Made by a program: the position numbers and the translations under genes. From contig JAGXBC010000001.1 in assembly GCA_018971305.1 (NCBI GenBank), positions 31,408-95,407 of the forward strand: 64,000 nucleotides of DNA. The letters run 5' to 3'. The DNA is from Patescibacteria group bacterium. Its GTDB lineage: Bacteria; Patescibacteriota; Minisyncoccia; UBA6257; 2-01-FULL-56-20. Below the pieces are notes generated by a model. The model saw only the letters and a list, made by a program, of their open reading frames with translations. It was not told where the DNA came from and ran no database searches. This document shows positions 1-64,000 of the stretch, piece after piece; the first letter of the stretch is position 1, and each line of letters starts with the position of its first letter.

Positions 1-754
1 CGGCCTTGCGCTGGAGGAGATGCGTGACGAAAGTCTTCCGGAACAGGTGGTGCTTGATCTGTTTTTTTATCCCGAGCTTTTCCGCGAGTTCCTGCAGATG
101 GTTCCGGATGTAGCCGCCGGAGCTCCCGCGCACCAGCCTCGCGCGGCCCGATATGAAGAGTGCGGAGTTGTCGTCGCGACGGTTTTCCAAATATCGTTTA
201 AGCCAACACAGGCTACGGTCCGAGAAATATACCTTTTGTCGTTCATGCGATTTCACGTTCGTGATGATCGCCTCTTTTTTCTCCCAATCGACGTCATCTC
301 TATTCATGGGTATGACTTCACCGATCCGCATGCCGGTAGCGTAAAGCACCTCGAGAAGCGTCCGGGTGCGAAGCCCGGCAGGCGTCGAGATGTCGATGGC
401 GTCGAGCAGTTGTTCGAGTTCTTCTTCGGTGAGATATTCGTTTTTCTTCTGAGGCACGGATGGAATCCTTATGTCCTGCCACCTGAACGGAGCCGGTTCA
501 CCGGAATACTTCAGGTATTTCAGGAACTTCCGCAACACAACGACCGAGCGCTGCGCCCCGTACCGGCCGTGTGAACGCCCAGCCTCTATCACCTTCGCCA
601 CGTCGGTCTTCTTGAGATCCGCGATGTCGATGTCGTGGATCGAGTGGGAAAGTGATCCGAGAAGATATACCCGATCGTTAAGAATAGTCTTCCCGCTCAT
701 GCCCATCTTCTCCTGATAGGCTAGGAATGCTTCGAATGCGTTTTTGGTTTTCAT
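1..754 (-). CDS. Tyrosine recombinase/integrase, paralog 1 (partial: C-terminus including the catalytic Tyr lies beyond the window start)
   Basis: Minus-strand translation from ATG at 752-754 gives MKTKNAFEAFLAYQEKMGMSGKTILNDRV...LRTRTLLEVLYATGMRIGEV...HHLFRKTFVTHLLQ. It parallels the adjacent recombinase residue for residue. The plus-strand ORF 20..574 is its antisense shadow. Confidence 0.75.
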   Translation of the reverse strand, partial: MKTKNAFEAFLAYQEKMGMSGKTILNDRVYLLGSLSHSIHDIDIADLKKTDVAKVIEAGRSHGRYGAQRSVVVLRKFLKYLKYSGEPAPFRWQDIRIPSVPQKKNEYLTEEELEQLLDAIDISTPAGLRTRTLLEVLYATGMRIGEVIPMNRDDVDWEKKEAIITNVKSHERQKVYFSDRSLCWLKRYLENRRDDNSALFISGRARLVRGSSGGYIRNHLQELAEKLGIKKQIKHHLFRKTFVTHLLQRKA

Positions 755-1656
755 GGTGCCATATTCCGGCCTCCACCAGTCTTCGGCTTTTTGAGCGTCG
801 CGTTCATGATCTTGGTATGGATCTCTTTCGAGCGCTCTTTGTTTATCGCCGCGTAATAGCGAAGTGTCGTGCGCACGTCCCGATGTCGGGCGAGCTGGCT
901 TACCGTCGCCGGATCCGCTCCTTCCTGGATGAGATGCGTCACGAACGATTTCCTGAAAATGTGGTTCTTGATGTGTTTGTTGATGCCGAGGTGCGCGGTA
1001 TGCGTGCGCAGATACGTGCGGGCCGTGATGTCGAGCAGCCTTCCTTTGCCCGACACGAACAGGTACGGCATGTCGTCCGTCCTCGCGTTGAGATACTTTC
1101 GAAGCCAGAGCAGCGCCCGGTCCGTGAAAAGCACCGACTGCTGGTCTCCATTTTTCGCATTTATGACGACGGCCTCCATCTTCTCCCAGTCGATGTCGCT
1201 TTTGTTTAACGAAATTGCCTCGGAGATGCGCATGCCGGTGGCGAACAGGATCTCGCAGAGCGCCCTCGTCCTCAGCCCATGCAGCTTGCTAAGGTCGAAT
1301 GACTCCATGACCTTGATGAGTTCTTCCTTCGTAAGATACTCGTTGATCTTCCTCGGCACGTGCGGCACTTCGATGTCGCGCCAGTCGAACGGGATCGGGA
1401 CGCTCGCGTCCTCAAGATACTTGAAGAACTTCCGGAGGGTGGTTACGGAGCGCTGCGGTCCGTACTCACCGTGGGCGCGGCCGGCGACGACCACGTCCGC
1501 GATATCTGTCATCTTGAGCGATCCTAACTCACGCTCCGAAATCGAGTGCGAGAACGATCCGTAGAGGATGATCTTGTCCGACGCGATCGTCTTCTGATCC
1601 ATCCCCAGTCGCCGCCTATGGTCGAGGTATCCCTCGAATGCATTTTTCACCGTCAT
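751..1656 (-). CDS. Tyrosine recombinase/integrase (XerC/XerD-like), paralog 2
   Basis: 301-aa ORF with a phage-integrase core: LRTRALCEILFATGMRISEA, HIFRKSFVTHLIQEG, LARHRDVRTTLRYYA (R..H..R..Y signature). Its TGA stop overlaps the ATG of the downstream paralog (ATGA at 751-754). Confidence 0.85.
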   Translation of the reverse strand: MTVKNAFEGYLDHRRRLGMDQKTIASDKIILYGSFSHSISERELGSLKMTDIADVVVAGRAHGEYGPQRSVTTLRKFFKYLEDASVPIPFDWRDIEVPHVPRKINEYLTKEELIKVMESFDLSKLHGLRTRALCEILFATGMRISEAISLNKSDIDWEKMEAVVINAKNGDQQSVLFTDRALLWLRKYLNARTDDMPYLFVSGKGRLLDITARTYLRTHTAHLGINKHIKNHIFRKSFVTHLIQEGADPATVSQLARHRDVRTTLRYYAAINKERSKEIHTKIMNATLKKPKTGGGRNMAP

Positions 1657-1793
1657 TTCTTTTTTTGCCTACAACACAACAAAGCCTTGAACCCTCGAAT
1701 ATAGCAACGCCAGTTATGCACAGCCGAGAAAAGCCTTTAAAAACCTTGCTTGTCCCGCTCCAGGCCGCCATTTCTTGATTGTCGGGGTTTGTT

Positions 1794-2099
1794 TTAGAAG
1801 CCTCGATATTTTGCCTGTGGCTCATCGCTATGGAGGTCGAACTTATCCCACTTGCCAGCAGAATTATTCATCGCAAACTCTATGGCCGTAGCAAGCGCCT
1901 TCCTGATGAGGCCGAACGCGTCGTCTTCCTCAATGAGAGCGCACTCGATGCGTTTAAGTTCTTTCTCGGTCAACTTGCGGCCGAAATTCGTCTCGGCCAC
2001 ATCTTGGACCGTCTCCTGATTAGCCACGTAGAAAGCGACAACGTCTTCGTCTGCCAAATCGATCACCATCGTTTTGTGTATTTGTTGATCGTCGAGCAT
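1794..2099 (-). CDS. Hypothetical small acidic protein (101 aa)
   Basis: ORF starts 5 nt after the stop of the upstream winged-helix gene on the same strand and directly precedes the recombinases; no recognisable motif. Confidence 0.4.
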   Translation of the reverse strand: MLDDQQIHKTMVIDLADEDVVAFYVANQETVQDVAETNFGRKLTEKELKRIECALIEEDDAFGLIRKALATAIEFAMNNSAGKWDKFDLHSDEPQAKYRGF

Positions 2100-2103
2100 T
2101 GTT

Positions 2104-2601
2104 TTATTTTTCTTTCCTGAGCTTCTTTAGTATTTCCTCAAGGCGCCGATCGACCTGACTTGCTCCGGCGCCCTCTTCATCTCGATTGATCTCAATTTTG
2201 TCCCAAAGCCGTTTCTGTCGCGCATGTTTATTGATTTTCTCCATAAATGGTCGGAGGTCGTAGATATTCGTCCGCAGATCGTTTCGCTCATTAATGATCG
2301 CGAGGTATCCTTTTCCGACCAGCCGCTTTTTCGCTCCATGCAGCGTCGTCGGCGTGCAACCGAGCTGTTTTGCAACCTTCGCGATCGGAGGACCAATAAT
2401 GTTGCCGTATTCTCCGTCTTTAACGCGGGATAAGAGCTGCAAGATGAAATCCATTTCAGATATGGTCAGCTGCAACTCGTTTCGGCGCTGAAGAAGAATG
2501 TTCGGGATTGCCGTCATGCCAAAATGCAGCACGTCGTCATCATATGCCGCCTTCCGTGGAATGATATTTTCGTCCTCTGTTTTTTCAGTACTTATGTCCA
2601 T
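2104..2601 (-). CDS. Winged-helix DNA-binding protein (replication-initiator / replisome-organiser-like), 165 aa from internal ATG
   Basis: Internal Met (MDISTEKTED...) chosen. HTH-like segment ISEMDFILQLLSRVKDGEYGNIIGPPIAKVAKQLGCTPTTLHGAKKRLVGKGYL with a basic C-terminal tail; first gene of the recombinase operon. Confidence 0.45.
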   Translation of the reverse strand: MDISTEKTEDENIIPRKAAYDDDVLHFGMTAIPNILLQRRNELQLTISEMDFILQLLSRVKDGEYGNIIGPPIAKVAKQLGCTPTTLHGAKKRLVGKGYLAIINERNDLRTNIYDLRPFMEKINKHARQKRLWDKIEINRDEEGAGASQVDRRLEEILKKLRKEK

Positions 2602-3136
2602 GTCTGTATTTCTCCGCTTTTCTCCGAACAGAGACGAGAAGGGGAAAAGCCATACTCGGCCCTGTTTTTTTGACAAGTTGGTCCGTTGTCTCCCGGCTTG
2701 CCTCACCTTCCGCTCTCCGCAGGTCGCTGCATGCGCCATATTGGGTACGAAGCTGCCGCCGGATAGTGACGACAGTCTCTCGCTCATCTCCGACATAGAG
2801 ACTTTCGATTGCTGTCGAAAGCGCATCGGGGCTGAGTCCGGTCATTTAACTGGCGAGCAGAGGAGGCTGTACCGGTTCGCCGCACCTTTCCCCCACAACG
2901 AAATGCAAGGACCTGCCAGTACGGTGAGACCTGGCAGGTCCTTGCATGCAAGGCCGCACCGTATACTGAAGTCGGTCTTGTACTTCCGACTTCTGTTTTA
3001 CGGTATCAAATAGCAGTGCGGGGTCCGCTGAACTTAAAAACCGCCCGTGTCCCGAGCGGCTTTGCAACTGCCGTATTATCAATCCTTTTTAGAAAATGGC
3101 GTGTCCGCAGAATAGTCAGAAAACAGGTCAGGCCGG

Positions 3137-3697
3137 TCAGCCCAGTTTTATAACAAGTCTGCATTGTGTCCTAGTTCTATCGATCCTAATAGGAATCATT
3201 TTCTCCGCTATCCGCGAATTGAAGCGAGTTATCTGCTTGATAACAGCACCTTCGGTCCGCGCACCAGTCACAAACTTGAGATTCTTTACGGACATAGTCC
3301 GGGGTCTCCGACTCACAATCGCATTGCCTTTCATTTCAAATCTTCCCTCCCATAAGACTTTGATTATTTTAATTATTTTCGTACCTTCCAGATTCTTGCG
3401 GCTATTGAGCGGCAGTGCTTCTTGTCCATTGTTTATGATGATCATGTTGTCGTCAAAACGGACCGATTTGATCTTGATGGGCCCGTCATTGGCAGCAGAG
3501 CTCTTTCGCTTATCCGACGATCCAAACAACGCACGCACGTGTGGCTTCGGCGATACAAGCATCCGCATTTGTCCATCGTGAAGGGGGTTGAGGTATTGAA
3601 AGTCATAATCGCCCGTATTGAGCCCGGTCTCTGTCGTGGTGGGCGGGAAAACTGTTCGTTGCGCCTTTTTACTTTTATCACCGTTGCGATTGCTCAT
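3137..3697 (-). CDS. Hypothetical protein (186 aa)
   Basis: Long minus-strand ORF with an intergenic gap below its stop (3082-3137); no recognisable motif. Confidence 0.4.
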   Translation of the reverse strand: MSNRNGDKSKKAQRTVFPPTTTETGLNTGDYDFQYLNPLHDGQMRMLVSPKPHVRALFGSSDKRKSSAANDGPIKIKSVRFDDNMIIINNGQEALPLNSRKNLEGTKIIKIIKVLWEGRFEMKGNAIVSRRPRTMSVKNLKFVTGARTEGAVIKQITRFNSRIAEKMIPIRIDRTRTQCRLVIKLG

Positions 3698-3952
3698 TTC
3701 ACCGTTATTTCGCTTTATTTTATCGCATTTCTAAAAATAGGGCTACACATTTCGTTCTGAATAAGTTAGCATTCCATCATAACTGAATATGAGGCCTAAT
3801 CCCCGTAGAAATGCGAGGCAGGGCTAAAAATACCAGTCAAGGTCAAAGATCCCATCATGTGGGAGCGCCTTGACTGGTCATACCTCGAAAGGGGTATGGG
3901 TCTCGCAAGAGATCGCCCATGTGGTGGGTTTTTTGATGTTAAATATATCATC

Positions 3953-4330
3953 ATGAAAACAATAACCGATTTAAACAACAAGATGTGGTACAGATTTTTG
4001 AAGGTTTTTTACATCCTTCTAATTTTTGTAGTCATCACCATCACGATTATGATTGGTTGGTCAGACACTTCTTATACGCCATTCGACCCATCTCAGTTTG
4101 GAGCAATACCAGTACAGCCAAAAGATCTTGGCTACTTACCCGTGGACACATCCGCTCCAAACATAAATCAGCTCAGTCCCAGCGACTACACTACGGCACA
4201 GAAATCAAATGGCTTGATGCAGTTCCTCGGTGAGGTTGTCCCGATATTGATCGTGGAGCTATTACTATTTGAGTTTGCCCGAAGAGCTTTCTATTACATA
4301 GTTCTGGGTACCTGGAGGCCTAAAAGATAG
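3953..4330 (+). CDS. Hypothetical small membrane protein (2 predicted TM helices)
   Basis: From internal ATG MKTITDLNNKMWYRFLKVFYILLIFVVITITIMIGW... and a second hydrophobic stretch VVPILIVELLLFEF. Confidence 0.4.
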   Translation: MKTITDLNNKMWYRFLKVFYILLIFVVITITIMIGWSDTSYTPFDPSQFGAIPVQPKDLGYLPVDTSAPNINQLSPSDYTTAQKSNGLMQFLGEVVPILIVELLLFEFARRAFYYIVLGTWRPKR

Positions 4331-4896
4331 CTCCGAGAATATATAGATAAATCAGTTCCATCATTTTCGAATTTCTGATTTTGGTGATTTTTTTCAATTT
4401 TTCAAGTTTGGCGATATTGCTCTCATCGGGTCGAAATCCAATCGGTCCCGAAATGGGAGTTTGGGATTTTCGTCCGGTCTCTTTTTTCAGTTTTTCAGTT
4501 TTATCATAAATGTAGTTTAAGTGTTCAGATTTTGAACATCCTCTCGCTGCTGATTTGCAGTAGATGCAGCGAAAATGCCGTTTCTGATTGTGACACCAGT
4601 TTGCCAGTATTTTTCCAGTATTTACTGGCTACTCATTGCGATATTTTGACCGCACGGCAGTATTTTGGAACGATTTTGACCGGTTTCTTCTGTTCAAATC
4701 ATCAAGTTGGAAGAAATAATTTTGGTAGTTTTTTTAATTATTTAATTTCCCCGATCGCATGTTCAATTTTTGCACATACGAAAACAGCTCCGATGATTCG
4801 GAGCTGTTCGTGTATCCAATTGCTAACCACTCACTCCTTCAATTTGCAACTTAGGCAGTTCATTTTGGCAAAAGGCCGATTTGTTAAGCTTATTAT

Positions 4897-5703
4897 ATGC
4901 CGTTCGTCTCTCTCTCTCTCGTAAATATGATAACGCCACCCGTGCAGTTTCCTTCGGTATTCAAAGATGGGATTGATTTCGCCCTTTCCGCGAGCGTTTT
5001 AGCCATCGGCGTTATCGCCTGTTTTTTCTTCTTTATCGAGTGGCTGAAGCACAAGCACCATAAGTTCCTGCTCTACTGGTCTTTGGGATTTTTAGGAATC
5101 TACTGGTTCCAGATACCGGCTATATTGTTCCATGCTGGAGCCAGTTTCACGTTATCAGATTTCAACCTCTTTTATTCTATATCTTTTCCACTGGCCTTCA
5201 TCGGCCTCGTTGCCATATACAAAGGCATACGCTCGGTAGGTTTTTTGAAGCCTGGCTGGATCAAGAACTATCACCTCTGGATTTGGATGATCCTTTCCCT
5301 CGCCGTATTCGGGACATACGTCTATCTCTTCGGCAGTGCGCCGGACAACTATGTCATTGAGTTCCTGGTCGTCTTCCTCTTTTTCCTGCCGGTTTATTTC
5401 CTCAATATGTACGGTCTGATCCAATGGAAGCGTGACTGGAAGGCAGTAGCTACTAAAACCATCAACGCCGGCATAGTGCTCATGTTTGTAGGCCTGCTTA
5501 TAGGACTATCGGAGAATTTCCTCGCCCTGCGGCAGATACTCATGTACCCTCCGCAGTTCTGGTTCCTGGCCGTCGCTTCGTCGCGGGTTATGTATCTCCT
5601 CCAGTCCGTCGGGATGGTTTTCATGATTACCGGATTTTTCTTCACGCATCACGGGTTCAAAAGAATGAAGTCGGAAGATGTCAAAAGTATTGCCGGGGTT
5701 TAA
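4897..5703 (+). CDS. Hypothetical polytopic integral membrane protein (268 aa, about 7 hydrophobic segments)
   Basis: Repeated 20-aa hydrophobic segments throughout; followed by a terminator hairpin at 5732-5754. Confidence 0.55.
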   Translation: MPFVSLSLVNMITPPVQFPSVFKDGIDFALSASVLAIGVIACFFFFIEWLKHKHHKFLLYWSLGFLGIYWFQIPAILFHAGASFTLSDFNLFYSISFPLAFIGLVAIYKGIRSVGFLKPGWIKNYHLWIWMILSLAVFGTYVYLFGSAPDNYVIEFLVVFLFFLPVYFLNMYGLIQWKRDWKAVATKTINAGIVLMFVGLLIGLSENFLALRQILMYPPQFWFLAVASSRVMYLLQSVGMVFMITGFFFTHHGFKRMKSEDVKSIAGV

Positions 5704-5720
5704 TTATATAAACCGAGGCT

Positions 5721-5754
5721 TTAATAAAAAACGGCTCCGATGTCCTCGGAGCCG
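5721..5754 (-). terminator. Rho-independent terminator downstream of rpsI (usable in both directions)
   Basis: Stem cggctccg(5732-5739)/cggagccg(5747-5754) with loop atgtcct, preceded on the plus strand by an A-run (TTTTTTATT on the minus strand). Confidence 0.6.
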
Positions 5755-5781
5755 TTCGATGACTGTCCAAAAATTATACAC

Positions 5782-6237
5782 TCACCTCTTCGCCCACTGG
5801 GGAGCTCTCCTTGCTTTCTTTAAGCCATATTTCTTTCTCTCAACCATCCTCGCATCGCGGGTAAGCAGGCCTAACTTATGCAAACGTACTCCAAAATCCG
5901 GATTATTTTCGGCGAGCGCCCGGGATATGCCTAGACGCACTGCTTCCGCTTGAGCATTAATTCCGCCGCCGGAAACCTTTACACTGCCGTCGAATTTATC
6001 GACAACTTTTAAGATTGTAAGCGGCGAAAGAACAAGTTCCCTAAGGCGCTTTGTTGCAAAATATTGCTCCGAATCTTTTCCGTTCACGCCAAACTTTCCG
6101 TGGCCGCCAACAAGGCGGACGCGGGCAATGGCGGTTTTTCTGCGGCCTACACCCTCGATATATCTCGCGTGAGATATTTTGACTGCCGGCTCGGCCGCTT
6201 TATGATGAACTGATTTTTTTGGTTCTTTGGTAGGCAT
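5782..6237 (-). CDS. rpsI: 30S ribosomal protein S9
   Basis: GRRKTAIARVRL...GGGINAQAEAVRLGISRAL...YGLKKARRAPQWAKR, the S9 signature C-terminus. Confidence 0.9.
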   Translation of the reverse strand: MPTKEPKKSVHHKAAEPAVKISHARYIEGVGRRKTAIARVRLVGGHGKFGVNGKDSEQYFATKRLRELVLSPLTILKVVDKFDGSVKVSGGGINAQAEAVRLGISRALAENNPDFGVRLHKLGLLTRDARMVERKKYGLKKARRAPQWAKR

Positions 6238-6248
6238 GATTTATTTAT

Positions 6249-6602
6249 TTATGACTTATCATCAGCAACGAAAATCAGATTCTTCAATCTTTTCTGATTC
6301 AAAAAATTTTTAGGCAGCATATGGCGCACAACCTCGCGTAAAACACGCTGGGGGTTTTTTGTCATAGCTTCCTCGAGACTCGTCTCCTTAAGATGGCCCA
6401 TATAGCCGGTGTGACGATAGTAAATCCTCCCCTTCAGCTTATTCCCGGTTACCTTGAGGCCTTTGCAGTTTTTTACAAAAACTTTATCGCTGCCGATTAA
6501 GCGCGGCTCGTAATGAGGATTCTTTTTCCCCTGCAAGATAATAGCTATCTCGGAAGCCAAGCGTCCCAATATTTTATTTTTAGCGTCTATGTGGTATTCC
6601 AT
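6249..6602 (-). CDS. rplM: 50S ribosomal protein L13
   Basis: KILGRLASEIAIILQGKKNPHYEP...YYRHTGYMGHLKE motifs typical of L13. Confidence 0.9.
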   Translation of the reverse strand: MEYHIDAKNKILGRLASEIAIILQGKKNPHYEPRLIGSDKVFVKNCKGLKVTGNKLKGRIYYRHTGYMGHLKETSLEEAMTKNPQRVLREVVRHMLPKNFLNQKRLKNLIFVADDKS

Positions 6603-6606
6603 TTAT

Positions 6607-6960
6607 TTATACAAACTCTATTTTGGCCAGACGGCTGCCATCGCGTTTTTTTGATTTAGAAAGCTTGATTATTCTTAAATATCCCCCCCTCCTCTCGGCA
6701 TAACGCTTGGCGAGATCTCCATAAAGCTTTTCCGCCACAACGCTGTTTTGCGTGCGGGCCAGCAAAATCCGCCTTGATGCCAAGTTCTGCTTTTTGGCCA
6801 TAGTAACCAATTTCTCTACGATCGGCCTGATAGCTTTCGCTCTTATTTCGGTAGTTTCCATCCCGCCAGTTCTTACGAGATCGTTGGCCAGGTTCCTAAG
6901 GAACGAACGCCTCTGCCCGGATAATCTATGAAATTTTTTTCCTTTCTTTAAATGACGCAT
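6607..6960 (-). CDS. rplQ: 50S ribosomal protein L17
   Basis: MRHLKKGKKFHRLSGQRRSFLRNLANDLV...GGYLRIIKL, typical of L17. Confidence 0.9.
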   Translation of the reverse strand: MRHLKKGKKFHRLSGQRRSFLRNLANDLVRTGGMETTEIRAKAIRPIVEKLVTMAKKQNLASRRILLARTQNSVVAEKLYGDLAKRYAERRGGYLRIIKLSKSKKRDGSRLAKIEFV

Positions 6961-7002
6961 AAATTTTTATCTCATTACAATCAAACACCTGTTTGAGTTT
7001 TA

Positions 7003-7782
7003 TTATTCGGCTTTCTCGGCTTTCTTTGAACGTACTTTCTTCTTGGGTGCGTCTTCTGCCGCCGGAACTTTTTCCTCGGCAAGCTCCTGAACGGCAACTA
7101 CTGAAATCTTCTCAAAGTGGTCCTTTAGAACATTCGCCGACTTATGAAGCGCCGAGGATGGGCTTATGGTACCGTCCGTTTCCACTTCAAGGCGCAGACG
7201 GTTATAGTCCGTCCTGTCGCCAACACGCATATCTTCAACCACGAAATTTACTTTGGTAACCGGAGTGAATATGGCATCGATGGCAATCGTGCCGATATTC
7301 AACCTCCCCTCCTTTCTGCTTTCTACGGCGGAATATCCGAGACCACGCTCAACTTTTACCTCAATTTCCAATTCGGCGTCCTTAGAAGTCAGCGTCGCCA
7401 ATGGTTCGTCTGGGTTCATAATCTCCACCTCCGAGGTAGTTTTTATATCGGCTGCCGTAATAACCTTTTCGCCCTTCACCTTCAGAATCAATACCTGCGG
7501 CTCATCGATATGCATTTTAAATCTGAGTCTTTTGAAATTAAGGCTGAGCTCAACCAAATCCTCTTTCAGCCCGGGCAATGTTGAAAATTCGTGCGGAGCG
7601 TTCTTAACTTTTATCTCGGTGACCGCGGCGCCTGGCAAAGAAGACAAAAGGACCCGGCGCAAAGCATTGCCTACAGTAAGACCGTATCCGGCGAATAATC
7701 CCTCAACTTCAAAAGTTCCCTTTTTAGAATCTTCGGAAACTGTTTTAATTGTTACTGTTTCGCTTAGATGGGTAAATTGCAT
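7003..7782 (-). CDS. rpoA: DNA-directed RNA polymerase alpha subunit, short form (259 aa, N-terminal domain only)
   Basis: TVGNALRRVLLSSLPGAAVTEIKV...ATLTSKDAELEIEVKVERGLGY matches the alpha NTD. The ORF ends in a lysine-rich tail with no alpha-CTD. Position rpsD-rpoA-rplQ is canonical. Confidence 0.85.
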   Translation of the reverse strand: MQFTHLSETVTIKTVSEDSKKGTFEVEGLFAGYGLTVGNALRRVLLSSLPGAAVTEIKVKNAPHEFSTLPGLKEDLVELSLNFKRLRFKMHIDEPQVLILKVKGEKVITAADIKTTSEVEIMNPDEPLATLTSKDAELEIEVKVERGLGYSAVESRKEGRLNIGTIAIDAIFTPVTKVNFVVEDMRVGDRTDYNRLRLEVETDGTISPSSALHKSANVLKDHFEKISVVAVQELAEEKVPAAEDAPKKKVRSKKAEKAE

Positions 7783-7807
7783 GGTTTTAGTTTTATTTAC
7801 TTGGATT

Positions 7808-8416
7808 TTATTTGGAAAATGCTTCGACTAAGAGTTTTACTTCGAAAGGCGTTGAGGAGTCGGTAGGAGGAGAAAGAACGCGGCCTTCAAATGTATCCCT
7901 GTCCAAGGCGAGCCATTCCGGCGGTTCGTATTTTTTTAAGATGTCTTTCCTTTTTTCAATAACATTCAAGCTATTATCTACCTTGACCACATCACCAGTT
8001 TTAACTGTAAATCCGGGAGAATGCACCTTCTTACCATTAACAGAAACGTGTCCGTGCACGATAATCTGGCGCGCCGAGCCGCGAGAAGATGTAAAACCGA
8101 ACCTGTAAACGACGTTGTCAAGCCTTTTTTCCAAAAATTCTATCATCTTGGCAGCTGATGAACCTTTGGCCTTCTTGGCTTCCGAGAATATTCTCAAGAG
8201 AGTGCTCTCGTTCAATCCATAGCTCCATTTAAATTTTTGCTTTTCTTTCGTCTGCAATCCAAACTCAGAAACGCTTCTGCGCCTGGCCGACTGTCCGTGT
8301 GCGCCCGGCTTGTAAGGCTTCCTTACCATTGCGCATTTCGTGGAATTGCAACGTTCGCCTTTTAAATGAAGGCGCTCGCCAACCGCTCTCTCTTTTTTTT
8401 CTTTAGGACCGATCAT
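7808..8416 (-). CDS. rpsD: 30S ribosomal protein S4
   Basis: RLHLKGERCNSTKCAMVRKPYKPGAHG...QIIVHGHVSVNGKKV, typical of S4. Confidence 0.9.
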   Translation of the reverse strand: MIGPKEKKERAVGERLHLKGERCNSTKCAMVRKPYKPGAHGQSARRRSVSEFGLQTKEKQKFKWSYGLNESTLLRIFSEAKKAKGSSAAKMIEFLEKRLDNVVYRFGFTSSRGSARQIIVHGHVSVNGKKVHSPGFTVKTGDVVKVDNSLNVIEKRKDILKKYEPPEWLALDRDTFEGRVLSPPTDSSTPFEVKLLVEAFSK

Positions 8417-8471
8417 AAAAATATGGTTTGAATGTAGGGTTTAGATTACAGTGATTATTGATAAAAAGCAA

Positions 8472-8918
8472 CTATACGCGCCTTACTTTGGGCGGCCTCG
8501 GGCCGTTGTGCGGAATAGGCGTAGCATCTTTTATAGAAAGAACATTGAAGCCCTGGTTGATAAGCGATCTTACGGCTGAATCCCGTCCGCCGCCTATGCC
8601 TTTAACTATCACGTTCACATTAACCGGTCCGGCATCCTTGAGTTTCTCCGTGATGGCCGCAATAACCTTGGAAGAAGCAAATGGCGTAGCCTTCTTTGGT
8701 CCGGCAAAACCGAGAGATCCAGCCGAAGCCCAAGCCAGAACATTCCCTGATTTATCCGTGACTGTAACGACCGTATTGTTATACGAAGCGTTCACATAAA
8801 CCCTGCCTTCCTCAAATTTTTTGGATTTCCTTGCAACCTGAGGAACCGCAGCCGTAGCAGCCGGGGTCTGTTCTTTAGATGCCTCTTTTAATGGTTCTTT
8901 TACTTTTTTCTTACCCAT
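8472..8918 (-). CDS. rpsK: 30S ribosomal protein S11
   Basis: Start placed at internal MGKKKVKEP to avoid overlap with rpsM. GRVYVNASYNNTVVTVTD...GFNVLSIKDATPIPHNGPRPPKVRRV. Confidence 0.9.
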   Translation of the reverse strand: MGKKKVKEPLKEASKEQTPAATAAVPQVARKSKKFEEGRVYVNASYNNTVVTVTDKSGNVLAWASAGSLGFAGPKKATPFASSKVIAAITEKLKDAGPVNVNVIVKGIGGGRDSAVRSLINQGFNVLSIKDATPIPHNGPRPPKVRRV

Positions 8919-8955
8919 GTGTTTGTTTATAGGCGCGTTTATCGCCAAAGATATT

Positions 8956-9339
8956 TTATTTGAGGTCAACTTTTCTCTTACCGCTGCCAGCCGTCTTTCT
9001 CACATTGCCGCGAACGGTACGGGAATTCGTTTTAGTGCGTTGACCGCGCACTGGCAGACGCCTCAAATGCCTGGTCCCCCGATAGGTCTTAAGATCTTTT
9101 AATCTTTGAATATTGCGCTTGATCAATTGCCTCAATTCTCCTTCTAGGCGATAATTTTTTTCCACAAACCCGTTGATTCTGGCTATTTCTTCTGCGGTTA
9201 GGGTGTTAGTCCTTTTACTAATGTCAATTTTGGCAGCTGTTAAAATTTTTCGGCTGGTTGATCTGCCAATACCAAAAATATAAGTAAGCGATACTTCTAC
9301 TCTCTTATTATCAGGAATGTTTACACCTAGCATTCTCAT
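8956..9339 (-). CDS. rpsM: 30S ribosomal protein S13
   Basis: MRMLGVNIPDNKRVEVSLTYIFGIGRSTSRKIL...KDLKTYRGTRH, typical of S13. Confidence 0.9.
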   Translation of the reverse strand: MRMLGVNIPDNKRVEVSLTYIFGIGRSTSRKILTAAKIDISKRTNTLTAEEIARINGFVEKNYRLEGELRQLIKRNIQRLKDLKTYRGTRHLRRLPVRGQRTKTNSRTVRGNVRKTAGSGKRKVDLK

Positions 9340-9360
9340 AATCGTAAATAAATATTATTT

Positions 9361-9474
9361 TTATCCTTGTTTTTGTTTGTGCTTCGGATTATTACAAACA
9401 ATATAAAGCCGGCCCTTACGCTTAACGACCTGGCAATTTTTACATATCTTTTTTATTGAACTTCTGACTTTCAT
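9361..9474 (-). CDS. rpmJ: 50S ribosomal protein L36
   Basis: Unlisted small ORF read by hand: [37 protein letters not shown] (37 aa), lying between rpsM and infA as expected. Confidence 0.8.
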
Positions 9475-9494
9475 TTTTTATTTGAGAAATATTA

Positions 9495-9704
9495 TCACAA
9501 TCGGCGCACTATCCTTCCCCTTCTGCCATCCGGACCCATTTCCACAAGAACGCGGTCTCCGGGAAGAACCCTGATGTTATGAATCTTCATCTTGCCTGCT
9601 AAATGAGCCAAAACTTCCCCATCGGGTTTGTTTTTAAGCCCGATTCTGAAAGTAAGGCCTGGCAAGGCTTCCTTAACTATTCCTTCTTCGGATGCAACCC
9701 TCAT
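9495..9704 (-). CDS. infA: Translation initiation factor IF-1
   Basis: [63 protein letters not shown], an S1-like fold typical of IF-1. Confidence 0.9.
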
Positions 9705-9809
9705 TTACTGAAGTATTTCTGATTCATAACTACCTGTTTAAAAGCGGTAATGTAGGTTATTGGTTCTATGGGATTATAGACGATGATCATCATTCTTGTC
9801 AATAAAGGC

Positions 9810-11468
9810 TCAGTTCACTAAAACCTTTATTTTATTAGCGGCGGAAGGCATATTTTTCAGCCATACAGGCCACAAAGAAATTTTAGCATTCACCAAGTGC
9901 GGCAGACCGGTAATAAGCTTTTGAGCATCATCCACGCTCTTACCCAATATTTGCGCCACAAAATCATCGGCGGAGAAATCCGGCTTCAACGTTCCTTTTG
10001 CCGTCAGGTCAAACGACTCGCTACCTTTAATTAAATCAACTTGTACTTTTCCATATGTGAGATCTAGGGAGTCAAACACCATTCCCGGATTGTCCTTTTG
10101 CGCTAAAGCCGTCAGCACGGACTTCAAATCGGATTCCTTAAAGCCGACCGTCTTCATATTGGCTTCGCCGAAAACATTAAAAGTGCCGCTGGCGTTGGCG
10201 ATAGCATCGGCACTTAATTTTGTAATGGTAATAGACGATGCTCCTTCCAATATTTTAAAATCAGCGGGGTAAGAGGAGAGGAAGCTGCTGTTTAACCTGG
10301 TTGTTAAAAGATCCGACACTCTTGCCTTAGACTTACTTATATCCCCTGCAGTAGGAACCGCGCTGAATCCGACAAACCCTCCGCTTGTGGGAATTTTTAT
10401 TCCCCCATAAAACCCGGCGTAGCGCGGCGTACCCTGAAAACCGGGAATAGTAAGCTTGGCAATCGGTCCGACGTTGTAGCTGACACCGGCTTTATCAGCA
10501 ATGATATTCGCATCAATGCTTGATGGGGTAATCTGACCATTTTTGATTACGGCTCCCGGAACAATAACTTGGTTAATTATTCTAAATATTTTTCCATCGG
10601 GAGTCGCAAAACGGGTAGTGGCCACAAGAGTTTGCGGAGCGGAGCTGTAGGCATTGTAAATAGTAATTTTCCCCGTTGCCTTCTCGGAAACCGTGCTGGA
10701 ACCAGAAGCTGGAAATGGCTGGACCATATTGGTCTGCGGGGTAAAGAATTCCGCCGGCAAAATATTGTTATCGGCATTTATTTTTGCAACAGCGGAATCC
10801 GCTGTAAATTGATGTTCATAAGACCAAGGCGTCCTCCGAAAATTTATCTGGATGGTTGCCCTGTTCAAGAATCTTCCCGTAACAAAAAACCCTGCGATTA
10901 CAAGAACCACAACGCCAATCACAAGCAAAGCCCTCTTTCCTCCAAGTTTAGGCAGGCGCAAGCGAGGCAGAGACATCCACTCTCTTGCTTTGGATTCCTG
11001 GGCCCGCTCTTTCCTTCCTACCCTAGCTTCCAAAATAACCTCTTCCTCCTCTTCTTCGCCTTCCGTTATGCTTGGTTTGAAATTATAACTAACTGGTTTT
11101 TCTTCCGCACGGCGATTAGGTTCCTTTTTTGACTTCCTGGATAATTGTTCCGGTCTGTTTTTTTTATCGCCAGCTATGCTAAGCGGCACAATATCTGAAA
11201 GTGCCGAACCCTTCCTGTCTAAAAGCGGATGAACCGCCTCCAAGTCGCTCGACTGCGCAAGCGCCAAAACGCTTTCATCAACGGATTCAATAGTCACGGT
11301 TTTACCGGCAGATTCGGCCTCTCTTTTTATAAGATGGAAGTTGCTCACCGAACCTCCCAAGGCAGCGTTTTTGGGAACAACTAAAGTTACGCTGTCTTCC
11401 TCGCTGCCGATGATCTTTTCAACTATTTCGGCAACGCCTTCGCTTTTATCTATAAAAAGTTTTTCCAT
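9810..11468 (-). CDS. Hypothetical membrane-anchored protein (552 aa from MEKLF; acidic N-domain, one TM helix, large extracytoplasmic domain)
   Basis: Start trimmed to the internal ATG that avoids overlap with the upstream gene. EEEEEE acidic stretch, then TM LLVIGVVVLVIAGFFV, then a Gly/Thr/Ser-rich domain. Confidence 0.5.
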   Translation of the reverse strand: MEKLFIDKSEGVAEIVEKIIGSEEDSVTLVVPKNAALGGSVSNFHLIKREAESAGKTVTIESVDESVLALAQSSDLEAVHPLLDRKGSALSDIVPLSIAGDKKNRPEQLSRKSKKEPNRRAEEKPVSYNFKPSITEGEEEEEEVILEARVGRKERAQESKAREWMSLPRLRLPKLGGKRALLVIGVVVLVIAGFFVTGRFLNRATIQINFRRTPWSYEHQFTADSAVAKINADNNILPAEFFTPQTNMVQPFPASGSSTVSEKATGKITIYNAYSSAPQTLVATTRFATPDGKIFRIINQVIVPGAVIKNGQITPSSIDANIIADKAGVSYNVGPIAKLTIPGFQGTPRYAGFYGGIKIPTSGGFVGFSAVPTAGDISKSKARVSDLLTTRLNSSFLSSYPADFKILEGASSITITKLSADAIANASGTFNVFGEANMKTVGFKESDLKSVLTALAQKDNPGMVFDSLDLTYGKVQVDLIKGSESFDLTAKGTLKPDFSADDFVAQILGKSVDDAQKLITGLPHLVNAKISLWPVWLKNMPSAANKIKVLVN

Positions 11469-11493
11469 ATACCAAATTATATCACGGAGCTTT

Positions 11494-12633
11494 TTATTGC
11501 ACCAACCAATGTATCCTCCTGCGCAGATGGTGGTTAATTTCCGAATCGCGCTTGTCGTAGTAGAACTCAAAAAATGGTGCCAGGCGCATAAAAATTTCGT
11601 TGGGCGGCATGGGCCAGTCGGCAAAATCCAATCCAAAACCGAATTTATCAAAGGCCTCCCTCGCCGGCAGATCATGGAGCGTAAATCGCCCGTAATTCAG
11701 AGGCGTATCTATCGGCAAAGGCAATAAAGAATGGAAAAACGTCTGTCCCTTGAGCCTGGATGACTTTAGACCGTTTAAGAAATTACTGACTTCCGGCTTC
11801 AATATTCTGTCCATAAATTTCTTAAAGCTTTCGGAAATATCTCCCGAAAGATACTTTCTGTAAATTAATTCCGCTGACTCCTGCCCAACATGGAAAGCCG
11901 AAATAATGCTGTCTATTAAAGAATTATGCCGCCAGTCAAATTTTTCTTCGTAAACAACATTTCCCCAGGCGGATTTCTCCAGAGAAAAACAGGATACTCC
12001 TCCGGAGCCGATTATAGCTAAATTCACAGGCGGCTGCTGAATTTTGGCAAGAGAAAAAAGCCCAGCCCGGGCTTCGGATGTAAAGAAAAATCCATCTCCG
12101 GAACCGAAGAAGTATTTTAGATAATCAAAAACAGGGCGGGCGGTAAAAGTAAGCCGCATCACGGCGCCGACTACCTTACCCGGGAAAGAAAGCGGGTTCA
12201 CGACATAGTGCCCGTCTATTTTAAAATTATCCACTTCGGCATTAACGAGTACGGTATCAAGTTCGTGCAGTCCTAAACGCCTCGCCGCCTCGGCCCTTTC
12301 CGGTCCGAATCCTTTGCCGATGGCCTGCGACAAGAGATTATCCAATTCGACCATATTCAGCTGTTTCGTGTGGTCGTCCGGCGCACGTTTCATTTCTATC
12401 GGATAAGAAACCGCCACCGCCAAAGAGGGGTCAGCCGAAACTATCATATTTCTTTTCCTTAATTTAGTTATTTTGGAATTGTGCCAGGTCTCCAAAGGAA
12501 ATTCTGCCCAAATTTTTTCCAGAGTAAGGTTCTTGTCTTTATCTAAACCCAAAAGCAAACCCCTTGTCTTCTGCGGAGCAATATCAATCAGAAGATATTT
12601 TTCTTTTGGGCGCCAGAACTTTAGGTCAATCAC
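11494..12633 (-). CDS. Hypothetical protein (379 aa)
   Basis: Long ORF tightly packed between alaS and the 552-aa gene; no firm motif (weak resemblance to actin-like ATPase N-termini, not relied on). Confidence 0.5.
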   Translation of the reverse strand: MIDLKFWRPKEKYLLIDIAPQKTRGLLLGLDKDKNLTLEKIWAEFPLETWHNSKITKLRKRNMIVSADPSLAVAVSYPIEMKRAPDDHTKQLNMVELDNLLSQAIGKGFGPERAEAARRLGLHELDTVLVNAEVDNFKIDGHYVVNPLSFPGKVVGAVMRLTFTARPVFDYLKYFFGSGDGFFFTSEARAGLFSLAKIQQPPVNLAIIGSGGVSCFSLEKSAWGNVVYEEKFDWRHNSLIDSIISAFHVGQESAELIYRKYLSGDISESFKKFMDRILKPEVSNFLNGLKSSRLKGQTFFHSLLPLPIDTPLNYGRFTLHDLPAREAFDKFGFGLDFADWPMPPNEIFMRLAPFFEFYYDKRDSEINHHLRRRIHWLVQ

Positions 12634-12675
12634 TTATTTTTATTGTAGCACAGGGCGAATATCCGAGTTCTCGCC

Positions 12676-14595
12676 TCATTCCACAACACCCTTGATCCGC
12701 CGCACTCCTGCCCCAACTGCTTCTTCTTTAGAAATTCTGAATTTACCGATTTGGCCCGTATGCGTAACGTGCGGACCGCCGCAAAATTCTATGGAAAATG
12801 CTTTTTCAAATTGCGGGTTCTCCTGCGTGGCTGATTTTGGACCAATGGAATAAACAGAAACGCGGTCCGGATATTTCTGACCGAACTCGTGCTCGGCACC
12901 AAGTTTTTCCGCTTCATCTTTGGCTATTTCGCTACGTATAACAGGCAAATCTTCGGCAATTTTTTCGTTAACAATGCGCTCTGTTTCTTTTTTCTGTCCG
13001 TCCGTCATTTTCGCGCCATAAGAAAAATCCATCCGCAGGCGCTCGCTCGTGATGTTGCTCCCCCGCTGTTTAACTTCTGGACCGAGCACTGTCTGCAGAG
13101 CTTTTAATAATAGGTGATGTGCCGTGTGAAGTCGTGTGGTTTTTTCCGAATGATCGGCCAGTCCGCCTTTAAACGTGCCGGTGGATGAGGTACGAGAAAG
13201 ATTTTGGTGTTTCTGAAATTTTTTCTTAAAACCATCGACATCAACTTTGGCACGTTCCATAGTTAGCTCCAAAGGAAATCCATATGTAGTAAACAGAATA
13301 AACGCCTGTTCGCCAGTAATCTCATGTTTGCCATTTTCAATTAAATACCTTTCAAGCACTTTCAAACCAGAATCGAGAGTCGTCAAAAACTGTTCCGCCT
13401 CGGCTACTATTGTATCCTTAATTACCGATTCTTTTTCTGGCAAATCTTTATAAAATTCGGCGTATTCCGAAAGATATCTTTGTGCAATTCTAAACATTAA
13501 TACGCCCACCGAGGAATTAAATTTCGATTGGGAATGCTGTCGCACTTCAAAAACGCTTTTTCTAATCAATCGGCGCAATAAATATCCACGCTCCTTGTTA
13601 CCTGGCTGCACTCCATCATTTATAAGAAATACGGCTGCGCGAATATGATCAGCGATAATACGCATCGCTTTTGCTTCTTTTGGGTAGGTCACTCCAAATA
13701 AAGATTGGATCTCATCAATTGCACCACGAAGCGCACTGATATTAAAAATATCCGGATCTTTATTCTCTGCCGCCGTAATTCTCTCTAAACCTCCACCGAA
13801 GTCGACATTACGCTGTTTCAATTTTTCGAACGTCCCGTCCTCCTTCTTTCTGTATTCCATAAAAACCGAGTTGCCGATCTCAAGGAAGCGGCCGCAGTCA
13901 CAGTTCGGGTGACACTCTTTACCGAACTTCTCGTCGTGCCGCGGGACACCCCGCTCATCCGCAGAACCGAAATCGTAAAACACTTCCGAGTCCGGTCCGC
14001 CCGGCTCACCCGTGGGCATCTTTAATGGTGTGCCTGCGCGGCTCCACCAGTTCTTCTTTACGTCATAGGAAAAAATTCTACCGCCCTGCATACCTTTCTC
14101 GCTCCCTTCTTTTTCTGATCCAAGTGCGACATACTTTGCTTCAATTTTTTTCTCATTAAAAAGTTCTTCCCAAATTTTTATCGATTCGTCATCCTGCGGA
14201 ATTTTGGTCTCTAGATCGCCGCCAAAAACAGTTACATATAAATTTTCGGGTTTTAATCCGATCTCGTCGGTCAAAAACTCGAAAAACCACGGCAGCTGTT
14301 CCTGTTTCCAATAGTCTCCGAAAGACCAATTACCAAGCATTTCGAAGAAAGTCGTGTGACGATTGTCTCCTATCTCATCAATATCTTCGGCGCGAAAACT
14401 TTTTTGCGAATTAGCGACACGTTTACCTAAAGGATGCGGCGTTCCCAAAAGATATGGCACTAATGGTTGCATGCCGCTTCCAGTAAAAAGCGTCGTTGGA
14501 TCGTTTTCTGGCACAAGCGAAGCGGAGGGAATGATGGCGTGCCCGCGCTTTTCAAAAAATTCCAGAAATTTTTGGCGTATTTCGGCGGAAGTCAT
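12676..14595 (-). CDS. alaS: Alanine--tRNA ligase, short form (639 aa, no C-terminal DHHA1-type domain)
   Basis: N-terminal class II AlaRS core (FLEFFEKRGHAIIPSASLVP..DPTTLFTGSGMQP...FEMLGNWSFGDYWK) and editing-domain HxxxH/CxxxH region (HTAHHLLLKALQTVLG...CGGPHV). Confidence 0.9.
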   Translation of the reverse strand: MTSAEIRQKFLEFFEKRGHAIIPSASLVPENDPTTLFTGSGMQPLVPYLLGTPHPLGKRVANSQKSFRAEDIDEIGDNRHTTFFEMLGNWSFGDYWKQEQLPWFFEFLTDEIGLKPENLYVTVFGGDLETKIPQDDESIKIWEELFNEKKIEAKYVALGSEKEGSEKGMQGGRIFSYDVKKNWWSRAGTPLKMPTGEPGGPDSEVFYDFGSADERGVPRHDEKFGKECHPNCDCGRFLEIGNSVFMEYRKKEDGTFEKLKQRNVDFGGGLERITAAENKDPDIFNISALRGAIDEIQSLFGVTYPKEAKAMRIIADHIRAAVFLINDGVQPGNKERGYLLRRLIRKSVFEVRQHSQSKFNSSVGVLMFRIAQRYLSEYAEFYKDLPEKESVIKDTIVAEAEQFLTTLDSGLKVLERYLIENGKHEITGEQAFILFTTYGFPLELTMERAKVDVDGFKKKFQKHQNLSRTSSTGTFKGGLADHSEKTTRLHTAHHLLLKALQTVLGPEVKQRGSNITSERLRMDFSYGAKMTDGQKKETERIVNEKIAEDLPVIRSEIAKDEAEKLGAEHEFGQKYPDRVSVYSIGPKSATQENPQFEKAFSIEFCGGPHVTHTGQIGKFRISKEEAVGAGVRRIKGVVE

Positions 14596-14695
14596 TACTC
14601 AATCATAAAAAATAAAGCCGCTTTTTACAATCCAAAAAATTTACCAGTAGTCTTTTGCCAGTATAAAAATCTGACGCCTCGGATGAGGCGTCATT

Positions 14696-15133
14696 TTAGC
14701 GCTTAAATAAACTATTCAGTTCTTCCGATGCTTCTCGTTCGAATTTATCAGCAAGGCGCCAGATTGCCCGATTTATCTTCCTCGTAAGTTTTCTATCTTC
14801 GTGAATCTTGTGCAGATCTCCCCAAGTAAATTGACCCAAAAAACTCGCACGCAGTCTATCGGCAAAATTTATTTTTAAACGCGGCTCTCCGATAAAAAAA
14901 TATGGATTGTTTGCATCTTCCTTATGGTCAGAAAATTTAAATCCCGAACTTCCGGATTCCGCGCGCGCATCGATCTTTGTGCCATCTTTCTTGCATTCTG
15001 CGTGAATGACGAACATACCAGAACCTATACCAAAACAAATTACCAATCTTTGTCCTGGTCTGAGTCTAAACTTTTTATTTCTAGTAAGTCGTTCTTTTCT
15101 CTTGCCTTTAGCCACGTTTCCTCCTTTAGCCAA
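14696..15133 (-). CDS. Hypothetical basic protein (145 aa)
   Basis: ORF between alaS and rpoD with a Lys/Arg-rich N-terminus; no recognised motif. Confidence 0.35.
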   Translation of the reverse strand: MAKGGNVAKGKRKERLTRNKKFRLRPGQRLVICFGIGSGMFVIHAECKKDGTKIDARAESGSSGFKFSDHKEDANNPYFFIGEPRLKINFADRLRASFLGQFTWGDLHKIHEDRKLTRKINRAIWRLADKFEREASEELNSLFKR

Positions 15134-15176
15134 TAAAAATAACTATGCTAACGATAACATGCGCAAGAAAAACTGG

Positions 15177-16409
15177 CTAAACCAAATTCTCAAATCCCTC
15201 CAGAGCGTTCGCTTTGCCGTGATCGCGGATTTTCTCCAGTGCCTTCGCTTCAATCTGCCTGATTCGTTCGCGCGTAACGCCGAAAGCCTTACCCACTTCT
15301 TCTAATGTGTGGTTCACGCCGTCTTCCAAGCCAAAACGCATTTTGAGAATTTTCTGTTCTCGCTCTGTAAGATCAACTAAAATTTCTTTTATTAAATCGC
15401 GTAAAAGCGCGTGCGCCGTTAATTGCTGGGGGGTGGAATTTCTCTCGTCGGGAATGAAATCCGACAAAGTGGAATCTTCTTCATCTCCTATTGGCGTTTC
15501 AATAGAGAGAACTTCCTGGGAAATTTTTTGAATATGTCGGACTTTATCAACCTCCAATCCCATCTCGGAAGCAATTTCTTCCGCCAACGGGTCGCGTCCC
15601 AGTTCCTGGATAAGCTGGCGGCGGGCCTGAGTGTATTTGGAAATCGTCTCTACCATGTGGACAGGAATACGGACCGTGCGTGACTGGTCGGCCAGAGCCC
15701 TGGTTATCGCCTGTCTAATCCACCAAGTAGCATAAGTGGAAAATTTGAAACCTTTCCTATAATCAAACTTCTCCACGGCGCGCGAAAGGCCGATGTTTCC
15801 CTCTTGGATCAAATCCAGAATACTCAAATTCGGCGTGCGGTTCACATAGCGCTTGGCGATGGAAACAACCAGACGCAGGTTGGCTTTCATTAATCTCTGG
15901 CGCGCGTCTTCGTCGCCTTTCTCGGCACGCTTCGCAAGCTCTCTTTCTTCCAGTTTAGTAAGAAGCGGCGTCTTGCCGATTTCCTTCAAGTACATTTGAA
16001 CAGCGTCGGGGACATCGCCTTCCATCATCAGGGCATCATCAAGCTCTTTCTGATTAAGCTCAGCCTTGGAAAAACCGATAAGTGCGCTCGTTTCTATAAC
16101 CTTAATTCCGGCTTTCTCCAGCCGGTCGTATATTTCGTCAAGCAAAGTAACGTTGTCCTCTATCTTTGGAAAAAGATAAAGTATCTCGTTGTCGGTCACA
16201 AAACCTCGCGGCCGGCCGCGGTCCAAAAGTTCGTTTATCGCTTCTTCGTTGGAGGCGGATATTTTTTTGGCCTTAACATCCTTCGCCGATGTCTTGGCGA
16301 GCTTTTTCCCATGCTCTACTGGCCGCCCCCTGCGCTTGAGAGCCGGCCTGCCTCGCCGAGCGTGTTTAGCGCCTGTTTTTTTTGTTTTTTTCTTCTTGGG
16401 TTTGGCCAT
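15177..16409 (-). CDS. rpoD: RNA polymerase sigma-70 factor
   Basis: Region 2 [40 protein letters not shown] and region 4 [15 protein letters not shown]...[24 protein letters not shown]. Start placed at MAKPKKKK. Confidence 0.85.
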
Positions 16410-16510
16410 TAGGTGATTGTTGGGAATTATAACAGGCAATGAGAATAAAATAAATAGCTGTTTTTTATTTTATACGATACAGCCCGGTTCGTGAGTGTAG
16501 CGACTATAGA

Positions 16511-18247
16511 CTACGACTCAAAAACTTGCAAGGGAATATTGTTCAGCTCTTCCAGCGCCGAACGCAGGCGCGCTTCGTTTCCTTCTTTCTCGGCGCTCTG
16601 CACGGCACGCGCAAGAAAGAGTTTTTTATCTTTATAATGTTCTTTAATAAGTTCATTCTTCAGCTTGGTGACTTCTTTATCCCCGGGATTCTCTGAACCG
16701 AGAATTATGAAATCTATAAGTTCGTCCAAGACGGGGTCTTCGCTCTTGCGCGAGCCGGTCTTCAGAATCTTGAAAATCTTGCCATGAACATCGGCGAAAT
16801 ACGGCGCACAATCCTCAACCAATGAAAAATCATTTTTGGCCACGGCCGCGCGCAACAGCCCCTCGCCTATAAGCTCGCGCCGCGAATATTTGTGCTGGCC
16901 AATCAACGACTTCTCGGCAGCTTCGCTGGCATCTTTAGAGAAATCCGTTTTAGGCAGACCTACTTTCTCGGACTCTTCCAGAAGTATTCTATCTTCTATA
17001 CCGCTTCTCTTTGATAATTCTTTCATCCAAAAAGCGCGCTCAATAGGGCTTGTTATGCTGTTCAGCTTGGTTAAAACAAAGCGGATGTTATTTAAAGTGC
17101 CACGGTCGGAATAATTAACGGAACCCGAAGACACCTCGGTCTTAGCAGGCAGATATTTGCCGAAATAAAACTCCGGTGCCGGAACGGCTTTGTTTATGGC
17201 GTTCATCAGCTTCTCCGCTCCAGCTTGTGCCGCTTCCGCCGGATCCTTAAAATCGGAGAAGGTCACAACCTTAACTCCGAAATCATTAGCTTCGGCAAGA
17301 TCTATAACCCGCTCGGAAGCTGCCGAACCGGCCGAATCGGAATCAAAACTGAGAATGATCTCGTCGGCTAAGCGGCGAAGAGAATGCAGGTGATCCAGGG
17401 TCAGAGCAGTACCCGATGTCGCCACAACATTTTTAACTCCTGCCTGCCAGCTCATCAGAAGGTCCATCTGGCCCTCAACTAAAAAGACATTGCCCGCTTC
17501 CCTGATAAAGTTTTTGCTTTTGTCCAATCCATAGAGCAGACGCGACTTCTGGAAAACTGGTGACTCCGGGCTATTCACGTATTTTCCGAAATCCGCGCTT
17601 TCAAATTGCGGCAAAACCCGCCCGGTGAATCCCACAACCTTTCCGACATGATTGTGAATCGGGAACATGATCCTTCCGCGGAATCTGTCTAAGAGCAATC
17701 CGCGTTCTGTTTTAAGAGCGAGTCCGGCACGCACTACGTCCTCTGGCGCATAACGCGAATTTAACAATTGCATCGTGAGCGCCTCCGCGGCATTAGGCGC
17801 CCAACCCAATTCAAATTCTTCTATTGTTTCTTTTTTTAGCCCGCGCTCAGCCAAATATTTTTTTGCCGGCTCTGAAGCTGTTAGAGATTTTTTAAAGAAT
17901 TCTTTTGCGGCATTATTAAGTTCATATAAAAGTCCGGTGTATTTGTGTTCCGCCGGGTCAAGCCGCCTCAGCTCCACTCCCGCTTTCTCTGCGAGTACAC
18001 GCAGAGCCTCGGAGAACTCCAGATTTTCGTAGCGCATCACGAAACCAAAAACATCTCCACCTAAACCGCAACCGAAACAATGCCACGACTGTCTGTCGGG
18101 CGAAATCATAAAAGAAGGGGTTTTCTCTTTATGGAACGGGCAGATGGCCTTGAAATTCTTTCCGGCTGGCTGGAGATTCAAATAACCACGGAGAAAATCA
18201 ACAATATCAAGCTTTTCTTTAATGGTTTCGGTAGTGGACGATGGCAT
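16511..18247 (-). CDS. dnaG: DNA primase
   Basis: Zinc-ribbon CPFHKEKTPSFMISPDRQSWHCFGCGLGGDVFGFV, then TOPRIM motifs (EGQMDLL...SFDSDSAG). Confidence 0.85.
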   Translation of the reverse strand: MPSSTTETIKEKLDIVDFLRGYLNLQPAGKNFKAICPFHKEKTPSFMISPDRQSWHCFGCGLGGDVFGFVMRYENLEFSEALRVLAEKAGVELRRLDPAEHKYTGLLYELNNAAKEFFKKSLTASEPAKKYLAERGLKKETIEEFELGWAPNAAEALTMQLLNSRYAPEDVVRAGLALKTERGLLLDRFRGRIMFPIHNHVGKVVGFTGRVLPQFESADFGKYVNSPESPVFQKSRLLYGLDKSKNFIREAGNVFLVEGQMDLLMSWQAGVKNVVATSGTALTLDHLHSLRRLADEIILSFDSDSAGSAASERVIDLAEANDFGVKVVTFSDFKDPAEAAQAGAEKLMNAINKAVPAPEFYFGKYLPAKTEVSSGSVNYSDRGTLNNIRFVLTKLNSITSPIERAFWMKELSKRSGIEDRILLEESEKVGLPKTDFSKDASEAAEKSLIGQHKYSRRELIGEGLLRAAVAKNDFSLVEDCAPYFADVHGKIFKILKTGSRKSEDPVLDELIDFIILGSENPGDKEVTKLKNELIKEHYKDKKLFLARAVQSAEKEGNEARLRSALEELNNIPLQVFES

Positions 18248-18353
18248 TTGTTTTGATTGTAATCCTAAAATCGGTTTTCGGGCAAGCAAAAATGTGCAGT
18301 TCTTGGGTACGAAAAATTATCAATAATTGTGGGGTAAATAGATAGGATAATCT

Positions 18354-20147
18354 CTATCGTGCTATCGGCAACGAAAAACCGAAAGTTGAGCCCTTCCCTT
18401 CTCCTTCGGATTCTCCCCAAATTTTCCCTCCCATTTTTTCTACGATTTGCTTCACGATAAAAAGCCCCAAACCTGTGCCGGTAATATTCTGCGTCTTCTC
18501 TGTCTGCACGCGATAAAACTTTTCGAACAATTTTTTCTGGGCTTCTGGGGCCATACCAAAGCCATTGTCCGTAACATAGGTTATAAGCATCTTATTCTTC
18601 ACCTCATGCTTCACACGCACCCAGCCGCCATCGTTATTGTATTTTATGGCATTACCGACAAGGTTCGTCATAACCTCTTTGACCCTATCGGAATCAGCCA
18701 TAACCTTCGGAAGATTTTCCGGAATTTCATAACTCATCTCAACCGATTTATCTTCGGCTAGAGGCCTCAATTCATTCATAACAACGTCTATCGGTTCCTC
18801 AATATCAATCGCCGCAACCTTAATGGTTAACTTACCGACTTCCGAGCGAGAAACTTCCAATAAGTCGTTTACGAGTTGTATCAAGCGTTGATTGGAATTA
18901 ATAACCTTTTTTATTAGATCTTTGGTTTTATCCGTTATCGGACCGGTAACACCGTCCAATACCAGGGAGAGATAGCCCCTGATCGCGGCGACGGGGGTGC
19001 GCAGTTCATGGGCAGCTATAAAAACGAACTCGTCTTTAAGTTCTTGGAGCTGCTTCAGGCCGGCAATCATTTTATTGAAGGCATTACCCAATTCTTCCAA
19101 TTCGTCTCCTGTGTTAATTTTCACTCTTTCTTCAAATTTCCCCTGAGACACCAATTCAGTTCCCTTTTCTAATGCTTTGATAGGACGGACAAGAATAATT
19201 GCGAATATTATGCTCACGATAATCACCAAAACCAGCACGGCTCCGGACAATAGAATATTTTTATAAAGAATATCGTTCACGCTCGCATCCGCTTCTGAAG
19301 TCGGCCACTCGGCAATAAGACCCCATTTGAATTCCGGAAGATAGCGGGCAGCGGCAACAACCTCCGCGCCGAAATGATTAAGATATCTTTCCTGGGCACT
19401 CGCTCCCAAAAAATTCTCTCCGCTTATAACCGCCGAAACGATAGCCGTATTTCTCAAATCAATTGATGACGTAGTATTCGGCATTCCTCCGATAAGCTCT
19501 CCCGAATCATCAACCAGATAAACATAACCGCTTGCGCCAAGACTGGTTTCTTTTACTATGTCCTGCAATTGGCTTAAATTAACGTCGGCGACCACTGCTG
19601 AAATTGGCACGTTGCCGTTGTTAACGTTAGGGCCCGCAATCTCCATAACAGGGCCCTTTCCGGTAAAATGCGCCGCACCGAAATAATCAATTCCCGTATG
19701 AGCGCTGGAGAGTTCCGGAGAACCACTCCAATCTTTAAGCTGGTCGTCGGGAACGCCGTCGGGGTATTCTCGGCTGAATTTTGCCACCTCCTTTCCGTCC
19801 GAACCTATAAAAGCCACGTCCTCCAAGGGAGGAATTGTGGAAAGAAATTGTTTTAAGAGAAATTTCTTTGTGCTAAGGGTGAAATCGCTGTCGTCGGTTT
19901 TGTCGGTAGCAACCTTAACTTCTATGACGCCGGTAATGCCATTTATGAAATTCCTGATCTCTCCATATTTTTGGTCTATAAGAACCGACTCCAGGTTGGC
20001 AACGTCAACTTTGTGCGACTCTCTTATGCTGTAAACCGAAATGAGCCCGGCAATCACGATCGGCACTACGCTTACGGATGCTATCACGAGAAAAATCTTA
20101 TTGCGCAACCTTCCCTTGGGGCGGCGTTCTTCGGGAATCTTATCCAT
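18354..20147 (-). CDS. Sensor histidine kinase (N-terminal TM, periplasmic domain, second TM, HAMP, HisKA, HATPase)
   Basis: H-box FVFIAAHELRTPVAAIRGYLSL; N/G boxes NLVGNAIKYNNDGG...TGTGLGLFIVKQIVEKMGG. No response regulator gene is adjacent. Confidence 0.8.
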   Translation of the reverse strand: MDKIPEERRPKGRLRNKIFLVIASVSVVPIVIAGLISVYSIRESHKVDVANLESVLIDQKYGEIRNFINGITGVIEVKVATDKTDDSDFTLSTKKFLLKQFLSTIPPLEDVAFIGSDGKEVAKFSREYPDGVPDDQLKDWSGSPELSSAHTGIDYFGAAHFTGKGPVMEIAGPNVNNGNVPISAVVADVNLSQLQDIVKETSLGASGYVYLVDDSGELIGGMPNTTSSIDLRNTAIVSAVISGENFLGASAQERYLNHFGAEVVAAARYLPEFKWGLIAEWPTSEADASVNDILYKNILLSGAVLVLVIIVSIIFAIILVRPIKALEKGTELVSQGKFEERVKINTGDELEELGNAFNKMIAGLKQLQELKDEFVFIAAHELRTPVAAIRGYLSLVLDGVTGPITDKTKDLIKKVINSNQRLIQLVNDLLEVSRSEVGKLTIKVAAIDIEEPIDVVMNELRPLAEDKSVEMSYEIPENLPKVMADSDRVKEVMTNLVGNAIKYNNDGGWVRVKHEVKNKMLITYVTDNGFGMAPEAQKKLFEKFYRVQTEKTQNITGTGLGLFIVKQIVEKMGGKIWGESEGEGKGSTFGFSLPIAR

Positions 20148-20267
20148 TGTTTATAAATTATAGCACTACAACTTATCTGAATATTCCAAAAGACACAGTA
20201 TCTTTAAGGAAAAAATGGCTAATCGTGTTTTGTCTTAGTGTGTTGAAAATTATACAATGAAACATAA

Positions 20268-20990
20268 ATGGATAAGTTGTTATCGGTAAAAAATCTCAGT
20301 GTTTCGTTTGAGGGGAAGCCGGTTATCTCGGGCATCAGCTTTGATTTAAGTGTCGGTGAGAATCTGGCAATCATCGGACCGAACGGCTCAGGGAAAACCG
20401 TGCTCTTAAAGTCTCTAATTGGTATCCTGCCTTATAATGGAGAGGTTTCTTGGACACCTCATACAAAGATCGGATACGTTCCTCAAAAAATTGACGCCGA
20501 CAGGCATCTGCCGCTTACCATAGAAAATCTTCTGCACGCCAAGGCCGGTGCCATTGGATTGAAAAAATTTTCCGTAAAAAATTCCCTGGAGGAGGTCGGT
20601 CTCGGACATTCTGCGGCCAAAACTCCGATAGGCCATCTTTCCGGCGGAGAATTCCAAAGAGCGCTAATTGCCTTCGCCCTCCTCGGGAATCCAAAAGTAT
20701 TGCTATTTGACGAACCGACGGCTTCAATTGACGTCTCAGGAGAGGAACTGATCTACGAACTCATCCACGAACTCCAAGACAAGCGGGGAATCTCCGCGAT
20801 AGTCGTCTCGCACGACCTGAGCTTTGTTTATAACTACGCCACCAATGTTTTATGCGTGAACAAAACCGGCCTCTGTTTCGGCCCTCCGGAAAAAACGCTG
20901 AATGCCCAGGTTTTAGAAAAAGTTTACGGTCCGCATAAATATTTCCATCACTTCCATCATAAGGACCAAGAAGAACACAAAAATGCTTAG
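20268..20990 (+). CDS. Metal (Zn/Mn-type) ABC transporter ATP-binding protein
   Basis: Walker A GPNGSGKT, signature LSGGEFQRA, Walker B LLFDEPTASID; His-rich C-terminal tail HKYFHHFHHKDQEEH. Overlaps the permease start by 8 nt. Confidence 0.85.
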   Translation: MDKLLSVKNLSVSFEGKPVISGISFDLSVGENLAIIGPNGSGKTVLLKSLIGILPYNGEVSWTPHTKIGYVPQKIDADRHLPLTIENLLHAKAGAIGLKKFSVKNSLEEVGLGHSAAKTPIGHLSGGEFQRALIAFALLGNPKVLLFDEPTASIDVSGEELIYELIHELQDKRGISAIVVSHDLSFVYNYATNVLCVNKTGLCFGPPEKTLNAQVLEKVYGPHKYFHHFHHKDQEEHKNA

Positions 20991-21750
20991 CCCGATTTAT
21001 TCAATAATTCTTGCTGTTCTTGCGGCGGCAGCAGCAGGCCTGGTCGGCTCTTTCGCCTTGATGAAAAAAACAGTTCTCGCCGGAGATGTAATGTCGCATG
21101 TCGCTATCCCCGGACTCGGATTGGCTCTGATCTGGAATATCAATCCCCTAATCGGCGGAGCAGCTACGCTCCTTTTGGGAGCTATAATCATTTGGCGGCT
21201 TGAGGAAAAAACTTCTTTGTCTTCGGAAGCCGCAATCGGCGTAATCTTCGCCTCTTCTGTCGCGCTCGGAGCGCTGCTTATAAATTCCAAAGAAGAGTTG
21301 ATAGACGCGCTCTTCGGCGGATTCGGCGGATTATCCACTAATGAATTTATTTTTGGCGTCGCCGCCAGCCTGTTCGTTATAATAGTGCTTTGGATTCTTA
21401 GAAATAAATTGATTATAAATCTTTTCTCGTCCGATCTTGCCGCTTCTGCCAATATCAACACGAGCGGCCTGAACCTTTGGTTTATAATTCTCTTTGCTCT
21501 TACGATACTCTCTGGGCTCCGCTTCCTCGGAGCACTGCTCGCCGGAGCATTGATAATCGTGCCCGCAGCGGCCGCGAGGCAACTGACTCACAGCCTGGGC
21601 TGGTTCATCGGAATGTCAACTTTGTTGTCCGTGGTTTCCGTGATATTGGGCTTTATCATCTCTAATACTTATGGCTTAGAGCTCGGCCCAACGGTTGTAG
21701 TAGTTGCGGCAGGAATTTTCGTTTTAAGTTTGCTAAAGAAAAAAGAATAA
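20983..21750 (+). CDS. Metal ABC transporter permease (ABC-3 / ZnuB family)
   Basis: Polytopic protein with DVMSHVAIPGLGLA and LIIVPAAAARQLT motifs typical of ABC-3 permeases. Confidence 0.85.
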   Translation: MLSPIYSIILAVLAAAAAGLVGSFALMKKTVLAGDVMSHVAIPGLGLALIWNINPLIGGAATLLLGAIIIWRLEEKTSLSSEAAIGVIFASSVALGALLINSKEELIDALFGGFGGLSTNEFIFGVAASLFVIIVLWILRNKLIINLFSSDLAASANINTSGLNLWFIILFALTILSGLRFLGALLAGALIIVPAAAARQLTHSLGWFIGMSTLLSVVSVILGFIISNTYGLELGPTVVVVAAGIFVLSLLKKKE

Positions 21751-21895
21751 CTACGGAGCGGGTAAAGGGAGGCGAACAAAATTTCGCCTACGCGAAATTT
21801 TTTGAAACCCAGCGGTTTCAAAACTTCCGCAACGGGAAACCTCCCGGTTTCCCGACCCCATCCACGTTCGATTCCCATTATTACCAATTGCAGAT

Positions 21896-21930
21896 ATAAA
21901 ATCAGCCCACTTACAGCGAGCTGATTTTAT
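21896..21930. terminator. Palindromic hairpin (11-bp stem ATAAAATCAGC / GCTGATTTTAT), a plausible bidirectional terminator
   Basis: Perfect inverted repeat seen directly; it has A/T-rich ends on both sides and lies between the ABC operon and the tRNA gene. Confidence 0.45.
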
Positions 21931-21935
21931 ATCTG

Positions 21936-22006
21936 AGCGGGTAACGGGAATCGAACCCGTGTCTAAACCTTGGGAAGGTCTCGTTCTGCCACTGAACCAT
22001 ACCCGC
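21936..22006 (-). tRNA. tRNA-Gly (anticodon CCC)
   Basis: Minus-strand cloverleaf read by hand: acceptor GCGGGTA/TACCCGC, D-arm GTTC-AGTGGCA-GAAC, anticodon stem AGACC/GGTTT with loop TTCCCAA, T-arm ACGGG-TTCGATT-CCCGT, discriminator U; 71 nt, no encoded CCA. Confidence 0.8.
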
Positions 22007-22240
22007 GTTAGAATATCTTAACAAGCTTGCGAGTTTAGATATTCTTACCCTAGCCTGACGGCCGGCAGGCATCCCGCCAGCGGCGGGGCAATAACTCCCG
22101 CCAGTTTATCAACAACACAAAATAAAAACCGAAATTCTCTTCCTCTGAAATTTTATACGGAACAATAGCATCTTGTCCAACGTACAAATATGGACTGGAA
22201 TGAAAAACCGCCGATACGTGACCGGCGGCCCAGAAAAAAC

Positions 22241-23251
22241 CTATTTCGGTATGCTCAAGTAATACGTCTTGAGGTCTTCCAAAAATTTTCCTCCGAAATT
22301 CTTTGGCGTGAAAGGGAACGGCAGCCACTCCTTGGAAGTCGTCTGCCAAACCTCGGTGATAATTCCTTTCCGATGGTTAACCAGAAAAACGGGAATATCG
22401 CGTTCCTCTCCCCAAAGCAATTCGCACTGCAAATTGAGTTCTAAAAGGTGCTGGCGATCCTTATACATAACGTGCGGCGGACCGGGGCTCAGTTCTTCGT
22501 CATGAAGAATAAAAACGTATCTGAGAATCGACGAGTTTGCCCTACGCATCTGACGCACAGCGTCGCGAAGCGGATAGATGGGATGATATTCGCACATTCC
22601 GTCGATCGCGCCGATGTAATGATCTTTTCCCATAATCAAGGCGGAATAGCGCCTATCCGGAAAAACACTCCTCGGACTATAGGCGTCGTTGGTTAGTTTT
22701 TTCTCCTCGCGGAGCAATTCTTCGGCAAGGCCTTGAAAATACTCAAGGGTTTCCCCGCAAAGGTCAACGGCTTTTTTCTTTACGTCAAAGAGCAAAAGCC
22801 TCATGGAAGAAACCGCAGCTTCGTGTGTTTCGCGATTTCCACAAACAAATTCAAAATCCGTTCCCAGGCCGCCGAGAATAACGTCACGGCAATTTCCGCA
22901 ACAGGTCGGAGGAGAGTTAAATTCCTTGCGAACGGACGTGAATCCGAAAATAATATCGCCTTGCTCGGACCAGCCATAACGCGAACGGAATGCCGCCACG
23001 GCACACTCCTCGCAATGCAATGCCTGCATTACCCCATATTCAATATTCCCCACAGGAAGGAATTCTCCACTCCATATCCCGATAGAACCGCGGACGAAAT
23101 AATTGGAGAATATCGGCATAGACACGCTAGAGTCATGCGCCACTTCCAATGCTTTTCCGTATGAATAAACCTTACGTTGTTGCAGATCCGAAAGCGGGGT
23201 ACTTCGTATTTTCCCTTCGTGATCAAGCTCGAGATTCCTGAAGTTCCACAT
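22241..23251 (-). CDS. cdd: Cytidine deaminase, two-domain (E. coli Cdd-like) type
   Basis: Zinc-ligand motifs HCEECAV (H-x-E) and PPTCCGNCRD (PCxxC) in the CDA-fold context SNYFVRGSIG...GNIEYGVMQAL; a second zinc-less repeat follows. Confidence 0.6.
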   Translation of the reverse strand: MWNFRNLELDHEGKIRSTPLSDLQQRKVYSYGKALEVAHDSSVSMPIFSNYFVRGSIGIWSGEFLPVGNIEYGVMQALHCEECAVAAFRSRYGWSEQGDIIFGFTSVRKEFNSPPTCCGNCRDVILGGLGTDFEFVCGNRETHEAAVSSMRLLLFDVKKKAVDLCGETLEYFQGLAEELLREEKKLTNDAYSPRSVFPDRRYSALIMGKDHYIGAIDGMCEYHPIYPLRDAVRQMRRANSSILRYVFILHDEELSPGPPHVMYKDRQHLLELNLQCELLWGEERDIPVFLVNHRKGIITEVWQTTSKEWLPFPFTPKNFGGKFLEDLKTYYLSIPK

Positions 23252-23314
23252 AATACACGCTCCTGTACTGGAAAGTTACTGGCTAAAGAATAACCGCAAA
23301 CCTGCATTACGGTC

Positions 23315-23354
23315 AAGAAAAAACAAAAAGGCCGAGGGTTTTTAATCCTCGGCC
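23315..23354 (-). terminator. Rho-independent terminator directly after the 914-aa gene
   Basis: Stem ggccgagg(23330-23337)/cctcggcc(23347-23354), followed on the minus strand by TTTTTGTTTTTT. Confidence 0.65.
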
Positions 23355-23360
23355 ACTGAA

Positions 23361-26105
23361 TTATACCGGTATATATCCAGTCAATTCATCTATCATGTTC
23401 TCAATGAACGGCGCCATCTTACCTTGTTGATATCCCTTGGTTCCTTCCGCCGGACGCACAAATTCATCATCCTTGCCTTTGTAGGCAGGACTCTGGAATT
23501 TGTAGTTCAGCAAGAATTCCCAGGGAACAAACTCAACAGTGATGCCGTGATGAGTGGAGAATTCGATCAGAGTGAACATAACCGTGGACATGAGCCCAGC
23601 ACGCAGCTCATAGCCGCTTTGTCCGGCAGCAGCTCCCGCCTGAACGATGACCTTGTCTCCAAGCTCAGTCATCCAAACGGAATGTTTATCGCCACCGAGG
23701 AGAAGATCAATCCCCCTTGAGGCGCGAGCCATATTTCTGAGCCACTTCTTCCCTTCATCCGCGGGCGTTCTTCCGGCGAAGGGCTGCCACATATGCTGAA
23801 TGGCAACCTTGAATCCGCAGATTGTATCCACAAAGAAAGGCCAATTAACAATATCGCCTTGTGGATTGTGGGTATCCATCCAGCGAATCCTGCTAATTGT
23901 CAGAGCTTTCTTAAGCGGATTATCAATGCCGAGTCGCTCTCGTTCCATTAAAACTCCCTGAAGACCTGTCTCAAGGAACGTTAACGGACTATCACCCGAA
24001 CGCTTGGCATCAAAATTATTCCACTCGTGATTTCCAAGCCATGCAGCCACATCCTTAAGATTAGGAGCACCAAGAATCAAAGGCGCAACCAATCCGAAGG
24101 AAAACTTCTTTTGGGCGTGCATACTCGTCAAGCGAGTCGGCCTATTTTCCGCGGTATTCTGCGGATACATGTTGCCGTGGATGAAATCTCCATTGATCCA
24201 CAGATGCTCTGCTTGCCGCTCATGAAGCCCATAGTCAAGAAATTTAACCACGAGCTCTGGCCATTGAGTAATAGAGCCGAATTGCTCGTCCGTGGCAAGA
24301 AGCCCCACAGAACGCTGCTCCTTCATACCCTTGTGTGCTTCAATTACTTTCATAACCGAGCGATTCAAAATCCTGAAACGAAGACGGCCGTCAGCGCATA
24401 AAATGATTTCTGGCGCCGATGGAGAAACAGGTTCCTTGCGAACCCTGTCTTGTCTCCGCTCTTTGGATTCCAAAATTCTCGTATTCCATTCTTTCATCGT
24501 GTATGCCGCAGCAGGCATAGTATTCTGCATTCCTGGCAAATTAAGTATCCAGGTGCCCATCAAGTATTCCGCGAAGAAACTTTCTTGATGGAAATCGGCA
24601 AGCATCCAGGGCAGCTCCTGACGTGAGAGACCAAGGTGCCTCGCAATAGCATCCATATGTTGAATGGTTGCTTGATATTGCGTGATGTCGGAGAATCCGG
24701 CGTTGTGGACAACACGAATTTCTTTATTATCCGCGACTTTGAGCCGCAGGGTATCGGGCGTCACGATACGTTTTCCAATATTGCCATAAAGGGCCGCAAC
24801 GTTTACCACCTTTTCGTAATCTTTCGGATAATTGAAGCCATACTGCTTGGCCAGCCTAATCTCAATGATTAGACGATATTCGCTCTTCCGAATGCCAATC
24901 TTGTTATAAACCTCTTGACGGTTCAAGAGAGAACTACCGATCCTCAGTTGGTACGTATCAATGATTTCCCACTGAGCCCTGATCTTTCGACGAAGCTCCT
25001 TGTTGTCCAAGCGACGCGTCATCTCGGCAGAAAAACTCTGCCAGTTAACGCCGAACTTCCAAGGATTCTTACCTTCGGCGAGGTGCATCAGTGTGGCATA
25101 ATCTTCAGCCAATCGCCAATCGTCATCTCCCTGAATCACGCAAACTTTATTAGTAACGATTTTTTCCATCCAATCCAGCAACAAGCCGGCGGAATGGAAT
25201 TGGGACTCGATTTTGTGCAGTCCGCCCTCTTCCACCAACATATTTGATTTGGCTTTATTCTTTACCTCAAAACGCCCCTGTACCAACCCGCTCGTAATAA
25301 CGAGACTGGGCTTGTCGGTTGCGCTCAGGATCCATTCAAGCAATTCTTCGTCCGTATATTGGCTTCCGTAGAGAACTTCCCCCACGAAAAGAAGTTTAAG
25401 GTCTTTGCCTTTCAGCTCTTCGCTGAGGTCGGTTACCGGGACCATTTTATTCACCCGATCTTTTTTCAAGATTTCTCTTACTTCCGCAAGAGATGCGGGC
25501 ATATCACCAGACTCTTCGCCTTTCACAAAAATCTTGTTTTCCAGAGCGGTGGTTTCCAGTGTCATTATGGACTGGGCATCAACACCTAACTCAACACCGC
25601 GCGGGGTAAGAGAATATTCATTGCCTTTTTTGTTTGCGCGAATCAATCCAAGTGCCAGGTAATAAGCAAAGAGTGTCGTTAAAAACTCAACCCCCTGCTT
25701 TTCGCTGCCATAGAGTGCATTGGCAATCATCAATAAAGAAATCGGATGATCGCTTAACTGACCAAGGATCCTGTTTTTTTCTTTTTCGGGAAGAAGCTTG
25801 TAGAGCTCATCCGATTTATAAAAACCGGCTTGGTTGGAAAAATACCAGTGGCAATCGTTAGCACGATCTCTGACTTTAACCAGAAATCCCTGGTCTTCAA
25901 GTTTGTCAAGAATACCGCGCGTCCAGTTTTTATTCCGCTTAAGGAGCCGCGATGCTTGACGATTTCTTAATCGCCTTGCCCTCTGGAGATGTGGCTCTAA
26001 TTTTTTGTATGCTTGCAAAACTTCCTGTTTTTCTTTTTTGGCTTGCTCCGGACTAATTGGCTTAGGATCAACAGCGACAATCTCTTTCTTTTTGTTTTTG
26101 TTCAT
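23361..26105 (-). CDS. Large hypothetical protein (914 aa): Lys-rich N-terminus, uncharacterised ~480-aa N-domain, C-terminal region with calcineurin-like metallophosphoesterase-type motifs
   Basis: Phosphoesterase-like motifs in order: LADFHQE (D-x-H), WINGDFIHGN (GD..H), WLGNHEWN (GNHE), LGGDKHSVW, STHHGIT. The N-half has no motif I recognise. Monocistronic, with its own terminator. Confidence 0.5.
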   Translation of the reverse strand: MNKNKKKEIVAVDPKPISPEQAKKEKQEVLQAYKKLEPHLQRARRLRNRQASRLLKRNKNWTRGILDKLEDQGFLVKVRDRANDCHWYFSNQAGFYKSDELYKLLPEKEKNRILGQLSDHPISLLMIANALYGSEKQGVEFLTTLFAYYLALGLIRANKKGNEYSLTPRGVELGVDAQSIMTLETTALENKIFVKGEESGDMPASLAEVREILKKDRVNKMVPVTDLSEELKGKDLKLLFVGEVLYGSQYTDEELLEWILSATDKPSLVITSGLVQGRFEVKNKAKSNMLVEEGGLHKIESQFHSAGLLLDWMEKIVTNKVCVIQGDDDWRLAEDYATLMHLAEGKNPWKFGVNWQSFSAEMTRRLDNKELRRKIRAQWEIIDTYQLRIGSSLLNRQEVYNKIGIRKSEYRLIIEIRLAKQYGFNYPKDYEKVVNVAALYGNIGKRIVTPDTLRLKVADNKEIRVVHNAGFSDITQYQATIQHMDAIARHLGLSRQELPWMLADFHQESFFAEYLMGTWILNLPGMQNTMPAAAYTMKEWNTRILESKERRQDRVRKEPVSPSAPEIILCADGRLRFRILNRSVMKVIEAHKGMKEQRSVGLLATDEQFGSITQWPELVVKFLDYGLHERQAEHLWINGDFIHGNMYPQNTAENRPTRLTSMHAQKKFSFGLVAPLILGAPNLKDVAAWLGNHEWNNFDAKRSGDSPLTFLETGLQGVLMERERLGIDNPLKKALTISRIRWMDTHNPQGDIVNWPFFVDTICGFKVAIQHMWQPFAGRTPADEGKKWLRNMARASRGIDLLLGGDKHSVWMTELGDKVIVQAGAAAGQSGYELRAGLMSTVMFTLIEFSTHHGITVEFVPWEFLLNYKFQSPAYKGKDDEFVRPAEGTKGYQQGKMAPFIENMIDELTGYIPV

Positions 26106-26220
26106 TCAATCCTCCCATATTATAAGGTATCAAAATTACTTTCTGCCTTCATCGTTGCAGAAAAGACAACTGCAGTCAATAGCAACAGCACCACAAAAAT
26201 CCTGCATCTAATACAAGAAC

Positions 26221-27690
26221 TTACGCCTTCTTCACGCCCTCAAAATGCCCGGCGGCAGTTTGCTCTATAAATCTTCCTTTATCCCGCAATTCCCCTAAGT
26301 TTTTCACGCCCAAATAGGCCATCGTGGAAGCAAGGCCGCGCAGCAGGTCGTCCACTATTTCATGGATAGTCCCGGTCACCGGCACGACCTGAGTGACACC
26401 CTCCGGCCGGCGGATGGATTTCAGATCGCCCCTCCGATACCTGGCTAGTTGCGCGGCGAAAGACGCCGAACCTGTATAATTTTTTACAGGACGATTGTCT
26501 TCGTCGACGAACATAGGGCTCGCCGATTCTCTGGCACGCACAAGAAGATTCCCGAGCATCACCGCCCTAGCTCCCACAATAAGAGCCTTAGCTAAGTCAC
26601 CGGGGTTTTTTATGCCGCCGTCGGCAATGACAGTTTTTTTATAACGGCCGGCGATAACCGCACACTCGGCAACAGCCGTAAGTTGCGGAACCCCTACTCC
26701 AACCTCGCGGGTGCGACAGACAAATCCAGGCCCCTGTCCGACCTTCACGATGTCGGCTCCGATCTCAAACAAAAATTTCGCGCCCTCAGCGGTGGAAACG
26801 TTGCCAACAACAAGCGGCAATTTCGGAAATTCTTTTTTTATCTTTTTGATGGCTTCTTCTGTGTTCACCGAATACGCCCGCGCCGTATCTATCAGCAAAA
26901 TTGAGACACCATTTTTTATCTGCGCTTCAACTTCCCGCAAGTGCTTAGCGGTAAATGTTTGCCCCACACCTATACTTCCGGCACGCAAAAACCTTCCCTT
27001 GTCATCACGTGTCGCCCGCGGATAACGCGATTTATAGAAAAGACCATTCGCGGTAATAAGGCCGGCGAGTTTGCCACTTTTATCAACGAGCGGAAGTTTT
27101 TCAATTTTATTTTTACGCAGGAGCTCTCCGGCTTTTTTAAAATCAATGCCAAGCGCCGCGACAATAAGCTTTTTGGACATTAAATCGCCCACGGATTTCC
27201 CGTCTTTTTCTTCGTAGAGCCAATCTCTTTTGGATAAAATACCCACGGGCTTTTTATTTTTATCAATAACGATAAGGCTACGCACGCCGAACTGCGACAT
27301 TTGCTTCTTCGCATCCTCAAGCGCAGTATTCGGCTTGGTTGTAAGCGGTTCGTCAATCAAAGCGGAGTCGGCGCGGCTAATCCTTGTTATTAATTCCACC
27401 CGCTCCTCAATGGGCAAGCTTTGAGGCGGGAAAGCCAATCCCCCCTCCCGTTCCAAAGCCACGGCGAGCTCCAAGCCGGTTACGGATTCCATATTGGCGC
27501 TCACTATCGGTATGGAAAGATTGAGGTTTTGCGATAATCTCGTTTCAAAATTAAAAACTTCCGACCGCGAACGGATGTCGGAATAGTTCTCCGGCAAAGA
27601 GACATCGCTAAAAGTAAGAGCACGGCCTGTCGGCAGACCCTTGGATGCAAAAAATTCGTGGATGGCAGATTTTTCTTCGTTCGTCAGCAC
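26221..27690 (-). CDS. guaB: Inosine-5'-monophosphate dehydrogenase family protein with CBS pair
   Basis: TIM-barrel motifs [10 protein letters not shown], catalytic loop [36 protein letters not shown]; CBS pair in the middle. Confidence 0.8.
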
Positions 27691-27790
27691 AAGAACTATT
27701 ATACTTGGCAGCGAAGAAAAGATAAACAGCGCAGATATTTATCTTTTATGAGCAAACCGGGTTCATGGGCGAAACGATTATATAACAAAC

Positions 27791-27819
27791 TTGACCAGCC
27801 ATAAAACCTCCAATAATAT
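27791..27819 (+). promoter_or_regulatory. Sigma-70-like promoter for add (-35 TTGACC, 17-bp spacer, -10 TAATAT), followed by RBS AGGAGG at 27845-27850
   Basis: Hexamers and spacing read directly; the RBS lies 5 nt before ATG 27856. Confidence 0.4.
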
Positions 27820-27855
27820 TTAACGAGCGCTCAATTTTACATCTAGGAGGTGAAT

Positions 27856-28878
27856 ATGTCTGCACCGTTCGCCAGAATAAATAACAGCACCCACACCCAC
27901 ATGGACGGAGCCTTCGCTCTTATCTCTATCCTGCCGCAGCTTTACGATATGGCGAAAATAGAATTTCCCTTCAATCGCTGGGGAAATTACCACAAAGAAA
28001 TCAAGAAGTTGTTCTATGAACCGCAAGGAGACATAGTACAATTATTTTCCAACATCACGAAAGTTATGCAGACAAAAGAAGCGCTCATTCTCGTAGCTGC
28101 AACCTTTACCCGTTTCCACGCACGACAAGGATTCAGATATTGCGAGGCAACAATCGCACCGCAATATCACACAAAAGCGGGGCTTACGGAAGAAGAAGTT
28201 ATCCGTGCCCTCGTTAAAGGAATAAAAATCGGCGAAAGAGAATATCCGGAAATTGAAATGAATATAATTTTTACTATCGGACGAGAGGCTTCGCCCGAAG
28301 AAGGCGTACGTCTTGTCGAAGCCGCCAGCCGTTGCAACAGAAACTATGTCGTAGGCATCGGCCTTGCCTGCGACGAAGCGGGGTATCCTCCTCAAAGACA
28401 CATTCCGGCTTTCAGGCGAGCGAAAGAACTGGGATTTAAAACCACGGCCCATGCCGGAGAGTGGGCAAGCGCGGACTTGAATGCCGAAATGTACGAGGCG
28501 CAGCTTGTAGAAAACATCCGCTGCGCAATATTTGATCTTGAAGTTGATAGGATCGGCCACGCCATTCCCCTCGGTCGGCATCCGGAACTCATATCGGAGG
28601 TCGTAAAAAGAGGAGTCGGCATTGAGGGCTGCCCCGGCTCAAATCTGGCATCGGAGTTGATTCCCAATATGAAATATTTGAAAATTCGCGACATGCTCCA
28701 GGCTGGAGTTCTCTATTTCATTAACGCGGACGACGATTTATTCCTCCCCGACATCAACGAAACTTACTGGTTATGTGACGAGGAATACGATTTCAGCGAC
28801 GAAGAAAAAGCGCAGATGATAAAAAATTCCTGGCTGACCAGATTCGGCAGAAGAAAATACCAATCCCCCGTTCTATAG
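27856..28878 (+). CDS. add: Adenosine/adenine deaminase family protein
   Basis: Metal-binding HTHMDG (HxHxDG), TAHAGE and FINADDD motifs of the adenosine deaminase family. ATG with AGGAGG RBS chosen over the upstream GTG. Confidence 0.8.
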   Translation: MSAPFARINNSTHTHMDGAFALISILPQLYDMAKIEFPFNRWGNYHKEIKKLFYEPQGDIVQLFSNITKVMQTKEALILVAATFTRFHARQGFRYCEATIAPQYHTKAGLTEEEVIRALVKGIKIGEREYPEIEMNIIFTIGREASPEEGVRLVEAASRCNRNYVVGIGLACDEAGYPPQRHIPAFRRAKELGFKTTAHAGEWASADLNAEMYEAQLVENIRCAIFDLEVDRIGHAIPLGRHPELISEVVKRGVGIEGCPGSNLASELIPNMKYLKIRDMLQAGVLYFINADDDLFLPDINETYWLCDEEYDFSDEEKAQMIKNSWLTRFGRRKYQSPVL

Positions 28879-28891
28879 CGGGGGCTTTATT

Positions 28892-29182
28892 TTACTGGCC
28901 CGAAGAAGTTGCCGAACTTGTGGATGGTACGATGATTATCATATTCTCGCCAGGGCTTTTGTAGTTGAAGCGCGCCCTCAGTTCTTTTTCCAGATTGACA
29001 GGATTAGTATAATAATCCAACTCCGATTGGAAATCGGCGGCGTCCAATTTCGCCTGATCAAGTTTTGCCTTCATAACGGAAAAATCATTTTGCGCAGACA
29101 CGGTCAAGCCAGAAAACCGGTAGATTTGTACGCTCAGAAATATAATAATGGCGGACAAAATGATTATCGCGAATAGCTTCAT
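28892..29182 (-). CDS. Septum formation initiator FtsB/DivIC-like protein
   Basis: N-terminal TM, coiled coil, and C-terminal EKELRARFNYKSPGENMIIIV resembling FtsB. Confidence 0.55.
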   Translation of the reverse strand: MKLFAIIILSAIIIFLSVQIYRFSGLTVSAQNDFSVMKAKLDQAKLDAADFQSELDYYTNPVNLEKELRARFNYKSPGENMIIIVPSTSSATSSGQ

Positions 29183-29241
29183 TATGTATTTAGAATACAG
29201 CTTGGAAGAAAATTTGGAAACAATAAAAAACCGGCCAAAGT

Positions 29242-29484
29242 TCAGGGCCGGTTAATTTCACACTCGTTACAGGATATTCCACTTTTGATACCATTTAATT
29301 CTCGCCTTCTGGCTAGAGATTGCAGTACGATACCGACGGAAAAGACGAATAGGAAATAACCGATTGTCCTTAGCCCCCTATTCAATTGCTCCGATTCAAT
29401 TGGGGTATTGATTACGATGCGCAGCGTTGCCATAACCATTCCTGCAAGCGAAAAAATTGATAATTTTCTGCCCCAATTCACCAT
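29242..29484 (-). CDS. Hypothetical small membrane protein (80 aa)
   Basis: Two hydrophobic segments; weak call. Confidence 0.3.
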   Translation of the reverse strand: MVNWGRKLSIFSLAGMVMATLRIVINTPIESEQLNRGLRTIGYFLFVFSVGIVLQSLARRRELNGIKSGISCNECEINRP

Positions 29485-29565
29485 ACCTCACCCCCTCAAG
29501 CAGTGAACGCTGGAATCATACTATCTCTTAGAGAAAGAATGTCAATATTTTTGAGCGTTGCAAAC

Positions 29566-31815
29566 TTACTTCTTCAAAATCTCCCTGAATACCTCCGGCG
29601 ATAAACTCACCCTGCCCGTTTCTTTCAATCTTTTTTTGCCTCGCTGCTGTTTTTTCCAAAGCTTCATTTTCCGTGTTCTGTCGCCGCCGTTCTTCCCGAA
29701 ATCGCCGAGTGCTTTCTTCATCGCAGCAATCGTCTCGCGCGCGACAATCCTGCCCATAGCCCGAGCCTGCACCGCTTGGGAAAATTGCTGTTTCGGAAGG
29801 AGCTCTTTTAATCTTTCAACTGAGGTCCGCGCCTCGCGTTCCATATCTTTTTTGGCAACTATGCGAGTCAAAGCCGGCACGACTTCCTCCGCCACCAAAA
29901 TTTCCAATTTCTCAACCTCCGCTTCCGCCTCGCCGTCCAACTCGTAGCTGAACGACGCAAATCCAGCTGATACCGATTTCAACTTGTCATCAAAATCACG
30001 GATAAGTTCGGAAAGCGGCATGCGCGCGATTATGAGCAGATTGTCACCGATATTTTTTATCTCGGAAACTTCAATATCGAAAATTGTTTTAAGATTAACG
30101 ACTTGGCTAAGGTAGGCCTGAGGCGCGAGTATTTCCATTTTTATCATCGGCTGCCAGACACGCTCGGGCTTCATGGGAAATTCGTGCGGTTCCTTGACGA
30201 TAAAATCTTTTCCGCCGTCGCGTACTCGGTAAGCGATAGAAGGAAAGCTTGTTAAAAATTCCAGATTGAATTCTCTCTCCAGGCGGCTCGCAGTAATTTC
30301 AAAGTGGAGCTGACCCAAAAAACCCACTTTTAAACCTCTGCCCAGAGCTTCGTTCGCGTCGGGCTCAAAGCTCAAAGCGGCGTCAGTTAAACGCAAACGT
30401 TCCAACCCCCTCTGTAAATCTTCAAATTTTGTATCTCCGTCCGGATAGAATGCTATAAAGACTACCGGCGCTGGCTCTTTATATCCATGCAATTGCTCCG
30501 CCTTTGAACCTGCAATCGCAATAGTGTCTCCAATATGAACTAGCGCTGGCTCCTTTAGCCCTGTTGCCACATAGCCCATTTCATCGGGACCTATCGCCGG
30601 GGTCGCCTTCAGTTCCGGAGAAAAATAACCGACCTCCTTGATTTTGAATTTTGCTCCCGTGGCGAGAAGAACAACTTCGCTTCCGGAATTAATAGAATTG
30701 TCGCTTACGCCGGGGAAAACCCGCACGAAAGCCAATATGCCTTTGTGATCGTCGTACAAAGAATCAAAAATCAAAGCACGCGGCTCTTGGCCTCCGGTAT
30801 CATCAATTTTTTTAGGCGGCGGCGTTTGCTTCACGACGCCACCCAAAAGTTCTTTAACTCCTTCGCCGGTCTTCGCAGAAATCCTGAATATCTCTTCTTC
30901 TCCAACTCCGAGTAAGTCCGCGGTTGCCTTAATCACTTTATTTATATGAGGCAGGTCCAGGTCTATTTTATTTACTGCTCCGATAATAGTAAGCCCGGCT
31001 TTTCGTGCCGCACGCAAATTAGAAAGTGTCTGCGCCTGGATTCCTTTCGCGCCGTCAATTAAAAGTACTGCCCCTTCAACTGCCGTTAATGCCCGCGAGA
31101 CCTCGTAAGAAAAATCGCTGTGGCCCGGGGTGTCAATCAGGTTGAGTATATACTCAACCTGCTCAGATTTTCGCAGATCAGACGCAGATGTACGCCGATC
31201 GCGAGCGGAATCGTAAACAATTCTTTCGATTTCAACGCCCTTGGGAGCAAAGTTGATCAAGAGAGATATTTTATAATCAGAACCTCGCAGATAAGACCAG
31301 GCTTGTTTTTTTTCGGTATCGCCAATAAAGGGCAGGGCTTTAAGCTCAATTAAAACCTCCTTATTGATCAGCAGGTCAGGATAATAATCGCCAACAGGTT
31401 TATCATCGTATTGTATTTTTAAATGCGGTTGGGCAATAAAATCAACGCCCCGACTTTTTAGCTCAATCTCCAAGGATTTCTGATATACCGATTCACGAAA
31501 TCCTGGACCAATTTTATTCCAAACATCAAAAGCAGCTCCTCGTATTTTGTAGGTTAATTCCTTGTATAAAAATTTGGTATCTGCGTTTATCTGCGTATCA
31601 TCGGCGTTAATCTGCGCAGGATGCTTATAGAGCATCCTGACGGGCGCCATTTTTATAGTAATCCCCCGCTCGCGCTCCAATTCCAATTTATCCAAATACT
31701 GCGGTTTCATCCGCCGCGCGTCCACCGTTCCCGTAATCTCCAAAAGTCGATCCGCCAAAGTTGATTTACCGGAGTCAATATGCGCGATAATTACGAAGTT
31801 TCTTATATTCTCCAT
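29566..31815 (-). CDS. lepA: Elongation factor 4 (LepA) with an in-frame ~156-aa GxxExxY / PD-(D/E)XK-like insertion in the G domain
   Basis: G1 AHIDSGKST, G2 RGITIK, G3 DTPGHSDF, and the LepA-specific C-terminus GDRTRKMKLWKKQQRGKKRLKETGRVSLSPEVF. Between G2 and G3 (residues ~66-221, nt ~31153-31620) lies a GxxExxY-family module GPGFRESVY...YPDLLINKEVLIELK. Start placed at MENIRNF. Confidence 0.85.
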   Translation of the reverse strand: MENIRNFVIIAHIDSGKSTLADRLLEITGTVDARRMKPQYLDKLELERERGITIKMAPVRMLYKHPAQINADDTQINADTKFLYKELTYKIRGAAFDVWNKIGPGFRESVYQKSLEIELKSRGVDFIAQPHLKIQYDDKPVGDYYPDLLINKEVLIELKALPFIGDTEKKQAWSYLRGSDYKISLLINFAPKGVEIERIVYDSARDRRTSASDLRKSEQVEYILNLIDTPGHSDFSYEVSRALTAVEGAVLLIDGAKGIQAQTLSNLRAARKAGLTIIGAVNKIDLDLPHINKVIKATADLLGVGEEEIFRISAKTGEGVKELLGGVVKQTPPPKKIDDTGGQEPRALIFDSLYDDHKGILAFVRVFPGVSDNSINSGSEVVLLATGAKFKIKEVGYFSPELKATPAIGPDEMGYVATGLKEPALVHIGDTIAIAGSKAEQLHGYKEPAPVVFIAFYPDGDTKFEDLQRGLERLRLTDAALSFEPDANEALGRGLKVGFLGQLHFEITASRLEREFNLEFLTSFPSIAYRVRDGGKDFIVKEPHEFPMKPERVWQPMIKMEILAPQAYLSQVVNLKTIFDIEVSEIKNIGDNLLIIARMPLSELIRDFDDKLKSVSAGFASFSYELDGEAEAEVEKLEILVAEEVVPALTRIVAKKDMEREARTSVERLKELLPKQQFSQAVQARAMGRIVARETIAAMKKALGDFGKNGGDRTRKMKLWKKQQRGKKRLKETGRVSLSPEVFREILKK

Positions 31816-31890
31816 GATGTGAGTGTACAAATAAAAATGGCCATCCACAAGGAATGGCCGGTAAAACATAACAAACACCCGACTCGGTCT

Positions 31891-32112
31891 TCAGCGACTG
31901 AAAGGCAATGATATTGTACGGCTAACTTCTGCCTCTTTGACGCCGTCAAACTCTCTATGTATCTTAACCCGCAACTCAATAGAGGTTTCTCCGGAAAAAC
32001 CATAACTTCCAAGAGCTTCTACAAGCTTCTGCAAATCTCTTTGGATGCACTTCTCGCCGGCATTGATCATTTTTGTCATCGACTGCCTATTCTCATTAGT
32101 CATTGTTACCAT
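31891..32112 (-). CDS. Hypothetical small protein (73 aa)
   Basis: ORF between lepA and the 684-aa gene; no motif. Confidence 0.3.
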   Translation of the reverse strand: MVTMTNENRQSMTKMINAGEKCIQRDLQKLVEALGSYGFSGETSIELRVKIHREFDGVKEAEVSRTISLPFSR

Positions 32113-32158
32113 ATCAGCCTACTCCTTGATGAATAAATTTACCTAGTGGGATTATACT

Positions 32159-34141
32159 CTATATCTTCTCCAATGTCAAGTTTACAATCAATCTTCCCGG
32201 CATGCCGCCCGACGATAGATCGGAATTACCGGAATCGTATTCATACACAGGCAGATCATTTTCTTTGAACTTATAGCCGACCGGAGCGCTGATAGTAAAT
32301 TTATAACTCCGTGGCGCGCCGATTCCCGGCAAAGCGGAAGTACTTGTGCTCTGCGGTATAAAAGTCCCCGCCTGTTTCTCAAATACAAATTGGTAGGTTT
32401 GCCCGTCCGAAGGCGCAAGCGGCAAACGGTGCGTGTAGTCAAAAACTAATTCTGTTTTCCCTCCGGCCGCAACGCGCGACCACGTGGCAAAAACCTCTTT
32501 ACCGAATTCTTCGTATTTAAAAGCGGCGGGGTAATTAAATATCCTTTCCGTGGAAGAATCTATTTGCCCCACAAAATCGTCTGCCATATATCCATTTTTC
32601 GCATAGTTGGTCGGCGCGTAAATTTTCTTTTCCAAACCACCACTGAAATTAGCTAGTTGGCTATCAGGCTGAACAAATACCTGAAGATAATCCTGATTCG
32701 TGGTTTTATACCACCAATCGCTGCCCTTATTCCCCTCGTGGGCGCGATCTATGGTTAAATGGTCGCTCACCGTTCCGTCTTCGTTAATCTGGCTCTCCAA
32801 AGAAACATCTTCTCTTACGAATAAATCCGATTTGCCGCCGCCGATATTCGCGTTCGCCACCGCAAGATAGTCGCCTTCAAAGTCATTCGGCAAGGCGTAA
32901 ACGCCGCCATCGCCGCCGTAGTAGGAAACAAATTTTTCCATATCGGGATCCGCAAAGTAAACCATCAAATCTTTATTCTTGAACCAATCCCGTACCAGCG
33001 ATATGAATGTCTGCTTTTGGGAACTGTCCATGGCCACAAGTTTCTTAAAAACCTCCGCCGCGAATTCTCTGAGCGCGGCTTTGGGATATGATACTCCGGT
33101 CACCTGTCCCTGTTCCACGCTTTTTTGTAATTCTCCCAAAAAATTTTCCGAGTCGATAGTCAATTTATAATCTTTTAATTCTATTGGTCCTGTTATATTC
33201 AATATGTCGGCAAGGACTTGCGGAGAAATTGCAATCGCCCCGCCAAAAATCGTGGAACTCGCGCTGTATAATTTGGAAGCGTCGGCAAATTTAACGGCTT
33301 GCGCCGCCGAAGACGGAAAATCAAAGAACCAATTGGAATCTGCAGTGCGCCAATTGGTAATAAGAGCTTGCAGCGGCTGCGGCGGAATCGTCTTTAAAGA
33401 AAGAGTCCGATCAATTTCGTTTATGTCATGAACCTCTGCTCCGGCAACTCCTCCCCGACCAATGGCCACATCCGCATAGCTTCCCAAAAATCCTCCGGCG
33501 GGGCGCATCTCCGAAGGATTCTGCAGCATGACAAAAATATGCCTCGGCGTGCCGGCGGAAAGCCAGCTTATCAGAGATTTCAAAAAATCATCAATACGAG
33601 CTATGTCCAGCTTCGCGGGAATATACATATCGAAAATCCCCGGTGAGATTCCTTCAAATTTTGAGGAGGCGGCGGATATCTCATCGCCGGCGGAGCTCAA
33701 CGAAGCCAAGGTTGCCTCGGTGGTTTTAAGGTGAGATAAGAATTCCTCGCCGTTACTTCCGGAGATTAGAGCCGATAGGTTATTTTCGAAATACGACAGC
33801 TCTTCTGCTATGGCCACACCTCCGGAAGCCAAATTTTTAAAGCCGGAGAGGGCATCTCCAGTCCCGCCGAACATTGATTGCAGTACAGAAATAAAGTCAC
33901 CGAACGACATATCCGTACCGCTCGCTACCGACAGGAATTTTTTCTGTGCGGCATCCGGATTAAGATTTTTCAAATCAGTTATTCCGGACCGGAAGTCGTC
34001 TAAATTGTTGGCCAAAGAGCTTTTAACTTTATTGGCTTGCCCGTAGATATATATTCCCGCCCCGGCGATAAAAATAATTATAAGAGCCGCTATCCCCCAA
34101 AAAATACCTTTGGGTAAAGAACGTTTTTCATTATCAGCCAT
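32159..34141 (-). CDS. Hypothetical large membrane-anchored extracytoplasmic protein (660 aa from MADNEKRS)
   Basis: Single N-terminal TM IFWGIAALIIIFIAGAGIYIY, then a large Gly/Ser/Asp-rich domain. Confidence 0.5.
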   Translation of the reverse strand: MADNEKRSLPKGIFWGIAALIIIFIAGAGIYIYGQANKVKSSLANNLDDFRSGITDLKNLNPDAAQKKFLSVASGTDMSFGDFISVLQSMFGGTGDALSGFKNLASGGVAIAEELSYFENNLSALISGSNGEEFLSHLKTTEATLASLSSAGDEISAASSKFEGISPGIFDMYIPAKLDIARIDDFLKSLISWLSAGTPRHIFVMLQNPSEMRPAGGFLGSYADVAIGRGGVAGAEVHDINEIDRTLSLKTIPPQPLQALITNWRTADSNWFFDFPSSAAQAVKFADASKLYSASSTIFGGAIAISPQVLADILNITGPIELKDYKLTIDSENFLGELQKSVEQGQVTGVSYPKAALREFAAEVFKKLVAMDSSQKQTFISLVRDWFKNKDLMVYFADPDMEKFVSYYGGDGGVYALPNDFEGDYLAVANANIGGGKSDLFVREDVSLESQINEDGTVSDHLTIDRAHEGNKGSDWWYKTTNQDYLQVFVQPDSQLANFSGGLEKKIYAPTNYAKNGYMADDFVGQIDSSTERIFNYPAAFKYEEFGKEVFATWSRVAAGGKTELVFDYTHRLPLAPSDGQTYQFVFEKQAGTFIPQSTSTSALPGIGAPRSYKFTISAPVGYKFKENDLPVYEYDSGNSDLSSGGMPGRLIVNLTLEKI

Positions 34142-34262
34142 TTGATAAATTCTAACGCGGCAGGCAAGAAACTCAAAAGCCGGAAAAATAAAAACCTGGA
34201 TTAAAAGATACAAGCTTATGGCAGGTGATGTTCAATCTTTTTGCTATAATAAACTTAATTGC

Positions 34263-36218
34263 ATGCAATTTCTGCAAAAAATTTCTTCCCGCACAGCTTT
34301 GTACGTGCTCATCATAATCTGCGTCGCATCTTTTTCCTTGATGCTTTACGCTTCGCGGGGCGACTCCGCCATTGACGACGAACTTGCCCATATTCCCGCG
34401 GGCTACGCCTACGTTCACAATCTTGATTACCGCCTTAATCCGGAACACCCGCCGCTCGTAAAAGCTCTGGCCATGCTGCCGGTTTTGTTTTTAAACCCGA
34501 ATTTCCCCGCGCAAAGCGATACCTGGATACATGAAACGAACAAACAGTGGGATATGGGCACGCAATTCCTCTACAATTCTGGAAACGATGCGAACCAAAT
34601 AATCCAACTGGGGCGATTCGGACCGATGTTGCTTACGATACTGCTCGTAATTCTCATATACGTCTGGTCGCGAGAAATTTTCGGTGAATGGTGGGCCCTT
34701 TTGCCGGCCTTTATTTTCGCTTTCTCTCCGACAGTACTCGCTCACGGGCATTACGTAACAACCGACGTCGGCGCCGCTTTCGGGACGGTTCTCTCTACAT
34801 ATTTTTTCATAAAATTTCTGCTCAGTCCTTCGCGCAGACACCTGTTCTATGCCGGTCTCGCTTTGGGCATAGCGGAGGTAACTAAATTTTCCACGGTTCT
34901 GCTCGTACCCTACTTCATCATAATTCTCATAATTTACTATTTTATCGGATTGGCGAGAGACTGGCACCAAACAGAAACCGGCAAACGCCTCAAACGTTTT
35001 TCGATAAGAGCGTGGCATTATCTGAAATCGCTTGTGATTGTTTTTTTTATCGGTTACGCCCTCATCGTCTATCCGATCTATTTTCTATTCACGTTTAATT
35101 ACCCCATACAGAAACAAGTGTCCGATACCGAATCTATTTTAAATTCCTTCGCCAGCGGTCCGACTACGGCGGGAGAATATTGCCACGGACTGCGCTGCCT
35201 GGCAGATCTGGATGTCTGGATGAGTAAGCACGAATCGACGCGCCCGCTTGCGGAATATATGCTTGGAGTGCTTATGGTTATGCAACGTTCGTCCGGAGGA
35301 AATACCCATTATTTTCTGGGCCAGGTTTCCGCAGACGGTTCGCCAATCTACTTTCCTATCGTTTATCTCCTTAAAGAACCTCTGCCGGTTCTCATAATGG
35401 TACTACTCGCCCTGACTATCTCCTGTTGGAATATATTAAAAAAGATGCGGGGGCAAGCGCATCTTGTTGCAACACACCTTTTCAATTGGCTCGAGCTGAA
35501 TTTCACGGAATTTTCCATGCTGACTTTTATTTTTATCTATTGGGACTACAGTATTCATAGCACTCTGAACATAGGCTTCCGGCACCTCTTACCAACATTG
35601 CCATTCATTTATATTCTCACTGCCGGATTTTGGAAAAAATGGATAATGACCATAAATCTGCCACCCACATCTTCAATCTGGAAAAACCTCGGAATAAAAT
35701 TAAGAGTGCTGATTTCTTCTTCTTTTAAATACGTATTTTTAATACTTCTGGTTGTTTGGTTTTTCTTTGAAACCATGGCAGCCGCGCCGTACTTCCTGTC
35801 TTATTTCAACGAAATAGGCGGCGGCGTCTGGGGTGGCTACCGCTACGTAACCGATTCCAATTACGACTGGGGGCAAGATTTATTGCGTTTACAGCAATTC
35901 ATAAAATCCCATCCGGAAATAGATAAGATTGCCGTTGACTACTTCGGCGGCGGCAATCCCAAATATTATTTGGGCAACAAAGAAGTTGATTGGCAGTCAT
36001 CCAAAGGCAATCCCACGGACCAAGGCATCCATTGGCTTGCTGTTTCAATAAATACTTTACAAGGAGCGATCCAGCCGCTTGCCCCGGAGCAGGCGCGCGA
36101 ATCCCAGGAGTCATATTCTTGGCTCAACTCTTTGCGGCATCCTACTCCCGGCCTGGGTAATGTTCCGGAACCGGATTATCGGTCGGGGACTTCAATATTC
36201 ATTTATCACTTGCAATAA
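34263..36218 (+). CDS. GT-C fold glycosyltransferase (ArnT/PMT-like, GT39/GT83-type)
   Basis: Polytopic membrane protein with an early DDELAHIPAGY motif (the DE..H region of ArnT/PMT-type transferases) and many TM helices. Start at MQFLQK is uncertain (alternative 34218). Confidence 0.65.
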   Translation: MQFLQKISSRTALYVLIIICVASFSLMLYASRGDSAIDDELAHIPAGYAYVHNLDYRLNPEHPPLVKALAMLPVLFLNPNFPAQSDTWIHETNKQWDMGTQFLYNSGNDANQIIQLGRFGPMLLTILLVILIYVWSREIFGEWWALLPAFIFAFSPTVLAHGHYVTTDVGAAFGTVLSTYFFIKFLLSPSRRHLFYAGLALGIAEVTKFSTVLLVPYFIIILIIYYFIGLARDWHQTETGKRLKRFSIRAWHYLKSLVIVFFIGYALIVYPIYFLFTFNYPIQKQVSDTESILNSFASGPTTAGEYCHGLRCLADLDVWMSKHESTRPLAEYMLGVLMVMQRSSGGNTHYFLGQVSADGSPIYFPIVYLLKEPLPVLIMVLLALTISCWNILKKMRGQAHLVATHLFNWLELNFTEFSMLTFIFIYWDYSIHSTLNIGFRHLLPTLPFIYILTAGFWKKWIMTINLPPTSSIWKNLGIKLRVLISSSFKYVFLILLVVWFFFETMAAAPYFLSYFNEIGGGVWGGYRYVTDSNYDWGQDLLRLQQFIKSHPEIDKIAVDYFGGGNPKYYLGNKEVDWQSSKGNPTDQGIHWLAVSINTLQGAIQPLAPEQARESQESYSWLNSLRHPTPGLGNVPEPDYRSGTSIFIYHLQ

Positions 36219-36338
36219 AAATACCGCGAGTGATTCTCGTAACACCTCGCTTCTATTAAACTATGCTAATTCTAAGAACGCCGACATTTATAAATCAATA
36301 GCTTTGAATCAAAATCGTTCACGACGACTTCACGGATT

Positions 36339-37211
36339 TTATTTGTAATACGCCCTGTTCTCAACTCGAAAATCAAAATATTGCCAGTTACTGAAACCCG
36401 GCTTGGACATAAAATTATTCAAAACCGATAAATCGTTATCGGCCGGGAAACGCAGGCTGAAATAAAGAGTCGGTCCGTCGTGCGTATCTACCTCCAGCTC
36501 TTCCAAAGACAAATCATTCAAACGAATTTCTTTTACGCTCACGCCGCTGTTCCGTAAAACCTTAAAGATGCTATTAAGTTTATCCATAAACTTTGATGGC
36601 AGAACGGTTCTGCCCAAACCTAAATTTTTCTGGTAATAATCGTCAACGACCATTATCAGGCTTCCCTGCGCAGGAACCGCTCTTTGGAAAACCGTGCCCT
36701 CGTTGTCAAACCACCAGCAACTGTCACCTGTGGAGGCGGCAGACATACCCTGATCACCTTTGGCGTCCGCCTGCATGCCACCCACGTCTGTCTGCGACCC
36801 CCGAAGACACCAAATTCCATACGGCTGTCGTTCTTCGACCATAACGGAAACAGTTCTGTCTTGAAAATCCTTTTCTATCTTCAGACTTTTAATTTCCGGC
36901 ACGAGAGCTAAGTCTTTATCCGACGGTAATTCGGGCCAGATCAAAATATTATTGAAACCGAGAATTGCGTGCGAGAAATTGCCGGCAATAAGCCGCGAAT
37001 CAAGCAGGTCCATAATCGTACTGCTTGCCACCGATTTATTGCCGATAATGTTTATCTCTTTAATGCGGAAAACAGGTGAACGGAAAACAAGCCAGCTTGC
37101 TCCCAAGAGAATCAAATAAACTATTAAAATAATTATCCCAACAAAAATATACAGGCGTTGACGCCTTTTTCTGTCCCGTAATTCCGAAATGTTTATTTCT
37201 GCGTTGGACAT
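36339..37211 (-). CDS. Cell division protein FtsQ/DivIB-like (TM + POTRA)
   Basis: N-terminal TM LYIFVGIIILIVYLILLGASWLVF, then POTRA-like FRIKEINIIGNKSVASSTIMDLL; contains a Gly/Asp-rich insert. Confidence 0.55.
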   Translation of the reverse strand: MSNAEINISELRDRKRRQRLYIFVGIIILIVYLILLGASWLVFRSPVFRIKEINIIGNKSVASSTIMDLLDSRLIAGNFSHAILGFNNILIWPELPSDKDLALVPEIKSLKIEKDFQDRTVSVMVEERQPYGIWCLRGSQTDVGGMQADAKGDQGMSAASTGDSCWWFDNEGTVFQRAVPAQGSLIMVVDDYYQKNLGLGRTVLPSKFMDKLNSIFKVLRNSGVSVKEIRLNDLSLEELEVDTHDGPTLYFSLRFPADNDLSVLNNFMSKPGFSNWQYFDFRVENRAYYK

Positions 37212-37260
37212 CTTTGCCTACATAAATAATAACAATGACTATATAATTAGAAAAACAGCC

Positions 37261-38376
37261 ATGAGAGCGTTATTCCGCAAAATAAGAGATATGCGGTTCC
37301 AGCATGAACCGCTTATTACTGTCATTATCCACCGCGACCGCATTCTCCATAACCTCCGCGAGTTCCAAAAATCCGTCCCTGCCGTCGCGCCAGTACTAAA
37401 AGCCAATGCCTATGGCCACGGCCTTGTTCAGGTCGCCCAAATTCTGGAAAGCGGGCATCTCCCCTTCTTTTGTGTTGATTCCTATGTGGAGGCGATGATC
37501 CTGCGCAACGAAGGCATAAAAACCCCGCTTCTTATAATCGGCTACACGCCGCTCAAAAATATTGAACGCAGCCGACTCAAAAACGTGGCTTATGGAATTA
37601 TGAGTATGGAAGAATTGCAGCGCCTCGCGCGCGACTGCCGGCGTCCTACCAGCATCCATTTGAAAGTTGATACCGGCATGCACAGGCAGGGAATTCTTTT
37701 AGAAGAACTAAGCGAAGCGCTAGACACCCTGGAACGGAACGAAAAAATAATGCTTGAAGGCGTTTATTCCCATCTTGCCGATGCCGATAACGAAAAATCA
37801 ACCCTCACGGAAAAACAAATAGGGCTGTGGAACGCCGCCGCCCGCGAAGCAAGAGACAGATTCCAAAGCGTACGCTGGTTCCACTTGTCCAACACGGCAG
37901 GCAGTAAGTACGCAAAAAATATTGACGCGAACGTTATGCGCCTCGGGCTCGGGCTTTATGGGATAGGCGCAAATAATTTATTGCCGGCACTGGAAATGAA
38001 AACGCGTCTAACATCGGTGCGCAAAATCACTGTGGGCGAAAGCGTGGGCTACAACGCGACCTTCACTGCAAAAAATGAAATGACTGTCGCCACAATTCCC
38101 GTGGGCTACGCCGAAGGCCTGGACAGGCGGCTCTCCAATAAAGGCAGCGCAACTGTTAAGGGCGTCAATTGCCCATTTGTCGGCCGCGTTAATATGAATA
38201 TAACTTCCATCGATGTTTCGCGCGTGCCGAACCCAAAACTGGACGACGAAGTGCTTGTTATCAGTTCCGAGCGCAACGCGCCGAATTCAATTGAGAACAT
38301 GGCGAAAACCTGCGACACAATCCCCTACGAACTCTTGATACGCATCCCGGCACAGATACGCAGATACGAAGAGTAG
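37261..38376 (+). CDS. alr: Alanine racemase
   Basis: PLP-lysine motif VAPVLKANAYGHGLVQVAQIL and C-terminal domain. Start at MRALFRK chosen to avoid the overlap with FtsQ. Confidence 0.85.
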   Translation: MRALFRKIRDMRFQHEPLITVIIHRDRILHNLREFQKSVPAVAPVLKANAYGHGLVQVAQILESGHLPFFCVDSYVEAMILRNEGIKTPLLIIGYTPLKNIERSRLKNVAYGIMSMEELQRLARDCRRPTSIHLKVDTGMHRQGILLEELSEALDTLERNEKIMLEGVYSHLADADNEKSTLTEKQIGLWNAAAREARDRFQSVRWFHLSNTAGSKYAKNIDANVMRLGLGLYGIGANNLLPALEMKTRLTSVRKITVGESVGYNATFTAKNEMTVATIPVGYAEGLDRRLSNKGSATVKGVNCPFVGRVNMNITSIDVSRVPNPKLDDEVLVISSERNAPNSIENMAKTCDTIPYELLIRIPAQIRRYEE

Positions 38377-38392
38377 TAGAAAAATAAAATCT

Positions 38393-38920
38393 ATGCTATT
38401 TTATTTAAAAAAAATAAAGAGGCTGCCTATAATAGTTTCCGCTATATTATTACTCCTGATAGTGGGCGGGGTAGTATGGTTCCGTTCCCAGCAGCAGAGA
38501 GCATTAAATCAAGCAGATCAGCGGGAGTATAATGGTCACGATGATATTTCGATAGTTCAGCTTGCACACGAAGCAGTTAATTATCTAAACGATTTTTACA
38601 ATATGAATCATCAATTTCCTTCGGATCACGAATGGGAAACGCAATTCCTTACACCACACAACCTTGGAACATATAGCGACAATATGCGAACAACATTGCT
38701 TCAATACGATAATCACCAGAATTATTCGGAGGTTATCAATGGCCAAACCCAATATGGACCACGTTCCGACACATTCCTGCTGAGATACGACCTAAGACAC
38801 CCAGAATCGTTTGCTGTAGGTGAACTAGTACAATCTTACTTTTGTATTTTTGGATGCGGCACAGATACAGAATATTGGATCACCAATAAAACCTATAAAG
38901 GTTTTATGACTGCTCCTTGA
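38393..38920 (+). CDS. Hypothetical membrane-anchored protein (175 aa)
   Basis: N-terminal TM LPIIVSAILLLLIVGGVVWF; no other motif. Confidence 0.4.
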   Translation: MLFYLKKIKRLPIIVSAILLLLIVGGVVWFRSQQQRALNQADQREYNGHDDISIVQLAHEAVNYLNDFYNMNHQFPSDHEWETQFLTPHNLGTYSDNMRTTLLQYDNHQNYSEVINGQTQYGPRSDTFLLRYDLRHPESFAVGELVQSYFCIFGCGTDTEYWITNKTYKGFMTAP

Positions 38921-39152
38921 AGAATGGAGCATCACGATTTCCCGGTCGCGGCCCGGCTGCCCGCGGGAGAACGGATACCAGGAATCGTTCTATGGCAAGT
39001 TCAAAGTTGATTTCGGGGACCCGAACCGGTTCAGAACTTTGGGCGAACTGGTTGCCGCTATCTACCGCACGATCTGGGAATACAACCATACAAGGATTCA
39101 TTCCGCGCTCAAGATGCCCCCGTCGGTGTTTGCGGAGAAGATGGCGGCATGA
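38910..39152 (+). pseudogene. IS3/IS481-superfamily (rve integrase-core) transposase, C-terminal remnant only (~70 aa, no start codon)
   Basis: Frame open from the TGA at 38907-38909. It reads SRSRPGCPRENGYQESFYGKFKVDFGDPNRFRTLGELVAAIYRTIWEYNHTRIHSALKMPPSVFAEKMAA*, matching the conserved end of rve-domain transposases (GxP.[DE]N...ESF.G..K.E...F.T..EL...I...I..YN..R.HS.L...P). Confidence 0.6.
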
Positions 39153-39385
39153 GAAAATGAAAAAACGGCGAGGGAATTCGCCGAATCAATGTCTAAAGAA
39201 ACCTATCCATTGCAGCCTAATATCTTGTACCAAGTAGCTTTATTTTTTGGGAAAAAGAGAACAGCACTAACTGCAAGCGTACCCGCGGTTATTCCGTGTT
39301 CAATATTTCCGGAATTCGACCGTTTGGAACCTTGGCCCCAAACTTGTTTTGAGTCTACTATCCAAAATCAAATTACCACATTGTG

Positions 39386-39426
39386 CGAAAAAAAGAAGGC
39401 CGCTGCATAAACTTCATGCAGCGGCC
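39386..39426 (-). terminator. Rho-independent terminator after the 211-aa ORFan
   Basis: 11-bp stem ggccgctgcat(39398-39408)/atgcagcggcc(39416-39426), followed on the minus strand by TTCTTTTTTTCG. Confidence 0.6.
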
Positions 39427-39447
39427 GAAATGCCGAGAGTCAAAGAG

Positions 39448-40083
39448 TTAAATAGACTTGCGGACAGCGGCGAAACGACAGATCGAGATCCACCCGCCGT
39501 CGAAACAGCCCAGGTACAGGACGCGCCCGCCGGAGCCCCTGCCGAGGCACACGACGAAGCGATCGCCGCGCCGGCCCCGCCACACGGAATTGGGGCCGAG
39601 GGCAACTATCGGGAATTCACGCTGCTTCTCCCTGTAAGCTGCGCCGAAAGCCAGAAGTTCCGGCAACTCGGCAGGACGGAAACCCATTCTGTCGAGTCCC
39701 CGCACCGCTCCGTCCGAATCAATGTCACGGTTGAAGTGAATCAATTCCACAACCACTTTTTCCTTGCCGCGATTTGCCCGCAACACGGGAAAGTGTTCCT
39801 CGGTGATGTCGGAATTAACCCAGTCATATTTCCCGGCGGCGATCATCCGTGACAAGGTCAGTGAGTAATAGACGATTACGCAGAAGATGTTCTTCGCGGC
39901 TTGCATCGCTTCCGCTAGAACGTCGGCGATCTTCTCGACCAAAGCATCCGGCGCTTCGCCGTCCTTCACAAGTTCATGAATCTGCTCGTCGGAAGCACCG
40001 AGGTTGCGCAGAGCTTTTTCGAGCTTGGATGCGAAACTTCCGATCCAGCCCGCGCCGCTCACGATTGCAGTTGGTTTTGCCAT
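39448..40083 (-). CDS. Hypothetical protein (211 aa) in a GC-rich island
   Basis: ORF with its own terminator; local GC content is visibly higher (about 58% by eye) than the flanks; no motif recognised. The plus-strand ORF 39349..39852 is its antisense shadow. Confidence 0.5.
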   Translation of the reverse strand: MAKPTAIVSGAGWIGSFASKLEKALRNLGASDEQIHELVKDGEAPDALVEKIADVLAEAMQAAKNIFCVIVYYSLTLSRMIAAGKYDWVNSDITEEHFPVLRANRGKEKVVVELIHFNRDIDSDGAVRGLDRMGFRPAELPELLAFGAAYREKQREFPIVALGPNSVWRGRRGDRFVVCLGRGSGGRVLYLGCFDGGWISICRFAAVRKSI

Positions 40084-40337
40084 TTCAGTTTCTCCTTCAT
40101 CCGCTCATCCCTCGGTCCGATAAACGAACAATCGGACTCCCGGATAAGTCGGCTGCCTGCAGCTTTCAACAAAATCAAAGATTTCAAGGTACGGCTTAAT
40201 TATACACCACAAACCCATATTATGTCAAGCGGTTGAAAAACTGCCTAAATATGGGGAAAAACTCTCTGCTGACCTACGCACTTCTATAAATAAATTAACT
40301 CTCTTCAATTCCGCCTCTCCGAACCGGTTGTGCGGGC

Positions 40338-40424
40338 TCATAAACGGACCTTCTTTAAGGCAACATTACCACCGAACCATCGGCGCGAGAGGCGCTCGTA
40401 CGCTGGGGTGATGTCAGTGACGAT
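40338..40424 (-). pseudogene. Displaced, diverged duplicate of the murI 3' end (28 codons + stop, no start)
   Basis: Minus-strand reading gives IVTDITPAYERLSRRWFGGNVALKKVRL*. The true murI C-terminus is LVTDITPEYVRFSRKWFGKTKLKTVEL* (17/27 identical, same length to the stop); the two copies match at about 79% nucleotide identity over the upstream ~48 nt. Confidence 0.6.
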
Positions 40425-40431
40425 GGTTATC

Positions 40432-40848
40432 TTAAAGATTGACTAAATATGTTTCCAGTAATTTTTCTACCGCGGCCAAGGTTTCCTTTTTTAGTTTCGG
40501 ATTGCTTGCCGCCACCCATTTGGCGAAGTTATAAAATTCCTGATTATCAACCTTGAGCCATTTTTTATTTTTGTAGAGAAAATATAATAGTGCGGTCATT
40601 GCGATACGTTTGTTGCCGTTCTGAAACGGGTGATTTTTCACAAGGAGATAAAAAAATATCGCGGCCTTGCCAAGGAGTCCCGAGTAAGCGGGCTTGCCGC
40701 CGAAACTCTGAAATGGCGCGATAAGGCAGCTTTCAAGAATGTTGGGAAAGCGTGAGCCGAACTCGGGAATAGGCTCGTCCCATGTCATCGTTTCTTTGGC
40801 CAAAGTATAGGCAACGTATTCCACCTCCCTGATCGTGAGCGATTTCAT
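40432..40848 (-). CDS. doc: Doc (death-on-curing) / Fic-family toxin
   Basis: Doc-type Fic motif HPFQNGNKRIAMTAL (HxFx[DN]GNKR); 138 aa; starts 7 nt after the stop of the upstream HTH gene. Confidence 0.8.
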   Translation of the reverse strand: MKSLTIREVEYVAYTLAKETMTWDEPIPEFGSRFPNILESCLIAPFQSFGGKPAYSGLLGKAAIFFYLLVKNHPFQNGNKRIAMTALLYFLYKNKKWLKVDNQEFYNFAKWVAASNPKLKKETLAAVEKLLETYLVNL

Positions 40849-40854
40849 TTCTCC

Positions 40855-41109
40855 TTATTCTTTGCCGAGCAATTTAAGGGTTTGACCGTATTCTTTCACT
40901 GTCTTCCTGACCGCGCTTTCTATTAGGCGCTTCTTGTCCTCACCTAGAACTATACCGAGTATCTCCGGAAACTCGCTCTTCCGCACAACAAAATTACGAC
41001 CAACCTTGCTAGCTTTTATTTCGCCGGATTTGATTTTTTTAAAGACAGCAATTCGGCTTATACCCAAAAGCCTGGCAACCTCGCTTGTAGAAAGCAATTC
41101 TTTTTCCAT
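40855..41109 (-). CDS. Helix-turn-helix (excisionase/MerR-like HTH_17) DNA-binding protein, likely antitoxin of the Doc toxin
   Basis: LLSTSEVARLLGISRIAVFKKIKSGEIKASKVGRNFVV fits the excisionase-family HTH pattern; 84 aa, immediately upstream of doc. Confidence 0.7.
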   Translation of the reverse strand: MEKELLSTSEVARLLGISRIAVFKKIKSGEIKASKVGRNFVVRKSEFPEILGIVLGEDKKRLIESAVRKTVKEYGQTLKLLGKE

Positions 41110-41139
41110 ATAAATGAATATTAATCCTTGTTAACCGAC

Positions 41140-41175
41140 TTGTCAATGGTTAACATATGTTAACCAAACCGCCTT
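41140..41175. promoter_or_regulatory. Triple GTTAAC(C) palindromic repeat in the 70-bp leader of the HTH-doc operon (candidate operator)
   Basis: tGTTAACCgacttgtcaatgGTTAACatatGTTAACCaaacc read directly, between murI stop 41180 and HTH start 41109. Confidence 0.35.
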
Positions 41176-41179
41176 TTAT

Positions 41180-41971
41180 TCATAATTCAACTGTCTTCAG
41201 CTTCGTCTTCCCAAACCATTTACGCGAGAAGCGCACGTACTCCGGAGTGATGTCGGTGACCAAGAGTTCCCTCTTCCAATTTTCGCTCAAGAGCGAATCA
41301 ATTTCCGGGTGGTGCGAAAGATAATCCTTCAGCTTCCGTGGAATAATTTCGTCTTGCGAAACCACGGGCACGCCGGCAATCCTGCGAATCATATTTTTCA
41401 ACGCCGGATAATGAGTGCAACCCAAGATTATTTTTTGTACTTTTTTCCGCTTTAATGGCTTAAGATACTCACGCACGAATGGCTCGGCGCGTTTAAACTC
41501 CCCGCTTTCTATTAACGGCACAAGCATCGGTGCGGCATTCTGGAAAACTTTTACGCCGCGGTTAAGCTTTTTTAACTCCCGTATATAGGCGCCGGAATTT
41601 ACAGTCCCCTGCGTCGCTAAGACTCCTATTTTTTCGATTTTTTTATCTTTAAGCGCTTCTTCGACCGTAGGAATTATCACGCCTAAAACCCGCCGCTTCG
41701 GATAATGCTTCGGCAAATAATTCCTCTGAATTTTCCGCAACGCCTCGGCGGACGCAGTATTACAGGCAACGATGATCAATCCGCAATCTTTTTTAAATAA
41801 ATATCTCACCGCCTCCTCTAAAAACCGGTAAACTGTTTCGGGCGAGCGGTTGCCATAGGGAACGCGCTGCGTATCGCCCAGATAAACATAATCATAACGC
41901 GGCAATTTGCGCACCAAAGCCCGCATAACGAAGAGCCCGCCCAGTCCCGAATCAAAAACGCCGATCTTCAT
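41180..41971 (-). CDS. murI: Glutamate racemase
   Basis: MKIGVFDSGLGGLFVMRAL...IIVACNTASAEAL...KIILGCTHYPAL, typical of MurI. Confidence 0.9.
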   Translation of the reverse strand: MKIGVFDSGLGGLFVMRALVRKLPRYDYVYLGDTQRVPYGNRSPETVYRFLEEAVRYLFKKDCGLIIVACNTASAEALRKIQRNYLPKHYPKRRVLGVIIPTVEEALKDKKIEKIGVLATQGTVNSGAYIRELKKLNRGVKVFQNAAPMLVPLIESGEFKRAEPFVREYLKPLKRKKVQKIILGCTHYPALKNMIRRIAGVPVVSQDEIIPRKLKDYLSHHPEIDSLLSENWKRELLVTDITPEYVRFSRKWFGKTKLKTVEL

Positions 41972-41977
41972 CGCGCG

Positions 41978-43213
41978 CTAGCCGATAACTTTCTTCCCGA
42001 AATATTTTTGCAAAGCTTCCGGAACGTCAATTTTCCCGTCTTCCCTCTGATAATTTTCCAAAACAGCGATGATTCCCCGCGAGGTGGCGATGGCAGTGCC
42101 ATTCAGGGTATGGACGAATTCCGGCTTATCCGCAGTCTGCCCTTTGTATTTGATATTCAGCCTCCGCGCCTGATAGTCTGTTGTGTTGGAAGTTGAGGTA
42201 ACTTCTCCGTAATCGCCCCTCCCCGGCATCCAGGCCTCCAGGTCAAACTTGCGTGCCGCCATCGCACCCAAGTCACCGGCGCACATCTCAAGTACGCGGT
42301 AAGGAATACCGAGGGATTGCCAGAGTTCTTCTTCCAGGGCCAGCAGCTCTTCGTGGATCGCGGGCGATTCTGCCGGCTTCGCGTAAGCGAACATTTCCAC
42401 TTTCGTAAACTGATGCACGCGGTAAAGTCCCCGAGAATATTTTCCGTAAGCGCCTCCTTCCTGGCGGAAACAATGCGAATAGCCCGCATAGCGCTTAGGC
42501 AGATCTTTTTCCTGCAGAACTTCATCGGCGTGAATGGCGGCAAGCGTTACCTCGGCTGTGGCAATAAGGCCCAAGTCGGAATCGGCAACCAGATAAGTCT
42601 GCGCCTCCGGCCCGCGCGGATTGTAACCTGTGCCCAAATAGAATTTATCTTTTGCCAAATCCGGCGTAAGCCAAAGGTCAAAACCTTTCTTGCGGAGAAA
42701 ATCCAAAGCATACTGCACAAGCGCGAGCTCTAAGAGCGCACCGTCGTTCTTCAGATAATAAAATCCCGAACCGGCAACTTTGGCGCCGGAGGCGAAGTCA
42801 ATTATTCCCAGGGCCTCCCCCAATTCCAGGTGGTCTTTCGGCTTGAAAGTAAATTCTGTCTTTTTTCCCACTTCGCGCAGAACCTTGTTTTCCGATTCGT
42901 TGAAACCCTGCGGCACTTCCGGCAAGGGCAGATTGGGAATTTTCATCCAGGCCTCATCCCGCTCTTTCTCCAATTCCGTAATCTCCAATTCCGCCGCTTT
43001 TATTTCTTCCTTATTCTTTTTGGCTTCCTCAACGTTGCGCTCCTTGGAAAGCTTATTCTGCTTGGCACGGAGTTCGTCGAGCTTAACCCTGAATTCGCGC
43101 CAGTTATTGTCACTCTCCAAAAAATCGTCCACGAGCGCCGGGTCGGCGTTTTTGGCCTTGAGCCCCGCCTTAACTGTTTCCGTATCTTCGCGTAAAAGTT
43201 TGATGTCCAGCAT
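41978..43213 (-). CDS. serS: Serine--tRNA ligase
   Basis: Coiled-coil N-arm MLDIKLLREDTETVKAGLKAKNAD and class II motifs (FRQEGGAYGKYSRGLYRVHQFTKVEM; GAMAARKFDLEAWMPG). The start could instead be 43231 (MIYDKKM). Confidence 0.85.
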   Translation of the reverse strand: MLDIKLLREDTETVKAGLKAKNADPALVDDFLESDNNWREFRVKLDELRAKQNKLSKERNVEEAKKNKEEIKAAELEITELEKERDEAWMKIPNLPLPEVPQGFNESENKVLREVGKKTEFTFKPKDHLELGEALGIIDFASGAKVAGSGFYYLKNDGALLELALVQYALDFLRKKGFDLWLTPDLAKDKFYLGTGYNPRGPEAQTYLVADSDLGLIATAEVTLAAIHADEVLQEKDLPKRYAGYSHCFRQEGGAYGKYSRGLYRVHQFTKVEMFAYAKPAESPAIHEELLALEEELWQSLGIPYRVLEMCAGDLGAMAARKFDLEAWMPGRGDYGEVTSTSNTTDYQARRLNIKYKGQTADKPEFVHTLNGTAIATSRGIIAVLENYQREDGKIDVPEALQKYFGKKVIG

Positions 43214-43289
43214 TTTTTTATCATATATCATTTGACAAGATTTTTGAAATCCGGGAACATTTAAAGAGCTCTGATAATCGGAGGATAAT

Positions 43290-43673
43290 ATGCCTGAAAA
43301 TAAGTTGGCTAGCTCGCATCGCTTTCTCATGATTTTGTTCGTAATGATCCTGACGATGCCTGTCGCAATAGCTTCCAAGTCCACCACCAGCACCAAAACC
43401 ACAACTCAAACCCCAGGGAAAATCTGCCCGCCAGAAACCCCGAATGACTATCCGGCGGAAGAAATGTGCCAGAAATGCTGCTGCATGAAAAGTAAATACA
43501 AAGACTGCGATACAGAATGTAAGCAGATGAGAGAAGCCAAGGCCGACATTAACGGAACTCCCGTAGAGGTTTATAAAGATCTCGTTGGCTTGAAAGATGC
43601 AAATAACAGCATGTGCACGAAGCTATGCAAAATCCCGAAACAGAATACGAACACACATAAACACAAACACTAA
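43290..43673 (+). CDS. Small secreted cysteine-rich protein (127 aa, signal peptide, 8 Cys, His/Lys-rich C-terminus)
   Basis: Signal-like MILFVMILTMPVAIASKST, Thr-rich linker, then CPPETPNDYPAEEMCQKCCCMKSKYKDCDTECK...CTKLCK. Followed by terminator 43686-43716. Confidence 0.45.
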   Translation: MPENKLASSHRFLMILFVMILTMPVAIASKSTTSTKTTTQTPGKICPPETPNDYPAEEMCQKCCCMKSKYKDCDTECKQMREAKADINGTPVEVYKDLVGLKDANNSMCTKLCKIPKQNTNTHKHKH

Positions 43674-43685
43674 ATTATTTGATGG

Positions 43686-43716
43686 AAAGCCGAGCCCACG
43701 CTCGGCCTTTTTATTT
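43686..43716 (+). terminator. Rho-independent terminator after the Cys-rich ORF
   Basis: Stem gccgagc(43689-43695)/gctcggc(43700-43706) with loop ccac, then CTTTTTATTT. Confidence 0.6.
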
Positions 43717-43749
43717 CTCAAAACCAGGAAAAGGTTTTATACTGAAACA

Positions 43750-45522
43750 ATGCCCAAACAACCGGATGTTTCCAAAATAGAAGCCATCCGCCACTCGCTC
43801 GCCCATCTTTTGGCAGCTGCCGTATTAAAAAAGTTTCCCGATGCCAAGCTCGGTATAGGCCCGACGATTGATAACGGCTTTTATTATGATTTCCTTCTGC
43901 CACGGACTCTCACTCCCGAAGATTTGAAAGAGCTTGAGAAAACCATGCGCGGACTGGCGCACCAAAACCTCCCCTTCTCAGGCAAAGAAGTAACTGCCGC
44001 CGAAGCGAAAAAGGTATTCAAAGACCAGCAATTCAAGCTGGATTTAATAAAAGAGTTTTCCAATCCGCCAGCTGACGGGAAAAAACCGCTTACGATTTAC
44101 TACACCGGTGACGCATTTTTTGACCTCTGCCGCGGCGGGCATGTGGAAAACACCAAAGAAATTCCGGCAGATGCCTTTAAGCTGGACAAGATAGCCGGCG
44201 CCTACTGGCGTGGCGACGAAAAGAATCCGCAGCTGCAAAGGATTTACGGCTTGGCGTTCGAGACGAAAAAAGAATTGGAGGATTACCTTAAGCTCCGCGA
44301 AGAAGCGGCCAAGAGAGACCATAAAATCCTGGGGAAAAAACTCCGGCTTTTTGTATTCTCTCCGGAAGTCGGTCCAGGTCTGCCGATGTACACCCCGCGA
44401 GGTAACGCCATACGCGAAACACTTCTCAACTATATAGCCGGGCTTAAACGCAGCCGCGGTTACAGTTTTGTTTGGACTCCTCATTTGGCTAAAAAACAAC
44501 TCTATATAAAATCAGGACATTTGGGAAAATATGACGCCATGCTGCCCCCTATCAAGATAGAGGACGACGAAGAGCTGGTCGTAAAACCGATGAATTGCCC
44601 GCATCACTTTGCAATATACAATTCGGAACCTCATAGCTACCGCGACCTTCCTTTCCGAATCGCCGAGAACGCTACCGATTACCGCAATGAGAAATCCGGA
44701 GAGCTCAATGGTCTCTTCCGTGTCCGATCTCTCACACAGGATGATACGCACCATATTATCCGGCACGACCAGATAGCTTCGGAAATAGATACGATACTCG
44801 GATTGACGCGCGAGGTTTACGAAAATTTCGGATTCAAAAACTATAAGGTTGAAATTTCCACCTGGGACCCCAAGAATAAGAAAAAATATTTTGGGACCGA
44901 GAAAGCCTGGGAGGAAGCCCAAAACTCGCTTATTGCCGGAGCCAAGCGCTGGAACGCACCCTATAAAGTTGTTGAAGGTGAAGCGGCTTTTTACGGACCG
45001 AAGATAGACATCAGGGTTGAGGATGCCCTTGGGCGCGATTGGCAGCTCACGACCGTCCAGCTGGATTACAACCAACCGGAGAACTTTGATATGACCTATA
45101 CCGACGACAAGGGCGGAAAAGCCCGGCCAGTTGTAATTCACGCGGCTATTTTGGGTTCCGTGGACAGATTTATGGGAGTAATCATAGAACACTTTGCCGG
45201 AGCGTTCCCTTTGTGGCTCGCGCCCGTGCAAGTTTCTATCCTGCCAATCAGCGAGAAACAAAACAAATACTGCTCGGCGATTTTAGAAAAACTATCCGCA
45301 AGCGGCGTACGCGCCGAGATGCCCGATGCCAATGAATCCCTCGGAAAACGCATCCGCGAAGCGGAAATCATGAAAGTACCTTACGTTTTGGTTGCTGGTG
45401 AGAAAGAAGAAAAAAACGGCACGATAAACGTCCGTCATTACAAGCGAGGGCAGGAAGGAGAGATAGATATAGAAAATCTTTTAGAGAAAATCTCGAGTGA
45501 AATAAAAAATAAGGTCATTTAA
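43750..45522 (+). CDS. thrS: Threonine--tRNA ligase (no N-terminal TGS domain)
   Basis: Starts in the N2/editing region (IRHSLAHLLAAAV), then the class II catalytic core (RVRSLTQDDTHHI) and anticodon-binding domain. Start placed at MPKQPD. Confidence 0.9.
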   Translation: MPKQPDVSKIEAIRHSLAHLLAAAVLKKFPDAKLGIGPTIDNGFYYDFLLPRTLTPEDLKELEKTMRGLAHQNLPFSGKEVTAAEAKKVFKDQQFKLDLIKEFSNPPADGKKPLTIYYTGDAFFDLCRGGHVENTKEIPADAFKLDKIAGAYWRGDEKNPQLQRIYGLAFETKKELEDYLKLREEAAKRDHKILGKKLRLFVFSPEVGPGLPMYTPRGNAIRETLLNYIAGLKRSRGYSFVWTPHLAKKQLYIKSGHLGKYDAMLPPIKIEDDEELVVKPMNCPHHFAIYNSEPHSYRDLPFRIAENATDYRNEKSGELNGLFRVRSLTQDDTHHIIRHDQIASEIDTILGLTREVYENFGFKNYKVEISTWDPKNKKKYFGTEKAWEEAQNSLIAGAKRWNAPYKVVEGEAAFYGPKIDIRVEDALGRDWQLTTVQLDYNQPENFDMTYTDDKGGKARPVVIHAAILGSVDRFMGVIIEHFAGAFPLWLAPVQVSILPISEKQNKYCSAILEKLSASGVRAEMPDANESLGKRIREAEIMKVPYVLVAGEKEEKNGTINVRHYKRGQEGEIDIENLLEKISSEIKNKVI

Positions 45523-45630
45523 AAAGGAAGGAGCCCACACGGGAGGTGTGGGCTTTAAAAGAGGAATGGCTCGGGCTTATAGTTTCAGGACGAAACTACA
45601 ATCCGAGTCGGGGAGGTTTAGTGGGGTGGA

Positions 45631-46023
45631 TTACGACAAGCTTGCCGTTGGCCGGTAGAACTCGCTGTGGCCATTAGAGACCAACAACGAGTCAACCTTC
45701 TGGCCATTGTTCCGGCGGCGGCAGACCTTACCACTTACCACGCGAAGGGTAACAACCTCTCCGCATGGCCGTTCGTAGGCGACGGTCTGTCCGCGCCGCT
45801 TGAACGTGCGAATCGTTGGCTGCGCTGGCGGCTGACGCCGGAAGTGGTCCAAGAATCCGACTGGCTTTGATAATGGAACGGGTAACGCAGGCTCAATCTG
45901 CTTCGCTGCCCTGGTCATAACATCGTCATCATGCAGTGGAGTCACCACCATTAATCTGGTGGTTTTGGGAGACGTAGAATTACGCACTCCGAGAATCGAA
46001 TACAGCAGATTCAAAAATTTCAT
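45631..46023 (-). CDS. Hypothetical secreted protein (130 aa)
   Basis: Signal-like N-terminus MKFLNLLYSILGV; slightly GC-richer than the flanks; no motif. Confidence 0.35.
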   Translation of the reverse strand: MKFLNLLYSILGVRNSTSPKTTRLMVVTPLHDDDVMTRAAKQIEPALPVPLSKPVGFLDHFRRQPPAQPTIRTFKRRGQTVAYERPCGEVVTLRVVSGKVCRRRNNGQKVDSLLVSNGHSEFYRPTASLS

Positions 46024-46121
46024 GATTTTCTCTCCTCTAAGGAATTTTTGCCTTAAACTACGAGGCCTTTCCCCACTGACAAAACTTTACTCTTTGGATA
46101 TGCTAGCATATTATATATAAA

Positions 46122-47084
46122 ATGTCAAGTAATAAACCTCTGCCCAAAATCTTAGTCGTCGTTGGCCCTACAGCAAGCGGTAAATCGTCTCTGGCCATAA
46201 AATTGGCTCGCAAATTCAACGGCGAAATTATTTCCGCCGATTCACGGCAAGTCTACAGAGGAATGGATATTGGAACGGGTAAGGTCAGCAAGAAGGAAAT
46301 GAGTGGTATCCCCCACCATCTCTTAAGCATCGCCTCGCCTAAAAGGATATTTACCGCTGCCCATTATCAGAAACTGGCACGCCAAGCCACAAAGAAAATA
46401 ATAAATAGAGGGAGGTTGCCGATAGTTGTAGGTGGCACGGGGCTTTATATGGATGCGCTTCTATATGACTATCCACTACCGAAAGTAAGACCTAATTCTA
46501 AATTGAGAAGTATCCTGGAGAAACGCTCTGCTGAATCTCTTTTTTCAGAACTGGAAAAATTAGACGGCCGCCGCGCAAAAACCATAGATAGACACAATAA
46601 GCGTCGTCTCATACGGGCCTTAGAAATAATTTCTGCAACAGGTAAACCCGTGCCAAGGCTGGCCGCTAAGGAACCTCTTTTTGATATATTGAAGATAGGG
46701 CTAAACCCACCAGATAATGAATTAAGAAGAAAGATAGCCACACGACTCCGCTTAAGATTAAAACGAGGAATGATAGCCGAAGTTAAGCGCTTACTTGCAA
46801 ATGGTGTAAGCTCAAATCGTCTGAACAATCTCGGTCTGGAATATCGTTTTGTCAGCAGTTACTTAAAAGGATCAATAACGAAGGAGGAAATGCTGGAGAC
46901 CCTAGAGAAGGAAATCATACGCTACGCCAAACGGCAGATGACCTGGTTTAGAAAAGGTGGGCAGACGATGTGGATAAAAAATTTGGCGGCGACCATAAAA
47001 GAGGTGAAGGATTTCTTGGATATTGACAGAAAACATACAGAGTACAATCGAGGTAATAAAATTCAGGGGAATATTGTAATATAA
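46122..47084 (+). CDS. miaA: tRNA dimethylallyltransferase
   Basis: P-loop VVGPTASGKSSLAIKLA, SADSRQVYRGMDIGTGK, GGTGLYMDALL, typical of MiaA. Confidence 0.85.
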   Translation: MSSNKPLPKILVVVGPTASGKSSLAIKLARKFNGEIISADSRQVYRGMDIGTGKVSKKEMSGIPHHLLSIASPKRIFTAAHYQKLARQATKKIINRGRLPIVVGGTGLYMDALLYDYPLPKVRPNSKLRSILEKRSAESLFSELEKLDGRRAKTIDRHNKRRLIRALEIISATGKPVPRLAAKEPLFDILKIGLNPPDNELRRKIATRLRLRLKRGMIAEVKRLLANGVSSNRLNNLGLEYRFVSSYLKGSITKEEMLETLEKEIIRYAKRQMTWFRKGGQTMWIKNLAATIKEVKDFLDIDRKHTEYNRGNKIQGNIVI

Positions 47085-47128
47085 GTTAAGATAACGAAAG
47101 GTCGGAGGAATATTAAACTAGACAAGAT

Positions 47129-47497
47129 ATGGATAATAATCAAAAATCTCAGGATCAAGAAAAAATGGAGTGTAAATGCCCGCTCTGTGAGGGCAAAGGG
47201 ATAATGCATGGCGGTATGTGTCAATTGTGCCATTGGGGGCATTGGGGCCATGGAGGCGGACACAGAATTTTCCGGCTGCTCATAAAACTCGCAATTATTT
47301 TTTTGGTCTTCTGGTTCGGCGTAAAAGTCGGGCAAGTGAGTAATCGCTTCAGGACATATATGCACAACGGAGTTCAGGGCGGTTATTACAATATGATGGC
47401 TCCAGACGAAAATTACGGCGGGGGCTATGGCCCATGGATGATGCGTGGCTACAATGGCTATGCAGCTCCGCAGCAATCAACGACAACCCAAAAATAA
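47129..47497 (+). CDS. Small Cys/His-rich membrane protein (zinc-ribbon-like CxxC-x10-CxxC, HWGHWGHGGGH repeat, one TM, Gly/Tyr-rich tail)
   Basis: CKCPLCEGKGIMHGGMCQLCHWGHWGHGGGH, then TM LLIKLAIIFLVFWFGV, then GGYYNMM..GGGYGPWMMRGYNGY. Confidence 0.45.
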   Translation: MDNNQKSQDQEKMECKCPLCEGKGIMHGGMCQLCHWGHWGHGGGHRIFRLLIKLAIIFLVFWFGVKVGQVSNRFRTYMHNGVQGGYYNMMAPDENYGGGYGPWMMRGYNGYAAPQQSTTTQK

Positions 47498-47512
47498 TCG
47501 TACTCACACAAT

Positions 47513-47551
47513 AATAAAAATACCCCTAGCATTAGGCTAGGGGTATTTTTA
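47513..47551. terminator. Bidirectional Rho-independent terminator between the convergent 47129 ORF and the HIT gene
   Basis: Stem acccctagc(47522-47530)/gctaggggt(47536-47544), flanked by AATAAAAAT upstream and ATTTTTA downstream. Confidence 0.65.
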
Positions 47552-47556
47552 TTAAA

Positions 47557-48006
47557 TCAATAATTTTTTATTTTTGATCTTAAGTTGGACGCCAAAACTG
47601 ATAATTCTTTTTCGGGTAATGGTTCACGCGAACGGGGACGATAAAGAAATTCTCGCGGATCATACTTTAATACCCCTTTGTCATTTTTCTTTCTCGGCAA
47701 TATGTGCAAATGGAAATGGTCCACTTGCTGGCCAGCTACCGGTCCCTCATTCCAGGCATAATTAAACCCGCTCGCTTTGAATATTCTTTTTAGAGCTGTC
47801 TTTAATTTTTTCTGCAAATGAATGATGGCTGTTATCTCAGAAGCCGTAAGATCGTTCACGGTGCTGGCGTGCCTCTTTGGAGCGATCAACATGTGCCCTG
47901 GCACTACCGGAATATGCGTAAGGAAGGCCCAGGCCAGTTTATTTTCAATAATCTTTCTTCTTTTAATTTCAGGCGACGTACAAAATGGACAATTTTTGTC
48001 AGTCAT
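47557..48006 (-). CDS. HIT-family (histidine triad) nucleotide hydrolase/transferase
   Basis: Histidine triad DHFHLHILPR and N-terminal CPFC zinc motif. Confidence 0.8.
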   Translation of the reverse strand: MTDKNCPFCTSPEIKRRKIIENKLAWAFLTHIPVVPGHMLIAPKRHASTVNDLTASEITAIIHLQKKLKTALKRIFKASGFNYAWNEGPVAGQQVDHFHLHILPRKKNDKGVLKYDPREFLYRPRSREPLPEKELSVLASNLRSKIKNY

Positions 48007-48117
48007 CGGACTTATAATATCAGATTATCTCTGAATTTCATGAATTATTTTTTTATTGCTGTAGTTTTATACCCCTATAATAGCATATCTAATCTTCACA
48101 AATGATAATACTTATAG

Positions 48118-48149
48118 AAAAAAATCGGCTGGCGCAATCGCGAAGCCGA
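48118..48149 (-). terminator. Rho-independent terminator-like hairpin in the GNAT-HIT intergenic region
   Basis: Imperfect stem within tcggctggcgcaatcgcgaagccga, followed on the minus strand by TTTTTTTCTAT. Confidence 0.4.
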
Positions 48150-48410
48150 CACAATATTGTGAGCACCCTAATCGGTATCTGCTGTAGCATCATATTTATC
48201 TGAAATACCATGCATCAATTTCCAGCCATTAAAATAAGCTATCGCAATTACAACAATAACTTCTCGTAAGAAACTCAGCCCTCGCTTTATCCGCTTCATA
48301 TCTATAAACTCCTAGAAAAATAAACGTCTATAACAAATTGTATCTGTTCCAAGATAATATTCAAGACACTGCCTGTCGTCTGCTCTTAAAATACCTAACC
48401 ACCGAACGCA

Positions 48411-49508
48411 TCAAAAATCTTCCTTGCCTGCCTGGCCGTGATCGGCCGCCGCATATTCGCGGAACAACAAGCCTTTTCCCCTCGCTCGTTCCCGCGCTTC
48501 TTTTGTAAGGAATATCAACTGGCCATTATTATTCAAATCGCCCTCAAATTCATCCGCAATCTTGTTGTTATAATCCAAGTGGGCCTGATAAGCAGCCGGG
48601 TTATCTTTAAAGGCTTCCTGCGGCCAAATATTATTCCAGCGGTAAAACGCGCGCACAGTCTGCATCACATCTATCTTGCTCGGCGGCTGCTGGCCGAAGC
48701 TGTCAATCATCAAGTGTTCCGGCGCTTCACCGGAACCCTCTGCGGGCAAACCGGTATCCTCATCAAAATCCAGAGCCGGCTGAACATATTTAACTTCTTC
48801 GTATTTTTTCGGATCTTCCGGATTTTCCATATACGAACGGCTCCAGCCGACTTTGTTCCAAAAATTTTCCGAAGTATACGTAAATTCCCCGGCGGCGAAA
48901 GCCAGCTCTTTGCCATCACTCTCGGCATCAATTGCGGAATCCATAATAGCCGAGGTATAAGCTTCACGGGCCAATCCTCCCTGCCTGCATTCCTTGTCGG
49001 TAACGGCATAAGCGACCATAAACATCTTCTTCCCCGTAGGCTTATTCTGCTCGTCGTATAAATCCAAAGAACCACCGGTTACGGTAGAGACGACCTTGCC
49101 CTCGGCGTTCTTAACAACAAAAACTTTATAAACTACACCGTCTTTAGTGCCAAAAGGAGTTTTTCCTTCTACGGCAGCCCTTAAAATTTCTTCCGAGTCA
49201 ACTTCTTCTTTACCGAACGTTCTTTCAAATAATCCCTGCACTTCGGTGAGTTCGGGGCTGTCCGAACGTTCAATTGCTTCAATCTTGAATTTATCGCCGT
49301 TAATTTCAATTTCTCCCGAAGGAGAGTCCGGACTCTGGCGAGAAAATTTGCTTTCGCGCTGCAACTTCTTAACGGTCCGCCAAACAGGCCGGCTCTTCGC
49401 GGCCTCTACCATGCATTCTTCGCATTTATCTCCGCGCGCAACGCCATGAGGGCATAAGGCCCCCTCTGAAGATTTCCCCAAATTGATACCTATATGCTCA
49501 AAGCCCAT
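48411..49508 (-). CDS. Hypothetical protein with N-terminal zinc-ribbon (CPHG...CEEC) and a GNAT-like acyltransferase-fold core
   Basis: CPHGVARGDKCEEC at the N-terminus; a GNAT motif-A-like segment MFMVAYAVTDKECRQGGLAREAYTSAI; acidic C-terminal domain. Confidence 0.45.
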   Translation of the reverse strand: MGFEHIGINLGKSSEGALCPHGVARGDKCEECMVEAAKSRPVWRTVKKLQRESKFSRQSPDSPSGEIEINGDKFKIEAIERSDSPELTEVQGLFERTFGKEEVDSEEILRAAVEGKTPFGTKDGVVYKVFVVKNAEGKVVSTVTGGSLDLYDEQNKPTGKKMFMVAYAVTDKECRQGGLAREAYTSAIMDSAIDAESDGKELAFAAGEFTYTSENFWNKVGWSRSYMENPEDPKKYEEVKYVQPALDFDEDTGLPAEGSGEAPEHLMIDSFGQQPPSKIDVMQTVRAFYRWNNIWPQEAFKDNPAAYQAHLDYNNKIADEFEGDLNNNGQLIFLTKEARERARGKGLLFREYAAADHGQAGKEDF

Positions 49509-49537
49509 GTTAGCCGTAGTTTAATCTATTATTAAAC

Positions 49538-50959
49538 TTACTTCAATTCTTTCTCAAAAATTTCTTTGAGTGTCGCGGGATTGCCACGCCCCTTGAGGCG
49601 GCCCATCGCCTGGCCAATCAGAAACTGCATGCTCGCCGCCTTGCCTTTTTTATAATCCTCAACGGCTTTTGGATTTTTTTCTAGAATTTCTTTAACGACT
49701 TTTTCCAATTCGCCGGAATCGGAAACGGTTTCCAGGCCTTCGCTTTTTATGATATCCTCTGGGTCCAACCCAGTATCAAACATTTTCTTAAGAACATCTT
49801 TAGCCTGGCGGCTGCCGATCTTCCCTTTCTCTATAAGAGACACGAGATGCGCTAAATGTTCCGGGTCAATTTTAATGTCGGCAAAACCGGTATCAGATTC
49901 GTTCATTAAACCACGTAAGTCGCTGGTTAAATAATGGTAAGTAGCAATCGCCCCAGATGATAACACAGTAGGTTTTGTTATCATCGCGCGAAGTTCGGAA
50001 ATCGCCTCTTCAAAATAATTTGCCATATCTGGACTACCAACGAGTATCTCTATTTGTTTATCATCGAGCTTATATTCTTTCGCAAACCGAGCACGCTTCT
50101 GCGCCGGCAATTCGGTGATGGAATCTTTCAACGCCTCCAAATCAAAAACGTTGGTTTCGAACGGAGGCAAGTCCGGCTCCGGGAAATAACGATAATCGTG
50201 CGCTTCTTCTTTGCTCCGCTGGCTTACCGTTTTTCTTTTAGCCTCGTCCCAACCACGAGTCTCCTGCCTTATCTCCACACCTTTTTCCAAATCTTCAATT
50301 TGCCGCTTGATTTCATATTCAATCGCGTCTTTCGCAAAACGGAAAGAATTTATGTTCTTCAACTCCGTCTTCGTTCCCATATTAATGCTGACATTCGCTT
50401 CTATGCGCATCTGGCCTTTTTCCATATCGGCATCGGCAACGCCCAAATAGCGCAAAATAAGCTGGAGTTCCCGGGCAAAAGCAGTAACTTCTTCTGCCGA
50501 CTTCAAGTCCGGCTCGGTGACGAGTTCCATAAGCGGCACACTCGCACGATTGAAATCAACTAAGCTGGAATTATCTTTATTGTCGTGAATCAGCGTTCCA
50601 GTATCTTCTTCTAAGTGCACGCGGCGAACGCGCACACCATTCAATTCACCCCCAACAACCAGCGGTTGGTCGTATTGCGAAATTTGATAGCCTTTAGGCA
50701 AATCCGGATAAAAATAATTCTTGCGGTCAAATTTCGTAATGGGATTTATCTTCCCGCCGAGAGCGAAACCGACTTTAATAACGTGCTCTACTGCTTGCTT
50801 ATTGATGGTCGGCAAAGCTCCGGGATGCCCCAGACACACCGGGCAGACATTTTCGTTCGGATGTTTTTCATTCGGGTCGTTCAAAGAATCGCAGAACATT
50901 TTCGTCCGTGTCTTCAACTCAGCATGTATCTCCAGACCAATTGTCGGCTTGTAGTCCAT
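49538..50959 (-). CDS. gatB: Asp-tRNA(Asn)/Glu-tRNA(Gln) amidotransferase subunit B
   Basis: MDYKPTIGLEIHAEL...CPVCLGHPGALP...YFYPDLPKGYQISQ, typical of GatB; C-terminal YqeY-like domain. Confidence 0.9.
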   Translation of the reverse strand: MDYKPTIGLEIHAELKTRTKMFCDSLNDPNEKHPNENVCPVCLGHPGALPTINKQAVEHVIKVGFALGGKINPITKFDRKNYFYPDLPKGYQISQYDQPLVVGGELNGVRVRRVHLEEDTGTLIHDNKDNSSLVDFNRASVPLMELVTEPDLKSAEEVTAFARELQLILRYLGVADADMEKGQMRIEANVSINMGTKTELKNINSFRFAKDAIEYEIKRQIEDLEKGVEIRQETRGWDEAKRKTVSQRSKEEAHDYRYFPEPDLPPFETNVFDLEALKDSITELPAQKRARFAKEYKLDDKQIEILVGSPDMANYFEEAISELRAMITKPTVLSSGAIATYHYLTSDLRGLMNESDTGFADIKIDPEHLAHLVSLIEKGKIGSRQAKDVLKKMFDTGLDPEDIIKSEGLETVSDSGELEKVVKEILEKNPKAVEDYKKGKAASMQFLIGQAMGRLKGRGNPATLKEIFEKELK

Positions 50960-51073
50960 TTACTTAATATTAAAACGCTGCGGCAGTTTTTGGAATAGCG
51001 CCCGAGATTGACCAGTTTGTATTTGTGTTATAAGTTGTGATTAGCAACGATAAAAAAACCGAGGAGGTAACGC

Positions 51074-51844
51074 ATGGTAATCCGTAGGTGGGAACACGAA
51101 GTATTCGATATTTTGCCACAGGAGAGAAGGGCAAATATAGACATAGTTTCCAGCGCCTATAGTTCCGTGCTTGGAGATAAGGCATACCTGTCAATGCCCA
51201 TCACAAGCGGGAAAAGATATTACGAAATTCTTGATCATTATGGCGTCAAAACAGTAGAAGAGTTGGAGAAAAAAATCCCCGGGGCTCTGCGTGAAGAGAT
51301 TATCATACCCAACATAGATGATGGTAAAAAATTCGCCGAGCGATTGGCGCCAGAACTTGATTCGTCTCTTATAGTTCCAGCCATATTCGAAGCCCGCAGA
51401 CAACGCTGGACCCAAGAAGAATACATGGTTCTCTGGCTTCGCCTGCTTACCAAATCAGTCAAAGAAATATATCTTCTTGACGGCTGGGAATACTCCAACG
51501 GCGGTGCGATTGAATTCGCTCGCGGACTGATGATTCGCTATCGTTTTATCGAAGAACGCAATGACCGCCTCCTGATCTACGATCATAAGAAACGGCCGGT
51601 CAGCATAGAAGAAGGAGCAAGAAAATTGACCGAGGCGATAAAAGACCTAACGCGGAGAGGACATCAAACAAGTACTCTGCGCAAAGAACTTGGCAGGGTT
51701 GCCGGCATCGCGGCATATTGCAACGATTATCTAACCAGCCGAGATAAATGGGCCTACCATGCCAACGGAATCGGATTGAATTCAGGCGCAACTATCACTG
51801 CAGCCAAATCTGTCGGCGCAATGATAGCACTAACACGGGATTAG
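51074..51844 (+). CDS. Nucleoside 2-deoxyribosyltransferase-like (DUF4406-like) protein
   Basis: YLSMPITSG and LLDGWEYSNGGAIEFARGL resemble the deoxyribosyltransferase-like catalytic Glu/Gly region; extra ~90-aa C-terminal extension. Confidence 0.45.
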   Translation: MVIRRWEHEVFDILPQERRANIDIVSSAYSSVLGDKAYLSMPITSGKRYYEILDHYGVKTVEELEKKIPGALREEIIIPNIDDGKKFAERLAPELDSSLIVPAIFEARRQRWTQEEYMVLWLRLLTKSVKEIYLLDGWEYSNGGAIEFARGLMIRYRFIEERNDRLLIYDHKKRPVSIEEGARKLTEAIKDLTRRGHQTSTLRKELGRVAGIAAYCNDYLTSRDKWAYHANGIGLNSGATITAAKSVGAMIALTRD

Positions 51845-51902
51845 GAACCACCCGGCGATTTTATCCGCCGGGATTTTTATTTCTATATTTTGCTTCCGAG
51901 GT

Positions 51903-52361
51903 TTACGCCAATCGCTTCAGTAATTCCTCCGGAGTTGAAACTGCTTCGTGAATAAGCTTCTGGCTGGACGGCTCTTCGTAGAGGTCGTTGGGATAACTCC
52001 CCATCAGCGTTTTCGGATTCAACGCATAGCACATTTTCCCGGCCATGGCTGCGGCGAACAATTCTCCGGTGGTATTAACTCCCAGATAACCGTCTTTGTT
52101 AAAAATAAAACAAACGTCGGCAACCCGGACCTTGCGGAAAAGATGATCGTAAACTTTTCCGGCGACTGTTTCCCGGTAATTCGGTTCGTTCAACCTATCT
52201 TTTTCGTGCAGCTTCTCAAAATTCGGCGAACGGTCTTCAAAATTCGGTTCCAAAATAACAGGGTGCAATCCTTTTTCGGCTGCGACAATTTTTAATTGTG
52301 TTATAAATTCTCCTAACTCTTTTTTAAAACGGACGCTTGAACAAAAGACAACTGATTTCAT
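51903..52361 (-). CDS. Nucleoside 2-deoxyribosyltransferase family protein
   Basis: Classic YLGVNTTGELFAAAMAGK (D.GT..E.G.A.A.GK) motif near the C-terminus. Confidence 0.6.
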   Translation of the reverse strand: MKSVVFCSSVRFKKELGEFITQLKIVAAEKGLHPVILEPNFEDRSPNFEKLHEKDRLNEPNYRETVAGKVYDHLFRKVRVADVCFIFNKDGYLGVNTTGELFAAAMAGKMCYALNPKTLMGSYPNDLYEEPSSQKLIHEAVSTPEELLKRLA

Positions 52362-52454
52362 GTTTTTGATTAATTATAAGCCGCCACAGAACAAACTGTC
52401 CTGTGCACAACTCCATAAAAATCTTTGTTGGGGGTCAAATAATAGGAACTGCCC

Positions 52455-52883
52455 TCAGATAACGATTTTGAGAGCAGGAAAAATATATTGAAACCAGGCA
52501 GGATCACATTCTCCGCTTAAAACGAATAGCTTCATCTCGCTCGGGGACATAAACTTAAGGAATTTATGCTTATCCGGCTCCTTGAGTTCCGTCTGACCGG
52601 CAACAACCACCTCATAAACCCACCACTCATGAGCCGTATGCCCCTTTTTAGGACAGGGGTTGGGAAAAGTGTCATTCAAAACTAGCTTGGCGCTCGTTAC
52701 CGTAAGCCCGGTTTCTTCTATAAGCTCCCTTTTAAGGGCCTCTTCCGGCCCCTCACCGGGGTCAACATGCCCGGCCGGCAACGCTAAACCCAACGGATGC
52801 CTAAGGCGATACTGGGTCAAATATTCTCCTTGTTCATTCCTTATAATCGCACCTATGCTTTTACCGATATTTTCTTCCGACAT
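52455..52883 (-). CDS. NUDIX hydrolase
   Basis: Nudix box GHVDPGEGPEEALKRELIEETGL (Gx5Ex7REuxEExGu). Confidence 0.8.
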   Translation of the reverse strand: MSEENIGKSIGAIIRNEQGEYLTQYRLRHPLGLALPAGHVDPGEGPEEALKRELIEETGLTVTSAKLVLNDTFPNPCPKKGHTAHEWWVYEVVVAGQTELKEPDKHKFLKFMSPSEMKLFVLSGECDPAWFQYIFPALKIVI

Positions 52884-52931
52884 AATATTACTTGATTATT
52901 GACGACTTGGAGCATAAAGTAAAGCTAATAA

Positions 52932-54215
52932 ATGCCCAAACGCTCCATACATACCCCCAAAGTCGTCGCCGACCCTCTTTACGGCATAATCGACATCCGC
53001 CCCGTCCTGCCAATGATAGAAACGGAAGAATTCCAGCTACTCGGAGACAAGCGCCAGCTCGGAATGTCTTACCTTACCTTTCCTTCGGCTACACATACCA
53101 GGCGCGCGCATTCTTTGGGAGCATATCACGCAACAAGAGAATTGGCGGACCGCTGGCTGGAATTCTGATTAATAAACGATAAAGAGGCCGACGCTCTGTC
53201 CGGCTACGCTCTTTACCACGATATCGGCCACCCGGCATTCTCCCATGTGACGGAAGATCTCTGTAAAATGGACAACGACGGCCTGGGATTGCAAATAATC
53301 AAAGGTCTTAGAAAACCGATAGAAGCCTGCGGCATAGATTATGATCTTCTGAAAAAAATGGCGAGTCACGATAATCCGCTATATCTCGCAGTACATGATA
53401 AAAATCTAGGGATGGAAAAGTTGGACTACTTGGAACGCGACGGACTCTATACCATACTCGCCCGCCCGGCCGGTATTGAATATCTACGGAGGCACGTTTA
53501 CTTCATTAACGGCGAGCTCGCGATTGACGAGAAGGTCATTGATAACGCTGTAGAAGCCCAGAATTTTTATATGAAAATGTATAAAAATGTTTATCTGCGA
53601 AAAAGTTCAGCCATCGCCCAAAGAATGGTGCAAAAAATGGTTTACCACCTTATAGCCGCGGGGGAAATAACCGTGGATGACCTGCCGAAACTAACGGATT
53701 CGGAGCTCGTGGGCTTTATATACTTTTCCCGAGATGAGACCGTAAAGACTCTCTATAGATTTCTGCGACGCCGTGACCTGTTCCGCGAAGCGATAATCTT
53801 CCGACCGGAAGCGTTCGCCAAATCGGAAGAAAAAAATGGCAAGTCCGTGAAAGTATTCGGGGTTACTAGCGGGGAAATAAAGGGGCTGACCTCTTCCCCC
53901 TCGCTCAAACAAAAAAATCTCTCCGGCCTAGAAGAATTGGAGGGTAAAATTGCCGCTTTATCCGGTATTCCCAAAAATTCAGTTCTGATAGTACCAGTTT
54001 TCAACCCCGATCGTTTCACGGCCAAGGATATAAAAATATATAAAAGTAATGGTAACCCGGAATCTCTCCAGAAACTCCTCCCGGCGCATTTCAAGAATAT
54101 GGAAGAAATTGCCCACTCCTACTGGACCTTGCGCATCTGCACTCAAGAACAATACAGAAATACTTTAAGTTCACCGAAGGTGGCCAAAGAAATTTTTGAC
54201 CTGCTCATAAAATAG
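52932..54215 (+). pseudogene. HD-domain phosphohydrolase (COG1078 / dNTP triphosphohydrolase-like) interrupted by a single in-frame TGA at 53166-53168
   Basis: ORFs 52932..53168 and 53247..54215 are in the same frame. Between them the frame reads ...ATHTRRAHSLGAYHATRELADRWLEF*LINDKEADALSGYALYHDIGHPAFSHV..., so the stop falls between the His motif and the HD motif of one HD domain. Confidence 0.6.
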
Positions 54216-54251
54216 CTGCCTCCGTCATGGCGGTCGTCATCGTTATCTTCT

Positions 54252-54881
54252 CTAAAACAACCCGCTTACTGTCTGCCAGATTTTTTCATGCAAAGTCTGC
54301 TGCGACTTAGTCGCATCCAATATTATCCAATGCTTTCTATCCGCGCGAGCCTGAGACAAAAATCCTTTCCGCACCAGATTATGGAATGCTATTTTCTCTT
54401 TCTCGAACGATGTCGCCTTCTTGATCCTGCGCATAAGTTGCGCCGGGTTGCCATCTAACAGGAAAATAATATCTGGGTAATATTTTTGCCTTACCGTTTC
54501 GTCCACAATTTTCATAATTTTCTCGTGTGTCTTAATGAGACCACGGCCGTATCCCTGATAGGCGAAAGTAGAACCAAAATTCCTGTCTTGGATAATATCG
54601 AAGCCGCCCTGCAAAAAAGGGATAATGTTCTGCTTATAGTCCAGAGATCTGTCGGACTCAAACAACAGAAACTCGGATAAAGGATCGAGCTCTCCCTGTG
54701 AACCCAGTAAAATATTACGGATCTTAAAACCTGCCGATGTGGATCCGGGTTCGTCGTTATATTTCACCTGCCGGCCTAATCTTTTTAATCTTTGGAATAA
54801 AAGAGTTGTCTGAGTAGTTTTCCCAGAACCCTCTCCACCCTCGAAAACTATGAATAATGGTTTTTGTTTTTGCCAAGGCAT
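54252..54881 (-). CDS. tmk: Thymidylate kinase
   Basis: P-loop FIVFEGGEGSGKTTQ; DR(N/Y) and lid regions present. Confidence 0.85.
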   Translation of the reverse strand: MPWQKQKPLFIVFEGGEGSGKTTQTTLLFQRLKRLGRQVKYNDEPGSTSAGFKIRNILLGSQGELDPLSEFLLFESDRSLDYKQNIIPFLQGGFDIIQDRNFGSTFAYQGYGRGLIKTHEKIMKIVDETVRQKYYPDIIFLLDGNPAQLMRRIKKATSFEKEKIAFHNLVRKGFLSQARADRKHWIILDATKSQQTLHEKIWQTVSGLF

Positions 54882-54903
54882 GACTTTATTAATATATTAC
54901 AGA

Positions 54904-54937
54904 AAAATAACAAAAATGCCGAGTGGACAACTCGGCA
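54904..54937 (-). terminator. Rho-independent terminator downstream of rplK
   Basis: Stem tgccgag(54917-54923)/ctcggca(54931-54937), followed on the minus strand by TTTTTGTTATTTTTCT. Confidence 0.6.
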
Positions 54938-54962
54938 GATGATTACAATCAGGACTCTTTCA

Positions 54963-55388
54963 TTAATTCACGACCTCAATCCCCATGTTCCTCGCAGTTC
55001 CTTCTATTGTCCTCATCGCGGCTTCAATATCGTTGGCATTCAAATCAACCATCTTTTTTTCGGCAATTTTCCTGATGTCGGCTTTGGTTACCTTGCCAAC
55101 CTTGATTTTAAGGGGGTCGCTGGAGCCCTTTTCAATGCCGGCCGCTTTTTTGAGCAATGCCGAAGCGGGTGGGGTTTTAAGCTTAAAAGTGAAAGTCCTG
55201 TCTTCGTAGATGGTGATTTCGGCGGGAACGACGTCGCCCGTCATATCCTTCGTCATATCGTTGAATTTCTTGCAGAAATCCTGGATATTCACGCCCTGAG
55301 GCCCTAAAGCCGTACCTATCGGAGGCGCGGGGTTAGCTTTACCGGCTTCTATCTGTATTTTTAAAATTGTTTTAACTTTTTTAGCCAT
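54963..55388 (-). CDS. rplK: 50S ribosomal protein L11
   Basis: [34 protein letters not shown]...[12 protein letters not shown], typical of L11. Confidence 0.9.
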
Positions 55389-55462
55389 TATAATTGATAA
55401 CCATTAGGGTACAGCAAATACTGCCAAGCGTCAATAATATTCCGATGCCGACTATTCAATAC

Positions 55463-55912
55463 TTAGAAAGGCAAGTCTTCCGGTTTTACTTCGCCCTCTT
55501 CTTCTAGATTAATAGTTGGAATTTCTTCTGCCGCCGCATCGGAATCAATCTTTGCCGCTACGTTTACCGGTCTCGCTCCTCCTTGCGGCCTCGGACCAAA
55601 TTGAACTCTTTCCGCCACAATATCCGTTGTCTTTCTTGACTGACCCTGTTTATCCTGCCAAGATCGCGTTTGCAAACGGCCCTCAATCATAACTGTTGAA
55701 CCCTTAGTGAGGAACTGGCTCGTAATCTCCGCTTGCCTGCCCCAAACCACTATATTATGGAACTCGGTGCTTTCCTGCTTGGCGCCGGATTTATCCGTCC
55801 AAACACGATTGGTAGCCAAGCTGAAACTCGCCACCGACTGCCCGCCGGCAGTCGTTCTTAACTGCGGATCTGCTGTTAACCTGCCAATGAGAAAAACTTT
55901 ATTAAGATTCAT
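55463..55912 (-). CDS. ssb: Single-stranded DNA-binding protein
   Basis: OB-fold MNLNKVFLIGRLTADPQLR..., Gly-rich tail and acidic C-terminal tip ending DLPF. Confidence 0.9.
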   Translation of the reverse strand: MNLNKVFLIGRLTADPQLRTTAGGQSVASFSLATNRVWTDKSGAKQESTEFHNIVVWGRQAEITSQFLTKGSTVMIEGRLQTRSWQDKQGQSRKTTDIVAERVQFGPRPQGGARPVNVAAKIDSDAAAEEIPTINLEEEGEVKPEDLPF

Positions 55913-56019
55913 ATTGAATATTAGCGAGCAATACCGACATACAGCGAATAATACGAATTATTAATTTTTATTATAATCTATCCGCATTGTTTTGCAAAGA
56001 TTTACAGCATCGATTACCA

Positions 56020-56451
56020 CTATTTCAATATTTCCTCTATCTTCTGCTCTAGAATCTCATTACTCAGAGTTTTCGGCTCGGAAGGCGCAGCCGGACGTAC
56101 TGTTTTTCTTATAATCGGCTTTCTCGGCGATCTAGATTGCTCGGACATTATCTGGCGCTTAGGCAAGCTGATTATTAAAAATCTTAAGACTTCGGCGTTC
56201 GTACTCAAATCGTGTTCCAATAATTTTATATCGGATGGATAAGCGCTAACGTGGACAAAACCAAAATTTGCGCTATCCAGATGTTTTATTTTGTAAGCCA
56301 AGCTGATTTTTTTTATCGGAGAGATCGGGCCGGCTTCAACACTGTGTTGGCCCATAAGCCGGAGAATATCGGCTGCCGCCTCTTCCTTCTGTACTAAAAA
56401 AGAAAGCTCGTAACTTTTTTTGTCCGCCTCCTGTTTCTGGTTTGTATCCAT
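56020..56451 (-). CDS. rpsF: 30S ribosomal protein S6
   Basis: YELSFLVQKEEAAADILRL...ANFGFVHVSAYPSDIKLLEHDL matches the S6 fold; sits upstream of ssb in the conserved rpsF-ssb arrangement. Confidence 0.8.
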   Translation of the reverse strand: MDTNQKQEADKKSYELSFLVQKEEAAADILRLMGQHSVEAGPISPIKKISLAYKIKHLDSANFGFVHVSAYPSDIKLLEHDLSTNAEVLRFLIISLPKRQIMSEQSRSPRKPIIRKTVRPAAPSEPKTLSNEILEQKIEEILK

Positions 56452-56469
56452 AAATTTGATTCTACGATT

Positions 56470-59400
56470 CTACTCGGTTTGCGATTCTTTTGCAACTTCT
56501 GGAACGGGAGCCTGAAGCTCCGATACTTCATCATCGGAATCACCGGCTCTTTTCACCTTAATCTCTCCGGAAGGTATTAATCTGCCTATAATCACATTTT
56601 CTTTAAGCCCGCGCAGATTATCGGTCCTGCCCTCGATAGCCGCCTTCACTAAAACTCTTGCCGTATCCTGGAAAGACGCTGCGGCAAGGAAACTATCGGA
56701 AGAAATAGCAACCCGCGTTATGCCTAATAGAATTTCTTCGGCCTTAGCAACCTTGAGACCCTGTTTTTTAAGTTCTTTATTGACGTCCATCAGCAAAGCT
56801 TTTTCAATGATTTCCCCCATGACAAAATCCGAAGCATCTCCGGCATCCTTGATTTTAACCCTGGAGAACATCTGCTTGATGATAACTTCTATGTGCTTGT
56901 TGTTTATAGAGGCACCTTCGGAGAGATAGATCCTTTGAACTTCGTTCACAACGTAGCGCTCAACTTCCCTTACGCCTCTGAATTCCAAAAGTTCTCTCAA
57001 GTCAATGTGACCCTCGGAAATCTGCTGGCCTTTTTCAATTTTATCTCCGGCTTTCACGAACAAAAGAGCGGAACGCGGCACCGAGAACTCCTGGGCTTTT
57101 TTCTTTTTGGTTTTCTGAGGATTTTTTTCCAATAGTTTTATTATCTTGCTCGTCCCCTTTTCTTCTATAACATCAATCGAGCAATCAAAGGGAGCTAAAA
57201 TAGCCTTGCCTTTCGGCGGGCGGACTTCAAAAATTTCTTCCACGCGCGGCAAACCGTGGGTGATGTCCACTCCGGCAACACCTCCGGTGTGGAAAGTTCT
57301 CATCGTAAGCTGCGTTCCAGGTTCACCGATTGATTGCGCGGCAAGTACCCCTACCGCTCCACCCAGTTTAACCGGTTCATTGCTGCCGAGATCCAGTCCG
57401 TAACAAGTGGCGCAAAGACCGTAAAGAGTTTTACAGTAAATAGCCGAACGAACTTTAACTGATTCCAATTTGGATTTATCCAGCATCTCGGCTATCGCTC
57501 TTGTGATCACTTCTCCGGCGCGAACAACGATCTTCCTGTCGATTCTTATGTCTTCTAAAGCTGTTCTTGAGAACACTCTGCTAGAAAAAGACTGATTGAA
57601 TTCTTTCCCGTCTTTGCGCAAAATTTCTATCCCCTCTTTCGCGCGGCAATCGTTTTCCCTGATTATGAGATCCTGAGAAACATCAACCAAACGCCTGGTA
57701 AGATATCCTGCTTGTGCAGTTTTTAAAGCCGTGTCCGTAGTACCCTTTCTAGCGCCGGTAGTGGAAATAAAGTATTCCAAAACAGAAAGACCCTCTTTAA
57801 AAGATGATTTGATAGGCAATTCAATCGTTTCTCCTTTCGGATTAGCCACCAATCCTTTCATACCCAACATCTGTATCGGCTGAGCCCAGGAACCGCGCGA
57901 ACCGGAATCGATAATCTGGTAGATGGAATTGTTCTTCGGCAGGGAAGTGGCAACAAGCTTGGCAATGGTTTCCTTCGCTTTTTCCCAGACGCTGATTGTC
58001 CGCGCCCTGCGCTCGGATTCGGTAAGCAAACCCTCGTTCCACTGATCGTGAACAATGTCTATTTCTTTTTCTGACGCTCTGATGATATCTTCCTTTGTGC
58101 CAGGTGCGACAAGGTCGGATATTGCCCAAGTGATTCCAGACCTTGTGGCCATATCAAAACCGAGTGATTTTACCTCATCCAAAACCTCGCGAGTCACCTT
58201 TAATCCGCGGCTCTCCAATATCTTTTCAATAATAGAAGTAAGTTTTTTCTTGTTAATCGTGTCATTTACAAAATCCGCAGCGCCGCACAGGGCTTTATTA
58301 AACATCAACCGGCCCAAGGTTGTTTTTATTCCCTGGGATAATATCGGGTCGTGAAGCTTCAGGCTCCCTGACTCGTAGGCCAATACCGCCTCATCAAAAC
58401 CGGACATAGCTTTTATAAGGGCTTGGTTATCTTCTTTTATAAGTGTCAGATAATAAATACCGAGGACGACATCCTGGGTCGGATTGGTAATAAGATCACC
58501 GGTAGCTGGTTTCAAAAGATTTTGTCCGGCAGACATTATAGTAGCTGCTTCGTGCTGGGCATTCTCAGAAAGCGGCAGGTGGAGAGCCATTTGGTCACCA
58601 TCGAAGTCGGCGTTAAAAGCCGCGCAAACAAGCGGCGGAACGTGTATGGCTAATCCCTCAACAAGAAGCGGCCTGAAAGCCTGTACGCTCAAACGATGCA
58701 AGGTAGGAGCCCTGTTCAATAGAACCCATTTGTCTTTTATAATTTCTTCCAAAATCGCCCAAACCTCGTCACCGCCTTCTTCCATGAAGCGATTGGCGCT
58801 CCTGATGTTATGGGCCAATCCTCTTTTCATAACTTCGCTCAAAACGAACGGACGGAAAAGTTCCAAGGCCATTCGCTTGGGAACTCCGCACTCGTCAATT
58901 TTCAATTTAGGACCGACGACAATAACCGAACGGCCGGAGTAATCAACTCTTTTACCCAAAAGGTTCTGGCGGAACCTTCCTTGTTTGCCCTTAAGCATAT
59001 CTGCAAGGGAACGAAGCGGACGGCGCTGAGCGGACAATTGCTGCGTGCCGAAACGGGCAGAATTATCTATGAGGGCATCAACGGATTCCTGGAGCATTCT
59101 TTTCTCATTCCTCACGATCACATCTGGAGCTTTGATCTCCAAAAGCTTCTTCAAACGGTTATTGCGGTTGATGACGCGCCGATATAGGTCATTAAGATCG
59201 GATGTCGCATAGCGGCCGCCGTCCAGCGCGACCATCGGGCGCAGATCCGGAGGCAAAACCGGCAAAACATTAATTATCAGCCATTCCGGACGAGCCTGGT
59301 TCTTTATCATGGAACGGAACATCTTCAGGCGGCGCAATAATTTACCCTGGGTAAGCGGGTCTTTCGCGCCTTCAAGCTCTTTTTCTATCTCTCTCATCTC

Positions 59401-62400
59401 TTTTCTCAGATCCATTGACTTCAAAATTTCATATACGGCTTCTGCGCCGCTGCCCGCTTTGAACACATCGCCGAAGCGGCGGGAGAGATTGAAATATTCG
59501 GTCTCGCTCAAAACCTGGCCAACGCTAAGGTTTTCCAGGTAATTTCCGGTAACATCTGCTGCCTCGTTAAGTTCCTGTTTGGTCTTTTTGTCTTTGCCGC
59601 CAATCTTCAATTTACCCTTGAGCTGACGATTCAGGTCTTCCAAAGCCTGCTTCCTCAATTCTTCGTTAACCTCCGTGACAATATAAGCGGAGAAATAAAT
59701 AACTCTTTCCAGCTTTGTAGAAGGAACGTTAAGGGTCAGACTGAGGCGCGAGGGAACGCTCTTCAGAAACCAAATATGGCTGACCGGAGCTGCCAAGGCA
59801 ATGTGCCCGATTCTTTCGCGCCGCACGACAGCTCTTGTTACTTCAACACCGCACTTGTCGCAGACGACACCCTTATAACGAATCCTCCTGTACTTACCGC
59901 AATAGCATTCGTAATCTTTAGTCGGACCGAAAATTCTTTCCGAGAACAATCCGTCTTTTTCCGGACGCTGAGTTCTATAATTAATAGTTTCCGGTTTAAC
60001 CACCTCACCGTGTGACCATTTTAGAATATCTTCTGGAGAAGCGACGCTGATTTTAAGAGACTTGAAATCCTCCTTACGGGACATTTCTGACTCGTATGTC
60101 GGCTGAATATTAAAACACAACGATTTCAACTCGTTCACTAAAACATTGAAAGATGCCGGAAGATTCGGTTCCTTAATGGATTCGCCTCGAATAATAGACT
60201 CGTAAGCGGCGGCCCGTCCTAAGACATCATCCGACTTAATGGTCAGCATTTCCTGCAGGGTGTGGCGTGCCCCGTATCCCTCTAGGGCCCAGACTTCCAT
60301 TTCCCCGAAACGCTGCCCGCCGAATTGAGCTTTGCCGCCAAGCGGCTGTTGCGTAATTAAGGAATATGGTCCGATAGAACGCATATGCGCTTTATCTTCC
60401 ACTAAATGGTTGAGCTTCATGATATAAACCTGTCCGACCATTACCTTATTATCGAACTGCTTACCGCTCCTGCCGTCGTAAAGGGCAACCTTGCCGTCTT
60501 CGGGAAGCCCGGCTTTCTTTAATTCTTCTTTAATCTCCTCTTCGCTAGAAGAATCTAATCCGGGAGTAATGGCCCGATAACCGAGACGCTGGGCGGCCCA
60601 GCCTAAGTGAGTTTCCAAAATTTGCCCCAAGTTCATACGCGAAGCGACGCCAAGCGGATTCAAAATAATGTCTACCGGTGTCCCGTCTTCAAGATAAGGC
60701 ATATCTTCCACGCGCCTTACCTGGGAAATAACACCCTTGTTTCCGTGCCTGCCGGCAAGCTTATCTCCGGCCTGCACCTTACGAAGCTCAGCCACCTCAA
60801 CCTGAATTCTCTTGATGATTCCCGGCTCCAGCTTATCTCCTTTCTCACGGTCAAAAACCTTGATGTTCACAACGCGTCCGCGCTTGCCGTGAGGCAAGGT
60901 AAGAGACGTATCTTTCACATCGCGCGCTTTCTCTCCGAAAATAGCCCTGAGCAACCGCTCTTCAGAAGTAAGCTCGGCTTCGCCTTTCGGAGAAATTTTA
61001 CCAACCAAAATATCGCCGGATCTGACTTCTGCTCCGATTCTTACAATTCCTTCCTCGTCCAGATTCCTCAGTTTCTCCTCGGAAACGTTCGGGATGTCTG
61101 GTGTTGTGAGTTCCGGACCGAGCTTCGTGTCACGGACATCGTGGTAATAATCTTCTATATGGATGGAGGTGAATAGGTCGTCGCGCACAACCCGTTCAGA
61201 AAGAATAATTGCGTCCTCAAAATTCGCGCCTTCCCAAGACATGAACGAGACAAGAAGATTCTGTCCGAGAGCGAGCACTCCATTATCAATAGACGGCCCG
61301 TCAACCAAAACCTCTCCCTTCTTAACCGACTGTCCGGAGACGACAAGCGGCCTCTGGGATATACAGGTGAATTGGTTGGATCTCTTGAATTTTTCCAGTA
61401 TATAATTTTTTACGCTCTTAGCGTATTTAACTTTTACGTGGTTGCCATCCGATTCCAGGATCTTTCCATCCGCTTCGGCAATAACAACATAACCGGAATC
61501 GCGCGCCACTCTGTCCTCTTCTCCGGTGGAAACATAAGGAGCGTTCGGCCTAACGGAAACGACAGCTTGACGCTGCATGTTAGAACCCATCAGAGCGCGA
61601 TTGGCATCGTCGTGCTGCAAGAAAGGTATTAAAGATGTTGCCACGCTTACAAACTGATGGGGAGCAATGTCCGTAAAATCAAGGTCTTTGGGAGCGCAGG
61701 TGCTCGGCGCGCCATGAACTCTCGCCTCTACCAAATCTCCGGCAATATTGCCTTCGGGATCTTTTGCAACTCCCGCATGCGTAATTTTGTATTTCTCTTC
61801 TTCCAGGGCATCCAGCCAAACTATTTCTTCAGTAATACGACCGTTTTTAACCCTCGCGTAAGGCGTCTCTAAAAAACCGAAATCATTAACCCGAGCAAAG
61901 CTTGCTAAATAGTTGATGAGGCCGATATTGGCGCCTTCCGGAGTCTGAATCGGACAAATCCTGCCGTAATGCGAACGATGAACGTCACGCACTTCAAAGC
62001 TGGCGCGTTCGCGAGTAAGTCCGCCGGGGCCCAAAGCCGAAATTCTGCGCTTGTGTTCCAGCTCTGCCAATGGATTTACCTGGTCCATAAACTGCGAAAG
62101 CTGTGAGGATGCAAAAAACTCCTTGATAACCGCCGAGACGGGACGGAAATTAATTAGCTGCGCCGGCATCAGACGTTCCTTCTCTTCTGTGGACATCCTG
62201 TCCTGAATAATTCTGCGCAGGCGGGCGAAACCTATTCTTAATCTTCCTTGCAGCAACTCGCCAACAGCTTTAAGCCTTCTGTTTCCAAGGTGATCAATGT
62301 CGTCTGGCTGGGCGGCTGGATCATTATTTAAAGATATTATCTCGCGCACAATGCCGATGATGTCATCAAGGTCAAGAAGACGGTTATCTTTTTTACTGCC

Positions 62401-63225
62401 GAACTTCAACCGCTGATTGGTTTTGAAGCGGCCCACCGGAGACAGGTCGTATCTGTCCAAACGCTGGAACATAGCATCAATCAAGCTCTTGGCCGTTGCC
62501 GGCGTCGCCGGGTCACCCGGGCGCAAACGGCGGTAAATTTCCATATACGATTCATCAACGTTCTTAGCTACATCTTTTTTAAACGTAGCTTCAATATATT
62601 TGGCACCAACGCCGGGGAAAGCGTCTTTGATCTTATCCTCTTCCATACCGAAAATACGAAGCATATCTGTAACCGGCACCTTGCGGCGACGGTCGATTTT
62701 AACATGTATGGCTCCGTCCAAGTCGGTTTCAAATTCCAGCCAGGCACCCCTATTCGGAATAACCTTGGCCCCAAAAAGCTGCCTGCCCCTCGTAGGGACG
62801 GCGGTAAGATAAACCCCAGCCGATCTGATAAGCTGAGACACGACAACACGCTCAACGCCGTTAATAATAAAAGTGCCGCGCTCGGTCATTATCGGAAATT
62901 CCCCAAAATAAACTTCTTGCGTTTCCTTGTGGCCAGTTTTCTTGCTCTCCAGAGTAAGCTTTATGCGCAACGCTGCTTCATATGTGGCATCGCGATATCG
63001 CGCAGTGGCTTCGTCGTACTTAGGTTCATCAAAATGGTAATCACTGAAGCTCAATTCCAGTTCCTTACCGGTGTGGTCATAAATAGGAGAAATCTCGTCC
63101 AATAGTTCCCGTAATCCCTTTTTAAGGAACCACTCATAAGATTTCAACTGAGTCTCATTCAGATTGAATGGCTTGATGAGGGACTGGGATTTAGAGAAGT
63201 TTTTGGTTGATAAAAATTTAGGCAT
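56470..63225 (-). CDS. rpoBC: Fused DNA-directed RNA polymerase beta-beta' subunit (RpoB-RpoC in one 2251-aa ORF)
   Basis: The N-terminal ~1020 aa carry RpoB motifs ([29 protein letters not shown]; ...[48 protein letters not shown]). After the short linker [14 protein letters not shown], RpoC follows: zinc finger [35 protein letters not shown] catalytic loop. No stop or frame change occurs across the junction (~60.07-60.10 kb). Confidence 0.9.
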
Positions 63226-63374
63226 TGATACCTTTACGCAGGTTTGCGTTATATTTTAAAAAGTATTAAAACATCCCTCAAAAAATCCGAGAAAACTAAA
63301 TTATGTAACTGCGAAACCTGTTCATGGATAAGAACCGCAAAAATACCCCACAACAGGTCTCTTGTGTCGTTGGT

Positions 63375-64000
63375 TTACTTATCTAGGTATTTAACCCTAT
63401 TTTGATTCTGTTCGTCAAGGGTTTTACTAAATATTGTTTTCCCCGTCGCGGGGTCGCTCAAATAATACCAATAAGGGGAACTTTCCGGACTCAGGGCAGC
63501 CCTTATAGCAGTAAAGCCGGGGCTACCTATGGGTTCCGGAGGCAAACCCGCATGCAAGTATGTATTGTAAGGCGAATCTATTTTAAAGTCAAGTGCCGAA
63601 AGTGGATAACAGGAAGAAGCCGCAGGATAGGCTCGCGACTCCTTAATGTAGCAGATTGACGCGTCCACCTGAAGAGGCATGTGCGCAGAAATGCGTTTAA
63701 GTAAAATTCCGGCAACTATTCTCTGATCAGCCTCACTGGGAACTTCTGTTTGAAGGATGGATGCAAGAATTATCGCCTCACTCGCAAGTTTTTCATCACG
63801 GGGAAGAATCTGCGAAGTCTTATCTTCAAAATTTTTTAGAAATTTATCAACGACGCTCGAGGCCTGCGAATCTGTAAAAAATTTATACGTATCCGGAAAT
63901 AATTTCCCTTCCAGATTTCCCTTGGGGTTAGCAGCAACTATGCTACCAGAGGCAACCACTCCGGCGTCGCTCAAAATTCTGTCCACATCATAAACAGACG
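63375..64000 (-). CDS. mltG: Endolytic murein transglycosylase MltG/YceG-like, partial (N-terminus beyond the window end)
   Basis: C-terminal YceG region LQTEVPSEADQRIVAGILLKRI...SPYNTYLHAGLPPEPIGSPGFTAIRAAL...YWYYLSD; the ORF stays open to position 64000. Confidence 0.7.
   Translation of the reverse strand, partial: SVYDVDRILSDAGVVASGSIVAANPKGNLEGKLFPDTYKFFTDSQASSVVDKFLKNFEDKTSQILPRDEKLASEAIILASILQTEVPSEADQRIVAGILLKRISAHMPLQVDASICYIKESRAYPAASSCYPLSALDFKIDSPYNTYLHAGLPPEPIGSPGFTAIRAALSPESSPYWYYLSDPATGKTIFSKTLDEQNQNRVKYLDK

Follow-up and report, generated by a model that had tools for sequence, protein, structure and literature searches.

The window analysed here, a 64,000-nucleotide stretch of a Patescibacteria genome, opens with two tyrosine recombinase genes in tandem on the minus strand, which we call intA and intB, and a series of protein genes, repeats and an RNA motif lies between these and the ribosomal protein gene rpsI (Table 1). 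At the junction of the two recombinase genes the sequence reads ccATGAaa, the TGA stop of intA overlapping the ATG of intB at 751-754. Logan contig L001 matches window positions 1-11656 with 0 mismatches, adds 3,265 bases left of window position 1, and holds the full-length intB gene at L001 10903-11784. IntA and IntB are 51% identical end to end from residue 1 (E 4e-91, far above chance), and the catalytic set R143, K168, H232, R235, H258 and Y268 is invariant in both. The AlphaFold model of IntA (pLDDT 93) consists of one four-helix core-binding domain and the catalytic domain, without an extra helix, and the closest solved structures are those of XerA, Tn1549 Int, IntI and XerH. Judged by their sequences, the two proteins are Xer-like tyrosine recombinases and close paralogs of one type. 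Their genes have a GC content of 0.54-0.57, compared with a window mean of 0.46. The tandem of overlapping, paralogous recombinase genes that a preliminary description had reported here is thus borne out by the junction, the family matches and the identity from the first residue.

Table 1. Features between the left edge of the window and rpsI, in window coordinates.
Feature	Position	Strand	Evidence or remark
intB, second tyrosine recombinase	1-754	minus	truncated at the window edge, with 251 of 293 aa in the window; PF00589, E 4e-26
intA, first tyrosine recombinase, 301 aa	751-1656	minus	PF00589, E 1.5e-32
Non-coding leader upstream of intA	1657-1767	minus	alignments; GGCTTnnTTG invariant in 11 loci
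Acidic ORF, 101 aa	1794-2099	minus	sub-threshold similarity to DnaD C-terminal domain
Winged-helix DnaD-N-like protein, 165 aa by public gene call	2104-2601 (longer ORF to 2826)	minus	
Perfect 17-nt inverted repeat, 11-nt spacer	2903-2947		upstream of the winged-helix gene
186-aa protein, element backbone gene	3137-3697	minus	homolog in L002
LOOT RNA	3793-3914	plus	Rfam RF03000
Terminator-like hairpin with T-run after LOOT	3915-3937	plus	
Small membrane-type ORF 3' of LOOT	3953-4330	plus	ORF opens at 3857
Second, decayed copy of rpsI end and terminator hairpin	4774-4840		alignment; nhmmer E 2e-15
268-aa membrane protein between two att-like copies	4897-5703	plus	
rpsI-proximal att-like segment	5722-5791		last rpsI codons (CCCCAGTGGGCGAAGAGGTGA) and terminator hairpin
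rpsI (ribosomal protein S9), target gene	5782-6237	minus	Pfam Ribosomal_S9

The two genes that the same description had placed upstream of intA, a small acidic ORF and a replication-type winged-helix gene, are both present. The winged-helix protein scores 32 bits with Pfam DnaD_N against a cutoff of 27 and matches the solved DnaD N-terminal domains 2vn2 (E 2.4e-4) and 2v79. The acidic ORF yields Pfam DnaB_2 at E 0.056 and NCBIfam DnaD_dom at E 0.005, both under cutoff; it is an accessory gene seen only in the window and in contig L167 (50-56% identity, by ORF segment compared). L167 also holds a palindrome, CCTGCCAG/CTGGCAG, related to the inverted repeat upstream of the winged-helix gene. The leader of intA is a candidate promoter, operator or protein-binding site. 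Further upstream, the homolog of the 186-aa protein (30% identity, E about 1e-15) lies between the terminase and primase genes of the phage/plasmid-like contig L002.

Sequence beyond intB and other multi-recombinase systems

The overlapping recombinase genes had led the preliminary description to suggest a RIT-like element, with a possible third recombinase left of the window. RIT elements indeed have neighbouring same-strand tyrosine recombinase genes that overlap by a few bases, 4-8 bp in the published cases (PMC3414803) and 4 nt here. Left of the window, however, L001 reads from intB into the gene of a dcm-type C5 DNA methylase and then into a GHKL-ATPase restriction-type gene (HATPase_c_3 / BbrUII-HgiDII-like), with no third recombinase, and none adjoins the pair in any of the 11 related elements described below. 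RIT elements comprise three distinct Rit subfamilies (PMC3414803, PMC8138268), of which RitA has two core-binding domains and RitC an extra C-terminal helix (PMC8138268), and terminal inverted repeats of 34 bp accompany their recombinases of 315-410 aa (PMC3414803, PMC10214605). The present locus instead has only two recombinases, close paralogs that are about 295 aa long and of a type with a single core-binding domain, and no terminal inverted repeats of about 34 bp were found around the pair in L001 5300-14921. The extension refutes a RIT element at the adjacent position, and we give the RIT-like reading almost no credence.

Tn554, SE and GInt also have more than one tyrosine recombinase per operon, required together and with target-site specificity (PMC10214605). 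Those elements, however, combine one ordinary and one large recombinase, which are not close paralogs, with the accessory proteins TnpC, Srap and Tfp, and their ends are short inverted repeats that leave a footprint of 6 bp, whereas the IntA/IntB junctions described below are direct repeats of a gene end. IntA and IntB, at 301 and 293 aa, are equal-sized and have a DnaD_N protein and a methylase as neighbours, and membership in this group was rejected. We also rejected an integron, with scores of 56-73 bits against the integron-integrase model (cutoff 265); in a search for integron-type repeats, the window held just two copies of the rpsI-terminator hairpin, and the cargo of seven relatives held no repeat families.

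The recombinase pair in related elements

The IntA/IntB pair is present in 11 distinct metagenomic elements (window/L001, L002/3, L006, L007, L167, L247, L248, L249, L251/2, L253 and L254/5). In all 11, IntB lies directly 3' of every IntA-clade gene that has downstream sequence, and the ATGA overlap is kept in eight of the nine distinct elements in which the junction was read. A 5-nt gap separates the genes in L254, with no overlap; the junction in L006 departs from the ATGA form, and intB of L007 is split into two frames, which could reflect decay or a long-read error. Identities range from 60 to 87% among IntA proteins, from 53 to 97% among IntB proteins and from 47 to 54% between the two, the window's IntB being 55-79% identical to the IntB proteins of other elements and 47-54% to the IntA proteins. 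IntA and IntB form separate orthologous clades whose internal branching agrees, and neither gene has been lost in any of the 11 elements. Fixed differences between IntA and IntB number seven; every one falls in the catalytic domain, and two adjoin catalytic residues (S145G and N231H).

Part of the surroundings travels with the pair. In nine of the 11 elements, a DnaD_N winged-helix gene is the immediate upstream neighbour of intA (besides the window, homologs were seen at L002, L006, L007, L168, L248, L249, L253 and L254), and its place is taken by an unrelated protein of about 515 aa in L247 and L251. Genes for AAA_25, Toprim or Prim-Pol proteins adjoin in relatives; no helicase or primase gene was found in the readable part of the window's element. 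On the other side, all eight loci with downstream annotation have restriction-modification or methylase genes past intB, either next to it or beyond a helicase gene (the product downstream of intB in L251/L252 is without annotation and lies outside this count). Such constant company would suit a DNA-inversion system that switches the downstream restriction-modification genes by phase variation. The restriction-modification types, however, differ completely from locus to locus, neither inverted repeats nor duplicated specificity modules turned up in or around those genes in L001 or near the pair in the other loci, and direct repeats of att type at rpsI account for the recombinases without inversion. 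We consider a switch of this kind very improbable.

A second alternative is that IntA and IntB are housekeeping recombinases of the host, a Patescibacteria counterpart of XerC and XerD that resolves chromosome dimers and lies near rpsI by chance. Their closest family and structure matches are XerA, XerD and XerC, and among Xer-related recombinases Smyshlyaev et al. described a subgroup from candidate phyla, named 'Cand' (PMC8138268). The scores of about 140 bits nevertheless fall far under the NCBIfam equivalog cutoffs of 220-335 bits (XerD 138-143 against 329.6, XerC 123-126 against 335, XerA 139-143 against 220). The distribution is patchy, with L007 as the only paired form among the best 80 matches from 185,579 GTDB species representatives. 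Paired contigs carry terminase, primase, diversity-generating retroelement and methylase genes, the flanks differ at every locus, the GC content is atypical, and the pair of L248 lies inside an island bounded by repeats of the rpsI end. A housekeeping role is thus highly unlikely. The preliminary description had itself named three observations that would together speak against its reading: no third recombinase, no element ends, and the same genes at the same place in relatives, for example as a conserved xerC/xerD-like pair. Only the first of these holds in full. Element ends were found, in relatives and not for the window's copy, and the pair is no fixed housekeeping locus of xerC/xerD type among the relatives.

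The 3' end of rpsI as probable integration target

Repeats of the rpsI 3' end mark the boundaries of related islands. In the window, the hairpin GCTCCGA-N4/5-TCGGAGC occurs twice in 64 kb where none is expected, once in the rpsI-proximal att-like segment and once in the decayed internal copy, which has the exact runs TTGGATACACG, ACAGCTCCGA and ATCGGAGCTGT in common with the L248 attL. We propose that this internal copy was once the left junction, attL, at which the IntA/IntB element ended. It has lost the CAGTGG core, and the window's copy may therefore be immobile or composite. Both junctions can be seen in relatives. Orphan rpsI 3' ends bound islands in four of them: the match is 38/39 nt in L011, 120 nt past the integrase gene, 20/20 nt in L211, and 13/13 nt in L004, where it reads QWAKR-stop; in L248, which carries the IntA/IntB pair, a distance of 14.1 kb separates the copies at 5446 and 19538. 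The islands bounded in this way span 2.7-14 kb. In seven more loci the motif lies 330-390 nt past the integrase gene (about 350 nt in many single-integrase relatives), and its density is 23.8 per Mb in loci of the integrase family compared with 2.9 elsewhere. The wider integrase family thus appears to target the 3' end of rpsI, and the att-type repeats in relatives uphold the preliminary description's suggestion of an integrative element inserted beside the ribosomal-protein cluster. The available DNA ends with L001, 3.1 kb beyond intB and short of the far junction, which we infer to be of the same type in the window's element as in the relatives.

The same target is used by streptococcal elements. 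IMESag-rpsI, IME_Sag2603_rpsI and ICESt3-type ICEs use a tyrosine integrase to insert site-specifically into the S9 gene at its 3' end, and the streptococcal rpsI elements, of about 9 kb, carry cargo and a replication gene (PMC4701971, PMC5704250). The likeness drawn here is one of site specificity at the rpsI 3' end. The elements of these Firmicutes have one integrase together with relaxase or mobilisation genes, whereas in the Patescibacteria element the integrase is duplicated into a pair and accompanied by a DnaD-N-like protein and a LOOT RNA, and no relaxase was found in the parts that were read. We take it to be a variant of rpsI-specific integrative elements, with paired integrases and LOOT, in Patescibacteria.

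We propose the following model, which we judge reasonably likely to hold as a whole. Window positions 1 to about 4840 would be the rpsI-proximal part of a plasmid- or phage-like Patescibacteria element that is specific for rpsI and continues past the window edge. Its recombination module would comprise the winged-helix DnaD-N-like protein followed by the translationally coupled IntA and IntB, which would have arisen by one old duplication and been kept together ever since. The two recombinases probably act as one heteromeric integrase, as their co-inheritance and the precedent of XerC and XerD suggest. They would form a hetero-tetramer like that of XerC/XerD, in which each protein binds one half of an asymmetric core site and makes one pair of strand exchanges, and the pair would jointly integrate the circular element within the final codons of rpsI. 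Since the element would supply its own rpsI end and terminator, rpsI would stay intact. Most likely, the winged-helix protein and the neighbouring helicase or primase of relatives would start replication of the excised circle; alternatively, the winged-helix protein may serve as an excision or directionality factor. The stretch from intB to the far junction would collect restriction-modification and other defence genes, in the window's element the C5 methylase and the GHKL-ATPase restriction-type enzyme.

XerC and XerD supply the model for this division of labour on an asymmetric site, and like IntA and IntB they are two paralogous simple recombinases, each about 300 aa long and made up of a single core-binding domain and a catalytic domain with the full set of residues. 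The xerC and xerD genes of E. coli are unlinked and serve housekeeping, whereas intA and intB overlap in tandem on a mobile element and encode proteins that score far below the Xer equivalog cutoffs and have the rpsI 3' end, not dif, as their apparent target; we know of no link between IntA/IntB and FtsK.

Alternatively, IntA and IntB could have separate jobs and not form one heteromeric enzyme: one may integrate and excise the element at rpsI while the other resolves multimers of the excised replicon or serves a second site, or one may be a redundant spare. Single-integrase relatives appear to integrate at rpsI alone, and since they use the same target, a second integrase would be unneeded for rpsI targeting as such. 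The active sites are complete in both proteins, and the pair adjoins replication genes, the usual place of plasmid multimer-resolution recombinases. Against separate jobs stand the strict adjacency of the genes and their conserved ATGA overlap, which suggests coupled translation, as well as the agreeing trees; a redundant copy, moreover, would be expected to decay or vanish in some lineages. Since adjacency and overlap are conserved, the trees agree and no gene has been lost, an obligate partnership fits better than two independent functions, and we regard separate jobs as rather unlikely.

The LOOT RNA and the rpsI side of the element

The LOOT RNA scores 93.7 bits over its full model (positions 1-121; E 1e-16), twice the gathering score of 46.4, and its direction of transcription is away from the integrase operon. 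LOOT also sits inside islands of this integrase family elsewhere, in a consistent position, and always points into variable defence or membrane cargo. The motif reportedly stems from the survey by Weinberg et al. in 2017. RF03000 is classed as an sRNA in Rfam, and the main text of PMC5737381 does not discuss LOOT. In the window the RNA points towards a small membrane-type ORF with no family match; because the open stretch from 3857 overlaps LOOT, the Met at 3953 is the likely start of this ORF.

A more far-reaching reading, which we think improbable, would make LOOT, the DnaD-N-like protein and IntA/IntB a Patescibacteria-specific gene-capture platform, with LOOT working in recombination or in the control of cargo. 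Either as RNA or as folded DNA, LOOT may then act as a co-factor, offer incoming genes a landing site or be the leader that drives them. If true, this would amount to an integron-like system with a heteromeric Xer-type enzyme at its core, and the orphan LOOT RNA would gain a function.

Between the internal att-like copy and rpsI, the gene of the 268-aa membrane protein stands singly, bracketed in cassette-like fashion by the two copies of the rpsI-terminator hairpin. Only two distant homologs of the protein were found among 5.8 billion clusters, and the gene is probably a later mini-insert or a remnant.

The IntA–IntB pair

The left end of the window carries two minus-strand genes, intA and intB (see table), whose products each match the phage-integrase catalytic domain and align with one another from residue 1 (51% identity, E 4e-91). 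Their junction reads ccATGAaa in the window sequence, placing the stop codon of intA over the start of intB. The preliminary description of tandem, overlapping, paralogous recombinases preceded by an acidic ORF and a winged-helix gene is thus correct as written, on the evidence of the open reading frames, junction, domain matches, and identity. Its reading of the pair as part of a recombinase-in-trio (RIT) element, with a third copy possibly lying to the left, has to be abandoned. L001, a Logan contig returned by exact look-up of IntA, is identical to window positions 1-11656 (0 mismatches) and reaches 3,265 bases beyond window position 1. It shows no third recombinase past intB, carrying instead a C5 cytosine methylase gene followed by one for a protein of >624 aa with a GHKL ATPase head, which weakly resembles BbrUII/HgiDII-type restriction enzymes. 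No further integrase homolog besides IntA and IntB occurs across the whole 64-kb window. Unlike RIT elements, which join three unrelated Rit families side by side (PMC3414803; PMC8138268), IntA and IntB form a duplicated pair inherited jointly.

This view of the pair comes from relatives gathered by protein search and three collection scans, which yielded 78 relatives at many loci. An IntB-type gene directly follows every IntA-type gene for which downstream sequence is available, in 11 distinct elements (window/L001, L002/L003, L006, L007, L167, L247, L248, L249, L251/L252, L253, and L254/L255, the L numbers denoting related metagenomic or genomic loci), and the ATGA overlap is retained in eight of the nine distinct elements whose junction was read. 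IntA proteins share 60-87% identity and IntB proteins 53-97%, while IntA and IntB are always 47-54% identical to each other; a neighbour-joining tree separates them into two clades whose internal order agrees. Neither protein shows any change at the six catalytic residues. Seven positions, all in the catalytic domain and two of them beside catalytic residues, are fixed differently between IntA and IntB. Judged from these sequences, the pattern is what a single ancient duplication with co-inheritance ever since would leave, and what an obligate two-subunit enzyme would show. By analogy with XerC/XerD, we consider it most likely that the co-inherited pair into which the integrase has evolved acts as a heteromer; the chief competing explanation is that IntA and IntB perform separate jobs. 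A role as an inversion switch for the neighbouring restriction genes finds no support, as searches of L001 and of the surroundings of the pair in other loci gave no suitable inverted repeats. Elsewhere, genome contigs from Bdellovibrionales, Moranbacteria, Acidobacteriota, and others (L014, L016, L018, L020, L025, and L027) have more distant tyrosine recombinase genes clustered in twos or threes, some of them sharing a strand; such clusters may be genuine RIT-like elements or multi-recombinase elements of another kind.

What kind of recombinase are IntA and IntB? The best model scores for both are to XerA, XerD, and XerC, all far under the curated cutoffs, and archaeal XerA and XerD are the nearest solved sequences. 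The AlphaFold model of IntA (pLDDT 93) comprises one four-helix core-binding domain and the catalytic domain, with XerA, the Tn1549 integrase core, IntI, and XerH as its top structural matches. IntA and IntB are simple Xer-like tyrosine recombinases and probably belong, as putative members, to the 'Cand' subgroup that Smyshlyaev et al. described for candidate phyla (PMC8138268). The patchy distribution of the pair, its mobile setting, and its atypical GC make a housekeeping Xer function unlikely. The literature searched yielded nothing relevant on tyrosine recombinases arranged in tandem or in pairs within the Candidate Phyla Radiation, and no description of a tandem, near-equal pair of Xer-like paralogs on elements of this group. 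The multi-recombinase elements known from the literature searched (RIT, Tn554, SE, and GInt) do not use two near-equal paralogs, whereas IntA and IntB do, so the conserved tandem pair may represent a natural case of an element-encoded XerC/XerD-like heteromer. Such a case would allow one to ask how a homomeric integrase turns heteromeric.

Features of the window and of related loci
Feature	Locus	Position	Strand	Remarks
intA	window	751-1656	-	301-aa open frame
intB	window	begins 754, runs off window edge	-	251 aa visible; complete in L001, 293 aa
Acidic ORF, 101 aa	window	1794-2099	-	upstream of intA; similarity to DnaD C-terminal domain sub-threshold only
Winged-helix protein	window	2104-2601	-	next upstream; above Pfam DnaD_N threshold, matches solved DnaD N-domains
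LOOT RNA (RF03000), full-length	window	3793-3914	+	Rfam scan, 93.7 bits, E 1e-16
Hairpin copy, distal	window	4787-4804		950 nt from rpsI-terminator copy
Hairpin copy, rpsI terminator	window	5734-5752
Very long ORF, 2,251 aa	window	56470-63225	-	near right end of window
LOOT	L248	7792-7907
LOOT	L004	6821-6938
LOOT	L011	8479-8593
LOOT	L167	3920-4039
LOOT	L007	7666-7780
LOOT	L253	11173-11291
LOOT	L006	4737-4864
LOOT	L013	2970-3091
LOOT	L017	4400-4513
Cargo past intB	window			dcm + GHKL ATPase
Cargo past intB	L002, L253			large N6/N4 methylase
Cargo past intB	L247			MmeI-like enzyme
Cargo past intB	L249			EcoRI-type methylase + GmrSD
Cargo past intB	L248			Z1 + dcm, beyond a helicase
Cargo past intB	L006			type I system, further on
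Cargo past intB	L254			HsdM

Integration at the 3' end of rpsI

Integrases of the family, paired or single, lie 0-9.5 kb downstream of rpsI, the ribosomal protein S9 gene, and in its orientation, in six genomes (the window, L248, L004, L011, L031, and L211). Using each locus's own rpsI end as query, we found it repeated at the far side of several islands: 38/39 nt, taking in the final 20 nt of rpsI, reappear 120 nt past the single integrase gene of L011 (a 10.5-kb island); 20/20 nt recur 2.7 kb off in L211, around an integrase remnant fused to the rpsI stop codon; and 13/13 nt recur 10 kb off in L004, where the orphan copy reads QWAKR-stop. In L248, which carries an IntA/IntB pair, the real rpsI end with its terminator hairpin is at 5446-5466, and an orphan, CCGCAGTGGGCTAAACGTTAA, matches at 19538, followed by a further hairpin-like arm and then the contig end; this element is therefore 14.1 kb long. 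With a pattern of the last S9 codons, seven more loci yield orphan copies 330-390 nt past the integrase gene and on its strand; L009, L173, L249, and L250 have them at larger or smaller distances. In family loci the density of this motif reaches 23.8 per Mb per strand, versus 2.9 elsewhere. Together, the repeats and the enrichment lead us to conclude that the family integrates into the 3' end of rpsI and brings along a replacement for that end. ICEs and IMEs of streptococci are known to target this gene end too (PMC4701971, PMC5704250); the target is thus of a known kind, here in a different phylum. tRNA genes were rejected as targets, since neither this island nor those of relatives has one nearby. 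Each island junction of L011 (472-520 and 10983-11035) contains two tandem rpsI-end copies, 7 nt apart, which suggests repeated rounds of integration at one site.

The proposal of an integrative element beside rpsI is thereby borne out insofar as rpsI-end repeats bound related islands; the far junction of the window's own copy would fall beyond L001. The att motif, the rpsI-end type of junction, is 7.6-7.7 kb past intB in L248 and L249, and L001 stops 3.1 kb past intB, so this junction is not seen. On the rpsI side, two copies of the hairpin GCTCCGA-N4/5-TCGGAGC, and no others, occur in the 64 kb, where chance would give none; each lies within a repeated segment of ~70 nt that begins in the last rpsI codons (4774-4840 and 5722-5791). 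The two segments flank a single gene (4897-5703) for a 268-aa membrane protein almost without relatives, a layout resembling a one-gene insertion at an att site. The distal segment is without the CAGTGG core, yet has long exact runs in common with the attL of L248. We infer that it represents the former left junction of the IntA/IntB element and that the membrane-protein segment is either a small insertion made at this site later on or a remnant there. A search of L001 for long direct or inverted repeats as element ends gave, besides the two hairpins, only short pairs, none evidently significant. An nhmmer profile of the 70-nt segment found only its three source copies among all loci; far junctions were located with the shorter rpsI-codon motif.

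The best account of these observations is an rpsI-specific integrative, replicating element of Patescibacteria. Mobile elements are poorly described and tools are few in this group (Candidate Phyla Radiation), and a family with a defined target in the last rpsI codons, defined junctions, and a compact recombination module could become an integration tool for it.

The ~110-nt non-coding leader of intA (window 1657-1767) is conserved with its equivalents in 10 other loci, with an invariant GGCTTnnTTG ~25 nt ahead of the intA start and two occurrences of GGnCTTCC spaced by two helical turns. We rejected the leader as attP because the winged-helix gene is still attached on its other side in integrated copies. 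CTTCC-rich palindromes follow the helicase genes of L248 (13234-13285) and L006 (4633-4675); these and the leader motifs may be binding sites or a replication origin. Upstream of the winged-helix gene, the window has a perfect 17-nt inverted repeat with an 11-nt spacer (2903-2947), to which the palindrome CCTGCCAG/CTGGCAG of L167 (4775-4811) is related. Several loci have palindromes by this gene, but their sequences differ, so that we discount a shared recombination site and keep them as possible operators.

LOOT RNA, replication genes, and cargo

The window's LOOT RNA, an orphan sRNA motif in Rfam, is directly followed by a terminator-like hairpin (combined span 3793-3937, plus strand) and is divergent from the integrase operon, aimed into a small membrane ORF. 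LOOT is likewise upstream of the operon and divergent in the L248, L004, L011, and L167 islands; in L007, L253, and L006 it lies downstream of intB on the same strand. A covariance model built from eight copies and run across 3.1 Mb of fetched loci gave hits confined to loci of the rpsI-integrase family, new in L013 and L017 and weak in L093. Because LOOT lies within the att-bounded islands of L248, L011, and L004, it is element-borne, and it is always directed into variable cargo. Its occurrence as a single copy per locus, with no partial copies, rules out a duplicated att site. LOOT is not discussed in the main text of its discovery paper, and its link to rpsI-targeting elements provides a concrete setting for testing its function.

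Nine of the 11 paired elements have a DnaD_N-type winged-helix gene immediately upstream of intA; in L247 and L251 an unrelated ~515-aa protein takes its place. A helicase or primase (AAA_25, Toprim-AAA_25, or Prim-Pol) adjoins the module in L002, L006, L248, L249, and L253. Several relatives have in common a backbone of two N6/N4 methylases, small ORFs, and a reverse transcriptase, joined in L249 by the diversity-generating-retroelement accessory gene bAvd and in L002 by a large terminase. The paired elements are replicating and plasmid- or phage-like, and more distant single integrases of the family are found on IMG/VR viral contigs, near contig ends. The ends of a 20-kb stretch of L249 (1-263 and 20221-20484) are 92% identical, each with a bAvd gene, and could reflect two related elements in tandem or a circle assembled from mixed strains.

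The content past intB, directly or beyond a helicase gene, differs every time and is almost always restriction-modification or defence; cassette-like repeat families are absent from the cargo of seven relatives. The region from intB to the far junction is a predictable site for such genes in Patescibacteria genomes. To the left of the window (L001 11856-14919), the dcm-type methylase overlaps the start of the GHKL-ATPase gene; close relatives of this methylase, at 74-78% identity, turn up often in metagenome assemblies, and a relative at 73% carries the name Candidatus Paceibacterota. The cargo of the rpsI-linked L004 island includes, directly downstream of LOOT (4816-6839), a PycTM-domain gene next to two genes that lack annotation; the set may be a Pycsar-type defence system.

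What the first reader, a model, noticed from the sequence alone, without database searches (positions are those of the whole stretch)
23361..26105. Stand-alone 914-aa gene: unknown ~480-aa N-terminal half joined to a C-terminal half carrying calcineurin-like phosphoesterase motifs
The C-terminal ~420 aa contain, in the canonical order, LADFHQE, WINGDFIHGN, WLGNHEWN, LGGDKHSVW and STHHGIT. This is the motif series of binuclear-metal phosphoesterases (Mre11/SbcD, ApaH, PP2B type), though the spacings are atypical. The N-terminal half begins with a Lys/Arg-rich nucleic-acid-binding-like tail and has no signature I recognise. The gene is monocistronic with its own strong terminator, and lies between a cytidine deaminase gene and guaB. 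It could be a new nuclease or phosphodiesterase architecture.
Basis: partly seen in the sequence, partly recalled or inferred. Interest (0 to 1): 0.55.

Follow-up and report, generated by a model that had tools for sequence, protein, structure and literature searches.

The report
Tandem PolD-small-subunit-like nuclease of ultra-small microbes
This 914-residue gene of a Patescibacteria (CPR) bacterium encodes an undescribed protein with two DNA-binding-type winged helices, a crippled copy and an intact copy of the metal-dependent nuclease domain otherwise known from the proofreading subunit (DP1) of the archaeal replicative polymerase PolD, so it is most likely a new kind of nucleic-acid exonuclease.

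Summary
The ORF (23361-26105, minus strand, 914 aa) is real, conserved and followed by a strong terminator. All five quoted strings are present, but only three are true metallophosphoesterase motifs: II (GD640), III (GN692H693) and V (G-D806-K-H808). The real motif I is D606-E-Q608-FGS and motif IV is H771. LADFHQE lies in a second, degenerate copy of the same domain, and STHHGIT is not conserved.

An AlphaFold model (pLDDT 84, pTM 0.81) and profile comparisons give this order:
- a disordered basic tail;
- two winged helices;
- phosphodiesterase domain 1, which lacks the bridging Asp and the catalytic His and carries a conserved helical insert;
- phosphodiesterase domain 2, whose active site is conserved in at least 94% of 143 family members.

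The family is rare (178 clusters among 1.84 billion representatives). Every labelled member is from Patescibacteria or unclassified 'bacterium' MAGs, apart from one DPANN archaeon. All are annotated as hypothetical.

Its most frequent neighbour is pcm, in both gene orders. In this window the neighbours are guaB, an adenosine deaminase and a cytidine-deaminase-like gene.

Most likely function: a two-metal 3'-5' exonuclease acting on single-stranded nucleic acid. The biological role is inferred only.

The parts
23361..26105 (-). Whole CDS, 914 aa (stop codon included)
   Evidence: ORF list. It is 100% identical to a Patescibacteria MAG 'hypothetical protein' and has 36 full-length homologues.
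26058..26105 (-). Residues 1-16: Lys-rich tail, predicted disordered and not conserved
   Evidence: pLDDT below 50 for residues 1-16. This region is variable or extended in the homologues. The first 60 residues are 32% K/R.
25821..25976 (-). Winged helix 1 (about residues 44-95)
25590..25787 (-). Winged helix 2 (about residues 107-172)
   Evidence: Secondary structure of the model. The family profile hits the winged helix of MecI at E 0.023. G170, G174 and D176 are invariant in the close subfamily.
25413..25577 (-). Helical linker (about residues 177-231)
   Evidence: Model helices 177-199 and 206-220.
24531..25406 (-). Phosphodiesterase domain 1 (about residues 234-525): degenerate duplicate.
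24786..25034 (-). Helical insert in domain 1 (about residues 358-440), the most conserved block of the N half (Q378, Y385, R388, K407, E409, R411-L-I, E415; 'KSEYRLIIE')
   Evidence: Invariant columns in A1. Model helices 358-389, 396-403 and 409-422. The C-domain has no counterpart for this stretch in hhalign.
24315..24530 (-). Linker with a beta-hairpin (about residues 526-597), carrying conserved basic residues (R551, Q552, R556, K557, D572-G-R574)
   Evidence: Invariant columns. Model strands 564-569 and 575-580.
23523..24314 (-). Phosphodiesterase domain 2 (about residues 598-861): the predicted active nuclease domain
   Evidence: The family profile hits T. kodakarensis DP1 (6knb_A) at E 5.8e-6 across motifs I-III. 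Metallophos hits. phrog_284 'exonuclease' hits 22 of 27 members, best 3.7e-11.
24273..24290 (-). Motif I: D606-E-Q608-F-G-S611 (Gln in place of the usual His)
   Evidence: D606 in 143/143 members; Q608 is Q in 135 and H in 8. It aligns to DP1 'SDIHVGS'.
24162..24191 (-). Motif II and base-stacking dyad: G639-D640-FIHGNM-Y647-P648
   Evidence: G639 and D640 in 143/143, Y647 in 134/143. It aligns to DP1 'GDVVDGVGiYPGQ'. In DP1, Y412 and P413 contact bases of the ssDNA primer (PMC10721889).
24021..24035 (-). Motif III: G691-N692-H693-E-W (H693 is the equivalent of DP1 H451 and Mre11 H85, the catalytic His)
   Evidence: G691, N692 and H693 each in 142/143 members. DP1 N450 and H451 are described in PMC10721889.
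23793..23795 (-). Motif IV: H771
   Evidence: Present in 142/143 members.
23682..23693 (-). Motif V: G805-D806-K-H808 (GHxH in most of the family)
   Evidence: Position 806 is H in 128 and D in 12; H808 in 137. The profile aligns 'GGHwH' to DP1 'AGHVH' (second stretch).
23364..23522 (-). C-terminal tail of short helices (residues 862-914), with conserved P885, P899, E902, D906 and T909
23318..23354 (-). Intrinsic terminator: 8-bp GC-rich hairpin plus T-run, starting 6 nt after the stop codon
   Evidence: Read directly. Fold energy -16.5 kcal/mol, z -3.67, and 0 of 200 shuffles fold as well.

Best explanation
The gene encodes a cytoplasmic multi-domain nuclease of the calcineurin-like metallophosphoesterase superfamily. 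Its catalytic module is most closely related to the Mre11-like phosphodiesterase (PDE) domain of DP1, the 3'-5' proofreading exonuclease subunit of archaeal DNA polymerase D.

Shown by computation (architecture):
- The order is a disordered basic tail, two winged-helix domains, a helical linker, PDE domain 1, a hairpin linker, PDE domain 2 and a short helical tail.
- PDE domain 1 is an internal duplicate. It has lost the bridging Asp, the motif-I His and the catalytic His, and has gained an 85-residue conserved helical insert.
- PDE domain 2 keeps a complete two-metal site (D606, Q608, D640, N692, H771, D/H806, H808), the catalytic H693 and the Tyr-Pro dyad that stacks on bases in DP1.

Inferred (mechanism):
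- Domain 2 hydrolyses phosphodiester bonds by the two-metal mechanism.
- It most likely removes nucleotides from the 3' end of single-stranded DNA or RNA and releases 5'-mononucleotides.
- The winged helices, the basic linker and the crippled domain would hold and position the nucleic acid, in the way the second protomer does in an Mre11 dimer.
- The protein works without a DP2 polymerase partner.

Inferred, weaker (biological role): nucleic-acid turnover or repair tied to nucleotide salvage and cell maintenance. This rests on its neighbours: guaB, adenosine deaminase and a cytidine-deaminase-like gene here, and the protein-repair methyltransferase gene pcm in most relatives.
For: Fold:
- The AF2 model has pLDDT 84.2 and pTM 0.81.

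Sequence:
- A profile of 75 diverse members searched against all PDB sequences gives one significant hit, T. kodakarensis DP1 (E 5.8e-6). The shared pattern is LLSDxxxGS...GDvvxGxxYPgqxxE...Q...GNH(E/D). Mre11, SbcD and Vps29 score E 0.3-0.9.
- NCBIfam NF003118 'DNA polymerase II small subunit' is the most frequent named hit among distant members (8 of 42).
- The phage 'exonuclease' family phrog_284 hits 22 of 27 members, best 3.7e-11.

Active site:
- Seven of the eight catalytic positions are identical in at least 96% of 143 members; Q608 is Gln in 135 and His in 8.
- They map one-to-one onto DP1 D360/H362/D404/N450/H451/H497/H560/H562. Y647-P648 map onto DP1 Y412-P413, which contact the ssDNA primer (PMC10721889).

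Duplication: hhalign of the N-half against the C-half gives E 5e-7, motif by motif.

Gene context:
- guaB and adenosine deaminase lie upstream and a cytidine-deaminase-like gene downstream in the window.
- guaB is again next to a member only about 20-25% identical (L027).
- PRPP synthase and pyrBI lie near the archaeal member.
- pcm is the same-strand neighbour, nearly always immediate, in 33 of the 61 loci examined (60 fetched plus the window; several near-identical). It occurs in both gene orders and in two otherwise unrelated contexts.
Against: - No biochemical data exist for any member.
- The query itself scores below Pfam's Metallophos cut-off (13.6 against 21.5 bits).
- Motif I has Gln where nearly all characterised enzymes have His, and the query has Asp for His in motif V. 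Both residues can bind metals, but activity is unproven.
- The DP1 exonuclease channel is partly built by DP2, which is absent here, so substrate and polarity cannot simply be transferred.
- The metallophosphoesterase fold also hosts many small-molecule phosphodiesterases.
- The link to nucleotide salvage rests on a few loci, and pcm is absent from this 64-kb window.
- Domain 1 keeps a conserved Glu/Asp/His cluster (E243, D327, D328, H467, H506, E508), so calling it merely inactive may be too simple.
Confidence: 0.55

Rival explanations
1. A small-molecule phosphodiesterase or nucleotidase acting on cyclic or 2',3'-cyclic nucleotides, dinucleoside polyphosphates or nucleotides. It would feed the neighbouring salvage enzymes and play the role that the nucleotidase SurE plays next to pcm in E. 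coli.
For: - The neighbours are nucleotide-metabolism genes.
- pcm adjacency recalls the surE-pcm operon of E. coli. That parallel is from my own knowledge and was not tested here.
Against: - The best sequence and structure matches are nucleases that act on polynucleotides (DP1, then Mre11/SbcD and the phage exonuclease family).
- The Tyr-Pro base-stacking dyad of DP1 is conserved.
- Two winged helices, a conserved basic linker and 900 residues are hard to explain for a small-molecule enzyme.
Confidence: 0.2
2. An Mre11/SbcD-type DNA-end-processing nuclease for double-strand-break or hairpin repair. The fused dead domain would replace the second protomer of the Mre11 dimer.
For: - It has the Mre11-like fold and a full motif set including the catalytic His.
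- The tandem live and dead domains resemble a covalent pseudo-dimer.
- Winged helices could bind duplex DNA.
Against: - No Rad50/SbcC-like ATPase gene was seen beside it, either among the recurrent neighbours of the 61 loci or in the Pfam lists of the 9 loci with called genes.
- No capping domain follows domain 2; only about 50 residues of short helices do.
Confidence: 0.15
3. A mainly non-catalytic scaffold, like the eukaryotic polymerase B subunits, that tethers a polymerase, primase or other partner.
Against: - Domain 2 keeps every catalytic position at 94% conservation or more across members only 16-25% identical overall. That is not expected for a scaffold.
- There is no OB domain and no polymerase gene nearby.
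Confidence: 0.05
4. A nuclease of a mobile element or an anti-phage defence system.
For: - It is related to the phage family phrog_284 and to phage metallophosphoesterases.
- One distant member lies next to an rve integrase inside a ribosomal-protein operon.
- The family has a patchy, rare distribution.
Against: - There is no PADLOC hit.
- None of 2.9 million viral contigs encodes a relative.
- The contexts are stable and housekeeping: ddl-X-pcm-23S rRNA, proS/M16/pcm-X-lepB-hisS-ftsA-ftsZ, and guaB-X.
Confidence: 0.05

Closest known systems
DP1, small (proofreading 3'-5' exonuclease) subunit of archaeal family-D DNA polymerase (PDB 5ihe, 6knb)
   Same: - It is the only significant PDB sequence hit of the family profile (E 5.8e-6).
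- It has the same five motifs, the same catalytic His and the same Tyr-Pro, Glu and Gln positions between motifs II and III.
   Different: - There is no OB-fold domain and no DP2 gene.
- The domain is duplicated in tandem, with the first copy degenerate.
- Two N-terminal winged helices are present.
- Gln replaces His in motif I.
- The hosts are CPR bacteria plus one DPANN archaeon, not archaea in general.
- The query does not reach any Pfam or NCBIfam cut-off for DP1 or B-subunit families.
B subunits of eukaryotic replicative polymerases (Pol delta p50, Pol alpha B, Pol epsilon p59)
   Different: - The B subunits have an OB domain and bind a polymerase C-terminal domain.
- In this protein the dead domain is fused to a live one and still carries a conserved acidic/His cluster and a large helical insert.
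Mre11 / SbcD nucleases
   Different: - Similarity is lower than to DP1.
- There is no capping domain.
- No Rad50/SbcC partner gene was seen among the neighbours.
Phage 'exonuclease' family phrog_284 (about 400-aa single-domain metallophosphoesterases; several similar phage proteins carry the automatic name 'DNA polymerase II small subunit')
   Same: The HMM match is significant for 22 of 27 members (best 3.7e-11) over motifs IV-V. Foldseek E is down to 2e-10 against phage metallophosphoesterases.
   Different: - They have a single domain and less than half the length.
- Query-normalised TM-score is at most 0.28.
- No relative was found on viral contigs or by tblastn in 50,697 phage genomes.
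surE-pcm gene pair of E. coli (a metal-dependent nucleotidase next to protein-isoaspartate methyltransferase). This is from my own knowledge and was not tested here.
   Same: A phosphoesterase gene is persistently paired with pcm.
   Different: SurE has an unrelated fold, is about 250 aa long and acts on mononucleotides. The window itself has no pcm.

Membership tests
Calcineurin-like metallophosphoesterase superfamily | Five ordered motifs: DxH, GD, GNH(D/E), H, GHxH | tested here: met
   Domain 2 has D606xQ608, G639D640, G691N692H693, H771 and G805(D/H)806xH808. Each position is kept in 94-100% of 143 members. There are two ligand substitutions: His to Gln in motif I, and His to Asp in motif V of the query.
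Calcineurin-like metallophosphoesterase superfamily | Alpha/beta sandwich fold | tested here: met
   [not shown]
Calcineurin-like metallophosphoesterase superfamily | Pfam PF00149 gathering score | tested here: inconclusive
   The query scores 13.6 bits against a cut-off of 21.5. Seven of 27 close and 16 of 42 distant members match, down to E 5e-8. The archaeal member scores 22.7 bits.
PolD small subunit DP1 / polymerase B-subunit family | Phosphodiesterase domain closer to DP1 than to other metallophosphoesterases | tested here: met
   [not shown]
PolD small subunit DP1 / polymerase B-subunit family | OB-fold domain immediately N-terminal to the phosphodiesterase domain | tested here: not met
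   [not shown]
PolD small subunit DP1 / polymerase B-subunit family | A partner catalytic subunit (DP2 or a B-family polymerase with a C-terminal Zn-finger domain) encoded in the genome or nearby | tested here: not met
   No PolC_DP2 or polymerase family appears among the called genes of 9 loci or among the large ORFs of the window. No recurrent large neighbour was found. The whole genome could not be checked.
PolD small subunit DP1 / polymerase B-subunit family | 3'-5' exonuclease activity on mismatched primer ends or ssDNA | not testable with these tools
   This needs biochemistry.
Mre11 / SbcD | Capping domain after the nuclease domain | tested here: not met
   Only about 50 residues of short helices follow domain 2.
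Mre11 / SbcD | Adjacent Rad50/SbcC ATPase gene | tested here: not met
   Unbiased clustering of neighbours in the 61 loci found pcm, ddl, pgk, DHHA1, an M16 peptidase, lepB, hisS and HTH_17 proteins, but no SMC-like ATPase.
Known anti-phage defence systems (PADLOC) | Match to a defence-system protein model | tested here: not met
   There are no PADLOC hits at E up to 0.1.

The most novel reading that the evidence does not exclude
The family would be a free-standing branch of the DP1 / B-subunit lineage, which has so far been tied to archaeal and eukaryotic replicative polymerases, living in CPR bacteria and at least one DPANN archaeon. It would be a PolD-type proofreading nuclease that works without DP2. 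That could mean a relic of the stand-alone nuclease from which PolD recruited its exonuclease, or an archaea-to-CPR transfer that was duplicated and put to new use. One such use would be as a trans-acting 3'-end editing or trimming nuclease for the CPR replication or repair machinery, functionally coupled to the Pcm repair methyltransferase.
Probability: 0.2. Interest if true: 0.8.

Novelty: new variant of a known kind. Interest (0 to 1): 0.6.

Why it matters
- PolD and its Mre11-like proofreading subunit are described as exclusively archaeal (PMC10721889), and their inactivated descendants are the B subunits of all eukaryotic replicative polymerases. A conserved bacterial family whose two domains both look most like DP1, one live and one dead, offers a new outgroup for asking how that nuclease was recruited to polymerases.
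- The protein shows in a single chain the active-to-inactive transition that is otherwise seen only between archaea and eukaryotes.
- The family is confined, as far as labelled members go, to ultra-small and presumably host-dependent microbes that must scavenge nucleotides. A dedicated exonuclease sitting among salvage genes would be a testable piece of that lifestyle.
- The persistent pairing with pcm is unexplained and can be tested directly.
- Practically, about 180 sequence clusters now annotated 'hypothetical protein' can be given a domain architecture and a catalytic prediction.

Tried and rejected
- Direct sequence searches with the single query gave almost nothing. Pfam returned only a sub-threshold Metallophos hit, NCBIfam returned nothing, and phmmer against PDB returned only spurious antibody hits.
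- A profile of only the close subfamily also missed every metallophosphoesterase in the PDB. The DP1 hit appeared only with the 75-member diverse profile.
- The afdb50 fold library was unavailable, so no architecture-level search of AlphaFold DB was possible.
Contexts of the distant subfamily therefore come from only four look-ups plus L025.
- A word-based homologue search with the distant member P0073 returned only itself.
- tblastn of the catalytic domain against phage genomes found no match, the scan of viral contigs found no relative and PADLOC found nothing. I therefore rejected a phage or defence origin as the main reading.
- I checked whether the 905-aa unknown ORF near pcm in L001 is a paralogue or partner. 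It has no Pfam hit and is not a relative of this protein by tblastn, so I dropped it.
- I checked whether the distant homologue in L026 sits in a composite transposon. There are no long flanking repeats, only a 55-nt upstream element.
- I could not inspect model coordinates or PAE. The relative orientation of the two domains, and whether they form an Mre11-like cleft, remains untested.
Full report
**1. The observation**

The window carries an ATG-to-TAA ORF of 914 codons at 23361..26105 on the minus strand.

The ORF is not a chance reading frame.
- It is 100% identical to a 'hypothetical protein' of a Patescibacteria-group MAG and has 36 full-length homologues at 39-72% identity.
- An exhaustive HMMER scan of 1.84 billion cluster representatives finds 178 clusters. 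Nearly all are 700-1280 aa long and match both halves of the protein.

Six nucleotides after the stop codon there is an 8-bp GC-rich hairpin followed by a T-run (-16.5 kcal/mol, z -3.7). Upstream lies a 115-nt gap after guaB that contains a TATAAT and a GGGAGG Shine-Dalgarno sequence. A separate transcript is therefore plausible, though read-through from guaB is not excluded.

guaB is confirmed (IMPDH, E 6e-92). An adenosine deaminase gene lies beyond it on the other strand. The downstream 336-aa gene is only weakly cytidine-deaminase-like.

**2. Which motifs are real**

I aligned 143 full-length family members, many of them only 16-25% identical to the query. The nearly invariant positions in the C-terminal part are:

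| Position | Conservation |
|---|---|
| D606 | 143/143 |
| Q608 | 135 Gln, 8 His |
| G639-D640 | 143/143 |
| N692-H693 | 142/143 |
| H771 | 142/143 |
| 806 | 128 His, 12 Asp (the query has Asp) |
| H808 | 137/143 |

This is the full metallophosphoesterase set: I DxH, II GD, III GNH, IV H, V GHxH.
- The true motif I is TDEQFGS (605-611) and motif IV is IQHMW (769-773).
- STHHGIT is not conserved.
- LADFHQE belongs to a different domain (section 3).

**3. The N-terminal half is not featureless**

AlphaFold2 with the family alignment gives a confident model (pLDDT 84.2, pTM 0.81). Its parts are:
- a disordered tail (residues 1-16);
- a long helix;
- two helix-helix-helix-strand-strand units (about 44-95 and 107-172);
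- a helical linker;
- an alpha/beta domain (about 234-525) interrupted by a helical insert (358-440);
- a hairpin linker;
- a second alpha/beta domain (about 598-861);
- a short helical tail.

A profile-profile comparison of the two alpha/beta domains (hhalign on the 143-member alignment) gives probability 77-87% and E 5e-7 to 2e-5, in register motif by motif:

| Domain 1 | Domain 2 |
|---|---|
| GEVLYGS | TDEQFGS |
| SG-LVQG | NGDFIHG |
| QGDDDW | LGNHEW |
| VVHN | IQHMW |
| LADFHQE | LGGDKHS |

The protein therefore contains an internal duplication.

The first copy has lost the bridging Asp of motif II (deleted), the motif-I His (now Leu) and the catalytic His (now Asp). It cannot perform the canonical chemistry. 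It does keep a moderately conserved Glu/Asp/His cluster (E243, D327, D328, D329, H467, H506, E508). Its helical insert is the most conserved block of the N-terminal half (KSEYRLIIE and neighbours).

**4. The closest known protein is PolD DP1**

Three independent results agree.
- **Sequence, PDB.** A profile of 75 diverse members searched against every PDB sequence gives exactly one significant hit, T. kodakarensis DP1 (6knb_A, E 5.8e-6, 27.8 bits). P. abyssi DP1 scores E 0.12. Vps29, SbcD and Mre11 score E 0.27-0.9 at about 11-12 bits. The aligned segment spans motifs I-III of the C-terminal domain and shares more than the metal ligands: LLSDxxxGS...GDvv(D/Q)Gxx-YP-gq-x-E...Q...GNH(E/D).
- **Sequence, NCBIfam.** Among 42 distant members, the most frequent named hit is NF003118 'DNA-directed DNA polymerase II small subunit' (8 members). 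YfcE gets 2 and SbcD gets 1.

The cryo-EM study of proofreading PolD (PMC10721889, read) lists the following for DP1:
- metal ligands D360, H362, D404, N450, H497, H560 and H562;
- the essential catalytic residue H451;
- Y412 and P413, just after motif II, which stack on or pocket the bases of the single-stranded primer in the exonuclease channel.

Through the HMMER alignment these map onto D606, Q608, D640, N692, H771, D/H806, H808, H693 and Y647-P648. Y647 is kept in 134 of 143 members.

**5. What it is not**

- **Not a DP1 orthologue.** There is no OB domain. No DP2 or any other polymerase gene is nearby in the 9 loci with called genes or among the window's large ORFs. No Pfam or NCBIfam model for DP1 or B subunits is reached by the query.
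- **Not a typical Mre11/SbcD.** There is no capping domain, and no Rad50/SbcC-like neighbour among the 61 loci.
- **Not a recognised defence protein**.
- **Not found on viral contigs**.

It is, however, significantly related to the single-domain phage 'exonuclease' family phrog_284 (22 of 27 members, best E 3.7e-11). Foldseek also finds phage metallophosphoesterases of 250-500 aa, several of them automatically named 'DNA polymerase II small subunit'. None of these covers more than one domain (query-normalised TM-score at most 0.28).

**6. Distribution**

A pattern-based scan of GTDB species representatives found 18 loci.
- Seventeen are in bacterial MAGs: fourteen labelled Patescibacteria-type (Paceibacterota, Jorgensenbacteria, Yanofskybacteria, Minisyncoccia, 'Saccharibacteria') and three labelled only 'bacterium'.
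- One 25%-identical member lies on a 63-kb contig of a Woesearchaeota archaeon. That contig is genuinely archaeal, because it encodes diphthine synthase (TIGR00522, 328 bits) beside the gene.
- The two labelled members of the distant subfamily are again 'Patescibacteria group bacterium' and an unclassified 'bacterium'.

The family is rare, with 178 clusters at 50% identity, and every named member is annotated as a hypothetical protein.

**7. Gene neighbourhood**

I examined 61 loci: 60 fetched from genomes and metagenomes, several of them near-identical, plus the window. Unbiased clustering of flanking ORFs and targeted tblastn/blastp show one outstanding neighbour. It is pcm (protein-L-isoaspartate O-methyltransferase; PF01135 at E 8e-59).

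pcm is on the same strand as this gene in 33 loci. The gap is 47-275 nt in 29 of them, 449 nt in one, and 687 nt with an intervening opposite-strand ORF in the three near-identical copies of the closest relative. It occurs in both orders and in two otherwise unrelated contexts:
- ddl - X - pcm - 23S/5S rRNA (or pgk - DHHA1), in members 39-48% identical to the query (rRNA confirmed);
- proS - M16 peptidase - pcm - X - lepB - hisS - HIT - ftsA - ftsZ, in members 33-38% identical.

Adjacency that survives a change of order and of surroundings suggests a functional or regulatory link. What that link is I cannot say. From my own knowledge, E. coli pairs pcm with the nucleotidase gene surE.

The window itself has no pcm anywhere in its 64 kb. 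Here, and in the closest relatives, the neighbours are nucleotide-salvage genes:
- adenosine deaminase and guaB upstream (window, L001);
- the cytidine-deaminase-like gene downstream (window, L002, L041).

guaB is also the neighbour of a member about 20-25% identical (L027). PRPP synthase and a fused pyrB-pyrI lie near the archaeal member. These are few independent events, roughly p 0.03 by a crude estimate for the second guaB adjacency. I treat the salvage link as a lead, not a result.

**8. Mechanism**

Shown:
- the domain architecture;
- the internal duplication;
- the loss of key catalytic residues in copy 1;
- the near-perfect conservation of a complete two-metal site and catalytic His in copy 2;
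- the specific resemblance to DP1, including the base-stacking Tyr-Pro.

Inferred:
- Copy 2 hydrolyses phosphodiester bonds of a single-stranded nucleic-acid 3' end and releases 5'-mononucleotides, as DP1 does. DP1 also degrades ssRNA according to PMC10721889.
- Gln608 and Asp806 serve as metal ligands in place of His.
- The winged helices, the conserved basic linker (R551, R556, K557, R574) and the helical insert of copy 1 (R388, K407, R411) bind the polynucleotide or a partner. They would substitute for the parts of the exonuclease channel that DP2 supplies in PolD.
- The dead copy packs against the live one as a covalent pseudo-dimer. The high pTM is consistent with a fixed arrangement, but I could not inspect coordinates.

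The biological role is the weakest step. Candidates are nucleic-acid turnover for nucleotide salvage in organisms that cannot make nucleotides, 3'-end processing in repair or replication, or a maintenance function shared with Pcm.

**9. Novelty and verdict**

The superfamily and the chemistry are well known. The family, its tandem live/dead DP1-like architecture with winged helices, its restriction to CPR/DPANN-type organisms and its pairing with pcm are, as far as three full-text searches show, undescribed. No curated protein-family model reaches its cut-off on the query, and no paper I found mentions DP1-like proteins in these organisms.

I rate it a new variant of a known kind, of moderate-to-good interest. 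It is a concrete and cheap biochemical target, and it bears on the origin of the PolD and B-subunit nuclease module.

Noticed in passing
window 56470-63225 (-): A single 2251-aa ORF encodes a fused RNA polymerase beta and beta' (rpoB-rpoC). Pfam Rpb2 domains cover residues 22-1041 and Rpb1 domains cover residues 1052-2156.
   Followed up: partly
window 29566-31878 (-): LepA (EF4) is 770 aa here but 583 aa in the 72%-identical relative's genome (L001). About 170 extra residues sit early in the protein and read like a GxxExxY / PD-(D/E)xK-type insert (YKIRGAAFDVWNKIGPGFRESVYQ...). I only read this by eye.
   Followed up: no
window 22241-23251 (-): The 336-aa gene downstream has HCEECA and PTCCGNC zinc-deaminase-like motifs but no Pfam hit. 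NCBIfam cytidine deaminase scores E 2e-5, far below its cut-off, and PDB 1uwz scores E 0.73. The gene is about twice the length of a tetrameric cytidine deaminase. It is conserved directly downstream of the nuclease gene in L002 and L041 (40% identity).
   Followed up: partly
window 3793-3914 (+): A full-length match to the LOOT RNA family (RF03000): 93.7 bits against a gathering score of 46.4.
   Followed up: no
L003 12748-16447, L004 12471-15996, L006 11883-14953: In the ddl-X-pcm clade, pcm is followed directly by a 23S rRNA gene and then a 5S gene, with no 16S in between or upstream. The 23S spans up to 3.7 kb. In L004, GIY-YIG and LAGLIDADG ORFs lie within or just after it, and in L003 a tRNA-like match lies inside it. 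These suggest inserted elements.
   Followed up: partly
L026 2855-6001 and 6001-9852: A distant 1283-aa family member sits inside a ribosomal-protein operon, between L24/L5/S14 and L14/S17/L29/L16, next to an rve integrase. A 55-nt element is repeated four times upstream, and its last copy ends at about the start codon.
   Followed up: partly
L010, L013, L014, L029, L031, L033, L037, L048, L049 (just downstream of the homologue): In loci that lack pcm, a small ORF of about 70-98 aa of the MerR / HTH_17 type recurs immediately downstream. It is often followed by a large protein with a similar N-terminal helix-turn-helix.
   Followed up: no
L025 11017-12438 (-): The Woesearchaeota contig encodes aspartate carbamoyltransferase catalytic and regulatory chains fused in one 473-aa ORF (pyrB-pyrI).
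   Followed up: no

What the first reader, a model, noticed from the sequence alone, without database searches (positions are those of the whole stretch)
29566..31815. In-frame GxxExxY / PD-(D/E)XK nuclease-like module inserted in the GTPase domain of LepA (EF4)
LepA is normally ~600 aa; here it is 749 aa. The extra ~156 residues (nt ~31153-31620) sit between G2/switch I (RGITIK) and G3 (DTPGH). Their core matches the GxxExxY protein family end to end (GPGFRESVY; YPDLLINKEVLIELK with an intact PD...E.K nuclease-like triad; LLINFAPKGVEIERIV). That family is otherwise known from small free-standing ORFs in hypervariable spots such as 23S rRNA intervening sequences. The N-junction carries a tandemly repeated ATCTGCG motif (31579, 31589, 31610), which encodes QINADDTQINAD. 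The C-junction coincides with a perfect 18-bp palindrome gttgagtatatactcaac (31141-31158), which encodes VEYILN. I see no intein Hint or LAGLIDADG blocks and no Cys/Ser/Thr at the +1 position, so this looks like a non-spliced domain insertion: a mobile nuclease-like module domesticated inside an essential translation factor.
Basis: partly seen in the sequence, partly recalled or inferred. Interest (0 to 1): 0.8.

Follow-up and report, generated by a model that had tools for sequence, protein, structure and literature searches.

The report
Mobile nuclease cassette inside LepA
The LepA gene of this candidate-phyla-radiation bacterium carries an in-frame, hairpin-flanked nuclease cassette that looks like a selfish mobile element read through as part of its host protein, and close relatives of it sit in LepA, RecG, LeuRS, ValRS, GatB and SecA genes across this bacterial radiation.

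Summary
ORF 29566-31815(-) is a 749-aa LepA/EF4. A complete GxxExxY / PDDEXK_3 domain sits in frame in the beta2-beta3 turn of its G domain.

The "domesticated" reading is not supported.
- The cassette has four ACGCAGAT-like units on each side. Together they form the longest inverted repeat in the window.
- At both junctions the insert-side sequence is the reverse complement of the adjacent host codons.
- The same architecture recurs in at least 45 LepA genes of GTDB species and 21 protein clusters. It also occurs in frame in RecG, LeuRS, ValRS, GatB and SecA.
- Cassette and host histories are decoupled: Spearman 0.03, and 231 of 741 pairs have a cassette much more similar than the host.
- Near-identical hosts carry different cassettes, and the closest LepA relatives lack one.
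- The domain is under purifying selection (dN/dS 0.04-0.2) with invariant catalytic D, E and K.
- AlphaFold2 gives a confident separate domain on two disordered linkers.

No intein, intron or direct target duplication was found, and none of the papers my searches returned describes it.

Best reading: a selfish, unspliced, in-frame homing-like cassette. This is a new variant among in-frame selfish insertions. Mobility and nuclease activity are inferred, not shown.

The parts
29566..31815 (-). lepA (EF4) coding sequence, 749 aa plus stop, interrupted in frame by the cassette
   Evidence: TIGR01393 605 bits; GTP_EFTU, EFG_C and LepA_C domains. It is identical to public protein P0049.
31624..31815 (-). 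Host part 1: LepA residues 1-64 (P-loop/G1, switch I with RGITIK, strand beta2 VRMLYK)
   Evidence: alignment with insert-less LepA; beta2 = residues 59-64 in the AlphaFold2 model.
31156..31623 (-). Whole insertion relative to insert-less LepA (residues 65-220, 156 aa)
   Evidence: empty alleles read VRMSYK-GYVLNL (L085) and VRMHYSLGSARYILNL (L084).
31617..31639 (-). 5' junction hairpin CAGGATGC-tctataa-GCATCCTG. The first arm is host codons R-M-L; the second arm (K-H-P-A) is their reverse complement.
   Evidence: The same construction is seen in 45 LepA cassettes: own complementarity 6.9 nt against 4.65 swapped, p = 1.4e-6.
31579..31616 (-). 5' arm: four ACGCAGAT-like units (CGCAGAT taa CGCCGAT gata CGCAGAT aaa CGCAGAT), read as AQINADDTQINAD
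   Evidence: The motif ACGC(A/G)GA occurs in the arms of cassettes from all hosts, 2.75 copies per arm against 0.21 in background, with a spacing peak at 10 nt. pLDDT is below 50 for residues 70-80.
31216..31563 (-). GxxExxY / PDDEXK_3 nuclease-fold core (LepA residues 85-200). Motif residues: G105xxE108xxY111, P146-D147 (nt 31375-31377), E157 (31345-31347), K159 (31339-31341).
31162..31199 (-). 3' arm: ATCGGCG tac ATCTGCG tctg ATCTGCG aaa ATCTGAG, complementary to the 5' arm, read as RRTSASDLRKSE
   Evidence: inverted repeat I1/I2; arms pair in the RNA fold, z = -3.85; own arms -65.9 against swapped -43.5 kcal/mol for the window. pLDDT is below 50 for residues 204-218.
31138..31161 (-). 3' junction: perfect 24-nt palindrome CAGGTTGAGTAT|ATACTCAACCTG. 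The second half is host codons I-L-N-L; the first half (Q-V-E-Y) is their reverse complement.
   Evidence: (I6). 32 of 45 LepA cassettes have at least 8 nt of perfect complementarity to their own host flank: 9.6 against 5.76 swapped, p = 2e-7.
29566..31155 (-). Host part 2: LepA residues 221-749 (beta3, G3 DTPGH, rest of the G domain, domains II-V and the LepA C-terminal domain)

Best explanation
The insert is one copy of a family of selfish DNA cassettes that live inside protein-coding genes of candidate-phyla-radiation (CPR) bacteria.

A cassette has three parts:
- a PD-(D/E)XK nuclease gene of the GxxExxY family, with no start codon, ribosome-binding site or stop codon of its own;
- two complementary arms made of phased ACGC(A/G)GA units;
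- at each junction, an inverted copy of the neighbouring host codons.

It is not removed at the RNA or protein level. The host's ribosomes read straight through it. The arms become two disordered hydrophilic linkers, and the nuclease hangs as an extra domain from a surface turn. Here that turn is the beta2-beta3 hairpin between switch I and G3 of LepA, so the host protein can still work (shown for the reading frame and the predicted fold; inferred for function).

The nuclease is kept active by selection (inferred). It promotes the cassette's spread into cassette-free copies of the same conserved site in other genomes, in a homing-like way, and occasionally into new sites in other conserved proteins (inferred from distribution and phylogeny).

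The inverted host-flank copies differ between closely related cassettes and match each local host. They are therefore made from the recipient at or after integration. The likely route is hairpin or fold-back processing of the broken target ends, as with P nucleotides. This is the weakest step.

The phased arm motifs are most likely binding sites for the nuclease (inferred).
For: Continuous reading frame. The 80 loci were found through the nuclease domain alone. In 62 of them the frame stays open into recognisable host domains on both sides: LepA 46, RecG 10, LeuRS 3, ValRS 1, GatB 1, SecA 1. No out-of-frame case was seen.

Fold. The full-length AlphaFold2 model gives pLDDT 82-98 for residues 82-203 and below 50 for both arms, with beta2 and beta3 intact.

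Selection. Catalytic D, E and K are invariant. dN/dS of the core is 0.04-0.2.

Mobility.
- Insert-bearing LepA are not monophyletic, and the closest relatives P0068-P0070, P0073 and P0074 lack the insert.
- Host and cassette identity are uncorrelated: Spearman 0.10 in 21 proteins and 0.035 in 39 loci.
- In the 39 loci, 231 of 741 pairs have a cassette at least 15 points more similar than the host, and nearest neighbours agree in only 5 of 39.
- Cassette dN is about 3-fold lower than host dN in many pairs.
- L086 and L087 have hosts 85-95% identical in DNA but cassettes only 40-67% identical.
- Cassettes from different host genes are interleaved in the tree.
- P0064 carries the cassette at a second LepA site.

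Arms. Own arms pair better than swapped arms, -53.9 against -42.5 kcal/mol. They share the ACGC(A/G)GA motif at 10-nt phasing, about 13-fold enriched.

Junction palindromes. They match each cassette's own host codons and are also present in RecG, LeuRS, GatB and LepA site 2. They are absent from the empty alleles L084 and L085. Cassettes 86-89% identical (L012/L014, L048/L056) have quite different 5' copies, each matching its own host.

Arms-only versions. Related in-frame hairpin inserts with arms but no ORF occur at five or more further LepA sites.
Against: - No experiment or omics data were available. Translation through the cassette, nuclease activity, cleavage of empty sites and present-day mobility are all inferred.
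- The window's own copy has only 76%-complementary arms and lies on a long branch of the cassette tree, so it may be an old, fixed copy.
- No other copy lies in the 64-kb window, and none was found in viral contigs, so the vehicle of horizontal spread is unknown.
- The trees are neighbour-joining without bootstrap support.
- I saw no DNA motif shared by the target sites of the different hosts when reading the junctions by eye. How a site is chosen is therefore unexplained.
- PD-(D/E)XK enzymes are hydrolytic and are not known to form hairpin ends, so the origin of the junction palindromes is speculative.
- Purifying selection on the domain is equally expected if the domain serves the host.
Confidence: 0.68

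Rival explanations
1. Domesticated domain. A once-mobile nuclease module became a fixed, useful part of LepA, for example a ribosome-tethered nuclease or nucleic-acid-binding module, and is now inherited vertically.
For: The domain sits at the same site across many CPR lineages. It is under strong purifying selection with an intact catalytic triad. It is predicted to be well folded on flexible linkers.
Against: - Presence is patchy, with insert-less sisters.
- There is no host-cassette co-divergence.
- Different cassettes sit in near-identical hosts.
- Close relatives of the cassette sit in RecG, LeuRS, ValRS, GatB and SecA, where no common host benefit is apparent.
- The arms and junction palindromes are conserved at the DNA level, which a protein function does not need.
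Confidence: 0.12
2. RNA-level intervening sequence. As in 23S rRNA intervening sequences or archaeal bulge-helix-bulge introns, the long stem is cut out of the transcript by RNase III or by the encoded nuclease, and mature LepA lacks the insert.
Against: - All 62 insertions inside host genes are in frame and stop-free at both junctions. Removal at the RNA level would not require this, and out-of-frame insertions would then be tolerated, yet none was seen.
- The arms are read in one preferred hydrophilic frame, TQxNAD on the 5' side and RxSA on the 3' side.
- Rfam finds no intron family in the window.
- From my own knowledge, no mRNA religation pathway of this kind is known in bacteria.
Confidence: 0.07
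3. Inert relic in this genome. The family was mobile, but this particular copy is a fixed, no longer mobile passenger that is merely tolerated.
For: The arms are only 76% complementary. The copy lies on a long isolated branch. It is the single copy in 64 kb.
Against: The catalytic residues and the full-length HMM match are intact. The closest cassettes (P0051, P0053, P0055, P0067; 73-76% identical in the core) keep all motifs. The 3' junction palindrome is perfect over 24 nt, which argues against long neutral decay.
Confidence: 0.2
4. Intein or other protein-splicing element.
For: It is an in-frame insertion next to conserved motifs of housekeeping proteins. From my own knowledge, the host types (helicase, tRNA synthetases, translation factor) resemble those of inteins.
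Against: There is no Hint or intein domain and no LAGLIDADG or HNH domain. There is no conserved Cys, Ser or Thr at either junction: the junction residues vary with host codon choice, for example HPD, HAN or HSN.
Confidence: 0.01

Closest known systems
Rickettsia palindromic elements (RPE; Ogata et al. 2000, from my own knowledge; also named in review PMC10969869, listed)
   Same: Both are palindromic DNA repeats inserted in frame into conserved protein-coding genes. Both are translated as extra hydrophilic peptide at surface positions without destroying the host protein. The arms-only inserts found here in LepA relatives behave just like this.
   Different: From my own knowledge, RPEs carry no gene. 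Here a subset of elements carries a complete nuclease ORF in the hairpin loop. The arms share a phased ACGC(A/G)GA motif. The junctions carry inverted copies of the host flanks. The elements are in CPR bacteria, not Rickettsia. No sequence comparison with RPEs was made.
ShiLan-type unspliced homing insertions in phage DNA methylase genes (PMC11855218)
   Same: Both are insertions in a conserved gene that evolve like an active homing element. Both have no stop codon when read in the host frame, no intein or intron features, and are predicted to loop out of the host protein.
   Different: In ShiLan the HNH endonuclease is hidden in another reading frame with its own GTG start and TAA stop. Here the PD-(D/E)XK nuclease is itself read in the host frame as a domain of the host protein, and it is flanked by palindromic arms and junction palindromes.
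23S rRNA intervening sequences carrying GxxExxY (TIGR04256) or four-helix-bundle ORFs
   Same: The ORF family is the same, and so is the layout: an ORF in the loop of a long stem made by complementary flanks. Free-standing CPR GxxExxY genes show the same terminal arms, for example TRKNAD at the start and RRPSA at the end.
   Different: The host is an mRNA, not an rRNA. The element must stay translatable and does so (62 of 62 in frame). None of the 20 free-standing loci examined lay in an rRNA gene. The survey of CPR rRNA insertions has no text match for PDDEXK or 'nuclease superfamily' (PMC11270868).
Inteins and free-standing homing endonuclease genes
   Same: Shared features are recurrence at the same conserved sites of housekeeping genes, patchy distribution, phylogeny incongruent with the host, and selection on the nuclease.
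   Different: There is no splicing domain. Expression is as a permanent domain of the host protein. The nuclease family is different. DNA-level arms and inverted flank copies are not features of inteins.
Transposons with terminal inverted repeats, and P-nucleotide footprints of hairpin-forming transposases (hAT, RAG; from my own knowledge)
   Same: Both have inverted terminal arms with repeated subterminal motifs. Palindromic copies of flanking DNA are what off-centre opening of hairpin-capped ends produces.
   Different: There is no direct target-site duplication. The palindromic flank copies are present with the element in place, not at an excision scar. The enzyme is a small PD-(D/E)XK protein, not a DDE transposase.

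Membership tests
GxxExxY protein / PDDEXK_3 (TIGR04256, PF13366) | Full-length match to the family models above the curated cut-offs | tested here: met
   TIGR04256 111-115 bits (cut-off 35), profile 1-116 of 116. PF13366 109-114 bits (cut-off 22), profile 1-116 of 117.
GxxExxY protein / PDDEXK_3 (TIGR04256, PF13366) | GxxExxY motif and PD...(D/E)xK catalytic residues | tested here: met
   G105-E108-Y111, P146-D147, E157-x-K159. D, E and K are invariant in 47 aligned family members and in all 21 LepA inserts.
GxxExxY protein / PDDEXK_3 (TIGR04256, PF13366) | Restriction-endonuclease-like fold | tested here: met
GxxExxY protein / PDDEXK_3 (TIGR04256, PF13366) | Nuclease activity | not testable with these tools
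   The family's function is listed as 'Unknown' in PMC3424549. No chain in the PDB matches by sequence.
LepA / EF4 (TIGR01393 equivalog) | Score above the equivalog cut-off, with GTP_EFTU, EFG_C and LepA_C domains | tested here: met
   605 bits against 533.9. PF00009, PF00679 and PF06421 are all present.
Intein | Hint splicing domain and nucleophilic residues at both splice junctions | tested here: not met
   No Hint or intein family at E <= 0.01. Junction residues are variable and dictated by host codon complements.
Group I / group II intron | Match to a catalytic intron RNA model | tested here: not met
   Rfam at gathering thresholds finds only a LOOT RNA and one tRNA in the window. The reading frame is continuous through the insert.
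rRNA intervening sequence (IVS) | Long stem formed by the flanks, closing a loop that may carry an ORF | tested here: met
   Arms 31579-31616 and 31162-31199 pair.
rRNA intervening sequence (IVS) | Located in an rRNA helix and excised by RNase III without religation | tested here: not met
   The insert lies in a protein-coding gene. It is in frame and stop-free in 62 of 62 host-gene insertions. Excision itself cannot be tested here.
Homing endonuclease element | Recurrent occupation of one conserved site, with sporadic distribution and phylogeny discordant with the host | tested here: met
Homing endonuclease element | The encoded nuclease cuts the cassette-free allele | not testable with these tools
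   This needs biochemistry. Empty alleles for the test are L084 and L085.
In-frame palindromic repeat (RPE-like) | Palindromic element inserted in frame in conserved genes and tolerated as a surface peptide | tested here: met
   arms-only inserts, -38 to -101 kcal/mol hairpins; arms disordered.
Cut-and-paste DNA transposon | Direct target-site duplication flanking terminal inverted repeats | tested here: not met
   Inverted arms are present. The longest direct repeat between the two junctions is 5.46 nt against 5.33 nt in shuffles, p = 0.49. Inverted flank copies are found instead.

The most novel reading that the evidence does not exclude
These cassettes define a previously unrecognised class of prokaryotic mobile element. 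An element of this class:
- is a hairpin-armed PD-(D/E)XK nuclease gene with no expression signals of its own;
- is expressed only as an in-frame domain of the conserved protein it invades;
- integrates into broken target DNA whose ends have been folded back, leaving inverted rather than direct duplications of the target flanks;
- decays into ORF-less in-frame hairpin elements.

The same machinery would explain the origin of GxxExxY-bearing rRNA intervening sequences, and it would give the first function for the PF13366 family.
Probability: 0.4. Interest if true: 0.9.

Novelty: new variant of a known kind. Interest (0 to 1): 0.8.

Why it matters
- **A function for an uncharacterised family.** PF13366 / TIGR04256 is large, widely transferred and listed with unknown function (PMC3424549). 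This finding gives it a concrete, testable role as the nuclease of a mobile cassette.
- **A third way for a selfish element to live in a vital gene.** Self-splicing introns and inteins remove themselves. This element stays in, translated as a tolerated extra domain.
- **Insertions in CPR housekeeping proteins.** It may account for some of the unexplained length insertions in these proteins, including those in LeuRS, ValRS, SecA, RecG and GatB.
- **An unusual integration chemistry.** The inverted copies of the target flanks point to something different from the direct duplications left by ordinary transposons.
- **Annotation.** NCBI names this LepA, and at least one other insert-bearing LepA, 'GxxExxY protein'. 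That hides a core translation factor in gene-content surveys of CPR genomes.
- **Protein engineering.** The permissive sites mark natural positions where these proteins appear to accept a 120-aa domain.

Tried and rejected
- **Other copies in the window.** tblastn of the insert found only itself. A peptide-plus-folding screen for arms-only elements in all window ORFs found nothing.
- **Solved structures by sequence.** No PDB chain matched at E <= 1.
- **Intein or intron.** No such Pfam or Rfam family was found.
- **rRNA context for free-standing relatives.** Rfam on 20 loci found only tRNAs.
- **Phage carriers.** A scan of viral contigs with the insert alignment found no relative.
- **Locus search with the divergent alignment A3.** It was redone with 12 LepA inserts (A4).
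- **Direct target-site duplication.** None above shuffled controls.
- **Literature.** Searches for GxxExxY, PF13366, CPR plus LepA plus insertion, and palindromic in-frame CPR insertions found no description of this arrangement.
- **Not run, to save shared compute.** I did not use the third large protein search or the representative-library search to list further host proteins.
Full report
**1.

The minus-strand ORF 29566..31878 contains the LepA start MENIRNF at 31815, which gives 749 aa.
- TIGR01393 (lepA) scores 605 bits against a cut-off of 533.9, in two stretches.
- Between those stretches, PF13366 PDDEXK_3 matches residues 85-198 (profile 1-116 of 117, E 1.6e-31). TIGR04256 GxxExxY matches residues 86-200 (profile 1-116 of 116).
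- Alignment with insert-less relatives places the extra 156 residues (65-220, nt 31156-31623) in the turn between strand beta2 (VRMLYK) and strand beta3 (EYILNLIDTPGH). That is between switch I and G3.
- The ATCTGCG repeats at 31579, 31589 and 31610 are confirmed.
- The palindrome at the other junction is confirmed and is a perfect 24-mer, 31138-31161.

**2. The anatomy is richer than reported**

- The inverse motif CGCAGAT occurs at 31172 and 31183. The two flanks of the nuclease ORF are therefore complementary arms: 31579-31616 against 31162-31199, extended by the repeat finder to 51 nt at 76%. This is the longest inverted repeat in the 64-kb window.
- Folded as one strand, the arms pair. 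A small hairpin sits immediately outside each arm (z = -3.85).
- At the 5' junction, CAGGATGC (host codons R-M-L) pairs with GCATCCTG (31617-31639).
- At the 3' junction, the first half of the 24-nt palindrome is the reverse complement of host codons I-L-N-L.

**3. It is not unique to this genome**

- The exact protein is public. NCBI names it 'GxxExxY protein'.
- Twenty other LepA protein clusters (746-823 aa; those named by NCBI are Liptonbacteria, Paceibacterota or unclassified bacteria) carry the domain at the same place. One (P0064) carries it at a second LepA site.
- The closest LepA relatives by core identity (P0068-P0070, P0073, P0074) have no insert.
- I searched one genome per GTDB species with an alignment of 12 LepA inserts. 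This returned 80 loci.
- Extending the reading frame from the nuclease match, which makes no assumption about a host, showed 62 loci in frame and stop-free inside larger genes:
  - LepA at this same site: 46
  - RecG: 10
  - LeuRS: 3
  - ValRS, GatB and SecA: 1 each
- The rest are free-standing genes of 125-240 aa, mostly in other phyla.
- The taxon labels of some metagenome bins (for example Gammaproteobacteria) should not be trusted. Their LepA and cassette sequences resemble the CPR ones.

**4. The cassette behaves as a mobile element, not as a fixed domain**

- In a neighbour-joining tree of 588 core LepA columns, insert-bearing proteins are scattered among insert-less ones.
- Host and cassette identities are uncorrelated. 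Spearman is 0.10 for 21 proteins and 0.035 for 39 loci.
- In the 39 loci, 231 of 741 pairs have a cassette at least 15 points more similar than the host. Nearest neighbours agree in only 5 of 39.
- In both directions the divergence ratio is too extreme for co-inheritance:
  - P0072 and P0055 have LepA cores 90% identical but cassettes 54% identical. At the DNA level the identity falls from 85-95% to 40-67% exactly over the cassette.
  - L032 and L048 have cassette dN 0.146 against host dN 0.444.
- Cassettes from RecG, LeuRS, ValRS, GatB and SecA are interleaved with LepA cassettes in the cassette tree. This suggests occasional jumps between sites.
- These trees carry no support values. The distance-based statistics do not depend on them.

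**5. The nuclease domain is maintained and the arms are linkers**

- The catalytic Asp of PD and the Glu and Lys of ExK are invariant in 47 family members and in every LepA insert.
- dN/dS of the core is 0.04-0.2 wherever dS is measurable.
- AlphaFold2 on the full protein with 120 homologues gives pLDDT 82-98 for residues 82-203 and below 50 for residues 70-80 and 204-218. These low-confidence stretches are the two arms. beta2 and beta3 are in place.

**6. Two DNA-level features are shared by the cassettes examined**

*Arms.*
- Each cassette's own arms pair better than arms swapped between cassettes, -53.9 against -42.5 kcal/mol.
- The arms share one motif, ACGC(A/G)GA, with TC(C/T)GCG on the other arm. 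There are 2.75 copies per arm against 0.21 expected from host coding sequence.
- Spacing peaks sharply at 10 nt. This suggests a phased binding array.

*Junctions.*
- The insert-side sequence next to each junction is the reverse complement of that cassette's own host codons.
- For 45 LepA cassettes, the longest perfect complement is 6.9 nt at the 5' side (swapped partners 4.65, shuffled 4.16, p = 1.4e-6). At the 3' side it is 9.6 nt (5.76, 4.48, p = 2e-7), and 32 of 45 reach 8 nt or more.
- The encoded residues change accordingly. After VRM they read HPD, HAN, HSN or HPH, according to the Val and Arg codons used.
- The same construction is seen in RecG, LeuRS, GatB and the second LepA site. 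Examples are 12-13-bp stems in L052 and L054, and 14 bp in L002.
- It is also seen in arms-only inserts.
- It is absent from the empty alleles L084 and L085.
- Cassettes that are 86-89% identical (L012/L014, L048/L056) have unrelated 5' copies, each matching its own host. The copies therefore appear to be made from the recipient, not carried by the element.
- There is no direct target-site duplication.

**7. Arms-only relatives**

The same LepA proteins carry 8-54-aa in-frame inserts at five or more other positions. These read TQxNA(D/E) on one side and (Q/P)R(E/K)SA on the other. Their DNA forms strong hairpins, -38 to -101 kcal/mol. They resemble Rickettsia palindromic elements. They are either decayed cassettes or the non-autonomous form of the same element.

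**8. Explanation and rivals**

The best-supported reading is a selfish cassette that is never spliced out.
- It borrows the host's translation signals.
- It is tolerated because it sits in a surface turn on disordered linkers.
- It spreads horizontally to the same conserved sites, in a homing-like way.
- Its integration leaves inverted copies of the target flanks.

What is shown:
- the continuous reading frame;
- the predicted domain and linker architecture;
- selection on the domain;
- recurrence at the same site;
- patchy distribution;
- discordant host and cassette histories;
- the arm motif;
- host-specific junction complements.

What is inferred:
- nuclease activity;
- what the nuclease cuts or binds;
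- function of the fusion protein;
- the fold-back (P-nucleotide-like) origin of the junction palindromes.

Rivals:
- *Domestication.* It explains the selection on the domain. It does not explain the patchiness, the swaps, the other host proteins or the DNA-level signals.
- *RNA-level removal.* It fits the intervening-sequence-like stem. It is contradicted by 62 of 62 in-frame, stop-free insertions.
- *Intein or intron.* The defining features are absent.
- *Old, fixed copy.* This particular copy may be one, given the imperfect arms and the long branch. Its motifs and its 24-nt junction palindrome are intact.

**9. What is known**

- PF13366 is listed with unknown function and many horizontal transfers (PMC3424549).
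- Full-text searches for GxxExxY and PF13366 gave three and two papers. None describes this arrangement.
- The survey of CPR rRNA insertions has no text match for PDDEXK or 'nuclease superfamily'.
- The nearest described case is the ShiLan insertion in phage methylase genes. It is unspliced and tolerated in frame, but its HNH nuclease is in another frame with its own start and stop (PMC11855218).
- I therefore rate this a new variant of a known kind: in-frame selfish insertions.
- There is a substantial chance that the integration mode makes it a class of its own.

Noticed in passing
window 3793-3914 (+): Rfam LOOT RNA, full-length match (93.7 bits against gathering score 46.4). The only other Rfam hit in the window is a tRNA at 21936-22006 (-).
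   Followed up: no
window 56470-63225 (-): A very large ORF of 2251 aa. It contains two moderate inverted repeats (57410-57619 and 60740-60902). It was not characterised.
   Followed up: no
window 29566-31815 (-), public protein P0049: NCBI names this LepA, and a second insert-bearing LepA (P0053), 'GxxExxY protein'. Others are named elongation factor 4 or hypothetical protein. The insert therefore hides lepA in annotation-based gene surveys.
   Followed up: partly
L001 5994-6086 and 6327-6467; L003 5187-5285, 5601-5690 and 6222-6419: Arms-only in-frame hairpin inserts (8-54 aa) at five or more further positions of LepA in relatives. They have the same arm motifs, and at least some have the same host-flank complements.
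   Followed up: partly
L041 (LeuRS residues 658-822) and L024 (LeuRS residues 588-686): The same CPR LeuRS genes that carry the nuclease cassette also hold other inserted domains: a serine hydrolase / alpha-beta hydrolase in L041 and a NUDIX domain in L024.
   Followed up: no
L042 (ValRS) and L047 (GatB): Each also carries an arms-only insert elsewhere in the same protein: LSRINADIRVNQRKYPRKSAF in ValRS and HQRISADMNLRQSASL in GatB.
   Followed up: no
L086 compared with L087, alignment columns 900-930, 1110-1170 and 1470-1560: Two LepA genes about 90% identical differ in the nuclease cassette. They also differ in which arms-only elements occupy three other sites. These sites therefore turn over quickly.
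   Followed up: partly
window 47512-47554 and 21891-21935: A perfect 19-nt inverted repeat with a 5-nt loop, and a 21-nt inverted repeat at 90% directly next to the tRNA gene. Both look like terminators.
   Followed up: no
window 32159-34213 (-): In relatives L001, L003, L084 and L085 the gene upstream of lepA is a DUF4012 protein. The 684-aa ORF in the same position in the window was not scanned.
   Followed up: no
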